A DNA stretch of 58,492 bases, the filler included, from Dugesia japonica (lineage: Eukaryota), in NCBI GenBank assembly GCA_001938525.1. It is 5 parts of 5 records of this genome, joined end to end, with 100 filler letters (N's around TTAATTAATTAA, not from the genome) between each part and the next. Parts side by side here need not be neighbours in the genome. Positions count along the whole stretch, not along the records: positions 22,395 to 31,773 come from MQRL01484017.1; positions 31,874 to 41,200 come from MQRL01561067.1; 3 more parts are not named here. One strand, 5' to 3'. Position 1 is the first letter of the stretch. Each line of letters begins with the position of its first letter. The notes beneath the pieces were generated by a model that worked only from the letters and a program-made list of their open reading frames with translations, did no database searches and was not told the DNA's origin. The position numbers and the translations under genes were made by a program. This document shows, one piece after another, positions 1-58,492 of this stretch.

Positions 1-230
1 TTATTATTATTATTCAAATAAATTTAAATATTTTTAAGTGTTTGTAAACAAGGAATTTAAACAAAACATTTAATATTTCATTTAATTAGAAAGGCGTTAC
101 ATTATCAAGTTTATGTATTAGTTTTTTCCATGATTAATTACCAATAAAAGCTAAGATAAATTTCGATTGGTTGAATTTATCTTTATGAAACATATATAAA
201 CTGAATTATATTAATATTAATTCATATAAA

Positions 231-691
231 ATGTGAGATTACACTGAAGAAAATGTTGACAGTCGGAAAGAATCATGGATGTATCATACCAACGATGAAT
301 CTTCATGGATAGAACCATGTTTTGATAACAAAACAGATAATGATAAAGTAGATGTCGAATCACATGAAATTAATATAGAAGCAATAAAAATAGATGAGTA
401 TATTGCTGAAAAATATGTTTTAGAAAAAGGTAGTATTTTATTTAAATTATATTAATGAATTAATTATTATTTTAAGATATGATTCTTGAGATATTGGAAG
501 AAGAATTCCCAAATTTTAAAAATGATTCAGTATACTGGGCACCAGAACCATACTGTTTCAAAATAAGGCATTATACAAGGATCATTATTAATACGATAAT
601 GAGATTATACTTGGATGAACAATTCATTTGTACACGTGACTGTTGTTTAAGATTAAAACTTAAAAGGATAGTCGAACGTTTCCTTAAATAA
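231..691 (+). pseudogene. Two-exon orphan gene or pseudogene (acidic N-terminal exon, C-terminal exon ending ...KRIVERFLK)
   Basis: Open frame 237-429 (DYTEENVDSRK...YVLEK), a GT-AG intron at 430-476 (47 nt) that preserves the frame, and a stop at 691. The only upstream in-frame ATG (231) is followed directly by TGA. No family recognised. Confidence 0.45.
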
Positions 692-1059
692 ATATTAGTC
701 ATTACTTTTTTGTTTTGATGTTACTGTTTTATTTAATGGCTACCTTTATCTAATGATTTCTATTTTTCAATCATTTTAACCTTATTTTAACCTATTTCTC
801 GTTATTTTATTTACATTTATGTAAAATGTTTTGAATATCAATACTGATAATTTGTTTAATTTATTGAATGATTACGTAATAAGACAAGCCTATATTAATA
901 AGTTATGGTTTATTTTATTGGATAAAGGATTAAGTCCATTTCAATATGAGTTCAATATGGTTTCAACATGAAAAATAAGGGTTTGATCTTGTGAAATATA
1001 AGTATTCCTTTCAATAAAACCTTTCACTATTTGCTTTCATCTTTGCTTACTTACCCTTG

Positions 1060-1810
1060 TGAGTAAATAATTAACCAAATCATACAAAACTGACCAAAAA
1101 AGATTAATGAGAGAAAGATTCGACCAAAATTACCTAAACCGGGTAAATAATTGACCAAATTGTCCAAATCTGACCCAAATTAACCATTCCCAAGGAAAAA
1201 ATTGACCATACTCACCTAAACATTGCTCTTGTGTGAAAATAATTAACCAAGTTTGACCATACCAAGTAAATAATTGACCAATATTAACCAAACCGAGTAA
1301 ATAATTTACCGAATTGTCCAAAACTGACCCAAATTAACCTTTCCCGGAGAAATAATTGACCGAATCGCCAAAAAATGAACCAAATTCAACCAAATGGATG
1401 AAAGATTTGATTGAGTCACCCAAGAATTACTCAAATTAACCATTCCCGATGGAGAATTTTGACCAAATTAACCTAAAACCAACCAAGTTTACCCAGATTC
1501 GACACCACCGAAGAAAAATTTGACAATTATTACCTAAACCGAGTAAATAATTGATCAAATTGTTCAAAACTGACTAATCCTGAAGGAAATTTCAGCAAAA
1601 TAGCTAAAAAATGAACAAAATTAACAATTCACGAGAAAACATTCGACCAATTCACCCAAAAATTACCCATACCGAGGAAATTTCAGAGAAAAACCACTTA
1701 AAACCAATCAAAAATCGACCTTATTCGACCTTGCCGAATAAATTCCAAACTAAAAAGCCTGAAAAATTCTACTGTTTAATAAGCCTAAAAAATTTACCCA
1801 ATTAAATACA
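1060..1810. repeat. Degenerate satellite of ~10-12 bp units (TTGACCAAA/TTAACCAAA) with higher-order blocks
   Basis: The block AAACCG(A/G)GTAAATAATTGACCAAATTGTCCAAAACTGAC recurs at about 1136, 1290 and 1535. Confidence 0.8.
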
Positions 1811-1889
1811 CAGTAAAAATAACATCACTTAATCCTATAAAGTAAAATTTCACCGATTAAATTAATCTTATGACATAATTTATGTGCAA

Positions 1890-2100
1890 AAAATTTTCCA
1901 AACATACATTCGTTTTTCATATCTTCATCATATGGCGTGGAAGAAAAAAGTGAAATAAATATAGTTGCTGGTGACACAGATAGTTATTTTCTAGAGATTA
2001 AAACATTAAGTTTAAAAAACTACATGAATTAATGTTGTCACATCAAACTGAATTCAGTTGTTGGAAAGTTTAATAATAAGAGTCAAGGAAAAATATTAGA
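1890..2100 (+). mobile_element. Polinton/Maverick-type protein-primed DNA polymerase B fragment
   Basis: Translates INIVAGDTDSYFLEI and LNSVVGKF, matching the polB fragments at 41460-42710 and 48950-49390. Confidence 0.7.
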
Positions 2101-2239
2101 AACTGTCTGCAAGTATAATGTTCTCTCGTGTTCCAGGCGATGGCAAACAAAATTGCCACTAACAAATTGAAAATATCACAAAATTTTATTTGAAAACATC
2201 ATTTACACAATATATAACAATAAAAATGTTTAGACGTTA

Positions 2240-3190
2240 TTAGAGATGATGAATTAAATATAAAATAATTAAGACTATTTAGATTTAAATATTAAAATCT
2301 AAAGATGAAATAATTAAAAAATTTGAATTTGATGGTAGTAAAAGTCGAAGGCGAATGAGGATAACCAAATACAAAGAGGTGAATGAAGCAATAATCACAA
2401 TCAGTGGTCCAATTTTGTTGACTAAAGATGCAGAATTTACTCGTGAATTTGATGAAAATGAATGAATTCAAGGCAAGCGAAGGTTGGTTAGAGAAATTTA
2501 AACATTGGCATGGTATAGTGTCAGACAATTTTTGAAGAAGAACCTGCAATCAATTGTAAGTTCTGTCGATCATTTTTACAACGTTACCATTTGTACGATG
2601 TTTATAATGTGGATGAGACTGGACTATTTTATTAGATGATACCAAATTAGACTTTGGCATTTAAAGGCGAGAAACGCAGTGGTGGCAAAGAATCGAAGAT
2701 GTGGATCTTTGTCATGATTGCTACTAATATGTCAGGCACATATAAATTGAAACTTTTGAATATTAGCAAATCACAAAAACTCAGGTGGTTTAAAAATATT
2801 AATGTTCAAAATTATTGTGTATTATCGGTCTAATAATAAAGGATGAATGACTTCGATAATACTTAAAGAATGGCTACAAAAGTTAAACGCATCTATGGGT
2901 TTTTCTGCTAGAAAAATCCTTCTGTTAGATAATTGTTCTGCTCACCAAATAATAAACTTCGGTTCTTACGCGACTATAAATAAAATATTACACTGTTTTC
3001 ACGTGGTTCAAATGTTTTATTCTTAACCGTTTTAGTGGGAAAAATATGTAGGTGCAGATTTCTAGAAATAAACAATAAATCTTGAATTAAAATTAAATTA
3101 TCATAGAAAAATCGTTCAAAAAATTATTCAATAATTCTGTTTTTACGCGAGTTTCCGCGGAACGTATCTATTGCATAAAAAACATCCAAT
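2240..3190 (+). mobile_element. Degenerate pogo/Tigger (DDE_1) transposon
   Basis: FKASEGWLEKFKHWHGI (CENP-B HTH), YNVDETGLFY, FKGEKRSGGKESK, MTSIILKEWL and DNCSAH, broken by stops and frameshifts. Confidence 0.9.
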
Positions 3191-3729
3191 CACATGCAAA
3201 TACATTTTTTAGTTGAGAAATTTATATATTCGAATAATATGCTCAATAAGACTTTAATATTTGAACAAATATATTAAATTTAAAAGTAAAATAATTTTTC
3301 AAGTTTTTAATTGAATTTTAAAACAAGAAATTCGTAAAATAAATTATAGAGGTATTGAACTGAACCGGCCAAAAAGAAATTTAAATTATTATGAAAAGTC
3401 GGTAATAAGATAAATCGGAAAAGTTAAAAACGAGAAGGACAAATAATTAACAAAATCTTCGGATATTAGAAATTAATTTCTCAAATATGATAATTTCTAA
3501 TTTCTGCGTACATAGAAAATGCTTTAAAAAATGTACAGTGCAGAAGAGATATAGGAGCATAAAAATAAGACTCTTGTGTATGATAATAAATGAACACCGA
3601 ATTGCCTAAAGCTAACAATGAAATTAAAACAATAATTAAGCAAAAAATAGTCGAATTGAAAATAACAAAAACACCTCATTTATTCTTTACGACCATAAAT
3701 GCAATTACAGTAATGTAGCAGATGAATTG

Positions 3730-4044
3730 TTACTGTATGAGTTTGAACCAGTTCTCATTACGGGTAGAATAAATGCAATCTTCAATGCTCATGCAACACA
3801 ATTTGTTGATTATTTCTTGTCCGCTGTAATTGGGCAATGTTAACTTTATAAATTCAATGTCTATACCATCAGGGTTCTGTGTATTCCCCTTGAATAACAT
3901 CATGATTTCTTCTTGCAAATCATCAGAGCCAACTTTACCAGAATCGGAATCGGTTACAGTTTCATTTTGCTTCAGTTTTTGGTGGTAATTAATTACCGAC
4001 AAGATATGTAATGTTATCTCATTGTAACTCTGTATAAGCAAAAT
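3730..4044 (-). CDS. RPA2: Terminal exon of a replication protein A 32-kDa subunit-like gene (end of OB fold plus winged helix)
   Basis: Acceptor TTTCAG at 4050-4045. NEITLHILSVINYH and EDCIYSTRNENWFK resemble the RPA2 segments NEFTTHILEVINAH and EGHIYSTVDDDHFK. Upstream exons were not identified. Confidence 0.7.
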   Translation of the reverse strand: MLLIQSYNEITLHILSVINYHQKLKQNETVTDSDSGKVGSDDLQEEIMMLFKGNTQNPDGIDIEFIKLTLPNYSGQEIINKLCCMSIEDCIYSTRNENWFKLIQ

Positions 4045-4118
4045 CTGAAATAACAATACAATTTTAGCTTTATTTCTCTTAGAAAACATTTGATAATTAG
4101 AAATACATAATTCTAGAA

Positions 4119-4539
4119 CAGTGCTGTTTAACTTATCTTAGTGCGCGGGCCGTTTTTTATTTAGCAAACATTTCGGGGGCAAAACTGCCCTTGGTGCTAC
4201 CTTTCGAGTTTCTTCGTTTATATCACACGAATCCTCTATTGGCTGTTGTTCTCGGTCGAATTAAGTGAACTTTTGCAGTGTTTTAATACTAAAATAATTT
4301 TGCTAGCTAAAAATATCGACCTTGCACACACATGATCGATGTTTAAGATATAATAAAATGAATAAAATAAAGATGTGTTTCGATTCAAGTAAATAACCAA
4401 TATTATCACTTCAATATTGTACTTAATGTGGATTTACTTCGTTAGTGCAGCTTGTAAGCTTTGGCAAAAAGAAATACATTAATTAGAACTAAGATGTAAA
4501 ATCTACTATAATTCGTGGGCCACTAGTTGGACAGTGATG
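4119..4539. mobile_element. Non-autonomous hAT (Buster/Charlie-like) MITE
   Basis: Imperfect TIRs CAGTGCTGTTTAACT...AGTTGGACAGTGATG, a subterminal GCGGGCC motif, and 8-bp flanks TTCTAGAA/TTGTAGAT with the central TA typical of Buster TSDs. Confidence 0.65.
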
Positions 4540-4779
4540 TTGTAGATGATAAATGTGCATCATTTTTGAAAATTTACCAATTATCAATACAAAAAAGTGC
4601 AATCTAATATATGAAAAAAATCTAGTTTTTGGTTTATAACAGAAATATTCAACTGATTTGAGTGCTTGAGTAGGTAGCGAATTATTGGAGTTTCCCATGA
4701 GCAGTATAAATCGAAGAATGTGTAAAATTTACAGTGTATATTTAAAAGTTCTAATATCTAGTAATAAGTAATATATATT

Positions 4780-5010
4780 TTTGAATATAAATTTAAAACA
4801 TTTTGTTATTGTATTTTGAAATTTTGTTTAAAATTTATTTTGATAAACTATTATATTTTATTTTAAGTGTCAATTATAAAAATTTTAAATTTGCTTGAAA
4901 AGACAAATTGATGTTGTGTTTTTGTTTGTCTTGTGTTTGAAATAAATTTTGGATATGAAAAGTGTTAATTTTTAAAATGCAAAGAAAAGTGTTACAGAAT
5001 AATCTTACAC
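4780..5010. repeat. Dispersed repeat with an inverted copy at about 17140-17350
   Basis: TTTTGATAAACT...TTGAAAAGACAAATTGAT matches the reverse complement of the 17140-17350 segment. Confidence 0.7.
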
Positions 5011-6089
5011 ATTTACTATTGTGCATTGATGTTTTGGGCATGGTGGCTTGTATGTGTTATCTGTTTTCCCTAACAATTGAATTGGATTAAATTAATTATT
5101 TATCAAAGTTTAGTCGAAGTGATTGAAATTATTATCACTGGATTTTTTGTGATTTTAGTTTTAATAATTTCGAATATTCAGTAATAAATGGACAAAGTTT
5201 AGATAAAAATGTTTATTTTTTGTTGTTGTTAGTAAAAATGCAATCAGTTAAGTCAAATCACATAATTATTCTCGAATTGCAAAATGAATTAACAAAAAGT
5301 TTATTATACTCTCAAAAAGGAATCAGTGTTTTGATCTCGACAAACATAAGAGTAATACTGATTTCAGTTGGACAAAATAGTTAATTTATGTGAACTGATT
5401 TGATAACTTATTGTACACATTAATTCCGAATTTTCGGTTAAAAAACGAAAAAAGAATTTTATGTTTTAGAAATCGTCCGTAAATATAATGTCCGCTCGTG
5501 TTCCAGTCGAAGGTGTATAAAATTGACAATAAAACGTGAAAATAGATGACATGAGCACATGCGTTAAGGATATATTTCAGAATACAATTAAACCTTTTTT
5601 GTGCGATTTCAGAGTTATGAGGTTTTTAAAATCCATGAACGCATCTTCATTTTTTCTATATGAATCAGGTATTTGTGCAATTTTCCTTGAAACGCACAAA
5701 ACAGTTTTGAATGTAAATTTTTTTGTAAGACCAAAAATAGTAAAAAATCTTTGAACTTAAAAAAATTTTCTAAAAAATAATGAAATACAATTCTGTTTGA
5801 AAGCAATCAAGGGCTGCTATGTGTATAATTCACTCAATACATAATACATTATTTATATAATGGCATTATTTTATGAAATGAAAACTTGGAAATACAATTT
5901 GATCAGAAATATAATCATTTTGAAAACAAATTCATTTTGGATCATTTTCCTGTGCCAAAACTCTCAACCTACAATATTTTAAAGTGTCTAAAGGTAAAAT
6001 GCAAACCAGGATATGATAATATACCAAAGATTACAATAAAAAAATTTTATTATATACAACTATATATTTCGAAAGGTTGGCATTGAAAC

Positions 6090-6685
6090 CAGAAAGAAGC
6101 AGAAATCACCAGCATTTACCGAATCGGAAAAAATCTGTTGTTGAATGACTAAAATTTTTTGCATGGTAAAAGTTATTTCAGTTTGAATAAGAATCAAATG
6201 ACCGTCGGTAATGATTTTTATTTCTCTAAAGATCCAAGTACTGTTCTAGTTGAAGGAGTTCATTTTGAGCTTAAGAAAAAATTCCAGCAAACGGTGATGA
6301 ATTACAAAGTCTTCTCAAAAAAATTTATCAAACGGAATATTTTGCTAAAATTCATTCGAAAATACCATGCCAACGATAATTGTGTTTTCTGGTGAGACAA
6401 AGGCTCGTCACATTGTACAAGTAGTCAACTATCTGAAATCTAAAAGTATCATATTTTTCTTAAAGGCACTCAAGAAATCTTCCATAATGTCGTTCAATTG
6501 AAGATTTCTTTAGTGTTCTACAATCAATACAAAAACTTTTTTTGTTGCTGATAACGATCCTTTAATACAAAATCATTAACATTTTATACTTTGTAAAATA
6601 TTGATTTATAGGAAATATACTGAGTGTTTGTGAGTTATGTATTAGCCTGTAAGTTAGCGCCCATTTCAATTTGTAACCCGTTATT
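6090..6685 (+). mobile_element. Tc1/mariner superfamily (maT/DD37D-like) transposase remnant
   Basis: FIRKYHANDNCVFW*DKGSSH resembles FWPDLASSH, followed downstream by CRSIEDFF. Confidence 0.65.
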
Positions 6686-7907
6686 ATAACTGAATTGTTG
6701 GGCACACACAATGCATATAGGTACAAAATTCAGATTTTACTACACTAAAAGAGAAACATTACTTCCTTCGAATCTAACGTGTTTAATTTATTTATTAACC
6801 AATCAAAATTTAGTTGCCTTTAATTGGAAAAAACTTTGGAAAATGTAATTTTAAATCATTCTCAACTGATAATTCCAGCCTCAAACAACTCAGATCAGCT
6901 TTGAAATGTTTGCAAATAATAAATAAGTATAAATACGTTATTCGAGAGCCTAGGTTCCCAACGGTACGGTGGGGAGTTCAAAGGCAAATCGGTGGTGTTA
7001 CAACAGTCAAGAGTGGTGTATAATATGAGAACAAAGTTAAATTTAGAAGAGAAACTCGTAGAGCTCTAGACTACAAATAGAAAAGAGTTCTGGCTTAGCG
7101 AGGATTGAGGGAAAATTGTGAGTTTCCTTCATCTTATTTGTCTGAGAGTGGCATAGGTTCAATGCAATGGCGCATTACTGAATGCCAACGAAATTAGAAC
7201 CCAACAAAGACAAATTATTCTCTTACTATTCTGATTACTCTGGTTGCATTATCATGTGATGGCTGAGGTTTTGGGCATACTGACTCAATGAATTTCTTCC
7301 ATCCTCTATGTTGCTTTATTAACAGTATTATCTTATTTTGCATGAGGTTCACAATGAGTAATTTGCTGAGAACAAAGTTTTTTATGGCTTGCTTCTAGCT
7401 ATCAATAGGTGTGTCTGATTTAATATGTAAATGTTATAATATATTTTTAGGTGCGGCGAATACGTTTAGCCAAATACAAAACTACCTTCTATAATAGATT
7501 ACCCGATTCACTGAAACTGAGGATTTAAAAAACATTTTTGAAATTAAAAATGAAATTAATACGAGAAAGTCGGCAACGTAACATATCGCAGCTGAAAAGA
7601 TTTTATTCTAGCCTTTCATATTGCGATTATTTGCGTACATATCTGTGAGCAAACAGTTAAATTATAAAAATCGTTTCAAATTCCAGAACATGCGAGCAAT
7701 CATGTTGAAGAAGTCAAGAAATTCAAACATTGTAAGGTGCAATATGGAATCTATGTAGAATTAGAAAAGAATTATGGTGACGAAGAAAAATTAAAGAACA
7801 ATTGAAGAACTGTTTTCGTTGATGTGAATAACAAACTTATCAATGACATTGTAACAGATTGTTTAACAAGCACGAGCAATGTGAAGGTTGTTATTTAATG
7901 AAATTAA

Positions 7908-8037
7908 AAGGAGAGAGAGAAAAAAAGAGAGATAAGGAGAGAGTAAAAGAAAGAGAAAGAAAGAGATAGAAAGAGAGAGAAAGAGAGAGGGAAAAGGGAA
8001 AAAAGTCGGGGAAAGAGATAAAAAAGAGAGAAAGAGG
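7908..8037. repeat. GA-rich low-complexity tract
   Basis: Purine runs of AAAGAGAG type. Confidence 0.85.
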
Positions 8038-8239
8038 TACTTGTTAATCATTCAATAACTGAATCTTTACGCAAATATTTTTTATATAAATGTCACTAAA
8101 ACGGTAGAAAGGAAGCATAAATTAAAAACGTTCCCTGAGAAGAGCAGTGAGGGGGTTTCACAAAAGAAAGAGGGAACTAAAAGTGCTTAACAGAATTCCC
8201 TTAAGTTGCAATATACAATTTCATTAGATCAGATTCATC

Positions 8240-8620
8240 TAATACCCAAGAGCATTGTTATTAGATGTGCAGAAAAGTAAGGATTTTAAAGCATGGATGT
8301 ATTGGGAGCTATTAGAAACGGGACAAACTATTAACAGTTAATTATTCTATTGTGAACAATTAGATACTTGAAAATCGGTTTAGCTAAATTTCTTCGTCAG
8401 CACATTTCAATGGCAACTCAATTAACAATCAGAGTTTTAGAGGGTTTCAATATAGTCCCGACATTGCTCCATCAGATTACTAATTTTTCAATTCTCGAGA
8501 ACACTTTTATGAGGTAAGTCTCAAAGACATGCAATTGGAACTCTCTGAGCTTTTGGTTGAAAAAGAAGTCAAATTTTATTCGGATGGGATTCATTTCTGC
8601 ACCCCAAATAGTTAAATACT
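8240..8620 (+). mobile_element. Mariner transposase C-terminal remnant
   Basis: WELLETGQTINS and YSPDIAPSDY motifs. Confidence 0.8.
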
Positions 8621-9007
8621 ATCAAATTTAGTTTCTCTTAGTAAGGTTCCGGCCTACAACAACCCAGAGAGTCAACTTTATTAGAATGATGATAAATGTT
8701 CTCTCAATATTGTCTATTAAAGTCTTCGCTGCAGCAGTAAAAATTCTACACCTTATAATAGCCTGCGGTGGCAGTAAATCGGAAACGAGATAATATAGAA
8801 GAAATTGAAGAAACGATGACGTTAGTAGATCGAGTAGTGAAAAACAGAGATCGAGTTGATGCAGTTAGAAGTTATGCGAGAGTTACAAGTCGAAATTATC
8901 AGAAACCTGTAAATCATACAGTGAATTGACATGTGGAGCAAAGAAAGGAAAAACAAAATATTGNNNNNNNNNNNNNNNNNNNNNNNNNNNNNNNNNNNNN
9001 NNNNNNN

Positions 9008-9019
9008 TTAATTAATTAA
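9008..9019. other. Artificial scaffold spacer TTAATTAATTAA (also at 22339-22350, 31818-31829 and 41245-41256)
   Basis: The identical 12-mer, with stops in all six frames, is embedded in N-runs four times. Confidence 0.95.
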
Positions 9020-9063
9020 NNNNNNNNNNNNNNNNNNNNNNNNNNNNNNNNNNNNNNNNNNNN

Positions 9064-9132
<69 letters not shown>

Positions 9133-9542
9133 GAAGCCAAAAGTAAATCTGTGAAAATTTTCTAATATTGAAGCCTCTAATTCAGCGGTTCCCAAAGTAA
9201 GGGTCGACAAAAATTTTAATATTTACAAAAAACAAATATTAATATTATCAATTAAATAAAAGGTTTGTTGTTCATTCTAAATAGAATTTCCTTTACAACG
9301 AACCAACCTTAAAAAAACAATTATCTATTTTATACTTTTTATTCTTATTGTCTCTAAATGATTTCAAAGTAAATGATTGAAAAAAATCTAAATTTAAAAA
9401 ATAATAACATACACAATATTTTTATAAGAAAATTTTATATTTTCATTTTCTCTATACCATATTAAATTTCTAAAATATTACAAAATATTTTTTTAAATCC
9501 AAATTTAAAATATAAACAAAACGACAAAAGAAAATCACTAAC

Positions 9543-12500
9543 ATCAGGAAAGTTCATTTCAACGGTAATTACATCAGGCAATAATTGATGATGAACTCGT
9601 GGAATGTCAATCGCTTCTTTCATCGTTTTATTGAACAATCTAGCAAGAACAGCAACCTAAAATTATGAAAAAAAATTAATAATTAATTTATTATTTTTAC
9701 TTAAAATTAAGATTTCTTATTTTTTAAGCAAAACAATTTTTATCAGAATTTTTAGGATGAAGAAAATTTAAATACAGTTTAGTATAATGAATAATGAAGT
9801 TTCGTAGATTATCAAATTAATATTGTGGATTTTTATTATATTTATCTATACTNTCTAGATACGTTTAATTTAAATAAATAGTGAGTAATTAGAAATTACA
9901 TTTATTAAATCAAAAATTGCAATAAAACTATTTGACATAAACCTTTTGAATGAGAGTAATTTTCTTATTTCTCTTGGTCAAAATCTGGAAATATCTGTAC
10001 TGCTTTAAAATGAGGTGTACAGAAAAATATTATTTATGAAATCATAAGAACAAAGTAAAACATATTTTAATTGATGAGATAAGAAAAGAACTCCATTTCT
10101 ATGTTACCTACAATCAAATCTACTGGCAAATCTGTTTTCAATTTTGTTTGAATTAGTTTTACATCTCAAGAACTAACCTGAGCAGACTACCACGTCATTT
10201 CAGGCCTCAAAGGTTTTTATCCCTCTGGAATCCAAGATATGGCACAATCTCAATTCTCCCCGAGAGAAGTTTCAAGACTGTACATGTACTAACTACTAAT
10301 CACATCAGTGCGAGAACTGCTTAAAGAGAGAAATAGGGGAGCGAGAAAATGTGACTATCATTTGATGTTGCAGACTTCCATGTAGATGAAAGCTTCATAT
10401 TTGAATAGGGGTCCACAGCTCGGGTCTTTGCCCTCATGAGTACGGAATAGTCACAATTCTGTCTCAGGTATTAAACTGAGACGAACAATTCCTACACTTT
10501 TGATCATAGTTAGAAACCTCTACAAACAAATATAGCTTCATAAGAACTGCGGTTTATTCCAGAGTGATATGCTCTATTTTTCAGGAATTAGACGAATTTG
10601 ATTGCTTCTGACCATTTTATTGAACTATTTGTTTCGATTTTTATGGATAACTAGTTCTTTTATTATCTCGTCAGTTAAAATATGCTATTTTGTTCGTAAT
10701 ATTTAATATGTAGTCATATCAGATATCATAAATCAACAATAAATCTTCAATCACGAGATAACCCTTTATTTTTATTGTTTTCTTATTCATTTTCTTCTTA
10801 AGACATTTTTATAGCCAACATTTAGGCGAGTAGATTTCGCTTGTGTTTTTATTTTCATCAAAGTCTTCTGTAAATCTTTTGAAATATATTTTGAATAAAA
10901 TCGTGTAAACAAGCGCAATTACTTAATAATAATTCTGAACAATGAATAAAATTGCTAACCTTGTGAAAATAGTTTAACACACGAGTTCAAAAATGTAACA
11001 TCAAAACAAGTTCGAATTTTAAAATTCTGGAAAAATCCTTATCATTATCATTATTGAATAAATAACACTAGAATTAGTGATAATATTATAATTTTCTAAA
11101 ATATCCATCATGGCATTTGGGTGACCATACCATCGAGTTTGAGATGAACATTTAGTCTACTTTGATTAAAGTCGCAGAATTTATCATCTATTTGTTGAGG
11201 ATGAAAATAAGTTTTAAATTTCGTTTAAAATGCAAAATAGTTCAGTGTATCAAGATACAAATCAAAGGGTAAATCCCCAATTAAATTTAAAGCGTGAGCT
11301 GCGCACAGAATAAATTTTGAAAAGTCATTAATTTCAAAAAATTTTTGTTTCCAACCCTCAACATTTTCAAAGTCAATTTAAAGCTCAGTATTGAAATAGT
11401 TAATCAATAAATTAGCAATACTTAATCCAGAATGGTTTATTAGTTCAGTAACTGTTTTTCGGGAGATTTAAATCTGATAATCAAAGTTTAGAATTTGTTT
11501 ATAATCTCAAGTTTTATGGTCAAAAAACTTAAAAATTGAATCTTAAAACTTTTATTCCTCGTGGTTAGTCGAAATAATGTTGCTGAATCCAATATCAATT
11601 ATAAGGATGAATAATTTTAAAGATTATTCGGAGAATGAAATCCATCAAGCATGGATAATTAGATATCAAGATTCAAAAATGAAACTTCAGATAAATTATT
11701 CTAAATTTTAGTTAATTATTTACAATTAATTTGAATTTTTATTGAAATAATTGCAGACTTCAATACTTAATCAGACTATTAATAGGACCAAATTACTCAT
11801 TGTTTTGAAGTTTTGGCTGAAGATGACAAGTAATTAGTCGAAACATGCTTATGAAAATGAATAAAATTAGTAATTTATTCTTTTTTTAACATACAAATAT
11901 TACGATATTTTAAAAAGTAAATTAACATTAAGAAATATCTTAAAATGTGCAGATATAAAATAAGACCATTAAAGCAAAACTAAAGAAAATAAATAATTAC
12001 TTGTGTTGTGCTTGAAAGTATTTTACTTCCTCCCGAGGCTCCAAGAACTAATACTACTTGTCCGTTTTTGTCAACAATAATAAATGGAGACATAGACGAC
12101 ATAGGTCGTTTATATGGCTTTATAAAATTGCTTGGTGACGGTGGTAAATTGTAAATATTAGTTTGATTTGGTGAAGAAAAGTCATCCATTTCATCATTAT
12201 AAACGATACCAGTTTCATTTCCCATTATTAGAGAACCAAAACTTTTAAATTAAAATATAAATCATTATACTTAGAAATTAAAAATACTAAAAATGGGTAA
12301 TAATAATAAGGGATCTTTCATTAATTTTTTTCAACAAAATCGGGAGGAGAAGGTTTGAAGAAGTTTGACAAGTGGGAGGGGTGTATGCAAGGTAAATTGA
12401 TGTCAACAAATTTTTTTAAAGAGAAATTTAATATATTTTAAAAAATTAATTAAAATATTTTTAAATTATAGTGGGGAGGTAAACATTTGTTGACATAACG

Positions 12501-12605
12501 TTATTAAGGAGGTCACTGAAAGTTCAATAGTTGTTGACAACAGGAAGTTAAAACTTGCCAGAAAATTGTTGAAATACTTAATGTACAACCTCTTATAAAA
12601 ATAAA

Positions 12606-12666
<61 letters not shown>

Positions 12667-12716
12667 NNNNNNNNNNNNNNNNNNNNNNNNNNNNNNNNNN
12701 NNNNNNNNNNNNNNNN

Positions 12717-12774
<58 letters not shown>

Positions 12775-15700
12775 TAATAATAATAATTGATAGTTACCGA
12801 TAAACTCTCTGAAAACTCCATTTAGTTCAATAAAAATTTATTTATAAAATAAAATTTCATATCTTCAAATATACAAAAAACTATCTTTTTAAAAGCTAAA
12901 TTTTTAAACAAAGTTTTTATTTTAAAATAAAATAAATAAAGTAATTAAAAAATAAAACATTAATAAAGTAAGGAAAAAATAAAACTTTAATAAAGTAATA
13001 AAAAAATAAATCTTTAGTAAAAGAGACAAAAATCAAATAAAAAAAATTAATTAATAAAAAAAATTAATTAAAAAAAGTTTAATAAATAAGAAAAATACTA
13101 ATAAACAAAATAACAATAAAAACTTTTAGTAAATATAAATGAAAAAAAATTAAAAAATAATAAAAAAATTTTAAAATAATTAATTAAATATAATTAGATA
13201 AAAAGAAAGGAAATTTAAAATTTGTAAAGACTTTATTACAATTTTTTATAAATTACATAGAAGTCAATAAAATATACAAAGAAATCAAAATAAATTATAG
13301 TGAAGTCAATACAAATTACATGGGAGTCAATAAAAATTACATAGAAGTCAATATAAATTACACAAAAGCTAATGAAGTAAGTACACATTACACAACAATA
13401 TATTAGTGTACAATTTCACAGTACATATATTACACAACAAAATACAGGTTTACAGTTGCAGGGTATGAACAATCTAATTTTATTCAAATTAAAAAAAAAG
13501 AAAATAAAATAAAAATAAAACAATAAATATAAAAAGAAAAAAATATTTATGTAAATAAATAAATAAATAAAAGGAAATTTTAAAACATAAAAACTAAAAT
13601 TAAAAAATAATTATTATTATAATAAATAAAAAGTTTTATAGTTACAATTATTGCGAGAATAAGTGTTAGACTTAACCATTGATCGCATATGAGATTTCAT
13701 TAAATAAAGTAATAACCCCGTTCAAAATAAATTTTTGCTTTATAGATATTCAAATATTCTTCAGGAATATGATGACTTTTTCATAGATTTAAACGATATA
13801 ACATTGTTACAAAAATCTAACAAAAAGTCATCATACTCCAAAATAAGACAATTGTCAAAAATTTGAATATCTATAAAACAACAATTTATTTTAATCAAAG
13901 CTATTACTTTATTTTAATGAAATAAAAGAACTATTTAAATTTAAAAATGTAAATGATGTATTAAAAAATCAATGATAAAAATGTTTGTTAAAAACGATAT
14001 CAAATTAAAAAGTTAATTAGAAAATAAGATTAATTAATAAAAAACGTTTAAAAAAATAAGAAAAATACAAATAAAAATTAATAATAAAGAAAAATCTTTT
14101 AAAATATAAAAATAAATAAATCAAGTAAAAAAATAATAGATACATAATAAAATTTTTAAAAAAATTATTCATCAAAAAAAATAGAAAAAAAGAAATGAAA
14201 TTTCAAATTTGCAAAAACCTCATTACAATTTTTTGAAAACTTAATATCGCCATTGGAGCAACTGATCTCTATATTACTACTGTCCGGGGAGCAAAAAATC
14301 TTAATATTAAATAAACCATCGCTCGATTAAAATTCTTCATTCATGCACGGTGTGAAAAACTCCTATATTTTTGACCAATCAAATTCTGCACCAATATTCT
14401 TTTACCCCAGAGGATGGAGGGTAGATGGAGGAGTTGTTGAAATGCGCCTTTATGTTCCTACTATAGTCTAATAACATCGTTTTGACTTTCAAATAATAAA
14501 ATTCTCAAAAGCGACGCGCTCAACATGTAAATTGAAAGAGTTAATAAAAATATAAATATGTGGCGTGTTTTTTAAAAAGATTTTAAAAAATATCTTACAA
14601 ATTTTACTTACAGATAATTAATCGTGGATGTTACCGAAACGGCATCTCCATCAGGACTAACTAAACTGAAATGAGAAGTACCATGATCTTGTTGTAATTC
14701 AAAACTTGGATGATAATATGAAATCGGATGGGTCTTATCGTCAGTAATTAATGACTTGATCCACGCAGAATAAGAATCAGATGTCAAATTTTTAACTAAC
14801 TTTAAACAAGGTCATGTCAAAAATAATTAAAATAAAACAAATACTGCTGAAACATTAACAAAATCCATATCGCCGAGAGCTGACCTCTTAGCAAATGCAA
14901 ATTTCATTGTTTCAACAAGTCTATGAAAAAACAATTCGGTGTTTTTACAAGAATCAAGGAAATTGACATCGAAATTATAATCTAAATGTAAAATAATAAA
15001 ATACGTGATAAAAAATAAGTGTTAATGTTTGATATAATATTTAAACATATTTGTTTCAATATTATTGATTTATTTAATTTTAATATACTTTAATAATTGC
15101 TATGTCTATTTCTGAAATAGAAAATCAAATTGGCGACCATGTGGAAATTAGTATCATTACTAGAAAAAGGAAAGAATAAAGGCAAAAGATTTTTAAAAAA
15201 TCTTCCACAAGCGACTCCAGAACTGCTAATTCCTAAGCCAACATTTTTTGACGGTTTTTTAGATACTGGAGAAGATTGAATACAAACCACCTAGAAATTT
15301 GCCATATTTAATCTAATGGGAATTTCTTCTTCATTCGATATGCTATTCGATAAGCAATGCCACGAAATTGTAAGAAATTGTAAAATGCAAGAAGCCAGCA
15401 AAAGGAAAAACCTCATACCAAATGAAAAGTGTGAAAGTTGGTTTTGATAAAGACTTATAAATGATAAATCGCTAGTAGAAAAATTACAGACTTATCATCA
15501 ATTAAGCAAATGATTGATGAAGAATATCGGAATTTTGAAATAAGGGTAAAAATCCTTGTTTACGATATCTTTAAAAGCGAACGATCACCAGATGAAATAT
15601 CAAGAGTTTTAATCGTAAAAGAATTAAGAAGCGAAAATTTAAAAGAATCCTTTACACTCTAACTAGAATTAGATGACGAAAACGTCAAAAATTGGTTGCA

Positions 15701-16449
15701 AACTTTGATAAATTTGTAGCAAAAAGTAATGTAAAGTTGTCAATGAAACTTACGCAAGTGCAGTTAAGAAATCAAGTTTTGAACCAAAATATAATAAAAT
15801 GGGAAGTGATTATAGAGGCCATTATTTTCATCTCAAAGAAACTACTCTCAAATATTTTAATATTTCTAGTAATTCGACAAACGATTCAAGGAATAGAATA
15901 ATAATAAGCAGTTAAGAGATATAAATGAAGACCAAGGAAGAGATTTTCCAAACATTCTCTGAAATATGTAGCAACAAAATTTTTTAACAGATGTCAAGGT
16001 AAAATGCCTCCCAGACTAGAATTCATACAGTCTGGTGCTTTTTTTGCTGTGCAGAAACAGACCATAGACGAATAAACTGTCCTTTAAAGAAAATCAGGGA
16101 TATTACATAGATATATAGTAGAGATAATACTGAGATAATTTTTTTGAGATTTCTACTTTAATTTCTAAAATTTTAATAAGAAATTAATTTTAGTTGAAAA
16201 AAACACTGATAGAAATATATTTTAGATTTTAAAATACTTATAACTGTTTTGAGATTTTTTATAAAATCATTGTTTAAAAATTAAGAGTAACTTATATAAA
16301 TTTATAGACGTTGGATTATCATATTCTCTGATTTTGTTTAATTGGATTGAAAAAGCAAATTTACTTCTTTCTTTTTTTGTTTTATTAATAAATTTATGGT
16401 TATTAAAACACTTTTAAATTCAATGGTGAACTCTCAGACTCGCCTAACA

Positions 16450-16511
<62 letters not shown>

Positions 16512-16584
16512 NNNNNNNNNNNNNNNNNNNNNNNNNNNNNNNNNNNNNNNNNNNNNNNNNNNNNNNNNNNNNNNNNNNNNNNNN

Positions 16585-16622
<38 letters not shown>

Positions 16623-19600
16623 TATAACACTTACATCTTAAAATATTTAATCCCTTAACTTAAGATTGATTTTTTAGGTGAATGATGTAAAATTGATTTG
16701 TTTTTATTATAGAACTTGATTTTTCAGATGATTTTCTTAATAAATTTTAAGTATTATTTTTTAAAAAATGTAATATGAGTGAGCACATACCAAAGACGTT
16801 GTAAACATACTTAAGATTTAATCGTTAAATAAATCTTTTTGTAATCTAAATTTTTTTTACTTTATCAATTAAAATGCTAATATCTTTTAAATCACATTTT
16901 TATTTTTTTGTAATTTCTCAATAATTTACTAAAGTTTAAATGGTGACAAACTGTGGAAATAGTACAAAATTCTAGAAAGTTTTATTGAATATTAAAATTT
17001 TGATAGTGAATGATAATACAATTAAACATGTTTTTGTGCGGTTTTTTCTACGATTTTTTTATATGACACACGAAAAATTGCATAAAAACTGCACAAAAAC
17101 AAGTTTTAACAATCGATTTTATTAATTTAGGTGTTAGATGAATCTGTAACATTCATCTTTGCATTTGAAAATTGAACACTTTTCATTCTAAGATTTATTT
17201 AAGACAACAACAAAAACTCAACATATCAATTTGTCTTTTCAAACAAATTTAAAGGCTTTATAACTGAGACTTGAACAAAAAATATTAGTTTATCAAAATA
17301 ATTTTTAAATAAAATTTTAAAATACCATAGCAAAATGTTTTAAAGAAAATTACAAAAATTATATATTTAATTAATTTATTTAATATATTTCAAATTTTCT
17401 ACAAATTATAAATTTAAAGTTTAGTTTTTTGTAAACATTTAAATACGTAAAATTNTTATGATTATTTAACAAATTTATTTTATGATTTAATTAAAAATAT
17501 TTAATAAATAATTTTAACAATTTCGTTTCAATATACATAAAATTTAAAATTGCTTTTAAAAACTACTTTAATTAAAATTATTTATTAAATATTTTTAATT
17601 GTATTATCAAATACAAATTAATATATCATTCAAAAATTTTACTAAGCATGATTCTGTTTTCAGGTAAGTAGAAGTTCATTTAACACTAAATGTTAGTAAA
17701 TAAAAATTTTTGATCTAAAATTTCGACAATTTTTCTTTAAAAAGTTAACATTTTTCTTGTAAAACACCAATTATTTGGTTTATAATAAAAGCAATTACTC
17801 GATAAAACATTGAGACTAAACGCAACAAGGACCCCGCTAGATGGAGGAGGCAATGTGTAGAGAGTATTATTGTTTCCCAAATTTACTGAAATTGGTTTTC
17901 GTTCTTTCATTTCATATTTGAGGAAATCATCTTTGGTAATAATTCCACCTTCTGCTGAGATTTCAGCAATCATTTTATCTACTAATGATCCATTTTTCAT
18001 AGCATATGGTTCATTAGATAAAATTCTCATAGTATTTGCAAGTTTTGGGATTTTTATGATGTCACCAAATACTTTCGGTTTTCCAGTTTTGGAATCAGTT
18101 AATACTTTTCTATATGTTTAAATATTTAAATTAAAATATTTTTTTAATATCTAACCTCAATTCTGAAAATTCAGATGCTGTTGCAGTTTTAAAAAAATAA
18201 TCAATTCCGCTTTGTATACTTTTTGAAACATAAAACCCATTCGTTAATATGTCGATAGATGGTTCGAATAATACTTTCCATTCCAATTTTCCAAATCTTT
18301 TATGAATTTCGTAATAACCAGAAACCAATCCCATTACAGCAATAGATTTACCACCTTTCACAAAAATGAAAAACGTCATAACTTCATTCTAATTATTCAA
18401 TAATATTATTTTAAATTTTCTATGACAGTGTTCTCAGAATCTCAGAATGAACAAGATATGGAGTAACATGCATAAACTCCAACTCGCCTAATCCAGTCCT
18501 TTAATCCAGTTTAATCTTCTCAAATCTAATTTAATTTTATTGTAATTGTGAGGTAAATTAGATAGACAGATTGATTCGGGGAATTTTTTTGTGGCAAATC
18601 AATAAAAGAATAATAANNNNNNNNNNNNNNNNNNNNNNNNNNNNNNNNNNNNNNNNNNNNNNNNNNGTAATTATCCCAAACTTTTGTGGTTTTCTCATTT
18701 ATTTAAAAATACAATTTTAACTGAAACAATCTTTTTTAAAACAAATTTATCTTAAATTTCTATTTCACATTATGACTATTTCTTCAATTTCTGTGTGTGT
18801 ATGAATGTTGCCAATATTACAGAGAAAGAATAATATCAAGGACATTAGAATGATATACGGTATCTTCTATTCCGGCATAAAATGACCAAAACTATGAAAC
18901 AGTTAATAGTATTGTTAAAGATACTTGAAGTCAGGTGAGATTTTGCATTCAAACGCGAGGTTTATAGGCATTCTAAACTAAGTTTAGAAGCTAACAAAGC
19001 ACTGCTTACCATTGTGAACCAAGAAGGTACTGAGACATTAGTCCAGTTTTCTAACCGGACAACTTTAGTACTGAAGTATCCAAAAGTGCAATTGACAAGT
19101 CACTATGTTAATTCTACTATATTCTAAAAAGAGTCACATTATTGCCTGTATGGTGAAAATGTGAAGCTACAATTAATGAAAGAGAGGTTTATGCCTCTAA
19201 CTATCAGACTTTTAAAACAAGTAATGACAATAAAAACTTGATTTTTCTACATGAGATTGGATTTGTGGTTTTGACAAGACCAAGTTGTTGTCAAAGTAAA
19301 AGTGGATAATCCGCTTTCATTAGTGTGTCTGTTGTCAGAAGTAAAAATATTTCTGTTGTACATGCCATTAACAAATATAGTATGATTTACCATAAGGCTC
19401 ATAAGAAAACTGTCAATGGCGACCGCTTCAAGGAGTCTTTGTGAGAGATAAAATCTGATTGTAGAGAAAATGGCATATTAAATCAAATATTCATCATGGA
19501 CAATACCAGAACTCACCATTACAGAGGATTATTTGATGATTCAGAAATTTCAGATTAAAACATTAAATATCTTCTTACTTATTTCAATTTCCTGAACACA

Positions 19601-20647
19601 GTCGAAAATGTATTTTCACTTTGGAAGAATAGCGTAATTAAAAAAGGTGCAATGAATGAAACTATTTTTCGGGTTTAATTATTAGTAAATTTGACGAAAT
19701 AACCGAAGAAATTTTATCTTCATTTTATCGTAAAACACTTGGTTGTTCAGTTCGTTGATCTTTAAATAAATATGATGACTTTTAATGCAACAATTATTAA
19801 ATTTGTGCAACGAATTTTAAATAGATCTTAAAACATTAAAATAATTATAAATAATACTAGACTGTTTACAAAGAATTTACTTAACCTATTTAGATAAAAA
19901 ATTGGAAACGTATGTATTATTTTCAAATAAATATTATTTGTACTTTGTTTATTTATGTTAAATAAAACAATCTAAAGAAATTTAGAACACTGAACATGTA
20001 TATTTATAAGCTATATATTCACTTCAAGAGAAATCAATATAAATTAATGGCCTGTAAATAATTTCAGATATCTAACACATTTTTAAATCGATTATATTAA
20101 GTAATTACAAAATATATAAATACAACATAAATTATTTTATTACAAGGTGATCCTAAAAAATATATATTTCTTTAGATTTAATTAATAATTGCTATTTTCA
20201 CTGTTCAGTAGGTAGATAGTGTCACGTTGGCTCACCCCGTACAATTTTGTGACCATGTTTTAGAAGACAGAATGGCAAACTATTGAGAAATAAAATGGAG
20301 ATTTTTGAAATCAGCTAGGATAATAGATTGACCGTAATTATTCAAAAAAACGACGATTTATTCATGGCTGACAAATAGGACATTGGATGCACACATCTTT
20401 CGAACCATAGAATAAGTACGAAAGGAGATTTTTGTTTTTATACATTTTCAATAAATTCAAATTCTCTTAGATTTAACGATATGTATTAGACTCATTTAAC
20501 ACATAATTGCCACTATTAATGTAATTAAAATTTAAAATTTAGTTTAAATTACCTGTAATAGATGAAACATGGTTAGCAAACATGTTTTCTGTTGCTTGTC
20601 CAGGAGCTTCTTCTCTTATATCGTATGCATGAACTTCTTTGGTAGTT
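9543..20647 (-). CDS. GGT: Gamma-glutamyl transpeptidase, 7 internal exons: 20647-20553, 18354-18156, 18109-17799, 14981-14845, 14799-14612, 12241-12001, 9656-9543. The 5' and 3' exons are missing.
   Basis: Phase-consistent GT-AG junctions. Motifs DIREEAP, PPPSSG, HRLVETMKFAFAKRSALGD, HGTSHFS (catalytic Thr), TSTINY, NDEMDDFS, KRPMSSM, GASGG and PRVHHQLLP. Confidence 0.95.
10050..11880 (+). mobile_element. Highly decayed Penelope-like element remnant in a GGT intron
   Basis: Weak RT-end and GIY-YIG-like traces, then a minimal hammerhead motif at 11817-11850 followed by AATAAA. Confidence 0.45.
11811..11858 (+). ncRNA. Degenerate minimal type I hammerhead ribozyme motif
   Basis: CTGAAGA-T-GAC[AAGTAATTA]GTC-GAAA-CATG. 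The cleavage triplet and stem I are eroded. Confidence 0.6.
12300..14240. repeat. AT-rich repeat region with (ATA)n and ~20-bp tandem units (AAATTACATAGAAGTCAAT)
   Basis: About 5 units at 13250-13370. The segment at 13211 recurs at 14198. Confidence 0.65.
13694..13923. repeat. ~230-bp imperfect palindrome (foldback/MITE-like)
   Basis: ATTTCATTAAATAAAGTAATA...TTTATAGATATTCAAAT and TATGATGACTTTT pair with reverse complements in the right half. Confidence 0.8.
15130..16100 (+). mobile_element. Decayed LTR-retrotransposon gag
   Basis: PBS-like TGGCGACC at 15131 and a knuckle-like CFFCCAETDHRRINCP near 16035-16083. Confidence 0.5.
18850..19820 (+). mobile_element. Tc1/IS630-like (DDE_3) transposase remnant
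   Basis: LIFLHEIGF, VRSKNISVV, IFIMDNTRTHH and YLLTYFNFLNTVENVFSLWK (compare LPPYSPFLNPIE). Confidence 0.85.
20143..20240. mobile_element. ~100-bp Tc1/mariner MITE
   Basis: TA|CAAGGTGA...TCACCCCG|TA termini with an internal TAGATAGTGTCAC motif. Confidence 0.5.
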
Positions 20648-21035
20648 CTTCATTAGCAAAAAATAAATTAAAATTTATTGATATATCCATAAAGAAAATG
20701 TAATTCAATTTTAAAAACTTAATTCATAAATAACAATGTTGAGAATCGATTAAATATTAAATATTTTTCATGACAACTTTCTTGCATCATATACTTTTTA
20801 AAAAGTTCACAGTGATCTTTTTCTATGACAGAATATATTTGAGTATAATCATTTCAAAAATGAAATTATGAATCATAAGTTTTTATATTGGAGAAATTAT
20901 GAATGATTTCGAAAATGAGGACACGAACAATAAACAAACACTAATGCAATAAACATATTCAAACCAAATAGTACACAAATAAATTCATGTATTATATAAA
21001 CATGTCTCAATTTTTAATGTATAATATTTATTATA

Positions 21036-22200
21036 TTAGGTTTGTCCCGTTTCTTTACAATAATTAAAGAATAATTTTATTTAAAATAAATTATATTTCA
21101 TTAATACAATATCACCATTTGGTTAAATTACCTTTTTCCATCTGTCTCGTAGCTGCACAATGCTAAACTCATAGAAAATCTGAGGTTTGTGGCTGATGAA
21201 CTGATTCAAGTGACTTATCAAATCTTCCAAGCAAGAAAAGTTCTTATCATTCTTTTGAAGTGATCTAAGTAAATGATAGTCAGAGGACGCAAGGTTCGGT
21301 GAGTACGTTGAATGGTATAAAACACCTCAGTTCAGTTTTAGAAGTTTCTGTCGGGTGGTCTAGACAGGTGTGGTCTAGCTTTGTCTTGAAGAAACAATAA
21401 CCTTACTGTTTGCTAGTTTACACCGCTTCTGGTGGCTCGTTTCCTTTAAATTACTTAGTTGTGAACAGTATTTTATTGAATTAATAGTTTGGTTTTAAGG
21501 CAAAGGCTCACAATAAAGAATTCTTTTGAACTCCCACCAAATGCGTAGTATTACCTTCCTTTGATGTTGATTACCTATGACTACGGTTAATGGAAAATCC
21601 CCAGGCTTACAACATGATTTCTTACCCTTAATATTATTATATTCTATCCATCTTTCAAACCTGGTTACCATTGGCTTTAAATATGTATCAATCTGTTACG
21701 CTATAATGGAAAATTGCAACGGAAATTCTGTACGGTAAAAGTTTTCTCGGTTAATTAATCCAGCATCCAAAAACCCGGTTTGGTAGTCAATCCAAGTTAA
21801 TCTAAACCTCTTTACACTTTGCAATGGTTAATACCAAGTATTTCTCACAATCTCTTTAGTTTTTCTATGGTGATCACTCTCAATTAGCGCATATATTTCG
21901 TCGTTATCGATCTCAATAGGTCATCCGGAATGTGGCTTATCGGTAAGATAAAAACGTTTCTGGTGAAAATTTCTGAACAACTCCTACAAAGCATATAATT
22001 TTATGGATCTGGGAAGTATTTTTGCTAATCCTAAAATAATTAAGCATGATTTATAATTGTTTTACTAAAATTTTATTTCTATCTTCCATATTAAATGTTA
22101 CCAAATTTTAAAAAATGTAATTTTTATGAAATATTTGTGTTATATTTGGTTCATTTAAACAACATTAAAACTTAACATGTGTTAGCATGTGTTATTTTAA
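21036..22200 (-). mobile_element. Near full-length decayed mariner element
   Basis: TIR-like TATTAGGTTTG and the motifs YHSTYSPNLASSDYHLLRSL, DKARPH and VILRIWWE, with many stops. Confidence 0.9.
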
Positions 22201-22224
22201 AAAATATTTAGATAATTTCGATTA

Positions 22225-22294
22225 AATATAATATAATATAATATAATATAATATAATATAATATAATATAATATAATATAATATAATATAATAT
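22225..22294. repeat. (AATAT)n microsatellite
   Basis: Perfect pentamer run ending at a gap. Confidence 0.95.
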
Positions 22295-22394
22295 NNNNNN
22301 NNNNNNNNNNNNNNNNNNNNNNNNNNNNNNNNNNNNNNTTAATTAATTAANNNNNNNNNNNNNNNNNNNNNNNNNNNNNNNNNNNNNNNNNNNN

Positions 22395-22600
22395 ATAAAA
22401 AGTATTAGAAAGTCCTTAAATAATGATAATTCCGTGAAAGAAATAGCCAATGATTAATCATTATCATTACCTACAGTCTACGATATTATTAAGAAAATTT
22501 GTGATGGGAAAATTAACGAGGAAATTTTACGAAGAAAATCTGGACCCAAAGTAAAGAATCATTCAAATGCCAAAGCATGTTTATCTCAAATTTCAAAGCG
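22395..22600 (+). mobile_element. Tc1-like transposase N-terminal HTH fragment
   Basis: SVKEIAND*SLSLPTVYDIIKK...RRKSGPK. Confidence 0.55.
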
Positions 22601-23094
22601 AATCCTTAATATTGAACAATTTGACTTGTATATACGAATAACAAATTTTAGAAGTTTGAAAAGATTACATTTTTTGCAAACAATGAATTTAAACAAGACA
22701 TATTTAAGAATCAAATACAGTTAATTACTAATTTTAATTAAAATTAAAATCTATAGAAGGTTTATTTATTATAAAATTATGACGAAATAAAACGTGTTTT
22801 TATAAAATGATTACACACATGATTTTTAATTAATTTGATGCAAATAAACAAATATAAAATTCATTAGTATTAGTATAATAATCAAAAAACGTTATCCTTA
22901 ATGAAATAAATCAAAAAGCATGTACTTCATATAGGTTGTTTTCTAGTATTATTAAATAATTAACGATTTCAAACAGTATTAAAATTAGATGCCTTTATTC
23001 AAAATTAATATCGAATAATGTCTACTTTTAGCCTCTTTTGGTGATAATTTACTCTTTATTTAAATTTTGTCACTTATTTGTTTTCTCGCTGTTC

Positions 23095-23260
23095 GCTGGT
23101 CATCAATGTTCTGTACACTGTTTACTGTGCACTGGATTTCAATCATCAATACACTATGCACTGTACACTGACTCTCAGACATCAATACTCTGTGCACTAG
23201 TCTTCAGTCATCAATGTTTTAATCCACTATTTGCTGATCTTCACTCTTCACTGGTGGTAA
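23095..23260. repeat. Degenerate minisatellite (TCATCAAT...CTGT(A/G)CACT units)
   Basis: About 4 units visible. Confidence 0.6.
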
Positions 23261-24435
23261 ATGTACTGTTTGATTAATTTTAAAACTTCATAAATTTTGC
23301 ATTAATTATTTTACTTTGATTGAATAAAATTTCTATTTCAGGATTTAATTAATTAATTTGAAAGGCTAATAATAGGTTTGTTAATAATTGGTTAGCAGTT
23401 TAATGATTGGATATATTTATGTTACAAGTAGATAATCAATAGGCAAATTAATCGATTATAGTGTCTATTTTCAAAGGAAATTTCTATATTAAGGGAAAAT
23501 ATGTGTATCATTAACCGGTTATTTGGATTTATTGGTAGTAAAGTATAGATTTAAAGTTAAGTTTAGACCTGATTATATGGAATAATTTATGAAACGATTT
23601 AACCATTAACTGAGAGATCAATATGTAAATGATGATAACGAGTAGAGTGAGACTTGTATATATTAATACTTGATGATAGCGAGAGTTGTGTACTGTGATT
23701 TAAACCTTATAATAGTGAATAATATACTAAGTATGACTGATAGGTGAATAATCTACATTAGTTTGAATGAACTTAAGTTTTCAAACGATTTTATCATGTT
23801 AAGGTTAAAAATATGTGAATGATTGACTGAATTATTTGGTTTGATTGATATTACAATCCAAGAACAATTGATTGAGTGAATAATTGGTGGATTGTATGCA
23901 GTCACTTTTCAGTATTAGAATTATTATTACAGAAAAATTTATGTACATGTTAACTAGCTTTAAAAAAGTTTATGGAAATTTATAATGATGATTAAAAAGT
24001 TCCTGAAAATTTTCAATGATGATTCAATGCACCCGATACATTTTTTAAACCTATACATTTAATTCAGTTATATATTGTATTCAATCTTTTCATTTATCAT
24101 AATCTAATCGTTCAAGTCAATCACTTAATTCATTGAATATGCTTAATTTATTTTATTAGCCATAAACATATAAGCAATAGTCCCTATTTTCATTGAAATA
24201 AAAACTAAGCTGATTCTAATGTTTACTGATTGCTAACATGATTCTATATTTATAATCCATTTCATCTTACAACTAATGATACAGTTTGTCAAATTACATA
24301 GTTATTAAGTTTTATAAAAATTTCTTCAAGGTAAATACAGTAAATTAATCCATTAATCAATAAATACAGAAAAGTAAATGTGTCTATATATGTAAAGCTA
24401 ATGGATAGAATAAGCAAATAAGTACAGTAACCTAA

Positions 24436-25480
24436 TGTGATAGAGGGAATAAATCCTACATAAAGTTGGGATTAAAGTGGCGTTGTTGTGAAAATAAAAT
24501 TTATGGATATTTTATTAAAGTTAAAATTTGTACATTTCAGTTTTAATATATTATACATCTATGCTTTCAATAGAACTTTGTTATTTAAATTCATAAACAA
24601 ATACATTAATAACTTCTTGCAATTTGCATTCGGCCCCAAAAACATTTTAAACGTTCAAACTGGCCTTTGAAGAAGAGTAACTGCTCAAACCTGATCTTAC
24701 ACTTTATTAGTTCTAGAATTTAAACAATCACATGTTATCAGGAAATAATAATTAATTATTAATCTTAGAAAATAAGAAGCGATTAAAATAATTAATATTG
24801 ATTTATTTCTATTTATTTTCTATTTATTTAAATCAGTCATCCGAGTTAATAGTGAAATATAACTATGTCTAAAAGTAATAGTTCTGATTTTGAAAACAAA
24901 TTATCATTTGAAGATTTACCTAACATAGTAGCAGCGGTAAATAACAATTCTATTACATATAGATTACAAATGTGTTCTTTAGAAGAAATAATATTGAAGA
25001 ATTGATAAAGCGTTGTAAATTGTATTTTGATGCTTAAGGCATTACACAAAATTAACAACAGGAAAGACTAATCTATTGTCTGGTAGATGATGATTTGTTG
25101 GAAGAATATGCCAAGATATTGAAAAAGGTTGAAGGGTTTCAAGCTCGTTTAAGTTTGGCATTCAAAAATGAGAAAGTGTTGAACCAATCGATGTAAAACC
25201 ATACATGCAACCAATAATTGAAGAAGCTATCCAGAACTTTTTTTCGAGAATAACATTATCAGGAAATGAAATACTCCATGGAATACCTCACTGATTTGTA
25301 TTTGGAAAAAAGAAAAGAAGGACATTATAATATGTTTGGATTTTAGACAATTGAATGCAGTAACGAAAAGTTAGATGGAAAAAATATTTTAGTTCAATAG
25401 ATTTGGGAAATGCATACTATCAGGTAGAGCTCGAAGAAGAATCTGAAGGGAAAACGGCGTTTTCAACGAAGCATACATAA
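24436..25480 (+). mobile_element. Internally deleted Gypsy element: putative LTR at 24436-24732, gag start and RT fragments
   Basis: TGTGAT...ATCACA termini, then PBS-like TGTTATCAG. NIEELIKRCKLYFDA (gag), CLDFRQLNAVT and FSSIDLGNAYYQVELEEESEGKTAFST (RT). Confidence 0.7.
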
Positions 25481-26654
25481 ACACATAAAAGTTTAACTTA
25501 TTTATTCACCAATCTATTAATAATTCATCACCATCGTCTTCGAAATTAGCGTGGATTTGTTCATCATAATTTTGTTTTTTTTGATAGAAAACATATTTTC
25601 GACAATAGTCTTCTTCATGAACATGTTGGTATTGTCGAAAAATTGAATTTCTTTACAAAATTTTTTTATTTATATCGAAGCTTTTTCTTTATTTTAATGA
25701 AATCTTAAATGCGATTAATAGTTAAGTCCAACAGTTATTTTATAATAATTGTAATTAGAAAACATATGTATAATAAACGGCTAATTTTTTTAGTGTATCT
25801 GTACTCGGGTTTCCTATATTTTTAATTTTCTAATACAAATTTTTTTACTACTATAGATGTTTTTCTATATTTATTTNNNNNNNNNNNNNNNNNNNNNNNN
25901 NNNNNNNNNNNNNNNNNNNNNNNNNNNNNNNNNNNNNNNNNNNNNNNNNNNNNNNNNNNNNNNNNNNCTAATTATCGTTTTATAAATAATGGTAAGGTAG
26001 ATTTTTAGTTACTTCTACCAATATTAATAAACTCCAGAAAAACATTTATTATCTGTATTTTCAGAATTAATTATTTTTTACAATGCAAATGATAATTTCT
26101 TTAGCCTCCAACTAGTGATACATATTCCGAAATTGTTATCACTGATCTTGATTCTAATTCTCTCATTTTTGTTGCATAAAGTTTCAATTGGATTTCTCTT
26201 AAATTTTGCTGAAATTGTAATTATTTATTTTGAGTAGTGATGCTTTACTTGTTTTTGAATAAACTTTTCATTCCTATTCATATTTTTAATTTTTGAATTA
26301 TTGGCAGATAATATTGTTTCGCACACAATATTTGTTATGACTAGTGCTACTTTTGATACTTTTTTATTATTAATGCTACTTATGTAGCATTTATGAAAAT
26401 TTTCTGAAGAGTGTTAATATATTAAAATAAAAGAATTTTAGGTATAAATTATATTTTATATTGTTCAATGAATATTTTAGTAAGATTAACTAAATTATTT
26501 TTTGTGTTTTAAGGGTTAAATATACTTGATAGATTTTAATATTTTTTAGAAATTTAAATTAAAAATAAAAACTAAGAAAGTTATTGTTTTATTATGCTAA
26601 ATTGATTTTTAAATAATTTGCGAACCGAATTAAAAAGTTTTTAATAAGTGTTTA

Positions 26655-28265
26655 GTAGGACATGCAGTACCGGAACCGGTATTCCGGGATTTGGAACAAA
26701 AAAAGACCTTCGTTATTCCCGATACCAGATCATAAAAAAACAATTTTTGCAAAAATATTTGAATAATATGTAGTAATGAAACTTTTTATTGATTACAAAA
26801 TCAGTATTTGTATTATGCCTTTTTATTCATTGTGATTTCAATTCCGTTTTGATTCGTAAAAATTAAAAATTTAGCTATTAAATTTAAATCTGAACGTAAT
26901 GTACAATTAATTAGTTTTATTATATACTTAGTTAACTATTACTATTTTAAAATTATCCTTCAATGAACAAGAAAAATTTATCACCTTTAGTGCTTTAGGA
27001 AAGTTAATGCTGCTGGTGTTTGTAAACTTGATAGTTGTGCAAGTAAAATAAAAACTGCTTGGGGTTCTACTAGTGAATTACATAAATATTTGAAGTTTCA
27101 TCATGGTATAAATTTTCTCAAACGAGAGTATTGACAGTAAAATTGATAATAGTAAAATAGTAAACTAATGAAAATAAAAAGCAAACAATTAACTTCTATT
27201 TTAAAAGAAATTCAGATGATTCATTAAAAGCTATCATTTCAAGTATAGTGGCAAAGAATGGACTATTATTAAGAAAATTTTGCACCTCTACTGATCTTCG
27301 TAATATGCTTACATTAAAGGGTGAAGATATTCTTAAGTCTACTAATAAAATTTAGAAAATTGTAATGACGTGCGCAAATAATATACGAGAACAAATTATC
27401 AGCGAAATTCAAATTTTGAAAAACACAAATAAAAACTTTAGTATTACTTTGGACTAATGATCCACAGATCAATTACCAACAGTAAATTCACTGCAGTTGT
27501 CATCTATCATTAATCCATTGATTGAAAAAATTCGTAGACTCACCCAAAAAAACGACATACTGCAAAAGTACGTTTCATCACAATTTAATAAAGAATTTGC
27601 AGTAATTTTGGATGCAAAAAAAGATGGAATAGTTTACTTAGTATATTGGAACGGTTCTATAAAGTTCGTGATAGAATAAGGAAGGCAATATTTGATGTAG
27701 ATGCTAATTATAATTTTTCGAAAAAAGTGATGACATTATTGGATGAGATAATTTTGGCATTACCACGAATAAAACTACAGTTTAATCACTTTGTTGTTAA
27801 AATTCTAATTTTTTAACTGCTTATGTTGCTTTAACATTTATGTTTGATAAATTATCGAAGCAAAATAATGTTATTTNTGAAGAATCGAAACAAAATTTTA
27901 TTGTTTATATTAAAGTATATTCTGATGTAATAGAGTTTTTACATAATTCTAACAGAGAAGCAGAAAGCCATGATTATGATATTTTCAATAAATCGACAAG
28001 AATAAACTTAAGAAAATAAATTGTGGAATTGGCAGATCGTTTGATTGAACACGATAAAATCATAGACGAAGATTTTGAACTGGACGAAAGTATACTGGAA
28101 TTCAGTAGTCATTTAACATTAAAGAAGTTAAATCTTATGATTTAAAAGAAAGTTTATTCTGAATTCAAAACCAAACACACTATGTCAACTTCAATTAGTT
28201 CTCTATCTCAAATTATAAAAAATGATATAAAATTGCTTGTTCAGCAAGGCATCAAAGGGGGATAA
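26655..28265 (+). mobile_element. Decayed hAT (Ac-like) transposon
   Basis: TAGGACATGCAGTACCGG terminus, BED finger CKLDSC...GSTSELHKYLKFHH and FSITLD (first catalytic D). Confidence 0.8.
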
Positions 28266-28518
28266 CTTAAAAGTTTTGGATAGCGCCTTATTTTGATTTC
28301 AAATCGAACGATTTAAAAGAGATACAGACTTCATTTCTGAAATTTTAACCTCATTTATAATAGACGATAATAGAAACTTTTGCTTATTATAATATTAAAT
28401 GGATAGAAATGAAAAATATAAACTATATTAAATATTTTAAAAGATGAACAAATACAGAAAGTTCATGTATTTAAACAAGTACATTTAAATTTAACTTTAA
28501 ATACAATAATTGCTGGTA

Positions 28519-29460
28519 TTAACCAAATGTTGTTACTCGAGAATCTTGATTTATTTCTTTGTTACATCGTAAAAGGTTGTAAATTTTGGTTTTTATGAAA
28601 GCATTTCCAGAAATATAAATGACTGGATTTATTAAAATATTTAAATAAAATAAATAGTACATTAAGTAACTCATGCCTGGAACTGCCCCTGAATTTGATA
28701 AAACAATTGGTATCAAACTTATGGTATATAAAAGCGTTATTATAAATATAAGTCTTCCAAATTTAATAATTTTTTGAAATGCCTTTAAATCCGTTTGGTT
28801 TTCTTTTTTCAATTTGCTATTTCCTATTTTCAAGGAATTTTTTGTTTTCCAAAAGAAATAAATAAAGAGGCTAATGTAAACTAAAATATTCGTTGATAAG
28901 AATATAAAGCATAATACACCATATGTAATTAGATAAAATAGTTTAAGAGATGTTTTTAGAGAACAGGCTAAATCAGTATAAAGTATACCACTAAAAATGA
29001 CATCACAAGAAATACCAATCACATAATAAATAAATATTATAATTTTCATCTTACCAACATTCCATTTAACAGTTGTGGGTAATATAACTGCCAAAAATCT
29101 ATCAACAGCCATGAAAGTAAGGGAAATTACTTCGTATCCTAAAATAACATTTCGAGGCGAAAAAAATAAAATAAGATAAGCGGAATCTGTTTTTGGTTCA
29201 TATTTAATCAAAAATATATTTACAATTAATATTATTGACATGGTAATATCAGTAAAATTCAGCGATTTCATTATAAAATTAAATGTTTTTCGTTTCCCAA
29301 GTATTCGATTATCATTTTTATTGTACTGAAAACAAAGATATATATTTAAAGGAAACCCAATTGAAAGGATGAAACCGTAAAATATAAAAAATTCCAAACC
29401 TGCATTGTCTCTATTGCCCAAACTTTGTAATGAAATGCAAATTGCCATTTTATTTGACAT
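28519..29460 (-). CDS. Single-exon class A (rhodopsin-like) orphan GPCR, 313 aa
   Basis: Intact ORF with about 7 hydrophobic segments: TM1 GFPLN, TM2 LNFTD, TM3 MAVDRF and TM7 INPVIY. Confidence 0.9.
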   Translation of the reverse strand: MSNKMAICISLQSLGNRDNAGLEFFIFYGFILSIGFPLNIYLCFQYNKNDNRILGKRKTFNFIMKSLNFTDITMSIILIVNIFLIKYEPKTDSAYLILFFSPRNVILGYEVISLTFMAVDRFLAVILPTTVKWNVGKMKIIIFIYYVIGISCDVIFSGILYTDLACSLKTSLKLFYLITYGVLCFIFLSTNILVYISLFIYFFWKTKNSLKIGNSKLKKENQTDLKAFQKIIKFGRLIFIITLLYTISLIPIVLSNSGAVPGMSYLMYYLFYLNILINPVIYISGNAFIKTKIYNLLRCNKEINQDSRVTTFG

Positions 29461-30219
29461 TCGATTAGAATTTTAATATATATGTAATAAGAACCAATAA
29501 ACGTTTAGTTTAACTAATTAGTATTTTAACTTTTCATAAAAAATAATTAAATTATAAAATTTTAATGTTTGTAATATTACAATGCTCTATTTTAACTTTT
29601 TAGAGAATGAAGTCAGTTAAATTTCCATTAAAAGACTACATCTAAAAATATTATTTTGATTAAAAAATCTAATTGCAGACATCAATAAGTATCAATTAAG
29701 TGGTTCAATGTAGTAATTTTTTGTACATTTTTGTTAATAAAATTCATAACCATGTTTCAGTTCAAAATCAAGATTGTGTAGCTATTTACAGTAAATTATC
29801 TTTTCAACAAAATTTTTTTTTCAACTAATTTTAACTTATGTCAACCAAAACTCAATCAATTAAATTTATGAAAGTGATTTAAACTTATTTTTTTCATTAG
29901 CTTTGTGAATACAGTAAAAGTAACAGACGCAAGGTCCAAGCTCTCCTCAAATTGTTGTATTTACCATAAACGATAATTATAAAGAGAATGTGTATATGAG
30001 ATGTAATAAGTTTTAATCACATTATAAATGTTCTGTAAGGCTCTCATAAGTGCCTCTGATGCATACANNNNNNNNNNNNNNNNNNNNNNNNNNNNNNNNN
30101 NNNNNNNNNNNNNNNNNNNNNNNNNNNNNNNNNNNNNNNNNNNNNNNNNNNNNNNNNNNNNNNNNNNNNNNNNNNNNNNNNNNNNNNNNNNNNNNNNNNN
30201 NAAATGAACTTTCATGATT

Positions 30220-30650
30220 TCACTTGAGCAATGAACTGCAGATTAATATTCGATCGATTAAACGTTTTTCATTTAAATAGTGTGGCACACAAATATCATA
30301 ACGAGACACATAATCCATCTTAAGCAAATGGTTTGAAATGGTCTTTTGAGATAGATTGACAATATTTGCAATCTCACGCGTTGTATAATATGGGTTTTTC
30401 TTAATCAAACCTACGATTTGTTCAGTCTCTGTCACCAATGGTCTATCTGAACGTTCACCATCTTCACATGTTATATCACCGACACGAAACATTTGAAACC
30501 AGTTCTGACATACGCGTTCACTCACGACACTTTCCCCATACACCTCACAAATTTTCATTTTGGTTTGCATTGAATTTTTTTTCTTTACGGAAATAAAATA
30601 ACATCAAACAACGAAAATATTGATTCTTGTTTTCCTATAATTTCAACTCA
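30220..30650 (-). mobile_element. Mariner transposase N-terminal half
   Basis: ICEVYGESVVSERVCQNWFQMFR...EDGERSDRP, TTREIA and ICVPHYL (WVPHEL-like). Confidence 0.9.
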
Positions 30651-31565
30651 TTAAAATTAATTTTTTAAAGAATAAGGTACTGTTAAGGTTAATGGAGCGC
30701 AATAAGATGGTTGGGGTTCGATTAATTTCTTTTCTATCAATTTTCTATTGTTTTTGTATTTTATTTGATATAGAAGTTTGTAGAGCCCGGTAGCGTTTCC
30801 TGTCCAATGTATCTCAACCGGGATGTATGTTTTATGAATAGTGTGTTTTCAACACACTGATTAAAATATATAAAAGACAATAATAAACAAATAATCAACC
30901 GTAAAAATGTATAGGTTTTATTATTTAACTAAACAAAGAATAAAAATAAATTACTGTTCGCTGTTTCATTTCTTCACTTTAATTTCACTGAAAAGTTTAG
31001 TATTGATAGCATCATAAATTGGGCAGCAATGAACAATATCAATCAGATAAGTGCCGACTAAGATTTGATTTCGCAAAGTTTTAACAATAACTTGTTCTGG
31101 TGACTGTTCGGGGATTTGAGCTTTAAACTTTGTACGCGGTAGCCTGAATTTAATTTTAATAATTTCAATCTAAAATTATAAATTTAATTTTTTAAATTCC
31201 AATTTTGTAAATCTCTTCATTTTAAAAGTTTTAAATCCAATTTTTTCTGACCGTTGCCAAGTTGTCCAATTTATTATTTTCTTTTCAATTTTTTATTTAA
31301 AATCAATACTTTTTTATTGACGCATTTATTTATTACTATATTTTTATTATTATTATACATATGTGTATAATATGGACATAATATCAGTATGTCCATATAA
31401 TAATTTTTATAATAATTTTTTTTAAAAAAAAATATAAAAGAGTACATAACGAGTACTTACAATGAGCGCGCTAGTTTGAATATTAATACAAATATATTTA
31501 AATAATCAAAGAACAATGGCAATCTTTTAATAAAAACTTTTAAACGCCATTTCAATATATATTTC

Positions 31566-31608
31566 TGCATTACATGTTTCGACAGCATAATTGTCATCTT
31601 CGGATACA
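31566..31608 (-). ncRNA. Minimal type I hammerhead ribozyme (Penelope/retrozyme type) with a U4C core change
   Basis: Minus strand reads TGTAT-CCGAAGA-T-GACA[ATTATGC]TGTC-GAAA-CATG-TA-ATGCA. It has a 5-bp stem I, a 4-bp stem II, the palindrome ACATGT and a GUA cleavage triplet. Confidence 0.75.
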
Positions 31609-33603
31609 ATAATAATTCTTTTTTTGAAAATTTTTTTTTTAAACAATATTTATTTCTTTTTGTCATTTTTTTAAAAATTATTATACATAAAAAATTCTCA
31701 TTATGTAAACAATTATGCAATCTATCTAATAAATCCAATTAATTAAAAACATTCAATAAAGATTTAGAAAGACNNNNNNNNNNNNNNNNNNNNNNNNNNN
31801 NNNNNNNNNNNNNNNNNTTAATTAATTAANNNNNNNNNNNNNNNNNNNNNNNNNNNNNNNNNNNNNNNNNNNNTCGTCCGCTCATTGGTTCCTGGAGTCA
31901 GATTTTCTCGAATCTTGGAAATGATCGCACCACAACTTTGCTTGCCTTCATGCGCGATTGATTGGCAACGAATTTGGAAAACCAAATTCGTGTCGTCAAG
32001 TGGATGCTCTAGTGATACTGTCTGGTTTTCCAACTTATTCATCGCTTGGAAAAACCAGACATAAACATGACTGGACCATATTAAGTTAACTTCTAAATAA
32101 TATTAAACGCTTATTAGCGTTATTTATAATAACGATAATGGGTCGTAGAGGGCCTTTTTACATTTTATTATAGTATTTTCTATTATTTTTATTATTTATC
32201 TTATTATTTCCTACTTGTGCATCCAAATTTGGGTCTTCTAAGCCCAATTTTCATTTTTTCCCGTTTCAATAATAATCGTATAATAATTATAATAATAATA
32301 ATTACATAATAATAANNNNNNNNNNNNNNNNNNNNNNNNNNNNNNNNNNNNNNNNNNNNNNNNNNNNNNNNNNNNNNNNNNNNNNNNNNNNNNNNNNNNN
32401 NNNATTTTCGTATTATTTGGGGATGCTTTGTTAGCTCTTTTGCACTAAAATTATATGTTCTAGCCCAACAATAGTAACACTTATGAAAATATCAAGGGAA
32501 AAATAAATCGAAATAAATAGAAAAAATAAAAAAAGAAAATGATTAGTAAAATTAAATATAAGAATAAAGAAAGGAAAAATAATGAAAAAGTAATGAGTTT
32601 ACATTAAACAAAAAAGAAAAACAAAGAGTAAAAAAAGTGGTAGCATTTGTCTTAAAATAAAAAGTGTAGAAAAAGAAAATATATATTTAAACGATATAAA
32701 AATTTTAGAGAATAAATAAAAAATGAACGGCTAATAAATATATTCAAAAGGCGAAAGTTTACTTAATTAATTCAAAATGACGAAGAAAACCAAACGAAAG
32801 TACAAAAACAGCAAAACTTATATAATAAAGGATGGCTCATTATATTAGATAGTTAGAATTTGAATGAAGAAAATAGTGTAAATAAGAGCAGACCAAAATG
32901 TGAATGGAAAGTGGTCTACGGAAGTCAACAATCAAAATACCATGTATGTAAAAAATGACAGATAATAAAATAAAAAACAATAGCGTAAGATTATAAATTC
33001 GTAAATAATGAACAAATAACAAAAAATTTCAAATTAAACAAATGAAGAAAAGAGTTGAAGCAAAATATAGTATTAAAAATATTATATAAAATTGGGAAAT
33101 CAAAAATAAATTCTTAGTATTAAAAATGGGTTACTGAAATAATTTCGACAATGAAATAATTTGACGTTGAAATTAATTTTGTTAATCATTTTGAGATTAA
33201 TTTTTCTATAGTTATTTCAACAGTCATTAAATATAAAAATTCTAAATAATTACGAATGTGTGAGAGTATTGTTTATATTTATTTCATAGGCAAAATTATT
33301 TCATTTTCAAAATTAATTCATTTCAGTAACCCGTTTTTACACTTTGAATTTATTTTTAATAAATTTGTTGGGGTCCTACCTGAGATGAGTGAAAAAGATT
33401 GTGGCTGGGGAAAAACAGCCCTCAGGGGACCCGTCCAAGAATTTGCCCTGACGCCCCTAGGTCAGGTACTCAGCATATGGTGGTTGACCTCACTCTTAAT
33501 GNGGTGCACGCCCATAAGCCTTTTTATTCGGGTTTACCAGTTTTCCCTTAACATACACAAAAATTTAAGCCAGTGATACTTGAAACATTTATTACAATAA
33601 TAT

Positions 33604-33867
33604 TTACAATTCGTCTAGTACGCTGAGGTCCAACCACTGGTCTGGGTTGGTAGCCAAAAAGTTGAACACCGCGATATCATCGTCGTCGTCCCATTGAATC
33701 ACATCTGGATTACCGATCTGACGGGAAAGGTCAGCGATATATTGTTTTAAAAAGTCTATCTTTCTAAGCAGTAGTTGCTTGTTTTCTGTTCCAGGGCTTT
33801 GGTTTGGGCCACCAAATCGTTTTGTTTTCGAACTATCAAATCCAACTTTTTTATGAGTTTGTCTCAC
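33604..33867 (-). CDS. Cassette ORF E, 87 aa, with KKVGF and an acidic/hydrophobic C-terminus
   Basis: Open frame with no ATG that begins at CCCAG|TG. AATAAA lies at 33593-33588. Confidence 0.55.
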   Translation of the reverse strand: MRQTHKKVGFDSSKTKRFGGPNQSPGTENKQLLLRKIDFLKQYIADLSRQIGNPDVIQWDDDDDIAVFNFLATNPDQWLDLSVLDEL

Positions 33868-33986
33868 TGGGCGAGATGCCTAAGAAGGGCCTGGTCTGTT
33901 TTACGTTTTAAGTGGCGTTCTAGCAATAGACGGCGCATGATACGGTGACATCTCCTCAGACTAGTCGGGAACACGATTCGAGGCAC
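33864..33986 (-). CDS. Cassette ORF D, 40 aa, Arg/Leu-rich
   Basis: Begins at the strong acceptor TTTTCTTTAG|TG. Its stop overlaps the start of ORF E. Confidence 0.4.
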   Translation of the reverse strand: MPRIVFPTSLRRCHRIMRRLLLERHLKRKTDQALLRHLAQ

Positions 33987-34102
33987 TAAAGAAAAATTAT
34001 AGTACAGTCGGTGAACACCAAATTTACAATTCGAAGAAACCAAGTAAAAAATATGCAAATAAATAATTTATTAAAGTCAATCAAAAATGTAAACATGATA
34101 AC

Positions 34103-34462
34103 TCAGGAGCTGTTAGTCTGAGTGCTTTTATCGATCAAGAGGGGAGTCAAAGGGGTAGCTGCCCTCAACTTCAATATATTTTCCAATAGTTGATTCTCAC
34201 GCTCCTGATAAGATTTGATAGTTTCAGTAAAAGTTTCGACCTGTGTTTTCCATACCCTCTCTTGATGCTGGGTGGCGTCTGCTTCAGATTTATAAGACAA
34301 GCCTTTACGCTTATAGCGTTTAACCTTGGCTTCTGCTGCCGCAGTCTCCGCTTCCCATCGCCTTTTAGCGAGCCGATACAAATCCCATGTGAGCTCTATG
34401 TCCTCACTGGTTTCACGTAACTTTTTATTCGGGGCCTGGGATCTACTCAATGATGAATGCAC
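34103..34462 (-). CDS. Cassette ORF C, 119 aa, coiled-coil-like protein ending in DKSTQT
   Basis: Open frame with no ATG that begins at TATTTCAG|TG. AATAAA lies at 34072-34067. Confidence 0.65.
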   Translation of the reverse strand: MHSSLSRSQAPNKKLRETSEDIELTWDLYRLAKRRWEAETAAAEAKVKRYKRKGLSYKSEADATQHQERVWKTQVETFTETIKSYQERENQLLENILKLRAATPLTPLLIDKSTQTNSS

Positions 34463-34757
34463 TGAAATACAAACACATTAAAGGATGGCAGACTCTTAGC
34501 AGATTTATAATTTTAATAAATGTGGACAGACTGGTTTACCATGGACAAAAATAACAACGAGTGGAGTATGTAATATTTAGTCTGTGTAACAACCTTACAT
34601 TGAAATATTATTATTTTTTTTTTAACATGAAGACTATGAAATCCGATAACATATGGTTATTAAAGCAGAAATTTATTTTAATCGACGTATAAAGATATAA
34701 CATAAATTAACAGTAAGTAAGACACCTATTTATTCACATTCTACACAGAAATAAGGT

Positions 34758-35114
34758 TTATTGGTTATTATTATTCGTGACAACAATGGGTGCTGTGTTT
34801 TCGATATCCGTCACTACGGTTGGCTCCCTAACCCCCCAGAGTAGATTAGATATGAAAGCCTGCACCGCGGGAGTTGGAGCGGGAGTGGGAGGCCGATTAT
34901 GGAAAGATGTCGCTAATGTTCGATCAGGACCTTTCCAGGTTTGGTAACGCTGACGCTCGCCAAAGTCTTTTATGCGCGCTACGATGGATTCCACTGGGGG
35001 CAAATTTGACCTGTCGGCCAAGATGCCCACGTCACGATTGTGGGTGTTGTGGTGACAGCGGAAGATTATTTGGCTAGTTTGTCTATCGATTACTCGTTCC
35101 CATATAGATTCCAT
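34758..35114 (-). CDS. Cassette ORF B, 118 aa (MESIWERVIDR...), with a Pro/Thr-rich segment
   Basis: ATG lies 2 nt after the acceptor TTTTTTCCTAG. GC-richer than the flanks. AATAAA at the stop and at 34734-34729. Confidence 0.65.
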   Translation of the reverse strand: MESIWERVIDRQTSQIIFRCHHNTHNRDVGILADRSNLPPVESIVARIKDFGERQRYQTWKGPDRTLATSFHNRPPTPAPTPAVQAFISNLLWGVREPTVVTDIENTAPIVVTNNNNQ

Positions 35115-35258
35115 ATCTAGGAAAAAAACTGAATAAATAGTAAAGTTAAAATAAAACAAAATTACGATATCAGAAACAATTAATAACAATAATAATCAAA
35201 ACATTGCAAAGGTTTATACACATTTTATTTTTTTCATAGGGAAATTAACCAGCCAAAA

Positions 35259-35441
35259 TCACTCTTTATCTAAATCTACCCCGTCGTCCGAGGGGAACAT
35301 TTCTGCTAGACAACAGAGGTCTGTCTCATCTGGGTGCTCTATTTTTCCTCTGGCCAGTAGGTGAGCCATTAACTGTTTTTTCCGACTAATTTGCCGCTGC
35401 TTTCTAATCCAACGTAGGGTATGATATAATTCTGCTGGCAT
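35259..35441 (-). CDS. Cassette ORF A, 60 aa, with a basic N-half and DLCCLAEMFPSDD
   Basis: ATG lies 1 nt after the acceptor TTCTTTAG. AATAAA at 35229-35224. Confidence 0.55.
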   Translation of the reverse strand: MPAELYHTLRWIRKQRQISRKKQLMAHLLARGKIEHPDETDLCCLAEMFPSDDGVDLDKE

Positions 35442-37144
35442 GCTAAAGAATGAAATCATTAACCGCAACATTCAACCCATGACTTAGTTCCCTAAAACTA
35501 ATAGTAGTCGCTGACTATTAATATCACTATGGGGTTTACGTCATTAAAAAGGTAATACCTAAAGGAATGATATTAATTTTGATTGTAATAGTCTTGTCAA
35601 GGAAATAATAATTGGTCTAACATCATCAATAATAACCATAAAAAGTAGTACCACAACATCAAGCAACAGGAACTGAATCATTTTGGCGTTAATAATATAG
35701 CAGAAGGAAAAATATTCCCCATAGTGTTCAAAAGCATGAGAATAATAATATTGACATCAGGAATGGCACCAATGTGGTTAATGGGAATCATAATTTTAAA
35801 TTTTCCATTCGATAGATATTATATTAAGAGGGTGATGCTACTCCGGATAAATTACTAGTAATAACACTAATGGTATAATTATATGGTGATTGTCACAAAA
35901 ATAGTGATAAAAATAAGGCCATTACTAATAGTAGTAATAATGATGATTTTAACAATAAGAAAACTATGAATCATAATAATTATAATAATTATAAAATTTT
36001 ATTTTTAAAACTTCTGCACGTCATCGTTGCTTGGTGATTTTCCCCTTTGATAACTGATTAAATTGATTTGCAACATGTCGGGGTGTGTAGGATTAGTCTC
36101 GGGTATGTGTGCAAGATCAGAGTTGAGCAACAACATCCAGTCAACATAATGAACACACACTCTAATAGTGTGCCTTTCGAGTTGGTGCACATGAAAATTC
36201 TACTGCCAGTTACAATTTAAGTGATGGATCACTGTTTCCTAGAAAAAATCATGAAATGCGATAATTATTTCCATTCCATGATAAAACTTGCTGCCATTCC
36301 GTATCAGTGAAATTCAGCCGATCAGAGCCCGTGATAGTCACATTGGCAGATACTTATCATTAAAACCTGTGGATTTATTATCATTTCGAAACAACTGAAG
36401 TAGTTTATTGTTTTGTTAAATAAATTTTTGAAATTTTATTTTTCTTCAATCACAATTTTGGCATTAAATTTTTGTTATAAAATGATGAAACACAAAAAAG
36501 GGAAAACAGGATGGATTCAACTTTTAGTTTATATTTTTACCACACAGGTAAGTATAAATTTGTTCAGATCTAAATTACCGGGTTTTAAGATATTTATTTA
36601 TTAATATTTTCTTTAATTTAACGAAGGTTAAAACGGAATCTACCGTAGAATGTCATTTAAGAGTCTAAGATTTTCATTTACTTTTCCATTATCATTCAAA
36701 GTTAACAGTAGTCTATTTAATATAAATTAATACGTTTAATTGACTAAATAATGAATTGAGATTTTAATATAAGTAATTTATTAGAAATAATAAACATCTA
36801 AAATTTTTCGATCATACAATTCTTTACATAATAAAATAATAATTTACTTCTTGATATCAACTGCGAATTTCTGCAACGGGTTTGGTTCAAGATTAAAGTT
36901 TCTCTTCCGATTTCGAGTGATGACTTTTCGAATAGATCGAAGTGAATTCTTCTTTTTTCTTTTTATAATTAATTTAATCAGAATCAAAAAGGGTGCTACT
37001 TTGATTTCCTTTTAAGGCGGAATTCAAATTTCTTCGTCCGCAGTTAATTAGTATAATACTATTCCTTCTCTTGATAATTTTTCGATTATGTGGTTTTGGA
37101 GTTCACAATTGTTATAAAAATTTGTTGTTTTTGATGCTAAATTC

Positions 37145-37165
37145 GGGGGTCCTTTTATAGGATTT
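37145..37165 (-). promoter_or_regulatory. TATA box (CCTATAAAAGG) oriented toward the cassette
   Basis: Consensus TATAAAA at 37159-37153 in a GC-flanked context, about 650 bp inside the right terminus. Confidence 0.55.
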
Positions 37166-37819
37166 TCTGCACACCCCAACTTCTTCCAGATTCGTTAGTT
37201 ATTTTTAGATCAACATTTTCTGATTTTATTGGTTCCAGTGCCAATTTCCTAAATATTTTTTCGGAATTTTGGAGTTACCATTGGCGTCTATTTTTGGACT
37301 GAGACATGATAATCGTGTGTTTGTTTTATTTTTATTTTTAGATCTCTTATTGGCCCGATCTTGGAGACCCTGCAGCAATCTTATGGCTGGTGGTAAGTTT
37401 TTTCTTCCTGGCAATTTCGATGCATCTTATTATTTTCCTTCTGTATTTTCTTACCCGGATTCTCTCCGATTTTCCTGAACGGAGTTATTCGGGTAAAACA
37501 GAATTTTATCTAATTTTGCTTCTTTTTATTTTTAAAATTAATTAATATTCTTTTCTGTTAATTGATTATTTTCCATATTGCTTTTCTTGGTTTTTATTAT
37601 TAATTAAATAATTCTTCTTAATTCCCAATATTGATGTAAGTTGGTTTTATGTTACCTGGTTCTTCATATCTATTTCTGATTTTGTTTTATTCTTTTCTAA
37701 TGATTATTTCGCGCTTTGCCTTTGTTATTGGTAAATATGATGGTCCTGCCGTTCTTTTCTGTTGATTCAGTCTTTCTGGTCTTCTTTCGTTTTTTAACGG
37801 GTGTTTCACCCCAACATAT

Positions 37820-39060
37820 TTAATGGCTGCTGAAATAACTATAGAAAAATAATTGTGTATTTTTGTTTAAAAATATCGATATTTTTAAATATAAAATTTA
37901 TATTCTCAGATTATTTGTCGAAATATGATGGATTATTCTTAGATCTTTTTAACTTTAAAACAATTGTGATAGTGAATAAAAAGTATGAATAATTGTAAAG
38001 ATCTCAATTTTACTAATTTGACAAACAACGCATCATTTTATTTGCTGAAGAAAACAATGTACCCGGGAATTTTCAGAATGTACGACGATGTCGAAACATT
38101 AATCTGAAAACAACGAAATATTTTGATCTATACGGAATAAAAAAGGGCTGTAAGATTTTGATTGTAGTTGCTTTCATAGACGCTCATACCAGTTTGGGTA
38201 CACCCGATCTCGTTCGATCTCGTTTGCGCCAAGTCTTTCAAGGTTCTCTTAGAATCATTTATGTGCCTTAGAAGAAGTTAATCATTAGATCATCGATGGG
38301 ATACTCCAATCAGCTAGTAGAATCTGATCCTGCTAGTTGATTTCCCTACGACATCCGATCTACGATGCCCAGTAATGGGGTTTCTTCGCTTGAAAGGGCA
38401 ATGTTAATCTCGGCGTTAAAATACGTGTAGTTCACTACGAAAAATTTTTGAAAAAGAAGACGAAGCATTTGGATTTGAAGAAAGATTCTGAAAGCCTTTC
38501 TTTTGGCCATCAACAATGCTTAAAGATATAGAGGGGCTCTAAATTATCAACGGAATGGAGAGTATGTGAGTATCTATTAGAAGAAGATAGAAGATATGGT
38601 AGAGAAGTTAATGGCTCATAACATGGAACAAAAATAATTAACAAAGGAGCTTATAATGAATAGTTTCAATGACAGGAAGATAAAACATAAGATCAAATCA
38701 GGGAAAATATAAAAAGTATTATATGTATTTCAAACAATGAAAAAGTAGAAAGACATAAAAGACGAAGTAAACATTGAAGAAATAAATGTAGTTCGTAACT
38801 ACAGAAATGCAGAAGTCCAGAACAAATAAGTTTCAACAAGAGTTGTAACGAAGGGATACAACAAAACAGAAACAACGAAAGACGAGAAATCACATGTTGA
38901 ACTTGTAACAAATAAGTCATGGAAGCAGAAATTGTCAAGAAAGAAAATAAGTCCAATACATGTTAGTCTGAACAATACTTAAGAAGAGACTGTTGCAAAG
39001 TTAATTGCTCAAGATGCAAAAATAAAGAACATTACAAAGGTAGACTGTTATACAAATATG
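37820..39060 (+). mobile_element. Decayed Gypsy 5' region and gag, paralogous to 57250-58290, interrupted by an unrelated ~255-bp insert at about 38183-38440
   Basis: Shares CAACGCATCATT, GTTGCTTTCATAGA and GCTCTAAATTATC with the other copy. Knuckle remnant ITC*TCNK*V. Confidence 0.8.
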
Positions 39061-39699
39061 AAAATACAGTTTAATTATCAGAACAAGGGTGATAGAATCA
39101 ATTATTGAACATCAGTCTTGAATCACTGGGTCTCGAATGTATATAGGCTTATATCAGATTGAAGGAGGGCAAACCAGGCGCCTAAACCTATTTATAAAAT
39201 CAAGTAACATAAATATATAATGAATCAGTTAAGTTACAACTAAAATGGCATGAATCCATAAAACATCAAATTTTTTATTTATTTCTAAAACGTCCACATA
39301 ATGTTATAATATTATCATTTATGACAAAATTTAAGAAATGCTAATGTTTTCAGTTGAAATTTACTTTAAGTGATTACTGGCCAAAGCTACGCTCTTGAAA
39401 TTCATATTTTTTATGTAAATATGGGAAACAGAATGGAAAGGGCACCAAAGAACTCAGGTTGCTAAATGATTAGTTTGCCCTGAGCGCCTGAAAACCTTAG
39501 TCCAGCGCTGGTGGTACTATCGGTTGGAATTAAATATTCTGCTAAAATTTCTTAATCGTTGTTCATGAACTGAGACCAAATTTCTGCCAGAGTATTCACA
39601 GCCTTGTTAAAATTTTGCTTTAATTGGTAGTTGTTTTTCCAACACCATCAAGATTTAAATCAAAGAGGTCATGAGGTAGTACCAAGCCTACGAGTTCTC

Positions 39700-40540
39700 T
39701 TGTAAGTTGTGCTATATATCTTTTCATTTAGAAAAGAATTCGGAAATAGCAAAGAAAGATATTATCCAAACAAAACGAATAATTACTCAAGAAAGAATGG
39801 AAGTCATGTTAATTAAATTGAAAATAATAAAAGAAATCGTTTATATAGAGAAGACAAATGCCACTATTGTAATGAAGGACCAAATATTTATCAAGATGAA
39901 TACCGAAATGGCGACGCTTCAAAATAGTATAAATAAAAATGTAAATGAAAGAAAGGAGGATAATGAGTAGATGAGTACAATGATGTAAAAAAAGGTTTGC
40001 AAGTTTGATAAGAAAAAATTGATTAGAGGTCAACCAGAGATTATCAATGATACAAATGGAGAAGTCGAAAATGAAATTCTGACGATAGAAGAAATAAAGC
40101 GGTAAAAGATAGGCTATGACAAGATGCAAGATAGACGAAGTATTATGGTTGAAATACAAGGAGTAAATGTTGATTGCTTGTTAGAGTTAATGTGATGAGT
40201 TTGAGAATTTTTGAAAGATCGAGAAAAGTCAATATATTAAAAAGTGAAGACAGTTTAAGATGTCTCAATAATAGTCCGCTTCAAATCGTAGGTGCAATAA
40301 AGGTAGAAGTAGAATTCGAGAATAAAATCAAAACAGCTTAATTCATTGTAGTGAAACAGATACATTCAGATCTAATAGAATAGAACTACAGAAATAGTTC
40401 TGATTCTAACTGATGAGCAAGACTAAATGTGAAGATAATGAAATGTATCTTTGTAATATAGAAGTAAATTATGGTCGCAATAGTACGAATAAAAATAGAG
40501 TACAGTGGGCTATAAAATATTGATTAACAAGTTAAATTAA
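39700..40540 (+). mobile_element. Decayed Gypsy gag C-terminus/protease
   Basis: VEIQGVNVDCLL and CLNNSPLQIVGAIKVEVEF resemble retropepsin segments. Confidence 0.55.
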
Positions 40541-40559
40541 AGATTAGAGAAAGTTATCA

Positions 40560-41200
40560 CGACCCATCTTTGTACAGTGCCGTTGATCAACCAGCAACAT
40601 CGATTCGTCAATATGATATACAAAAGCACCTTGCAACAATTTTTTGGGACGTGAAAGAAATTCTGCTGTGTGATGTACTTTCTGAAGGAAAAAATATAAA
40701 CGCAGAAATTTACTGCACTCAGTTGGACAAACTCGTAGATGCGATTCGACAAAAGAGACGCGTCTGCTCGGAAACAGTTTTTAAAATTTCCATTTTCTCT
40801 TAGACAACCCTCGACCGCATACGGCACGATTAAATCAAGGTATGCTTGCTGATATCGGTTTTACGGTATTGTCACATCCACCATACTCCCCAGACATTTC
40901 CCCATCCGACTATTACCTGGTTTCTTCTATGAAAAACTCACTTCGTGCGAAAAATTATCACTCTGCTCAAGAAGTTAACAGGGATTTGGAAAACTCGTTC
41001 GCTTCAAAACCTGTAGAATTCTATGTTAACGGCATAAAACAACTTTCAAAACGCTGGAAAAAGTGTGTGGACCTTAAAGGGGACTATTTTCAACATTTCA
41101 GATACACGAGCGAATGATGTTTGGTTTATATTTCTCAATTTACATGTTGTCTTTATTGGTGAAATAAATATTATTTTCTATCGGACAAGACTTTCGTTCC
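40560..41200 (+). mobile_element. Mariner transposase C-terminal half
   Basis: LATIFWD, INAEIYCTQL, DNPRPH and HPPYSPDISPSDYYL. Confidence 0.93.
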
Positions 41201-41459
41201 NNNNNNNNNNNNNNNNNNNNNNNNNNNNNNNNNNNNNNNNNNNNTTAATTAATTAANNNNNNNNNNNNNNNNNNNNNNNNNNNNNNNNNNNNNNNNNNNN
41301 TATATATATATATATATCATTTCGAACTTTTAAATTTGACTGAGGACTTTGATTATCTTCATATACAATTGAGATCTAAAGTTAAAATTATAAATAACAT
41401 TAATGCTAATATAAAAAATATACCAGCTATCATTTCTTAATTGTTCATCTGTAGGGAAG

Positions 41460-42710
41460 ATACTGCACTGTCCTCTATGCTACTTAATGTGTAATGCCCA
41501 TATGGTACTGATATGTTTTTGTTAGTCCACACTCGCTTATCGTCGTTATTAATGAGTGCAACTTTTTTGTTTTTTTAAACTATATAGCTGGTGGTTTATC
41601 GAACTAATTCTAAATTGATCGATTGAGACTGGCAAATTATTTTCATAACAGTCAAGGTATGACTGATGTTTTAAATTACTATTCTTTATTGTTATGCCTT
41701 TTGCCTTCATTGTTGTTTTATCACTCGAAAGGCTATAACGCTTCGGTCTCAAGGAAATCCATTCTTTGTACTTAACCTCTTTACTTTCATCCTTAAATTT
41801 TCCAATAACAGAAATGAGACTGTTACTGTAAAGGGGGTGGCTTGTGTTGTAATTTGAGGTGTCCAACAACTGATTTGTCCAACAAAATCAAACCGGTTAG
41901 CTTTTCTAAACTTATATCTACAAGTTCAAGGAAAATGCTATCTGTATCGCTGGCTACAATATTTATTTTACAATGCTCTTCTCGACGATACTTTTCCAAC
42001 TCAATGTACTGTAGTTGGTACATTATTAACTTTGAGAGGTCAAGTACCGTCGGTCCAATGTAGCTCGGACGATCTAAATATACAATTTCCTTATTAAAAA
42101 GGACAGCTATCAGATCATCATCTATTTTGATTGATCTTTGAAATCCAGGTTTCGATGTATATGTCATTAACTTCTTGGTTGAATTACACAAGCGCAAATT
42201 TATTCGTTTCTTCATGTTCTCCACCGTGTTCACATATAGGCTATTGTTGAGCAGTTTAGATTAATTTTTTTCTAATTCCGTTTCTGATTCTGACTGCAAT
42301 TTGGTATTCACATCGATATATTTTTGGAAAATTTGTCCCTGTCTAAACCGAACTCCTCTATGAACCTTTGTAACCTCCACACCTAATTCTATATACATCT
42401 GTAGCAGCCTCCAGGGAATTATGTAGGCGTTCTTCGGATAATACGTTAACATTAATTTTTCACTTTACTTCCTGGAGCGCTTTGGTGTTGCGCTGCTACT
42501 GGAGATCGTTTAGATAATCCTGTATTTCTGATGGAATCGCTATATCCACCTCCAATGAGTATCCGTATGATAACGAGTCAAGGTCCGCCCTCTTAGATTC
42601 TTCTAAAACTTCATCTAATCCATTGTGGGCCCACTCTAAATCCGCATAGGGCAGCTTCTGGCTAATGTCCATCCATACAGATTATTAATGTCGATATATA
42701 ATAAGTACAT
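41460..42710 (-). mobile_element. Polinton/Maverick (adintovirus-like) protein-primed DNA polymerase B pseudogene, C-terminal half
   Basis: Motif A YIDINNLYGW, motif B KLLNNSLY..TVEN, motif C VASDTDS, then GKFKDE, LRPKRYS and KAKGI, with frameshifts. Confidence 0.92.
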
Positions 42711-42852
42711 ATATGTCTTGGGAAAAAATAGTGTATAGTGAATATAAATGAACAACTTCTCTGGAAGCCGTCATTTACAATCTACTTGGGCTGTTGGTTT
42801 GATTTTTAAATTTGAAGATTTTGAAAAATATAAAATTTAAAGTAACAATAAA

Positions 42853-43149
42853 ATGAAAGAATTTAGTTGTAATGATTGTAAAGAAAAATTTGATGGTAAA
42901 ATTAATTTATATAAACATTTAGATTTAAGTTTATGTAAAACTGTTTTAAATTATGAATGGCAATGTGGTTATTGTTAGAAAAAATTAAAGATTAGTAAAA
43001 ATAAGTTTAAAGAACATCAAAAATTATGTCTTTTTAATAAATTTAAACCTCCAGGTGTAGTTTACACAAAAGAGGAAATTGAAGAAAATCATAAATATAA
43101 TATTAAAAATTTTATATGTAAGAATAATTATCAATATTATAAAAAATAA
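42853..43149 (+). pseudogene. Small double C2HC zinc-finger ORF with one internal stop
   Basis: MKEFSCNDC...LYKHLDLSLC and WQCGYC*...FKEHQKLC. Confidence 0.6.
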
Positions 43150-44139
43150 CTTTTGTTCCTTCACAAACAAATATCTATCAAAAATATACAAACAATTATT
43201 TACAAATTATTGATAATGAAAGTTAATATTAATTACAAGGGAAAAGTGTCTCAAGCTATAACAAGCAAGATGAAATTTCCAAGTGGCGAACCTTCGCAAA
43301 TTATTGACAAAAATGGACATATATAATTATATTGTTCAAATCAGGAAATTGTCGAATAATGGGGGGCAAAAAACCAATTGAGACAGATAAATTACAATAT
43401 GATATTAAAAATTTTCGATTGCAATCTTTAACAATTGTCATCAATATAGGTGTTGTAATAAATTTATATAAATTGGCAAAGATAACAAAATGCTGATTTG
43501 AACCGGAATATGATCCCTTTATGTGTTAATATATTCTCACCAGGAAAGATATGAATTATGGAGGATATGTGGACAATATACTATCGGATTTGTATAATTT
43601 AATAGATAAAATATAGTCATGTAAATATATTATGTTGTGGTAAGTTAAAATTATTTTTTATAAATTATTTTAATAAAATATGCTACGTTGCAGTATTATA
43701 AATTTTTATTGCAATCTCATTGGTTTAATTTCATTTAGAAATTTTTTTTATAACATTACAAATTTTAATTTAATCATTTTAAAATTTGAAAAACAAAATG
43801 AGTGAATTTAATAATGAAATAAAGAAAGAATAATTCAGAATAAAGCAAATAACAATCAAAGAAGCAATCTACATATTTCTAAGAGAAGCTATTTGAAACT
43901 GTTTCTTATCCACTTGAAACCAGACATTAAGTCTTAGGCATCCACGCTAAGCGCATAGTCTCATAATTTAATCAGTCAAATAGCATTCTGTATTATTAGT
44001 AAAGAATATTTGAATTTCAATTAGTTTTGTAAAGTTTAGGTGGATGGTAGACTTATTTATAGATGAAAATATAGTGAAAGTGGGCGTTAGGCTAAAAAGA
44101 AGTTTGAAAGTCACTGATCTAGACGATATTCTCATGTTT

Positions 44140-46270
44140 ACCGAAACAAAGAAGCAACACTTTAAAATATACAATAAAGTATTGACAGAAATTAAGAATT
44201 CTAGTCTTTAAGTTATTTCAGATAAAATTCAATTCATGCGAAATGAGATTAAATTTTTGTGACACGTTATCAGTAAAAAAGGTGTCAAAACAGATCCAAT
44301 TAAAATAGAAGCAATTAAGAACTTTCTTAAACCAAGAGGCTTTTTAGGAATTTGTAATTATTATCGCAAGTTTATTAAAGATTATTCGAAAAAAGCTAGA
44401 TTGTTGGAATTATTGTGTAGTGGATCGAGTAACAAGAAAATTGAATGGGCGAACGAATTAGAAGAAGTTTTTAATGGAATGAAAGAAGCACTAACGATGT
44501 TTCCAATATTATGTCTTCCAGATATAAATAGAGGATTTATTTTGGACACGGATGCGAGTTTCGATATAATTGGGGCAGTACTTTTTCAAAAGGACAACAA
44601 TGAACAAGAAAGAGTAATTGCATATAGGTCACACGCAATGACGAGTCACGAGAAAGGATATTGCACTATGCGGAAAGAATTACTCGCAATTTACTACTTT
44701 TGTATTCATTTCAAACATTACTTATATGATAAGAGATTTATCCTCAGCACAGACCATAAAGCCATTACTTTTATGCTAAATACCAAGAAGCCGAATACAT
44801 CACAATTTCAAATCTGGATTAATTATTTGAGTAGTTTAGATATAAAATTGTAATATAGAAAATGATCGTTCCATACAAATGCGGATATGTTGTCAAGGAG
44901 TAAATGCGATACTTGTGCACAATCTCAAATGGCTCATGAAGATCCCAAAAGTTGAAAATTAAAAGCAATGATGTTAAATATAGTAGATATTCAAGAGAAA
45001 CACGGTAAGTTTGGAGAAAATGATGAAGGAACATAGATACCTGATGATAAAGTAGAAGAATCGTGATGATGGATCGTGTTTTGTGTCATGCTGGAGCAGA
45101 AAAGGTAGCAGCGTATATGAAGCAAAAATATAACGCGAAACATTTGTGGAGAAAAGTACAAGAAGTGGTTCGAAGCTTTATAACACGTCAGTAAGCTAAA
45201 GTTTTGACAACAAAAACGAAGGAAGAAATGAAAAAGACTCAGCCAGCCGAAATGTTTGAATTGTTATTTATAGATGTGTGTGTACCACTGCGGGAGACAA
45301 GAAGTCGTAAAAAATATGTTCTCAGTATAAGAGATCAATGCAGTAAGTAATTGCCGTGATAGCAATGGCAAAACAAATGTCAATCATTGTCTTAATAGCA
45401 ATGAGAAAACAAGATGAAGATACCATATGGAAAGCATTAATAGAGAAGTGGATATTAAAGTTCGAGTGTCCGAGAGAAATTCAAGTTGATTGTGGAAGAG
45501 TATTTGAGTTTAAATCAATGAAAGATTTTCAGCTAAACATGAAATTACCCTCAGGTTTTCAAGTACATATCATCATAACACAAATAGACAAATCGAGAGA
45601 CAATTTAGAACTATGCGAGATATGATAAATGCGAAACTTAATGAAAGGAAGACCTTAGATTAGGCTGATGTATTGGCAGGTATAGAATTTACCTGGAATG
45701 CTACAAAACTGAAAACTATTGGAAAAAGCCCAGCTGAAATCGTATTTGGGAAGAGAATAAGCAGAAAAATATGGTACAAAACAGATTCTCAAAGAGAGCA
45801 CAAAGAACATGATAAAGAGATATTGACCAAAAGACAATTCGAGGTTGGTGATGAGGTCTTAGTGAAAGTTGAAACCAGAATCAAGAACCAAGATCGTTTT
45901 GAAGGACTCTAAAAGGTCAAAGGAAAGGTTCATGACAGACGTTATATCCTTGGAGATACAAACGGAAAAAGTGTCTAAAGAAACGCAGAGAAGATCAAAT
46001 AATTTCTTAAAAGGGTGGATGTGAGTATGTTTTGAAAAGGAAGTTGAAATTTTTGTGCTTTGATTGAAAAATTTTATTTTTGTAAATTTTTTTATAAAAC
46101 TGCAAATTACAAATTAATTAAGAAGTTAAAATAATTATTTTGAATGGAAGTTTGATCTAAAATTTTGCAATTGTTATTGAAATTGTTTTTTAAAAATCTT
46201 TAAAGTGTTTGTTTGAAATAATTTTACTAGGAGTTGAATTTTAATGTTGATGATCCGATGAGTACTCAAA
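44140..46270 (+). mobile_element. Decayed Gypsy pol (end of RT, RNase H, integrase) with PPT and start of the 3' LTR
   Basis: GVKTDPIKIEAI, FILDTDAS, TDHKAI, LCHAG, IQVDCGRVF and GDEVLVK...FEG, then AAAAGGGTGGA|TGTGAG at about 46010-46025. Confidence 0.93.
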
Positions 46271-46276
46271 ACTCAT

Positions 46277-48810
46277 CTAGCATGCTCTATGAACGATTTC
46301 AATCGTAGATCTACTTTTTAGATTTCCCGTTTTTAGATCCATTGCTATCCCATCTAGCTGTTCAAGAGCATCCATTCCAATCAAACATAGTACTGGGCTA
46401 TCTCTCATTACCAACACATTTTGATTTATAACTCTGCCTACTATAATTAGTTCGACTTTAATCAACCCATTGATATTAAGCGCATTTTTCGATATTGAAC
46501 GGATGACTTCTTCCGAAGTTGTCATATTAATTAGATCTGCATTATCTAAAATTCCCTCTGAAATAATAGTTACACTAGAACCTGAGTCTAGTATTGCCTT
46601 TATAGAGAATTCATTTAGCTGCAATATCTTTAGTATAAACTCTTCTTATTCTTTATTCTCCATAATGGGTATATCTCACTTAGCAATCCCATTAAAAATT
46701 CTTCGCACTCGATCTGATCCCTCACATTACAATGGTTTTCTGAGATTTCCATCATCTCATCAACGATTTGCAAAAGTCCACAGTTATCGCTTGTTCTCTG
46801 AACTTTTGTAAAACTTGAGTACGGATGTACTTTAAACAACACCTCTGGCGTTTCTCGAAATTGGCAATCCTCTTCAGTTTTAATCTCGGATTCTTTTATT
46901 ATTTCCTTTGCCACGCGTTTTTTGCATTTGTCTGTACCAATAATTGTATACAATTCTGTTCCCTACTGCCTCATTTTGGCATATTCAATATATCATCCAG
47001 TATCATTAATTTTACTCGCTAATTCACATTGTAATTTACGTAATAAAATCAACTCTGTTGCTTGAGGTACTGTCTTCATTATCTCGTGATATTGTAAAAT
47101 CTTAACTTCATTTTCCATACTGCGGATCATTCCTAGATCCATAATATAAGCATCCATATACTCCAAAATTTGATTTGCGAATTCTAGTTTAATAATTCTT
47201 AATTTTTCGGATTCACCAATCATTTGAACTAAGTCTCTGACTATACTATTGTCACTAATAGTTTTTGTGAGTTTCTCTCCATTGTTATCAATAATCACTA
47301 CACATACATCTTTTAACCACGAAATTTGCGCATTTCTTGTCCAATCTTTGTCATAATGAGTTTCAATTCCGAAATGTGTTGGGCTCCATTATTACAGTTA
47401 TAAATACATTTCTCCATCACATTTTCCAATTTTTCTTGAGAAAACTTCAGTTTTATTAACTTCTGCAAAATTACTGCAATCTCCTCTATATCTTGTTCGC
47501 AATTTTCAATATTAGATGATAAATGTGAGTAAAGAATTTGGCTTTTATCTACTACGACATCGTTTACCATTTGTGAAATTTGGCCATGAGGATTTGGTAT
47601 TTCACAGTCGATTTGTGGCTCATTTTCTAAAAATATCATTGAATTTTAGTTATCGCTATCTGAGTCCTTTATGGTAGTAAATTTATCCCACTTTCGTTTT
47701 ATATCGTCTAATTCTGCCTCGACTTTTATTCTGCTACTATTATCGGGTGAAAAAGTTGCATTAACTGTAGAATTATTATCAATTTGACTGATTTCTTTAA
47801 AATTGGTTTTTGGAATCGATCAACATTATTTGGACATGATCTTGCAATATTTCTGACATGAATAACATCATTGTTGGCCTTTAGAATTTAATTTATTTCT
47901 TTGCGGAGATGGAAAGCTGAATACAACTACGTGACTTTGGAGTGTAACAATATCTAGATAGATGTCCCGTTACATTGTATTGTTCTCCTGTTTTCACTAT
48001 TTCCTCCATTGCCCATTTTTGTACAGCATTGATTTGCGGGATGTCCTTTAAGTTGACACCTAAAACACGTCACTGTCCTTTTTAAGGCATTTTGTTGAAA
48101 TTGCTGTTTCTCTCGAATTTGGGAAATTGTCTATAATTACTTTGCGACGGTGGATTGAATGTTCTTGGTTTGAAATTTGGTCTCTCTGGTTCAAGTCTCT
48201 GAAAATTTTGCCACCTTAGTGTAATTTGCTGTAGAAGCATTTGTTGTCACCGCAGAATTTACTTCAATCCGTTTAGTCTTTTTAGCGAGATCATCAAAAT
48301 CTTGATAATCTGCTAAACTAAGAATTGTTCTATTACTTGGTTGTGCTCCCATTAGAAATTGATCTTGCAATACATTTTTAATATGATCTCCCTAGTTTTC
48401 TCGTAATCTGAAGACTTTTTCGGCCAAAGTACTCAACTCAAAAGCGGATTTATTCACCGATTCTCCTTCATTTTGTGCTCAATTAAAGTATTTCTTTCTC
48501 ATAATTCTACTCACATCTTCACTGACTAATTTTACGGCTAATGCATCTTTGCAATGTGCCCAAGTATCCAATTGTGAAGCCTCTAACTGACTTTATGCAT
48601 CTCTAGCATCTCCTTTTAGATCTAATGGCAATTGAATTACCATAATTTTTTCTGGCCATCCATAAGCTCTACTATACATATAATAATCTCACATAAAATC
48701 CACAAAATTTACGGCATCTTTTCCATATTGTGATACAGGGAGTTTTAGACAATTTGTTCCATTAACTGCATTATTATCTTCCATATCTCTGAAATTGCTC
48801 TCCATATTGC
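46277..48810 (-). mobile_element. Decayed LTR-retrotransposon gag-protease
   Basis: Gag N-terminus (AYGWPEK), CCHC knuckle CFRCQLKGHPANQC and protease AILDSGSSVTII...CLIGMDAL. Confidence 0.88.
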
Positions 48811-48949
48811 TGACATCTTCAATTTTTGTTTTTCTGCTTCTTTAATTGTATTGCCATCCATCAACAAACGATTTTCCGTCTGGAAAGAAAGAATTGTCTT
48901 TATGGAAAGACTTTTGAAAACCTATTAAAACGTATGAATTAGAAGAATT

Positions 48950-49390
48950 TTATTTCACATGCCAGTAAACCACAATTCAAAGATTCAATTGAAATAGTGA
49001 TGATTTGGTTGCCGTTTTATTAGATAAGGATTTTGTAACACTGGATAGACCATCATATATCTGGTAAGCGCTTCTGGATCTATCAAAGTTCAAAATGTAT
49101 AAATTACAATATGATCAATTTGATTCATACAGAGTAAGATGTACTTGTGAAATTAACATCGTCATTGTAGACACAGACAGCTTCTTTCTTGAATGCAAAA
49201 ATGTTGATCAGAGACAGCCGCTTCTTCTAGCAATGACAAGCTTTTAGACAGTTCTAATTTTCAGAAAGAAGATTCATTTTTCTCAACACAATTAACAGCA
49301 ACCATTGGAAAGTTTAAGGATAAAAATAAAGGTCTGGCTAATTGTAAAGAATTAATATTTCTTCGGCTAAAGTCATATTCACTTCAAACA
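48950..49390 (+). mobile_element. Third Polinton-type polB fragment
   Basis: LDRPSYI, LDLSK..MY.LQY, INIVIVDTDSFFLE, GKFKD and FLRLKSYS. Confidence 0.85.
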
Positions 49391-49569
49391 GAATATTTTT
49401 GAAAAAACAATAAAAATTTGTAAAGAGTTTAATTTTGCCTTACTATATTTAATATTGTTGTTTTATTGTTAATTAAATCTGTATTGTTGTTTATTTTTTT
49501 TTAAAATTATTAAAATTTGTTGTGTAAACGTTTCAACGCTTTTTAACTATGATATTCTTGATCAGATTT

Positions 49570-50140
49570 CTGCGTTGAATGATGTGTAATATGACATAGT
49601 TCGAGGAAGCAAAGTCTTTAAAAAATCATTAATATACGTAATGGGTGTTATAGAAACGGTTGATATGGTAATGGTGTGAAGTATTGTGTAATAATTACGT
49701 AATGATGCCATACTGAATGTAATATTAGTTAAGTGATTACGCAACGATTACATAATGATTATTGCACGGTTACATAACAATTGCGCAATCTGGAAACGGT
49801 TCCCATGTGATTATGTAATACATGATAATTATACACCCAGAGAATGATTAAGCTATGGTTATGTAATTATCCCCTGACTGCGTAACAACCATGTAATCAA
49901 TAAATGGTCCCCAAATTGTTATGGAATGATTACGCAATCTGGGAAATTTCCCGTTTGATTACATAGTGATGTAATGCCGACATCAAATTGTAAACTCGGG
50001 AAATCGAGTTTAATGAATTGCGTAATAATTATCTAATGGTGACGCATCAATTACGTAATTGGAATATGGTATCCGGTCGGGTAAGTAATGATTAGGTAAT
50101 GATACCATAACTTTTATTAGTGATTATGTAATTATTTTAT
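49570..50140. repeat. Array of degenerate GATTAC(G/A)TAAT motifs in both orientations
   Basis: Many ATTACGTAAT, GATTACATAA and ATTACGCAA units. Confidence 0.7.
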
Positions 50141-50491
50141 AATACACACAAANNNNNNNNNNNNNNNNNNNNNNNNNNNNNNNNNNNNNNNNNNNNNNNN
50201 NNNNNNNNNNNNNNNNNNATTCCTTTCTATCAACTCACTTCTTATTCTATTCCCATTTTTACATAACATTTACAAAGTTATTCAAAACGTAACTTTTTAT
50301 TCATTTCTATAAGACTATATAATGTGTTTATAATTTTGTATTTATTTATAATATTAACAATTTGAACTTTATGTCTACAAAACATAACTATCATTTACAT
50401 TATAAAGTTATATTAAACCTACCAATTTTTGTTATTCTTATTCAAGTAAATACCTATCTCAAGATTTGTTATTAATAAGTATATTTTTTAG

Positions 50492-53400
50492 GATAATAAC
50501 CTTGTAAGACACTTAGATGCTTGTGAAACAATGGGAAATGCTACAACTATATGCTCTGATAAAACAGGAACTCTTACTACAAATCGTATGACTGTTGTTC
50601 AATGTTACATTGGAAATAAGTACTATCATGATAGTTTATCACCATTAACAGATTTGCCAGAATCTATCAAAGATATAACAGCTTCAGCAATAACATTAAA
50701 TTCCAGTTACACTTCAAATATTATGGTAAGATTGTTATAAATTTTTATTTTCATGTATGGTTGATTTCAGTTTTTTGTGGAAAAGACTATTAAAAATAAT
50801 ATAAAAATATAAAAATTTTTAATAAGACTATTTAAATAATAAATCAAGAATAAAAGATGTAATTCAACATAATTCTTAATAAAAAAAATTAAATTACCGT
50901 AATAACATTTTAGCAACAACTCCTTATAATTCCGCTTTATAATATAATTCTGCGTTTCAGATGCCTAGTAGATTAGAAGTTTGGAATATTTGAAATACTA
51001 AATTTCCGTTCAAGTTTAAGTTTAAAATAGATGAATTAATTGGTGCTATTCTTTTACAGAGATGATGGTATTATTTCCAGTATGTGGCATTATACCCATC
51101 TCAACTATGAGGAAGTAAAGTACAGACAGTTTTTTATTGTTTTAATAAAGTATAAAGCAGCAGAAATTGGAATTTAAAATTGTAAAATCCAGACATTATT
51201 GAATTGTGTAAAAATTAATTAATTTGAATTTGTCTTATGAATGATAGTTGTAAGTGTATGCTGGATTATTTTTAATTATAATTATTCCTCTAATTGAAAA
51301 TTAAATTGTACTCCTAATTATTATCTTGTTTCGTAATTATTGTATTATTGTAAATTTTTATCAAGTATTAATTTGTAAGTTGTTTGTAAAATCTTTTTTT
51401 AATAAATATTTTTGGTCCTCATTCAATGTATTTATTCCAGTTATTTTATTTACTGTTAACATGCATATCTTAAATGAACAGAAATATGGTAACACTAGCA
51501 ACACTAATTTATAAACAAAATTTGGAACACATTCCATATTGTGTCTTGATTTCAGTACTAAACATATTAGGCTGGTAAGAAACTAATTTCCTTTTTTAAC
51601 TTTGAAAATGGCAAACTGAAATAACTCAATGACAAATAAATTACTAAATTATTTTAATTATGTGTGTGAGTTCCGTGACAAAATTGAATCTAGAGCAGAT
51701 GATTTTAATACGACTGGGATAAGAAAGCTAGTTTCTCATTATTATTAAGCATACGTTGATTGTGATCGTTGCTTTTGTAATTTATTAAGTTTAGTTGCCT
51801 TTGAGTTATTTCATTTTAAAATTGAAAGTCAGAAACGGAAATTATTTTCTTACCAACCTAATAATTATATAAAAAGGCCAGTGGTGTATGTTTGTTTTTT
51901 GATTGTATGTTTATGCGTGAAGCTCAATATTATTCAACAAATTTTACAAAATTTCAAAAATTAGGATCTTTTATATAGTATCTTTTATAATTTTAAATTT
52001 AGACATGAAAAATTCAGTGTTATATGTTCGTTTGTTTGTTTGTACTTGATTCTCAATAATACTCAACAAATTTCAAAATCTTTCAAAAATTTTTATTTTA
52101 GGTTTTAAAATTTCAATTGATATATTAAAAGCCCATTGGTGTAAGTGTATTCCTTTGTTTGTCCACGATGCTCAAAATTTTAAACTAAAGCTAAAAGACG
52201 AAAACATGCCGACGAACTTGATCAGACAACTTTCTGAAGTAATTTATGTGCTAAATAATGCGGGTGGTTAGTGGAAAAATCAATGCTTACAAGNGATTCC
52301 TTGGAAAACAGAAAGAAAGAGAGTAGGCGGAAGACACATGTCGAGTAAAATAAGATCTCTTGATCACGCCCCGAACATACAAACGAAAAATACAAAAATG
52401 GGACGCCTAAAAGGCGGGCAATTGACGGGAACCATTTTAATAGACATCATTTGCATGCTACATCGACGGTAAGTATATATCATTTTATCTTATTTTTTGT
52501 AAAACTGTAATGATGCATACAAACATTAATTTAAAATTATTCTGCAATTGATTTTTTTCTATCCGCATTCTTTTATCACGGATAAATATTAACGCTCATA
52601 AATATTTTTTTTAAGATTGGTAAAAAAATTTAAAATTCAAAGAATCACTTTTCTATTTTAACTACCCAATTAAATGCTTATAATGATATTTGCTAAATTA
52701 TATTGAATAAAGTAATTGATTATTTAAATATTATAATCATATTGGTTTTTTGTGATTTAGTAATTACATACTTTGTATTTTAGTATTACGCTAATTATTA
52801 ATTATTGGAATCAATATTTGAATTTTTTGTATAATCCATATAACAATAGTAAAATAATTGACATTTTTAGTTTCCTGAAAATTCTAAAGAATTGCCGAGG
52901 CAAATAGGAAATAAGACTGAATGCGCATTACTGGGATTTGTGACTCTACTTGGAATAAATTATGAATTACTGAGAATAAAGTGGCCCGAAGAAATGCTTT
53001 ACAAAGTTTATACTTTTAATTCTATTAGAAAGTCTATGAGCACAGTAGTAGAGTTAGATAATAATATGGGTTACAAAATATTTACTAAAGGAGCTTCAGA
53101 ATTAATTTTAGAAAAGTAAGTTGTAAGAATATAGTAATTTTATTTTATTATTTATCAGGTGTGCCTGGTTTCTTGATGAAAATAGTGAAGTAAAACCATT
53201 TTCAATTGATTATCATAAAAATGTTAAGAGAATAATTGAAAAAATGTCAAATGAAGGTTTGAGGACCATATGTATTGCTTACAAGCGTTTTTTAAAAGGT
53301 GAAAATTTCAATTGAATATTTATAATATTAGGTCTACAAATAAATAATCCAACTTTTTTATTATGTTATATAAGTAGTGCAATTAGTTTAATATTCCAAT

Positions 53401-55393
53401 TAACAATAACTTTCAAATCAAATATTAAAATTGAATTTAGTTTACAAAAGAATCAAGCAGAAACTTCAAATAGTTTCAGTTCAGCAGTGTCCTACATGAG
53501 AATTGGTAAGGGACATATTCAACACTATATTCTGTATAAATTTCAGCAGAGGAATAAAGCATTAAGAGCATGTAAATTCATGTATTACGTTCTCGGCAAA
53601 GATGTAATGTCTTATGATGTGTGAGCATTTTGGTTCAATTTCACAATATAATCATATATTGATAGGTGTGAAATTTCACACTTCAGTTGACTTCAAATTA
53701 ATTTTTTTGTTTTAATTAATTCAACTATGCTCCTGAATTCTCGTGCAGAGATGACGGGAAGTCTCTCTAATGTATATATTACATGTAAATTGATAAACCC
53801 CATCAGAGCACAAGTCTAAAGGGATTATAGATTTATTATTGGACATATTTATAATTTTATGAGATTGAGATACAACTTTCTTCTCTGCACCATAATTCAA
53901 GAGCATAGTTGAAATAGTGGTTTTAGTAATATTGTTGAGCATCGGAGAAAATGTAGAAAATCAATAGGGTGTTCTGATATTAAAATCTTGTGCAGTGGAT
54001 TTGATAATTATTGGGGGAGAGTGATGTCTGAAGCTTTGTTGATAATGTCATTCAATCCTAAAATTAATGTTCAGTTGATGGATTCAACATCGATCTTAAA
54101 ACTATTCTATTGATTTTTTTTGAGATTGCATAATTGAAATTATATAATCATTTAAACTTTGTATAAAGTTTGTTTTAATATTCTTTAATGGCCTGATAAT
54201 GACGGTTATTTCGTCGAAATTGATCGCAAATAAATATTTTACATAATAGTGTTCAATAATTATAATGTATTTTATAATGCTCAATGTGTCACGCTTTTAA
54301 TTTTTTAATAAATTAAATAATATGTGAAATATTTTCTTGTTAATTAAAACAAAAAAGTTAATTTGAGGTCAACTAAAGTGTGAAATTTCACACCTAGCAA
54401 TATATGATTAATTTGTGAAATTGTTCAAAATAATATCTGAGGCTCATCATTTTTTTCATGAAAACATGGTAAATATTAAGGTGTGAAATTTGACACATTC
54501 AANAAAAACCAAAATTAAATAATAATATAAATATTAATAAAAATAATGATATGCTTTTGAAGTGTGAAATTTGACACGTCCATGAAAAATAATATGCAAA
54601 GTTTAAACAAAAATCTTTAAATAATGACAAAAATGTTTTTATATAATTATGCTAAATGCGCAATACTTGAAATTATCATGGTTAAAAAACATAAAAAAAT
54701 AATATACGTAAAAATTCATACTTAAAAATCAATAAATTGTTTATTAAACGCGTGAAAATTGAACTCAAAGATTAAAATTTACATCTATTATTGTTTATGC
54801 ATAGAGGCGTGAGCGGCGATTGCGTCACTTCCGCTCGTGTCCGCACGTAACCACCTACTCGCATTTGTTTGATTTCATTTTTCCAAAATAACAGTATTGT
54901 TAATTAATACAGTACCGTTGCTCCTAATTTAATTAACTAATTTTTTATAATCACTTAATACAACTAAAAAATTTTATTTCATCTTATAATTACAAATGAA
55001 CTGAATTTTATTGTTCTAGAAAAATCTGCAGATAGTAGCGATGAATATGTGACCGAAATAGATTGGGATAACGAAGATAGTTTACTAAAAAAATTAATTT
55101 TTGTTTGTCTTGTTGGTATTGAAGATCCAGTTAGACCAGAAGTTCCATCGGCCATTAAAAAATGTCAAAAAGCTGGAGTTGTTGTTCGAATGGTTACCGG
55201 GGATAATATTAATACAGCTAGATCAATAGCAATTAAATGTGGTATATTGGATCCACATGATAAAGACTCATTAATATTAGAGAGTCATAAATTTAATCAA
55301 TTAATTCGAGATAAGGAAAGCAAAGAAGTTAGACAAGACTTGTTTGATAAAGTTTGGCCAAATCTAAAAGTTTTAGCCAGATCTTCACCTCTG
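50492..55393 (+). CDS. PMCA: Plasma-membrane Ca2+-ATPase (P2B), 4 internal exons: 50492-50725, 52871-53115, 53159-53298, 55020-55393
   Basis: [73 protein letters not shown] and VLARSSP, with phase-consistent GT-AG introns. Confidence 0.96.
51567..51861 (+). mobile_element. Internally deleted mariner (MITE)
   Basis: ~25-bp TIRs TTAGG(C/T)TGGTAAGAAA(C/A)TAATTTCC with a TA TSD. Confidence 0.9.
53420..54100 (-). mobile_element. Penelope-like element GIY-YIG endonuclease fragment in a PMCA intron
   Basis: [24 protein letters not shown] (compare VY.FTC...YIGET.RHL.TRI.EH). Confidence 0.8.
54340..54600. repeat. Repeats of the palindrome GTGTGAAATTT(C/G)ACAC
   Basis: Copies at about 54378, 54481 and 54562, plus one at 53666. 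Confidence 0.8.
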
Positions 55394-57257
55394 GTAATAA
55401 AGAGATTATTTTATTTATAAATCAGTATCAATTATAATTTATTTTTTAAACAGATTTTAAAAAATATTTCTTCATGAAAATTTTGGACTTAAATATTCTT
55501 AAATAATAAGCTAATAATTATTTAAACAATCACAGCGTTATTTTCAATAACCATGAGTATTTGATGTTATATCATTGTAATGTGTGCAAAAATTTTGCTA
55601 ATATTAAAATACACTGTTAAAAGTTTAATAATTACATTATAAATCTAACGTGATAATAATTTGTGGGATTCTGATTGGCTGCCTATAATATGAGTAAAAT
55701 AAATTTATACTCATAAAAAACTTACTAAAAGTTTAATAAGTGTTTATACTACAGAAAAATGAAAAAGTAAGAAAAAAATAAACTAACACACAGCAAGCAC
55801 ACACATACATACATACATTTTTATCAAAAACCTAATAAGTTTATAANNNNNNNNNNNNNNNNNNNNNNNNNNNNNNNNNNNNNNNNNNNNNNNNNNNNNN
55901 NNNNNNNNNNNNNNNNNNNNNNNNNNNNNNNNNNNNNNNNNNNNNNNNNNNNNNNNNNNNNNNNNNNNNNNNNNNNNNTTTTAATTCATATTTATTACTT
56001 TTTAACATGATTTCTGCTGTAGACAAAGAACGGATAATAAAAGCAAGTATCGCCATAATATCGTTGGATGCGTAATGACTCGGCGGATTTCACGGTGTAA
56101 TCTTCGGTTCAATTAAGTGTGCGGGTAAAAAATTATTAAAGACTAAAAATTTTAAATCAGTCTCTATCAAATGTTTCCTATTACACTTGTCAATGTTTTA
56201 TGCCATGTTGTAGAGAATTAAAAGTATAATTAAAAGTATAATTCATTTATAAAATTTTAAATATACATGTTTTCCTAAAGATGATATCGATAAAACAAAT
56301 CTTTTGGCTATATGGTGGTCGGTTTAAATTTTTTAGTTGAAACTACATCAATGAAATGAAAATCGAAAATTATCTATACATTACCTTAATAACTTATTAT
56401 AAAAAATGCACTTTTCATAACGAAAAATGAAGAACATTATAGTAGATAGATGGTGGCGCATCAGCCCAACTGAAATACTGTACGTTTAAAATTACGATTA
56501 AAATGAGTAGATACATGCTATGATGTCAAACATGGTACCATTGGACTCATAAAAGCTTGAGGAACATCACTACGATATCAGAATTTGAATCTGATGTGTA
56601 CGTCACGAGTTATTAAATATTTTAAATTTTAAAAACAGCGTGCAGACACCAATTTTTATCATCAAGATTTGAATTTGATACTATTTTAAAAACTTTTAAA
56701 AATGAATTTTCGGCCTAATTTCCTTATCAAAATTCATCAAACTTGATATCCTTAGTATATTAATGAGATGGCAAATACATCTATCCTATTTTCAAATCAG
56801 TTTGACGAATAGAAAACGAAATATTCGCCATTTAAATTTTAAACTTAAATAAAAAATGAATAAATTATCTACTTACAAATTTTAAATAGATAAATTTTAT
56901 TTAAAAAAGATTATGAAAAATTATAAAATGCATTTTTGTAGCACATGTAATATTTAATCAAAAATTAATAAAATTGAGCACACATACACACATAAGAGTA
57001 CTTTGTTAAATTTTTTAGACTTCTATGTAATTTTTGAAACTTTTCTTGGTAACTTCTATATTTTTTGATGATGAAAACTTTTTGTGAACTTCTATGCAAT
57101 TTATTACAAATTGTATTTATTTCAGTAATTTTAAAATATTTTAAAACCATATAGAAATCATATAAAACCCTATAAAACACTATAGAAACATATAGACCCT
57201 TATAATTACCTTATAAACCTAATAAAACCCTAATATTTGCAATCCTAGTGCTGTTAT

Positions 57258-57440
57258 TGTAAGTAAAATATTTCGTAAAAAATCAAATCGATATTTTTAA
57301 AATATTTTATGAAAGTTTTATGTAAGTAAAATATTTCGTAAAAAAATCAAATCGATATTTTTAAAATATTTTATGAAATTATTATGAAANGAAAAATATT
57401 TCGTAAAAAATAAAATCGATATTTTTAAAATATTTTATTC
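57258..57440. repeat. Three tandem copies of a ~63-bp unit
   Basis: AAAATATTTCGTAAAAAAT(C)AAATCGATATTTTTAAAATATTTTAT occurs three times. Confidence 0.92.
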
Positions 57441-58492
57441 AAAAATTTCTCAAATTATTTGTTTGAATATTATGAATTATTCTTCATCATTGTTTTATTT
57501 TAATCAAGCACACTTGTAATAATAAATACAAATTTATGGAGACTTGCAAGGTAGACCAACGCATCATTGGATTTGCTAAAAAAAGCCATGAACCGTGGAA
57601 TTTTCTTATTGGGCGATGATGTCGAAAGAATTTTTTTGAAGACAACGAAATATGTTGATATAACCGGAACAAAGAAAGGCCAAAAGAGTTTGTTTCTAGT
57701 TGCTTTCATAGATAAAGAACTGCATGAAATCTTTAAAAATGAAGACGAATCATTGGGATTTGAAGAAAGATTCAGAGAGGCTTTCTTAAAGCCATCAACA
57801 ATGAATCAAGATATGGAGGAAGCTCTAAATTATCGAAGGAATGGAGTGCATATAAATATCTATAAGAAAAAGATTGAAGGATTTGTAGAAAAGTTAATGA
57901 CTCATAAATGGACATGTCAAACAAACAGAACTTAGCAAAAGAGCTAATAAGGAATAGTTGCAATGACAGAAAGATTTAACATAAAATCAAATCAGGGAAA
58001 AAAGAAAACTAAATGTATTTCAAACAATAAAAGAGTCGGAAGACATAAAAGACGAAGTAAAAACTGAAAAAATAAATGTAGTTCGTAACTACAGAGATGT
58101 AGTTCGCTGAAGTCTAGAACAAACTAATGTATACAAGAGTCAAAATGTAGGAATGCAACAGAACAGAAATACCGAAAGACGAGAAATAACGTGTTAGACC
58201 TGTAACAAAATAAGTCATGTAAGCAGAAATTATCAAGAAATAAAGAAATGTGTTATGCTTGTGGATCTGAACAACACTTAAGAAGAGACTGTACCTGGAA
58301 CGTTTCAAGAGTTAATGACAAACGTATTAGGAAGATTGAGAGGAACCACGGTATACATGGATGATTTATTGATATTTTCAGAAAATTTAGAGCGGCACTA
58401 TAGAATTTTAGACCAAGGTTTTAAAAGAATTCAAGAATCAGGATTGAGAATTAATCCAGAAAAATGTCATTTATTGCAAGCAGAAGTCAAAA
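57440..58492 (+). mobile_element. Gypsy element with gag joined directly to mid-RT (protease region deleted), running off the window
   Basis: Gag ORF at 57567, knuckle remnant TC*TCNKISH, then PGTFQELM...VYMDDLLIFS...GLRINPEKC from about 58294. Confidence 0.9.

Follow-up and report, generated by a model that had tools for sequence, protein, structure and literature searches.

A candidate four-module accessory-gene cassette in an LTR-like mobile element of Dugesia japonica

Results

The element and its boundaries

The window, i.e. the whole stretch of Dugesia japonica DNA that was analysed (58,492 nt), contains a cassette of short ORFs on the minus strand of a repeated element (Table 1). The element has TG...CA ends with a 9-bp inverted repeat (TGTTGGGGT...ACCCCAACA), and TGTTGGGG occurs at just two places in the window, at 33366 on the plus strand and at 37816 on the minus strand. 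The flanks AATT and TATT agree in three of four bases, corresponding to a possible 4-bp duplication with one mismatch in AT-rich surroundings. Loose ends at 37816 are found in run X1. The TATA box at 37159 and the AATAAA sites, taken as motifs only, all lie on the minus strand of the element. Neither a second LTR nor gag-pol, a primer-binding site or a polypurine tract was found adjoining the element, and there is no second copy elsewhere in the window. The longest ORF of the element has at most 145 aa, and no Ginger-type integrase-like transposase was found. A solo LTR, 4.45 kb long, from a gypsy-like retrotransposon is the most likely identity of the element. The mobile-element setting proposed in a first-pass annotation thus holds, the element being multi-copy with TG...CA ends.

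Table 1. Features of the element and its cassette (positions in the window).
Feature	Position	Strand	Remarks
Whole element	33366..37816	-	4,451 bp, multi-copy; probably a solo LTR
Upstream end, TGTTGGGGT	37808..37816	-	9-bp inverted repeat
U3-like promoter region (putative role)	37160..37807	-	48% A on the minus strand; high copy
TATA box, CCTATAAAAGG	37152..37159	-	sole TATAWAWG in the element, on the cassette strand
Candidate non-coding leader exon	36848..37135	-	~288 nt, ATG-free, ends in A; start estimated from TATA distance
Candidate splice donor, GAA|GTAAAT	36842..36850	-	6 of 9 consensus positions match; junction 36848|36847
Low-copy decayed middle segment	35554..36358		X2 depth 27-57 outside an AAT-like repeat
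Module A	35259..35445	-	60 aa, N-terminal half basic; own ATG (35441) behind acceptor TAG|C
AATAAA of A	35224..35229	-	followed by a T/GT-rich stretch
Module B	34758..35119	-	acceptor TAG|AT, own ATG at 35114, 118 aa
Two AATAAA of B	34729..34762	-	34762 (overlapping the stop) and 34734
Module C	34103..34464	-	TG of acceptor CAG|TG followed by 118 codons; no ATG in frame
AATAAA of C	34067..34072	-	
Module D/E	33604..33988	-	acceptor TAG|TG at 33985; probably one gene
AATAAA of D/E	33588..33593	-	
Very high-copy subterminal core	33393..33444		X2 depth 138,279 at 33410
Downstream end, TGTTGGGGT on plus, ACCCCAACA on minus	33366..33374	+	

Copy number and variation among relatives

In run X2, 5,715 contigs match the element, most of them 90-95% alike, and the read depth of the element far exceeds that of zero-difference contigs. 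Read depth suggests that relatives of the element number tens to hundreds. Depth in X2 differs by block: 1,500-3,300 over C and D/E, 340-770 over A and B, 27-57 in the middle segment and 1,650-7,800 across 37003-37807. The middle segment may hold a broken module (acceptor 36238, stop 36007, AATAAA 36003). The subterminal core shows loose ends at both of its limits (33393 and 33444) and is common to other repeat variants also starting with TGTTGG; it has no match in Rfam, and the downstream end shows no more folding than shuffled sequence. An 18-nt motif was found at 13 metagenome loci, where similarity stops within 26 nt, and is attributed to chance.

Among the 14 in-ORF differences listed, the two at an intermediate share (0.61 and 0.74) are synonymous, and the other 12, at a share of at least 0.81, are non-synonymous changes of the analysed copy itself. 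This pattern gives a weak hint of constraint. The analysed copy is a decayed and probably silent member of the family.

Acceptor-ORF-AATAAA modules

At first pass the cassette had been described as five units of splice acceptor, ORF and AATAAA, named A to E. All five YAG sites with the bases quoted for them were found (35442, 35116, 34461, 33985 and 33866), and the ORFs measure 60, 118, 119, 40 and 87 aa. Counted from the first stop base, AATAAA starts at 32 nt for A, -2 nt for B (overlapping the stop), 33 nt for C and 13 nt for E; there is none behind D. The acceptors and frames of A-D stand, but E is probably spurious, so that the number of modules is probably four.

We scanned the window for an acceptor followed by an ATG within 6 nt, or by TG, with at least 55 codons and AATAAA, these criteria having been set after the data were seen. 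All five matches lie in the cassette (A, B, a weak site inside B, C and E), and there was none elsewhere on either strand of the 58-kb window. The site inside B (34993), with 4 T in 20 nt, was dropped as an acceptor. Three sets of 2000 dinucleotide shuffles yielded no module at all in 1993, 1989 and 1992 runs, respectively, and never more than 2 among the 6,000. The modules are real and far above chance. As regards their single components, the window has 430 acceptor-like sites, of which just 34 are directly followed by TG, and outside the element AATAAA is equally near to 25 of 149 long-ORF stops.

GC-rich islands cover the ORFs from the acceptors onwards, with T-rich spacers in between. The GC3 of the ORFs is 0.42-0.51 versus 0.20-0.21 in two host genes. 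Within 20 nt the acceptors of A-D contain 10-13 T versus 6 for E.

Start codons split across the junction had been proposed for C, D and E. This would apply to C; the split start of E is not found in other copies, and D, while it does follow TAG|TG, has an in-frame ATG at 33938 as a spare start. C and E were also said to contain no ATG; none is present in frame, but out-of-frame ATGs exist (34388, 34358 and 34253 in C; 33704, 33694 and 33680 in E). A strict need for a split A|TG is restricted to C.

D and E as a probable single gene

What reads as the 'TG' of E is the beginning of D's stop codon (its first two bases), and other copies carry a different base at 33866 (1541.9 of 1631.1 depth in X2, from 40 contigs; 25.7 of 25.7 in X1); D and E therefore look like one broken gene. 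D/E is one continuous GC island with no AT-rich spacer at 33866, and the frame of D stays open for 35 codons beyond its stop. In the analysed copy D/E is probably broken by the stop at 33866-33864 and by a frame change within about 33800-33760. Among the 12 of 72 indels listed there is no family-wide one between the frames of D and E, which counts against a simple fused D/E. The D/E product would have a basic start, a heptad-like middle and an acidic and aromatic tail.

Candidate leader and donor

The candidate leader lies in the longest ATG-free stretch of the element (37216-36829, 387 nt). The probability of finding no ATG there is 0.007 by base shuffle, and a dinucleotide model expects 3.5 ATGs. 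The leader contains 44% A, so an A as its last base is unsurprising alone. The candidate donor is weak, being without G at -1 and at +5, unlike the three host donors inspected; one host intron in the window does follow an exon ending in A (AAAA|GTAAGT). When the 36848 junction is joined in silico, A, B, C and D each become the first ORF of their mRNA. Donors at 36682 and 36828 fail in silico for C and D. Of the shared leader postulated at first pass, an ATG-free candidate ending in A was located, but its donor is weak and no spliced read was seen in two poly(A) runs.

RNA data

We inspected about a quarter (25%) of two poly(A) runs, amounting to 13.6 million records for X4 and 11.6 million for X7. 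On the element 38 and 4 reads were found, respectively, all of them partial, with no expressed host gene as control. In both runs the depth of the ORF bins was zero or close to it, with no read on the ORFs; neither run supported any of the joints listed, and no spliced one was among these. Of the 15 of 27 joints listed, none had CT..AC ends, so that no processed copy was seen among them. One joint, 33591 to 36682, connects both ends of the element and is present in one contig only; as a candidate processed copy it was rejected and read as a deletion, since it starts at GT, has no AG at its end and shows microhomology.

Proteins encoded by the cassette

Homologue searches with B and with E found none. 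C was compared with 1.84 billion representatives, giving one weak repetitive match (E 3.8e-4, 32 residues) that we take as coiled-coil noise, and had no match in viral contigs. In Pfam no family exceeded the cut-off for A-E, with matches in Pfam and PHROGs being sub-threshold or weak, and recognition of the cassette proteins in Atlas was low. The PDB sequences contained nothing for B, and Foldseek with the C model returned nothing at E<=0.001 in PDB or BFVD. The ORFs (40-119 aa) did not match Env, nor was an F-type envelope glycoprotein found.

From its single sequence C is modelled as a two-helix hairpin (helices 9-52 and 59-101, pLDDT 74.8), and 13 of 500 shuffles reached its heptad score. 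The model of B is uninformative (pLDDT 39.9). By eye, A-E are charged, with no apparent membrane segment and none with Gly at position 2. By analogy with MDG1 sORF1, the products of A to D/E, which are basic and coiled-coil, are probably nuclear or cytoplasmic regulators. That they would act on the element itself or on host silencing is a guess.

Expression model and alternatives

The arrangement is best explained by an accessory-gene unit of a multi-copy, LTR-like mobile element in which one leader would be spliced onto four alternative last exons, a reading that we hold to be about evenly balanced between right and wrong. RNA polymerase II would start about 25-30 nt below the TATA box, and the leader exon would end in A at 36848. 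It would then be cis-spliced to one of four acceptors, with predicted junctions from 36848 to 35442 (A), 35116 (B), 34461 (C) or 33985 (D/E). Cleavage and polyadenylation of each product would follow at the AATAAA downstream of its own ORF. The outcome would be four monocistronic mRNAs with one common 5' end. A and B would use their own ATG, C would take the A of the leader for A|TG, and D would probably do likewise. How much of each is made would be set by splicing competing with the first poly(A) site. A more far-reaching form of this proposal is tentative and on balance doubtful: that the LTR itself is a multi-gene unit whose promoter and AUG-free leader feed four last exons with their own poly(A) sites, at least one protein starting only via the spliced-in A.

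The upstream exon may instead be short and coding, in phase 1 and with an ATG of its own, joined to the same alternative last exons without any split start. B, C and D do all start in phase 1, and a short peptide exon is described for the ZAM and Beagle iERVs (PMC12992720). X2 depth in the donor bin is 151 versus 1,500-3,300 over C and D/E, which implies that in the majority of C-bearing copies the upstream exon is different or more diverged, one that we have not seen. Against a coding exon, the stretch from the TATA box to 36829 has no ATG, and A and B carry their own ATG no more than 2 nt from the acceptor. A starts in phase 2, and directly ahead of its ATG two extra bases are present in 154 of 1015 depth (15%); this difference in phase from B, C and D and the 2-nt variation at this point suit a non-coding leader. 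We regard a coding upstream exon as unlikely.

Equally unlikely in our view is that the expression model is right while its vehicle is a non-autonomous TGT...ACA DNA transposon (Ginger-like) or the remnant of a DNA virus. DNA viruses typically combine a single promoter with alternative acceptors and poly(A) sites. A partner LTR or internal region is absent from the window, and TGT...ACA ends with a 4-bp AT-rich duplication fit Ginger2 too (PMC2836005). That source gives inverted repeats of ~40-270 bp for Ginger1 and 50-180 bp for Ginger2, as against 9 bp here. The element has no transposase, and its U3-like end, in which the TATA box lies ~660 nt inwards, is reminiscent of an LTR.

Pack-type elements capture gene pieces, and the modules could be host or viral 3'-terminal exons that were taken up and are unexpressed as genes. 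Acceptor, coding tail and poly(A) signal make up the anatomy of any last exon, the blocks (C-D/E, A-B and middle) vary in depth as units, and no RNA was seen. Yet GC3 is twice that of the two host genes, no host-like homologue or domain was found, and all four modules supply or complete an ATG no more than 2 nt from the acceptor, which captured exons do not need. Capture appears distinctly improbable.

Flatworms are a group with spliced leaders, and arrays of acceptor, ORF and poly(A) site with 100-300-nt spacers look like operons that trans-splicing would resolve. A calcium-pump gene, 61-72% identical to the matches listed, places the host among the animals, near Schistosoma and a rotifer but without support in the tree. 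Flatworm spliced leaders end in AUG (PMC12582326). The first-pass annotation had expected such an AUG to be out of frame for C, D and E; it is so at all five acceptors, with 12, 8, 4, 9 and 0 codons read, which makes an operon-like unit very improbable. A chance arrangement in AT-rich repeat DNA is scarcely credible: AATAAA does follow some long-ORF stops outside the element (25 of 149), E, one of five modules, turned out spurious and neither RNA nor homologues were found, but no shuffle gave more than two modules, the rest of the window gave none, and C is modelled from its single sequence as a confident helical hairpin.

Discussion

LTRs are usually regarded as regulatory DNA, sometimes with a single ORF. 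If the proposed model is true, one LTR-sized element expresses four proteins without known relatives by the logic of a complex virus. Every solo LTR would then be a self-contained expression cassette, its many copies dispersed gene batteries and not inert scars, with whole gene modules coming and going among subfamilies. Ordinary ORF callers miss A|TG starts, so such accessory genes may be widely overlooked in invertebrate repeat libraries. The predicted junctions are directly testable in existing RNA data.

The adenovirus major late unit and parvovirus maps combine one promoter and a shared leader with alternative acceptors paired with poly(A) sites. The cassette is like them in logic only, with no viral core gene or homologue.

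Two components of the model have precedents: gypsy env for the split start codon, and MDG1 for a small ORF followed by a poly(A) site of its own. A battery of small ORFs with split starts and own poly(A) sites in one LTR-like unit was not found in the open literature; Repbase, subscription or Burro papers may describe it. The logic had not been recognised at first pass in an invertebrate mobile element, and for the split start this novelty falls: in the Drosophila gypsy env the start codon is formed at the splice junction, AT coming from the 5' site and G from the 3' site, according to PMC2585583 and PMC12992720. The Springer leader is a 297-nt AUG-free exon beginning in the 5' LTR (PMC13097621). 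Gypsy and Springer (Metaviridae, errantiviruses) share with the model proposed for the cassette a non-coding leader and a start codon at the junction.

MDG1/412 elements carry sORF1 and sORF2 of ~110 and 70 aa near the 5' end, and a short MDG1 transcript stops at the poly(A) site behind sORF1 (PMC11952523). Small accessory ORFs and an own poly(A) site, putative in the cassette, are common to MDG1/412 and the cassette; the MDG1/412 transcripts, however, are unspliced, the ORFs lie between LTR and gag, and sORF2 is a membrane fusogen. Giant gypsy elements such as the planarian Burro/GYPSM1 and the plant Ogre have multi-kb LTRs (1.9-6.5 kb in Ogre), thousands of copies and accessory ORFs (PMC6431247). 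Unlike in the cassette, the extra ORFs described there for Burro and Ogre are in the internal region, Burro being compared by description only. Ginger1 and Ginger2/Tdd have TGT...ACA ends and 4-bp target duplications (PMC2836005) and differ from the element by far longer inverted repeats and an integrase-like transposase gene. Gypsy env has a single acceptor for one large Env, encoded downstream of pol, with a split AT|G, whereas the cassette has four acceptors, four small ORFs that are not Env, an AATAAA for each of them and a proposed A|TG, all within TG...CA ends.

Modules of the cassette

The cassette at 33588-35450 is a real feature and part of a multi-copy mobile element. The first-pass annotation had placed five ORFs (A to E) on its minus strand, and all positions of the acceptor-like sites, ORFs and AATAAA signals were confirmed in the sequence. 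Scanning both strands of the window for a pyrimidine-rich YAG followed by ATG within 6 nt or by TG, at least 55 codons and AATAAA near the stop, criteria that were fixed only after the data had been seen, we found five complete modules, every one within 33588-35450 and none outside. Shuffled controls (3 sets of 2,000 dinucleotide shuffles) contained 0 modules in >99% of runs and 2 at most. The module ORFs are GC-rich islands beginning at the acceptors, with T-rich spacers between them; their GC3 is 0.42-0.51 versus 0.20-0.21 in two host genes. C and E had been described as lacking any ATG, which is correct for in-frame ATG only. D contains an in-frame ATG at 33938, and a split start is strictly required by C only. 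A possible extra module, broken and of low copy, is included in the table.

D and E, probably one broken gene

Instead of five modules, four are more likely, because of E's acceptor, spacer and initial TG and of the bases in other copies. At E's acceptor 6 of 20 nt are T (10-13 for A-D); there is no preceding spacer, and E's TG forms the first bases of D's stop codon. At 33866 another base is found in 1541.9 of 1631.1 X2 depth (40 contigs) and in all X1 depth. D itself lacks an AATAAA, and beyond its stop the reading frame stays open for 35 further codons. E is thus probably not a separate module. We read D and E as a single gene (D/E), broken here at D's stop and by a frame change at ~33800-33760, so that A, B, C and D/E remain. 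Two results count against this fusion: no family-wide indel between the D and E frames was seen among the 12 of 72 indels listed, and heptad scores of D and E are no better than those of shuffles (reached by 156/500 for D and 50/500 for E).

Two adjacent bases at 34004-34005 differ in nearly all other copies; they lie ~20 nt upstream from the acceptor of D, at the position expected for a branch point.

The element and its family

The window contains TGTTGGGG at just two places, 33366 (+) and 37816 (-). These are the inverted ends, 9 bp each, of a unit of 4,451 bp with the flanks AATT and TATT. Four public runs were placed on 33300-38100, two of which, X2 and X1, appear to be DNA-like (30/30 and 27/30 bins covered, spacers included). 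Of 5,715 X2 contigs, 2,678 are 90-95% alike and 1,229 <90%; those with zero differences have a depth of 5.9-8.5. For C and D/E the summed X2 depth is 1,500-3,300, for A and B 340-770; it is 27-57 across most of 35554-36358, 150-340 near the candidate donor and 1,650-7,800 in 37003-37807. Depth itself is not copy number; read roughly, it points to hundreds, tens and a few relatives. In one contig, which represents a copy lacking the cassette, 33591 is joined to 36682. Because of this joint and the block-wise depth, the family is seen to have its ends in common and a middle that varies block by block. The short inverted TG...CA ends would fit a solo LTR.

A 52-bp core at 33393-33444 reaches an X2 depth of 138,279; it is common to variants that start with TGTTGG and then diverge, and is present in a few poly(A) reads with different flanks. 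A fold-back-like repeat with 17-bp subrepeats surrounds the element (33099-33365 and 37817-37850), and 37816-37850 matches 33200-33234 in inverted orientation.

Candidate promoter and leader

TATAWAWG occurs once in the element, at 37159 on the cassette strand. After it comes the longest stretch of the element that is free of ATG (37216-36829); among 941 gap-free ATG intervals on the same strand of the window, only 2 reach this length. A donor-like GAA/GTAAAT lies inside it at 36848/36847. For the resulting 288-nt candidate leader (36848-37135, 44% A) the probability of containing no ATG is 0.007 by base shuffle, and 3.5 ATGs are expected under a dinucleotide model. Joined in silico to the acceptors, it gave A (+1), B (+2), C (-1) and D (-1) as first ORF. 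With the donors 36682 and 36828 the same test failed for C and D. A host intron in the window is preceded by an exon ending in A. The candidate donor lacks both -1G and +5G, one or the other of which is present in each of the three host donors inspected, and most C-bearing relatives have no 87% match to the donor region. The postulated shared leader ending in A has a candidate that works in silico for A-D.

Flatworm spliced leaders are described with AUG at their 3' end (PMC12582326); such a leader had been predicted to be out of frame for C, D and E, and would be so at all five acceptors.

On the opposite strand, 36500-37800 (+) contains canonical GTAAGT donors at 36548, 37393 and 37636 and T-rich acceptors at 37342 and near 37209. 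The 51 nt of 37342-37392 are exon-like, and spliced antisense RNA may possibly arise from the same region.

Expression, constraint and proteins

About one quarter of each poly(A) run (X4, X7) was examined, with no expressed host gene as control. X4 placed 38 reads and X7 4 on the element region, all partial and mostly in AT-rich stretches or the terminal core. In these quarters depth was zero or near zero in the ORF bins, and no listed joint was backed by either run. Of the 27 joints 15 were listed, all of them without intron-type ends. For these reasons the expression mechanism is inferred from the anatomy. A single promoter would drive transcription of the cassette, and the shared leader would be joined to A, B, C and D/E as alternative last exons. 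We regard the full model (one promoter, shared leader, alternative last exons, LTR vehicle) as evenly balanced.

Among the 40 of 631 differences listed, 14 ORF differences were classed, excluding the D/E break: all 12 with a share of at least 0.81 are non-synonymous and two (0.61 and 0.74) synonymous, with 22% synonymous expected. This fits, weakly, a decayed copy within a constrained family.

A homologue search found none for B, C and E, and A and D gave no convincing match in Pfam and PHROGs. For C the predicted structure is a hairpin of two helices (pLDDT 74.8), and a fold search with this model gave no significant match; the model of B was unusable. By analogy, we would guess at a regulatory role for the module proteins.

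Other features of the window

The host is an animal with AT-rich DNA, plausibly a flatworm. Its calcium pump has 61-72% identity to the matches listed and falls near Schistosoma and a rotifer, unsupported, in a tree of 25 rows excluding seven partial relatives. No link was found from the gypsy-like pieces to the element's ends.

Features located in the window
Feature	Position	Strand	Remark
Possible broken module	36003-36238	-	strong acceptor 36238; one internal stop in frame; stop 36007, AATAAA 36003
Plasma-membrane calcium ATPase, host gene	50477-55417	+	~44-nt intron following exon that ends in A
Gamma-glutamyltranspeptidase fragment, host gene	17737-18390	-	
Rhodopsin-family GPCR	28519-29472	-	~310 aa, intronless, very AT-rich
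Decayed frames like protein-primed DNA polymerase, Polinton type	41500-42500	-	by eye; no Pfam match
Decayed gypsy-like pieces	44000-47650		
RNase H, gypsy-like	44263-44853	+	
Aspartic protease and gag-like frames, gypsy-like	46277-47645	-	
Mariner transposase fragments (HTH_48, DDE_3)	30220-30603, 40785-41117, 53316-53624		
Decayed repeat, two copies	38098-38912, 57630-58209		~80% alike, ~19.3 kb apart

Comparison with known elements

Adenovirus and parvovirus offer parallels to the expression scheme of the element. The first-pass annotation did not recognise this logic in invertebrate mobile elements. This stands for several acceptor-ORF-poly(A) modules within one LTR-like unit, for which the literature searched gave no match (the element may already be present in Repbase or described for Burro, both outside that search). 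It does not stand for the split start codon, which is already known in such elements: the env start codon of gypsy is split AT/G at the splice junction (PMC2585583). In the springer subclade env is described as spliced from an AU dinucleotide (PMC12992720), and a Springer leader without AUG is reported (PMC13097621). MDG1 elements are described with two small ORFs and a short RNA ending behind the first one (PMC11952523). Further context is found in PMC5408684, PMC4558846, PMC10045372, PMC8532177, PMC11410931 and PMC13238120. Like the element, Ginger transposons have TG...CA-type ends, but their inverted repeats are given as ~40-270 bp instead of 9 bp (PMC2836005). Giant LTRs and accessory ORFs are described for Ogre and the planarian Burro (PMC6431247).

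Follow-up and report, generated by a model that had tools for sequence, protein, structure and literature searches.

At positions 33366..37816 of the window, the whole 58,492-nucleotide stretch of Dugesia japonica DNA analysed here (filler included), lies an inserted unit of 4451 bp that carries a row of small ORFs on its minus strand. The insertion is real rather than an artefact, as its ends, the composition change-points and the end of a flanking repeat all agree. It is delimited by the following features:

33121..33340, no strand assigned: MITE-like element in the left flank, outside the unit, with 20-bp inverted ends (95%) and 17-bp subterminal repeats
33366..33374, plus strand: left attachment-type end, TGTTGGGGT, fitting TGTTRNR, a consensus from PMC3601003
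37808..37816, plus strand: right attachment-type end, ACCCCAACA, fitting YNYAACA, a consensus from PMC3601003
37816..37850, minus strand: 35-bp inverted copy (94%) of 33200-33234, marking the right junction, outside the unit and containing the supposed PBS

The sequence-only reading that drew attention to this unit had described perfect 9-bp inverted TG...CA termini, no N-run inside and a GC step at the left edge, all of which hold: TGTTGGGGT and ACCCCAACA are complementary at 9/9 positions, the interior contains a single ambiguous base (33502), and GC rises from 0.19-0.27 in the 100-nt bins of 33000-33399 to 0.55 at 33400-33499. Over the 60 positions checked, the inverted match stops at 9 bp. 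As a bare pattern such a repeat is weak evidence; within the window there are 332 perfect 9-bp inverted pairs that begin with TG and span 0.5-10 kb, and 6 of these contain at least 5 G+C. It becomes strong evidence because both ends are placed independently. Firstly, the left composition change-point falls at 33367 (support 33362-33372; dLL 30.4 vs a shuffled maximum of 11.9), with the best point at 33367-33370 in three of four test intervals and at 33317 in the fourth. Secondly, the right change-point falls at 37813 (support 37792-37834; dLL 15.4 vs a shuffled maximum of 12.2), being placed there in 3/4 intervals and at 37796 in 1/4. Thirdly, the flanking 35-bp repeat ends at 37816, which is the right end of the unit. 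Comparable inverted repeats at random position pairs arose in 14 of 200,000 trials (~7e-5; tolerance ±15/±2 nt). A chance pairing of two unrelated repeats, or of host sequence, would be in keeping with the 332 pairs, with the lack of an exact target-site duplication and with an internal GC content that varies unevenly between 0.24 and 0.44, but is highly improbable in view of the independent boundaries at both ends, the rarity of such matches in the random trials and a consistent minus-strand layout over 3.8 kb.

The termini, which had been taken for integrase-type attachment ends, match the published LTR consensus TGTTRNR...YNYAACA (PMC3601003); an LTR inverted repeat of about 7 bp is expected, and the unit has 9 bp. 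The AATT/TATT flanks are present as described, with 3/4 positions matching, and there is no exact target-site duplication of 2-8 bp at the unit flanks; these are AT-rich and match at 3/4, 3/5 and 3/6 positions, which is compatible with age or with chance. The unit is single copy within the window, its CpG observed/expected ratio equals that of its surroundings (0.90 inside, 0.91 outside), its two termini fold no better than shuffles (z -1.6 to 0.1), and its ends carry no terminal direct repeats, the criterion for TRIMs and LARDs.

The source of the 35-bp inverted copy is the middle of the left-flank MITE-like element. The idea that a larger transposon truly ends at the repeats 33200-33234 and 37816-37850 was rejected because the left copy lies midway in this separate element. 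Nor was it firmly supported that the 24-30 bp to the left of the unit continue the inverted copy (P=0.11 against shuffles); of 1950 random AT-rich windows, 59 did equally well. Rfam returned a single match over 32400-39200 (E 0.49), which is the MITE-like hairpin, and no tRNA genes were found in the window.

These flanks bear on the proposal that the unit is the 5' LTR of the Gypsy gag that follows it. The arrangement does recall an LTR-PBS-gag layout, with ~170 nt separating the unit's end from a gag-like frame at about 37985, and a TGG 7 nt past that end. The PBS-like TGGCTGCTGAAA exists, but it starts 7 nt past the unit and is not tRNA-like; it sits inside the 35-bp MITE-derived copy and includes the repeated TGAAATAA motif of the MITE-like element. 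Owing to the tRNA T-stem, GG is expected at positions 15-16 of a true PBS; the supposed PBS does not have it. Furthermore, the gag-like frame is far more decayed, with a stop in 6/6 150-nt tiles, and shares 70-80% identity with a paralog at 57409-58292, the upstream sequence of which has no similarity to the unit's last 516 nt (scores 44 and 62; shuffled means 47 and 61). With the PBS rejected, the gag older and its paralog lacking the unit, this proposal is scarcely credible. No tRNA-complementary PBS or polypurine tract adjoins the unit on either side, purines making up 6/15 and 9/15 of the bases before its two ends, as expected of a solo LTR.

Inside the unit, the earlier description of a promoter-like region and ORF cassette on the minus strand was borne out: CCAAT boxes, TATAAAAG and an ATG-free leader lie ahead of five small ORFs. 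Every one of these ORFs has a candidate splice acceptor, and its stop is followed after 1-30 nt by AATAAA. Along the minus strand, the features are:

37228..37353, minus strand: three CCAAT boxes (37353, 37284, 37232), 3 observed vs 1.78 expected, not significant as a count
37152..37159, minus strand: TATAAAAG box (TATA), 1 observed vs 0.32 expected, not significant alone
36847..37132, minus strand: putative ATG-free leader, 0 ATG in 285 nt vs 4.5 expected
36353-36252, minus strand: frame B, 34 codons, upstream of ORF A (the ORF A/B region is 36005..36353)
36238-36005, minus strand: ORF A, candidate acceptor 36239, AATAAA 36003
35559..35974, minus strand: region H, frames rich in Ile/Leu/Val (in Asn on the plus strand), decayed and strongly 3-periodic
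35259..35441, minus strand: ORF C, 60 aa, ATG directly behind candidate acceptor 35443, AATAAA 35229
34758..35114, minus strand: ORF D, 118 aa, ATG directly behind candidate acceptor 35117, AATAAA 34734
34103..34477, minus strand: ORF E, open frame of 124 codons, candidate acceptor 34462, AATAAA 34072
33604..33986, minus strand: ORF F/G, overlapping frames F and G, AATAAA 33593
33523..33528, minus strand: final AATAAA on this strand, lying 162 nt from the unit's left end

One consistent gene layout on this strand spans 3.8 kb. Judged from these signals, minus-strand transcription may start near 37132, and the putative leader, which runs up to a candidate donor (GTAAAT, 36847), falls in the unit's longest stretch lacking ATG. 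ORF A has an in-frame stop at 36202-36200 and no ATG at its start, and ORF E has no in-frame ATG in the present copy, a start codon being absent at the candidate acceptor of both. Frame F, which is basic and heptad-like with its candidate acceptor at 33986, has an in-frame stop at 33866-33864 and overlaps frame G, the C-terminus of which is acidic/aromatic; there is a frame break near 33780-33755. Region H may be either a gene or a degenerate trinucleotide repeat. No unit ORF is paralogous to another, or to the rest of the window.

The coupling of stops to polyadenylation signals is strand-specific. In an unbiased test taking all minus-strand ORFs of at least 60 aa, 6/9 had an AATAAA within about 31 nt of the stop, against a base rate of 54/289 (P=0.002), and the same spacing occurred in 0/10 plus-strand ORFs; minus-strand AATAAA numbered 21 in the unit vs 10.7 expected. 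Minus-strand ORFs of at least 90 aa exceeded block shuffles in summed length (P=0.009), at least three of them arising in 47/1000 shuffles. An acceptor followed by ATG and 50 codons was observed once (P=0.005), and strict acceptors were not enriched (2 vs 1.7 expected). A codon-position model favoured the proposed frame in four of the nine frames tested (B, D, E and H), but not for A, C, F, G or the terminal frame; D and E each scored best of six in their own frame.

No unit ORF had a significant homolog in any library searched; hence their coding status is without support from conservation. Among the unit ORFs scanned with Pfam, no domain of a transposase, integrase or RT was seen. There was no significant relative in PHROGs (the best E, 0.002, aligned ORF E with a RusA-like family along a helical stretch), in phage DNA, among PDB sequences for A, C, D, E and F, or in bacterial and archaeal genomes for ORF D, and viral folds gave 0 matches to ORF E with E up to 0.001. 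Searches of large protein collections, which covered D, E and G, were similar: a word-indexed search returned no significant relative for D, or for G among longer proteins only, and the one phmmer match to ORF E (E 3.8e-4), a 410-aa protein aligned over 7 repeated stretches, was taken as coiled-coil noise. For D and E the best Atlas score was 0.90, to unnamed clusters and within the chance range, with recognition scores of 1446 and 1316, lower than known families reach. A single-sequence fold of ORF D was unusable as a model (pLDDT 39.9).

These results, together with the partial backing of the codon model and the stops and frame break in A and F/G, are what would be expected if the insertion were real but its ORFs were chance frames, or captured decayed fragments, in GC-richer sequence. 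We consider this unlikely given the strand-specific stop-to-AATAAA coupling, the excess of ORF length, the ATGs directly behind acceptors in C and D, and the unique LC8-type motif in a fitting context. Moreover, the missing homologs carry little weight because the best named host-gene match is only 68% identical.

This motif, DKSTQT (34132-34115), lies in a predicted disordered tail behind two long predicted helices of ORF E, and is the sole occurrence of its type among the 106,241 six-frame residues of the window. Compared with [D/S]K-x-[T/V/I]-Q-[T/V]-[D/E], every position fits except +2, which is N rather than D/E. LC8-binding motifs occur in disordered segments beside coiled coils (PMC3078936), a context that the tail of ORF E fits. 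ORF E is probably a helical protein and a candidate for binding by the dynein light chain LC8. ORF F/G probably joins a basic coiled coil to an acidic tail, in the manner of a transcriptional regulator, and the cassette proteins in general are probably host-interaction factors.

Alternatively, the unit could be derived from a DNA element that uses a retroviral-type integrase (a Ginger-like transposon, or a Polinton-like or other integrating DNA virus), having lost autonomy but kept its ends and small-gene cassette. In favour of this, DNA viruses typically have rows of small ORFs that are polyadenylated separately. What we take, from the motif and with no library match, to be Polinton-like polymerase fragments seem to lie 4 kb from the unit. 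Polintons/Mavericks have AG...CT ends, long inverted repeats, and pPolB, integrase and capsid genes; none of these was found in the unit, and a Polinton origin is not supported. According to PMC2836005, Ginger1 and Ginger2 share the TGTNR end pattern, span 2.6-7 kb and have 4-bp target-site duplications, Ginger2 preferring AT-rich targets, and Ginger has introns. The same source gives them inverted repeats of about 40-270 bp (Ginger1) or 50-180 bp (Ginger2), against 9 bp here, and a Gypsy-like DDE transposase, no remnant of which was found by Pfam among the unit ORFs scanned. A DNA-element derivation therefore seems rather unlikely, but deserves more weight than the other alternatives.

The unit is probably a mildly decayed solo LTR in which the presumed U3 holds a minus-strand cassette of several accessory genes. 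A retroviral-type integrase would have inserted an unusually large LTR retroelement, the gag-pol interior of which would then have been lost by recombination, leaving the solo LTR behind. Most of its length, presumably U3, would consist of ~five small accessory genes. The CCAAT/TATA promoter near 37150 would most likely produce one transcript with a non-coding leader, which may be spliced to any one of the acceptors that follow it, with a separate poly(A) signal closing each ORF; another possibility is that spliced-leader trans-splicing resolves the cistrons. What the sequence itself displays is the boundaries, the ends, the pairing of ORF stops with AATAAA and the lack of PBS and PPT; the identity as an LTR, its orientation, transcription, splicing and the protein functions are inferred from there.

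The solo LTR of the sequence-only reading thus stands as the best reading, although plus orientation, with an antisense cassette, is at least as likely as the minus orientation it proposed. The relevant feature is:

37360..37816, plus strand: T-rich end holding GTAAGT twice (37393, 37636) and ATTAAA (37603), folding better than shuffles (z -2.9)

This stretch is a candidate R-U5 if the LTR lies in plus orientation. In an LTR, a poly(A) signal close to the 3' end is expected to precede sequence rich in G and T; either orientation is compatible with this, with the minus-strand AATAAA 162 nt from the end and the plus-strand ATTAAA at 37603 in T-rich sequence. Hints of plus orientation are the number of GTAAGT (4 vs 0.9 expected), AATAAA that are not enriched (7 vs 5.8) and the structured 3' end. 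We slightly favour the plus orientation, with the cassette antisense to the genomic RNA, in which case its splice and poly(A) signals would not cut up that RNA.

Retroviruses provide precedents for accessory coding that lies in U3 or is driven by the LTR, as with MMTV sag, HIV nef and foamy-virus bel, in LTRs of <2 kb with one or two ORFs. As proposed for the unit, such genes overlap U3 or run antisense from the LTR; the unit differs in its ~five ORFs, which have separate candidate acceptors and poly(A) signals. In the adenovirus major late unit, one promoter serves several acceptor-ORF-poly(A) modules, and both this and flatworm spliced-leader polycistrons resemble the cassette by analogy of layout only. 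HTLV-1 HBZ is an antisense gene driven from the LTR, as stated in PMC11963269. ORF F/G resembles a basic coiled-coil regulator in outline only. PMC5832876 used a 200-bp spacer limit for Schistosoma polycistrons; the cassette has spacers of 86 and 112 nt within this limit, and of 272 and 560 nt beyond it.

Animal Gypsy LTR sets average 174-695 bp (PMC3601003), far below 4.45 kb. This length is within the known LTR range because Ogre LTRs in plants reach 1.9-6.5 kb, although for this plant lineage PMC6431247 places the extra ORFs in the internal region. The planarian giant Gypsy Burro/GYPSM1 is described in the same paper as exceeding 30 kb in total with an internal region of up to 25 kb, implying multi-kb LTRs. 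As proposed for the unit, it is a large LTR element of an AT-rich flatworm genome, and it has accessory domains aimed at host systems, but those domains are part of the internal polyprotein or of an internal ORF upstream, rather than of the LTR (PMC6431247). With Burro compared by description only, no Pfam match to the Burro-type BIR, BCL2, MATH or ankyrin domains was found in the unit ORFs. Retand, Grande and RIRE2 have antisense accessory ORFs in a 2.9-6.6 kb segment at the 3' end, that of Grande reportedly having its own promoter; as PMC11963269 describes them, these mostly TRP28-domain ORFs occupy the stretch from pol to the 3' LTR and disappear when an element is reduced to a solo LTR, whereas the unit's cassette lies inside the attachment-type ends. 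Titles and abstract openings in the literature revealed no animal LTR with a multi-gene cassette, a scope that did not extend to the Burro primary papers, supplements, Repbase or Dfam.

We propose, tentatively, an animal LTR family in which a 4.45-kb LTR contains a self-contained transcription unit. Its ~five accessory genes, which belong to no known family, would share one promoter and be expressed through alternative 3' splicing and polyadenylation or as an operon that the host's spliced leader resolves, such that solo LTRs stay as dispersed cassettes with one product binding LC8 of the host. LTRs count as regulatory DNA, and a solo LTR is regarded as a non-coding remnant. If the proposal is true, a terminal repeat doubles as a small gene cluster, solo LTRs would spread protein-coding genes through the host genome after the loss of gag-pol, and annotation pipelines would miss such LTR-borne genes. 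According to work cited in PMC13465017, a giant element of this lineage reportedly affects the survival of stem cells. Under the proposal, the cassette would represent new candidate host-interaction proteins, and would also test whether a mobile element can run an operon via host trans-splicing.

The putative inserted element (33366-37816, 4451 bp), hereafter the unit, begins with TGTTGGGGT at 33366 and ends with ACCCCAACA finishing at 37816. As the sequence-only reading had claimed, these termini are complementary over 9 bp and the interior is gap-free. The complementarity extends no further, and the interior has a single N at 33502. Such inverted pairs are common in the window (332, six of which have at least 5 G+C), and the boundaries were therefore mapped independently of the repeat. 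Composition change-points fell at 33367 and 37813, each exceeding all 200 shuffles of its interval; six of the eight test intervals placed them at most 4 nt from the ends, while two wider intervals gave 33317 and 37796. A 35-bp repeat in the right flank terminates at 37816, random position pairs carried such inverted termini in 14 of 200,000 trials, and the ends fit the LTR consensus TGTTRNR...YNYAACA given in the available text of PMC3601003. The insertion and its ends are, with high confidence, real. An open frame starts at each terminus; neither frame has a Pfam match, and each may be the last part of an ORF entering from a lost internal region.

Open frames at the unit's termini
33367-33576, plus strand: from the left terminus, 69 residues with a hydrophobic stretch
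37697-37816, minus strand: from the right terminus, 39 basic residues

The unit had also been proposed as the 5' LTR of the decayed Gypsy gag-like sequence to its right, with a primer-binding site (PBS) near 37824. The left flank holds one further element relevant to this proposal.

33121-33340: MITE-like element left of the unit; its inverted ends are 20 bp long and its subterminal repeats 17 bp

The middle of this element, 33200-33234, reappears inverted at 37816-37850 (33/35 matches). The supposed PBS starts 7 nt from the unit end within this inverted copy, includes the MITE-like element's TGAAATAA motif, and lacks GG at positions 15-16, where a tRNA T-stem would put it; it is therefore discounted. 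The gag-like sequence, 70-80% identical to its paralog at 57409-58292, has a stop in all six of its tiles, and the unit's last 516 nt show no resemblance to the paralog's upstream region, so the 5' LTR proposal is rejected. No polypurine tract was found at either unit end, nor any exact target duplication of 2-8 bp, the best being 3/4. Hence the unit stands by itself, as either a solo LTR or an enzyme-less DNA element. Ginger elements have similar ends, yet the available text of PMC2836005 gives them a transposase and inverted repeats that are 40-270 bp long.

With the unit taken out, the flanks form a 35-bp stem (33200-33234 / 37816-37850) and a 131-nt loop, the unit lying at the stem-loop junction; possible readings are a hairpin target predating the unit, an inversion templated during repair, or two insertions that recombined with each other. 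The first gag copy contains about 260 bp (38181-38441) missing from the paralog, probably a later insertion. A 64-bp tandem repeat (57258-57438) precedes the second copy, and a palindromic word within it is present a single time upstream of the first.

The DNA of the window is AT-rich, comes from an animal genome and is interrupted by assembly gaps. Profile matches in it identified an ORF for a 7tm_1 receptor, pieces of mariner, and fragments of Gypsy RNase H and protease.

Neighbouring features in the window
11980-18388: host-gene exons that we take to resemble gamma-glutamyl transpeptidase
28519-29472: rhodopsin-family receptor, an intronless host gene 3.9 kb from the unit
30220-30603 and 40536-41200: pieces of mariner-type transposase
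41549-43150: fragments presumably like the protein-primed DNA polymerase and zinc-finger ORF of a Polinton-type element; no match in Pfam or PDB
43850-46020, plus strand: decayed Gypsy pol, with an RNase H match and a polypurine tract at its end
46250-48800, minus strand: decayed gag-protease of another Gypsy element, with a protease match
50492-55420: host gene for a plasma-membrane calcium pump, one intron being 43 nt

A different LTR start, TGTGAG, follows the pol polypurine tract at about 46020. The joins (8964-9063, 22295-22394, 31774-31873 and 41201-41300) are artefacts, each comprising two 44-N runs flanking TTAATTAATTAA, and none lies within the unit. Decay in this copy of the unit is mild, and the neighbouring elements are more decayed.

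Within the unit, the minus strand carries a putative promoter and a cassette of ORFs.

Cassette features, minus strand
Upstream of TATAAAAG at 37159: three CCAAT boxes; neither the CCAAT count nor the TATAAAAG count is significant by itself
36238-36005: ORF A, AATAAA 1 nt after the stop; an in-frame stop; no start codon at the candidate acceptor
35441-35259: ORF C, AATAAA 29 nt after the stop; ATG immediately after the candidate acceptor
35114-34758: ORF D, AATAAA 23 nt after the stop; ATG immediately after the candidate acceptor
34477-34103: ORF E, AATAAA 30 nt after the stop; no start codon at the candidate acceptor
33986-33604: ORF F/G, AATAAA 10 nt after the stop; one stop and a frame break

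These five ORFs were chosen by eye, and the association of stops with AATAAA was therefore retested on all frames of at least 60 aa: it held for 6/9 minus-strand frames (base rate 54/289, P=0.002) and 0/10 plus-strand frames. ORF length in the unit exceeded that of block shuffles (P=0.009), and the candidate acceptors of all five ORFs resemble those of a host gene in the window. Speaking against the cassette, a codon-position model favoured the proposed frame in just four of nine frames, strict acceptors were not enriched (2 observed, 1.7 expected), and ORFs A, E and F/G have the missing start codons, stops and frame break listed above. Separately, 35559-35974 has strong 3-periodicity, reading as hydrophobic on the minus strand and Asn-rich on the plus, and is more disrupted than the other ORFs; it is possibly a sixth gene or a degenerate repeat.

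The acceptor-ORF-AATAAA modules are separated by spacers of 560, 112, 272 and 86 nt, and this repeated layout suggests a single promoter serving several products. The 285 nt past the inferred start contain no ATG on the minus strand, against 4.5 expected, and this stretch ends at a donor-like GTAAAT (36847). Since the leader is ATG-free, its retention and cis-splicing onto alternative last exons is favoured, albeit tentatively. Resolution of an operon's cistrons by spliced-leader trans-splicing, known in Schistosoma from the available text of PMC5832876, is the next most likely reading, and separate promoters are a little less likely still.

As a 3.6-kb R region is implausible, the cassette would lie in U3 whichever way the LTR is oriented. 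In the minus orientation, genomic RNA would have to get past about 20 AATAAA signals and several acceptors; points for this orientation are its classical promoter order and a canonical AATAAA lying 162 nt short of the end. In the plus orientation the cassette would be antisense to genomic RNA. The plus strand shows no excess of AATAAA and carries four GTAAGT words where 0.9 would be expected, along with an ATTAAA at 37603; its T-rich end is structured (z -2.9). We lean slightly towards the plus orientation.

No ORF had a significant match in Pfam, PHROGs, PDB sequences, protein collections, the Atlas or viral folds, the large collections being queried with D, E and G. These negatives carry less weight because the collections appear to be without close host relatives; the calcium-pump exon's best match was a flatworm protein of just 68% identity. 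The host is probably a flatworm. ORF E is modelled from its single sequence as two long helices and a disordered tail (mean pLDDT 74.8). DKSTQT in this tail is the sole match to the LC8 pattern among the window's 106,241 six-frame residues. Such motifs occur in disordered segments next to coiled coils, with D/E at position +2 (available text of PMC3078936), whereas ORF E has N. The composition of F/G, with a basic stretch, a heptad-like segment and an acidic aromatic tail, may indicate a regulator.

Plant Ogre has LTRs of comparable size, and planarian Burro is implied to have them, but in both the extra genes are described as internal (available text of PMC6431247). Retand and Grande differ in carrying antisense extra ORFs between pol and the 3' LTR (available text of PMC11963269). 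LTR content is not described in the available text of PMC8532177, PMC11410931, PMC13465017 or PMC13238120, and the literature listings, whose coverage stops short of Burro primary papers, supplements and repeat libraries, report no animal LTR with a multi-gene cassette. What stands of the sequence-only reading, once parted from the gag that follows, is an LTR-like unit enclosing a putative promoter and cassette, for which the best explanation, probable on the evidence of one copy, is a solo LTR carrying a coding cassette.

Follow-up and report, generated by a model that had tools for sequence, protein, structure and literature searches.

Does a retroelement of the planarian Dugesia japonica encode a ligand of the host retinoblastoma (Rb) protein? 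The question is raised by a 60-residue frame, ORF A, on the minus strand of a 58,492-nucleotide stretch of assembly GCA_001938525.1 (the window, made of five parts of five records joined by filler). A preliminary description had pointed out in this frame an LxCxE-like motif, a CK2-type acidic site and a basic, NLS-like segment, and had proposed a cell-cycle-manipulating accessory protein, possibly mutated in this copy, in which Ala-46 (codon GCA at 35306-35304) takes the place of the expected glutamate. The frame, the motif and the basic stretch could be read directly at the positions given in Table 1. Against the large-T motif quoted in that description, DLCCLAEMFPSDD is the best of the 44,414 stop-free 13-mers in the window (BLOSUM62 score 30), a score that 4 of 60 locally shuffled windows also reached; it is also the best 13-mer of the window against the quoted E1A motif, with a score equalled in 12 of 60, and from the window alone the likeness to viral motifs appears borderline above chance. 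The median large-T score of 54 unbroken copies is 14, the window copy standing near the top of the family because of its SDD. This SDD is not a CK2 site by the consensus printed in the available text of PMC8502044, (ST)XX(DE), because the +3 residue is Gly (S-D-D-G).

Table 1. Coordinates of the LTR, its reading frames and associated signals in the window
Feature	Position	Strand	Description	Basis
Solo LTR	33366..37816	-		Sharp ends common to copies; flanks unrelated except in duplicates; LTR-primer site-gag junction on natural contigs
Candidate splice acceptor	35443..35455	-	Pyrimidine tract and AG just 5' of the ORF A start (putative)	
ORF A	35259..35441	-	60 aa; predicted helix 3-29 (amphipathic, basic), predicted helix 39-48 (acidic-hydrophobic), acidic tail	
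Basic segment	35376..35405	-	RKQRQISRKK on helix 1; NLS-like by sequence only	
Quoted motif	35283..35321	-	DLCCLAEMFPSDD; position 46 (Ala) is a variable column, Glu47 the conserved one	
ORF B	34758..35114	-	118 aa, conserved; own ATG behind acceptor-like AG; no known family	dN/dS
ORF C	34103..34461	-	Basic, coiled-coil-like; homology starts at YAG/TG, no ATG	
ORF D	33604..33985	-	Basic, coiled-coil-like, acidic-aromatic tail; starts at YAG/TG	
AATAAA	33523..33528	-	3' of ORF D; candidate LTR polyadenylation signal (putative)	

ORF A is carried by a 4,451-bp solo LTR in minus sense. The ends of this LTR, TGTTGGGG...CCCCAACA, are of the TG...CA type, and the limits near 33366 and 37816 were sharp when fetched loci were mapped back, with flanks that, duplicates aside, are unrelated between copies (33 left-end and 27 right-end rows). 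The target-site duplication of the window copy is imperfect (AATT / TATT), and three other full-length copies have 4-5-bp duplications (GTGTC, ATTA and TTAT). A 501-base query against the planarian's own genome (854 Mb, AT-rich) returned 593 candidates, with 39 other scored matches that are 76-89% identical. The LTR end followed by TGG matched at 307 places genome-wide, and the control pattern at none; the same primer-site-like sequence and leader continue from 22 of the 30 junction loci that were read. This sequence is complementary to tRNA-like 3' ends at four places. Because two of the four show a Pro anticodon arm on direct reading, ARAGORN calling no whole tRNA at any of these loci, priming by tRNA-Pro is probable. 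A Polinton/adintovirus origin of the element is ruled out by the LTR, the primer site and the reverse transcriptase, and a non-autonomous TIR transposon by the internal flank common to copies. Between 35550 and 36000 the LTR is of low complexity and rich in ATT/ATC, and some copies have long Ile-rich or Asn/Asp-rich frames there (194 aa in L097).

The rest of the window holds what we take, from their motifs, to be decayed Polinton-type DNA polymerase B fragments (41550-42700, minus strand), for which Pfam gave no match. An assembly gap lies between, and these fragments are unrelated to the LTR; a piece related to them adjoins an LTR in another locus (L103). Further presumed features are Mariner-like transposase fragments (40528-41114, plus; 30223-30603, minus), other Gypsy-like pol and gag/protease fragments on opposite strands (44263-46000, plus; 46280-47645, minus), plasma-membrane Ca2+ ATPase-like host exons (50492-55417, plus), a single-exon GPCR-like ORF of 313 aa (28519-29460, minus) and gamma-glutamyltransferase-like exons (11983-18388, minus). 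Two diverged copies of another repeat, 78-86% identical in aligned pieces, are located 19.3 kb apart at 38017-38912 and 57555-58209.

Following the leader led to a natural contig, C609115, which contains the internal region and then the start of a window-type LTR; the internal region is at least 21 kb long on one contig. According to Pfam, the frames of C609115 comprise Retrotrans_gag, zf-CCHC, Rad60-SLD (Ubl), Bcl-2, Monjiviricetes_fusion (a fusion protein of the mononegavirus type), two aspartyl proteases, RVT_1, RNase H, rve, BIR and RING, in the order gag-Ubl-BCL2-env-PR-RT-RH-IN-BIR/RING. The gag, Ubl and BCL2 matches are below the Pfam cut-offs and have weak E-values, while the E-value of zf-CCHC is not weak. 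Other contigs join ORF C/D, the LTR end, the primer site and the leader directly, and one of them (C638084) runs on into gag. A polypurine-tract pattern gave 0 matches, and no clear tract is seen ahead of the 3' LTR on C609115. On the 3' side of the integrase this contig (L165, L166) also has an orphan frame of 416 aa, one end of which is hydrophobic, a BIR-BIR-RING set that is IAP-like but has broken frames, and a coiled-coil frame ahead of the 3' LTR. The architecture of C609115 matches that of Burro, a group of giant Gypsy-like LTR retrotransposons, as set out in the available part of PMC6431247, and by architecture and host we assign the window LTR to a Burro-type giant Gypsy element.

Four conserved small genes lie within this 4.45-kb LTR. 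Their order, A-B-C-D, is fixed even in widely diverged copies, each is preceded by an acceptor-like AG, and splicing to all four is presumed. ORF B has a dN/dS of 0.13-0.31 (14 copies). ORFs C and D have no ATG; their homology begins at AG/TG (34461 and 33985 in the window) in 22 of the 23 ORF C copies and all 27 ORF D copies that were read. Each may have its start codon or frame completed by a common exon further upstream. ORF D of the window copy is broken by one stop and one frameshift. In L033, L035 and L129 it is intact, and its basic region, coiled-coil-like stretch and acidic-aromatic tail form an activator-like layout. If the AATAAA serves as the polyadenylation signal of the LTR, ORFs A-D would fall in U3.

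ORF A itself starts with the ATG at 35441; a further ATG lies in frame at 35471 but is not kept across copies. Many copies have the frame open, with start and length unchanged, and even at 40% identity its length and core columns persist. Jukes-Cantor (JC) dN/dS values are 0.15-0.26 (258 pairs with pS 0.15-0.74 among the 54 unbroken copies), a ratio that is flattered because this set and that of ORF B were chosen for open frames and by motif pattern, and that binning by pS also biases; the 11 closest pairs gave 0.53, and 1,162 pairs were saturated. Differences between close pairs at codon positions 1, 2 and 3 are 0.13, 0.09 and 0.28. ORF A is under purifying selection and is almost certainly a real gene of the Burro LTR. 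The proposal of an accessory protein holds to this extent: dN/dS, LTR and domains together show that a mobile, virus-like element carries ORF A as a conserved accessory gene. Three raw RNA runs placed 69, 22 and 10 reads on a 4.6-kb stretch that takes in the whole LTR, with a mean depth below 1 in the two bins over ORF A, and no splice joint was seen in them; nor was one seen in contigs of four presumed-RNA runs, though these contigs cover ORF A. PIWI silencing of BURRO1 (available text of PMC8532177) may explain the sparse reads on the LTR.

Is the alanine a lesion of this copy? The pattern P-D-E-x-D-L-x-C-x-x-E (LxCxxE) has 4,804 exact matches genome-wide, compared with 88 for LxCxE with Glu-46 and 37 with Lys at position 46, each against a control of 0. 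Visual inspection of the 100 matches listed for the LxCxxE pattern showed no Glu codon at 46. A motif-blind sample consisted of the first 30 of 1,290 loci found by an upstream pattern only, with frameshifted copies kept in, and 27 of its loci reach the motif. Position 46 is Ala in nine of these, Val in eight, Lys in four, Thr in three, another residue in three and Glu in none. The surrounding positions are conserved: D41 in 27/28, the Leu in 25/28, Cys44 in 24/27, F/L45 in 26/27, Glu47 in 23/27, M/L48 in 24/27 and F/Y49 in 23/27. Ser51, Asp52 and Asp53 are found in 1, 3 and 5 of the 27, respectively. By these counts Ala46 is normal and SDD is particular to a few copies. The suspicion that the copy in the window is mutated at this place is not supported; Ala, Val or Thr at 46 is the family norm and not a lesion. 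The conservation expected of the motif is borne out for its Leu and Cys, and fails for Glu at the LxCxE position and for SDD.

The 88 Glu matches nevertheless show that LxCxE is encoded in some lineages, against the great majority of copies. The first 20 of them all proved to be homologs of ORF A, at 41-84% identity, and ORF B adjoins in 14; in one Glu row, L191, the glutamate is merely a shifted Glu47. On a tree of 54 copies, in which Glu rows were deliberately over-sampled and whose midpoint root gives no direction, 17 Glu rows need 4 changes as compared with 14.6 in shuffles, at least 3 being forced by supported branches. Because so few changes are needed, whole minority lineages carry LxCxE, a trait that comes and goes. 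A CK2 consensus (S/T-x-x-D/E) within 12 residues after E47 is found in 4 of the 54 copies, CxxC in none, and the printed CR1 pattern, (DEN)(LIMV)XX(LM)(FY), in none. Among the features of LxCxE ligands, the family has Leu at +0, Cys at +2, acidic residues at -1 to -3, a bulky chi2 and a hydrophobic residue at +2/+3; Glu at +4 and the downstream CK2 site are not family features.

AlphaFold2 predicts two helices in ORF A, residues 3-29 and 39-48 (mean pLDDT 78.8, pTM 0.48), from folding of the isolated chain, in which motifs that bind extended can look helical. Conserved columns are L5, L9, I12, R16, Q23, L24, H27 and L29 in the first part and L42, C44, E47 and F49 in the second, where columns 43 and 46 vary and 42, 44, 45, 47, 48 and 49 are kept. 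The NLS-like segment is present as described, on the long predicted helix, with R16, R20 and K22 conserved and I18 and K21 variable, so that only some of its positions are kept. Searched with a profile of ORF A, 1.84 billion representatives yielded a single match, P0016 (E 2.6e-19), which keeps the hydrophobic pattern and E47; its residue at 44 is Leu instead of Cys, and position 46 is Ala. The freedom of columns 43 and 46, the predicted helices and the pattern in P0016 suggest a helix rather than an extended motif. Other searches gave no lead: Pfam returned nothing at cut-off for ORFs A-D, a word-based protein search with ORF B had no match, the best PDB sequence for ORF A had an E-value of 0.41, Foldseek with ORF A found nothing at E<=0.001 in the PDB or a viral library, the Atlas had no usable match for ORF A or for a copy of ORF D, and metagenome and viral contigs yielded no confirmed relative.

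We favor, at a probability of roughly 0.5, a reading in which ORF A is an LTR-borne accessory adaptor, likely made from spliced RNA, whose acidic-hydrophobic helix docks on a host nuclear regulator and not in the LxCxE cleft of Rb. With ORFs A-D placed in U3, full-length elements would express them from the 3' LTR through alternative use of the four splice acceptors, in the manner of accessory genes of complex retroviruses. Helix 1 would supply a basic or oligomerising face. Helix 2, with L42, F/L45, M/L48 and F49 on one side and the variable positions 43 and 46 exposed, would together with the acidic tail form a binding surface resembling a short activation-domain helix, and the protein, acting together with the BCL2-like, BIR and RING domains of the element, would condition the host cell for it. 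Several points weigh against this adaptor: searches by Pfam, PDB profile, Foldseek and Atlas gave no match that would point to a partner, pTM is only 0.48, the runs examined contain few RNA reads and no splice joint, and Cys44 is as conserved as its neighbours (24/27, own genome), while a plain activation helix needs no Cys.

Could ORF A instead be an E7/E1A-like antagonist of planarian Rb that binds the LxCxE cleft, canonical in the Glu-46 lineages and by a relaxed motif elsewhere? The genome encodes an Rb-family B-box that is most like p107, in an exon that shares 95% identity with Schmidtea mediterranea Rb across 74 residues. The FYN segment is retained in this B-box, as is the Phe that corresponds to p107 F861 (numbering from the available text of PMC4421984), but by our mapping p107 Y849 and K853 are probably replaced by Phe and Arg; at these two places 12 of 13 parasitic flatworms have Tyr and all 13 have Lys. 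The planarian Rb protein (P0002, cf. L196:977-1198) also lacks, where the B-box begins, a short stretch that is present in other flatworm proteins. The Phe/Arg change may alter what the cleft binds and so perhaps lets it tolerate the relaxed motif. A displaced Glu is compatible with binding in the case of LIN52 and p107 (PMC4421984, in the part available). According to the available portion of Putta et al. (bioRxiv 2022.06.10.495386), binding is tuned by acidic residues at -1 to -3, a bulky chi2 and a hydrophobic residue at +2/+3. ORF A has these features, mostly without the Glu, and its context fits further in the aromatic chi2 and the acidic tail; the 88 LxCxE matches, moreover, fall in whole clades and are not scattered mutants. 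On the other hand, the same portion of Putta et al. calls the L, C and E contacts invariant among structures, the Glu contacting helix backbone amides, and about 98% of pattern-matched copies are without Glu (88 vs. 4,804), with Lys there in 37. Moreover, a free position 46 beside a kept 47 is the opposite of an alternating extended motif, CK2 sites and CxxC are rare or absent (4/54 and 0/54), P0016 has neither the Cys nor the Glu, and the Glu of L191 is a shifted Glu47. An Rb antagonist whose motif drifted together with an altered host cleft, in thousands of LTR copies and as part of a spliced four-gene cassette, is in our estimation rather unlikely.

The conserved residues could also form the protein's own core, as in a small helical hairpin or oligomer subunit, or serve as its interface with a different protein of the element, ORF B, C or D included, the likeness to the motif being incidental. 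Conserved hydrophobic and polar columns on both helices and the retention of the A-B-C-D order in widely diverged copies fit such a subunit, while the low pTM, the lack of a structural match, and an acidic N-cap and tail that look like a free binding segment do not; we regard it as unlikely. The CR1 segment of E1A binds as a helix. Helix 2 might accordingly mimic the E2F / E1A-CR1 helix and bind Rb at its A/B groove instead of the LxCxE cleft, since C-hydrophobic-x-E-[LM]-[FY] occurs in 42 of 54 copies in a predicted helix, with free and fixed positions as in the CR1 pattern; this is quite improbable, however, given that the CR1 pattern as printed in the available text of PMC8502044 is found in 0/54 copies and that the aromatic residue is followed by Asp in 0/54 and by Pro in 34/54. 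A chance frame in non-coding LTR DNA, which the short length, the lack of a family match and the near absence of reads in three raw RNA runs might suggest, is very improbable in view of the dN/dS of 0.15-0.26, the third-position excess, the conserved start, length and acceptor, and the independent homolog in another data set (E 2.6e-19).

With a four-gene orphan cassette under purifying selection and at least 4,800 ORF A matches, Burro resembles a complex retrovirus, and the cassette offers small candidates for how the element manipulates planarian cells. An element-encoded Rb ligand, if real, would tie transposon biology to the control of neoblasts, because planarian Rb is needed for stem-cell maintenance (PMC4412126, in the part available). 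The retrotransposon would then drive its host cells to cycle and would keep them alive by means of its BCL2, BIR and RING domains. The natural Glu-46 and non-Glu lineages provide a ready comparison in which no sequence has to be altered.

Burro and motif genes of the Oncoid type (available text of PMC8502044) were already known. In the literature on Burro and planarian LTRs, LxCxE and LxCxxE, judged mostly by titles and abstract openings, we found nothing on LTR-encoded Burro ORFs and no LxCxE protein in a retrotransposon. The accessible part of PMC11410931 mentions Burro in passing only, and that of PMC12774355 describes a dispensable LXCXXE-like motif in a fungal virus. The element resembles Burro / GYPSM1 of dugesiid planarians (PMC6431247) in its Gag with CCHC knuckles, Ubl (PF11976), BCL2-like domain, env between BCL2 and protease, RT-RH-IN and BIR, but differs in that ankyrin, MATH and dUTPase domains were not returned by a Pfam scan of 14 frames. 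The Burro / GYPSM1 section of that paper names no ORFs within the LTR, whereas here a 4.45-kb LTR carries a four-ORF cassette under selection. The Oncoid ORFs of adintoviruses and Polintons (PMC8502044, in the part available) are likewise accessory genes predicted by motif to act on the cell cycle, in integrating elements with Bcl2/IAP homologs. In contrast to ORF A, which lies in an LTR and has CxxC in 0/54 copies, they are found near PolB in DNA elements and combine LXCXE, CK2 and CXXC.

With the LxCxE oncoproteins HPV E7, adenovirus E1A CR2 and SV40 large T, ORF A shares a small protein, D-L-x-C, an aromatic residue after the Cys, a hydrophobic residue at +2/+3, an acidic tail and, in a minority of lineages, the full LxCxE. 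It differs from them in the absence of the Glu from about 98% of matched copies, in having no conserved CK2 site, no CxxC and no CR1, in the predicted helicity of the segment and in being carried by a retroelement. Accessory genes in or overlapping the LTR are known from complex retroviruses, namely sag of MMTV, nef of lentiviruses and tas/bet of foamy viruses. No sequence similarity to these genes was found, and the present element is of the Gypsy type with four such ORFs; the likeness lies in small U3 ORFs that are likely reached by splicing.
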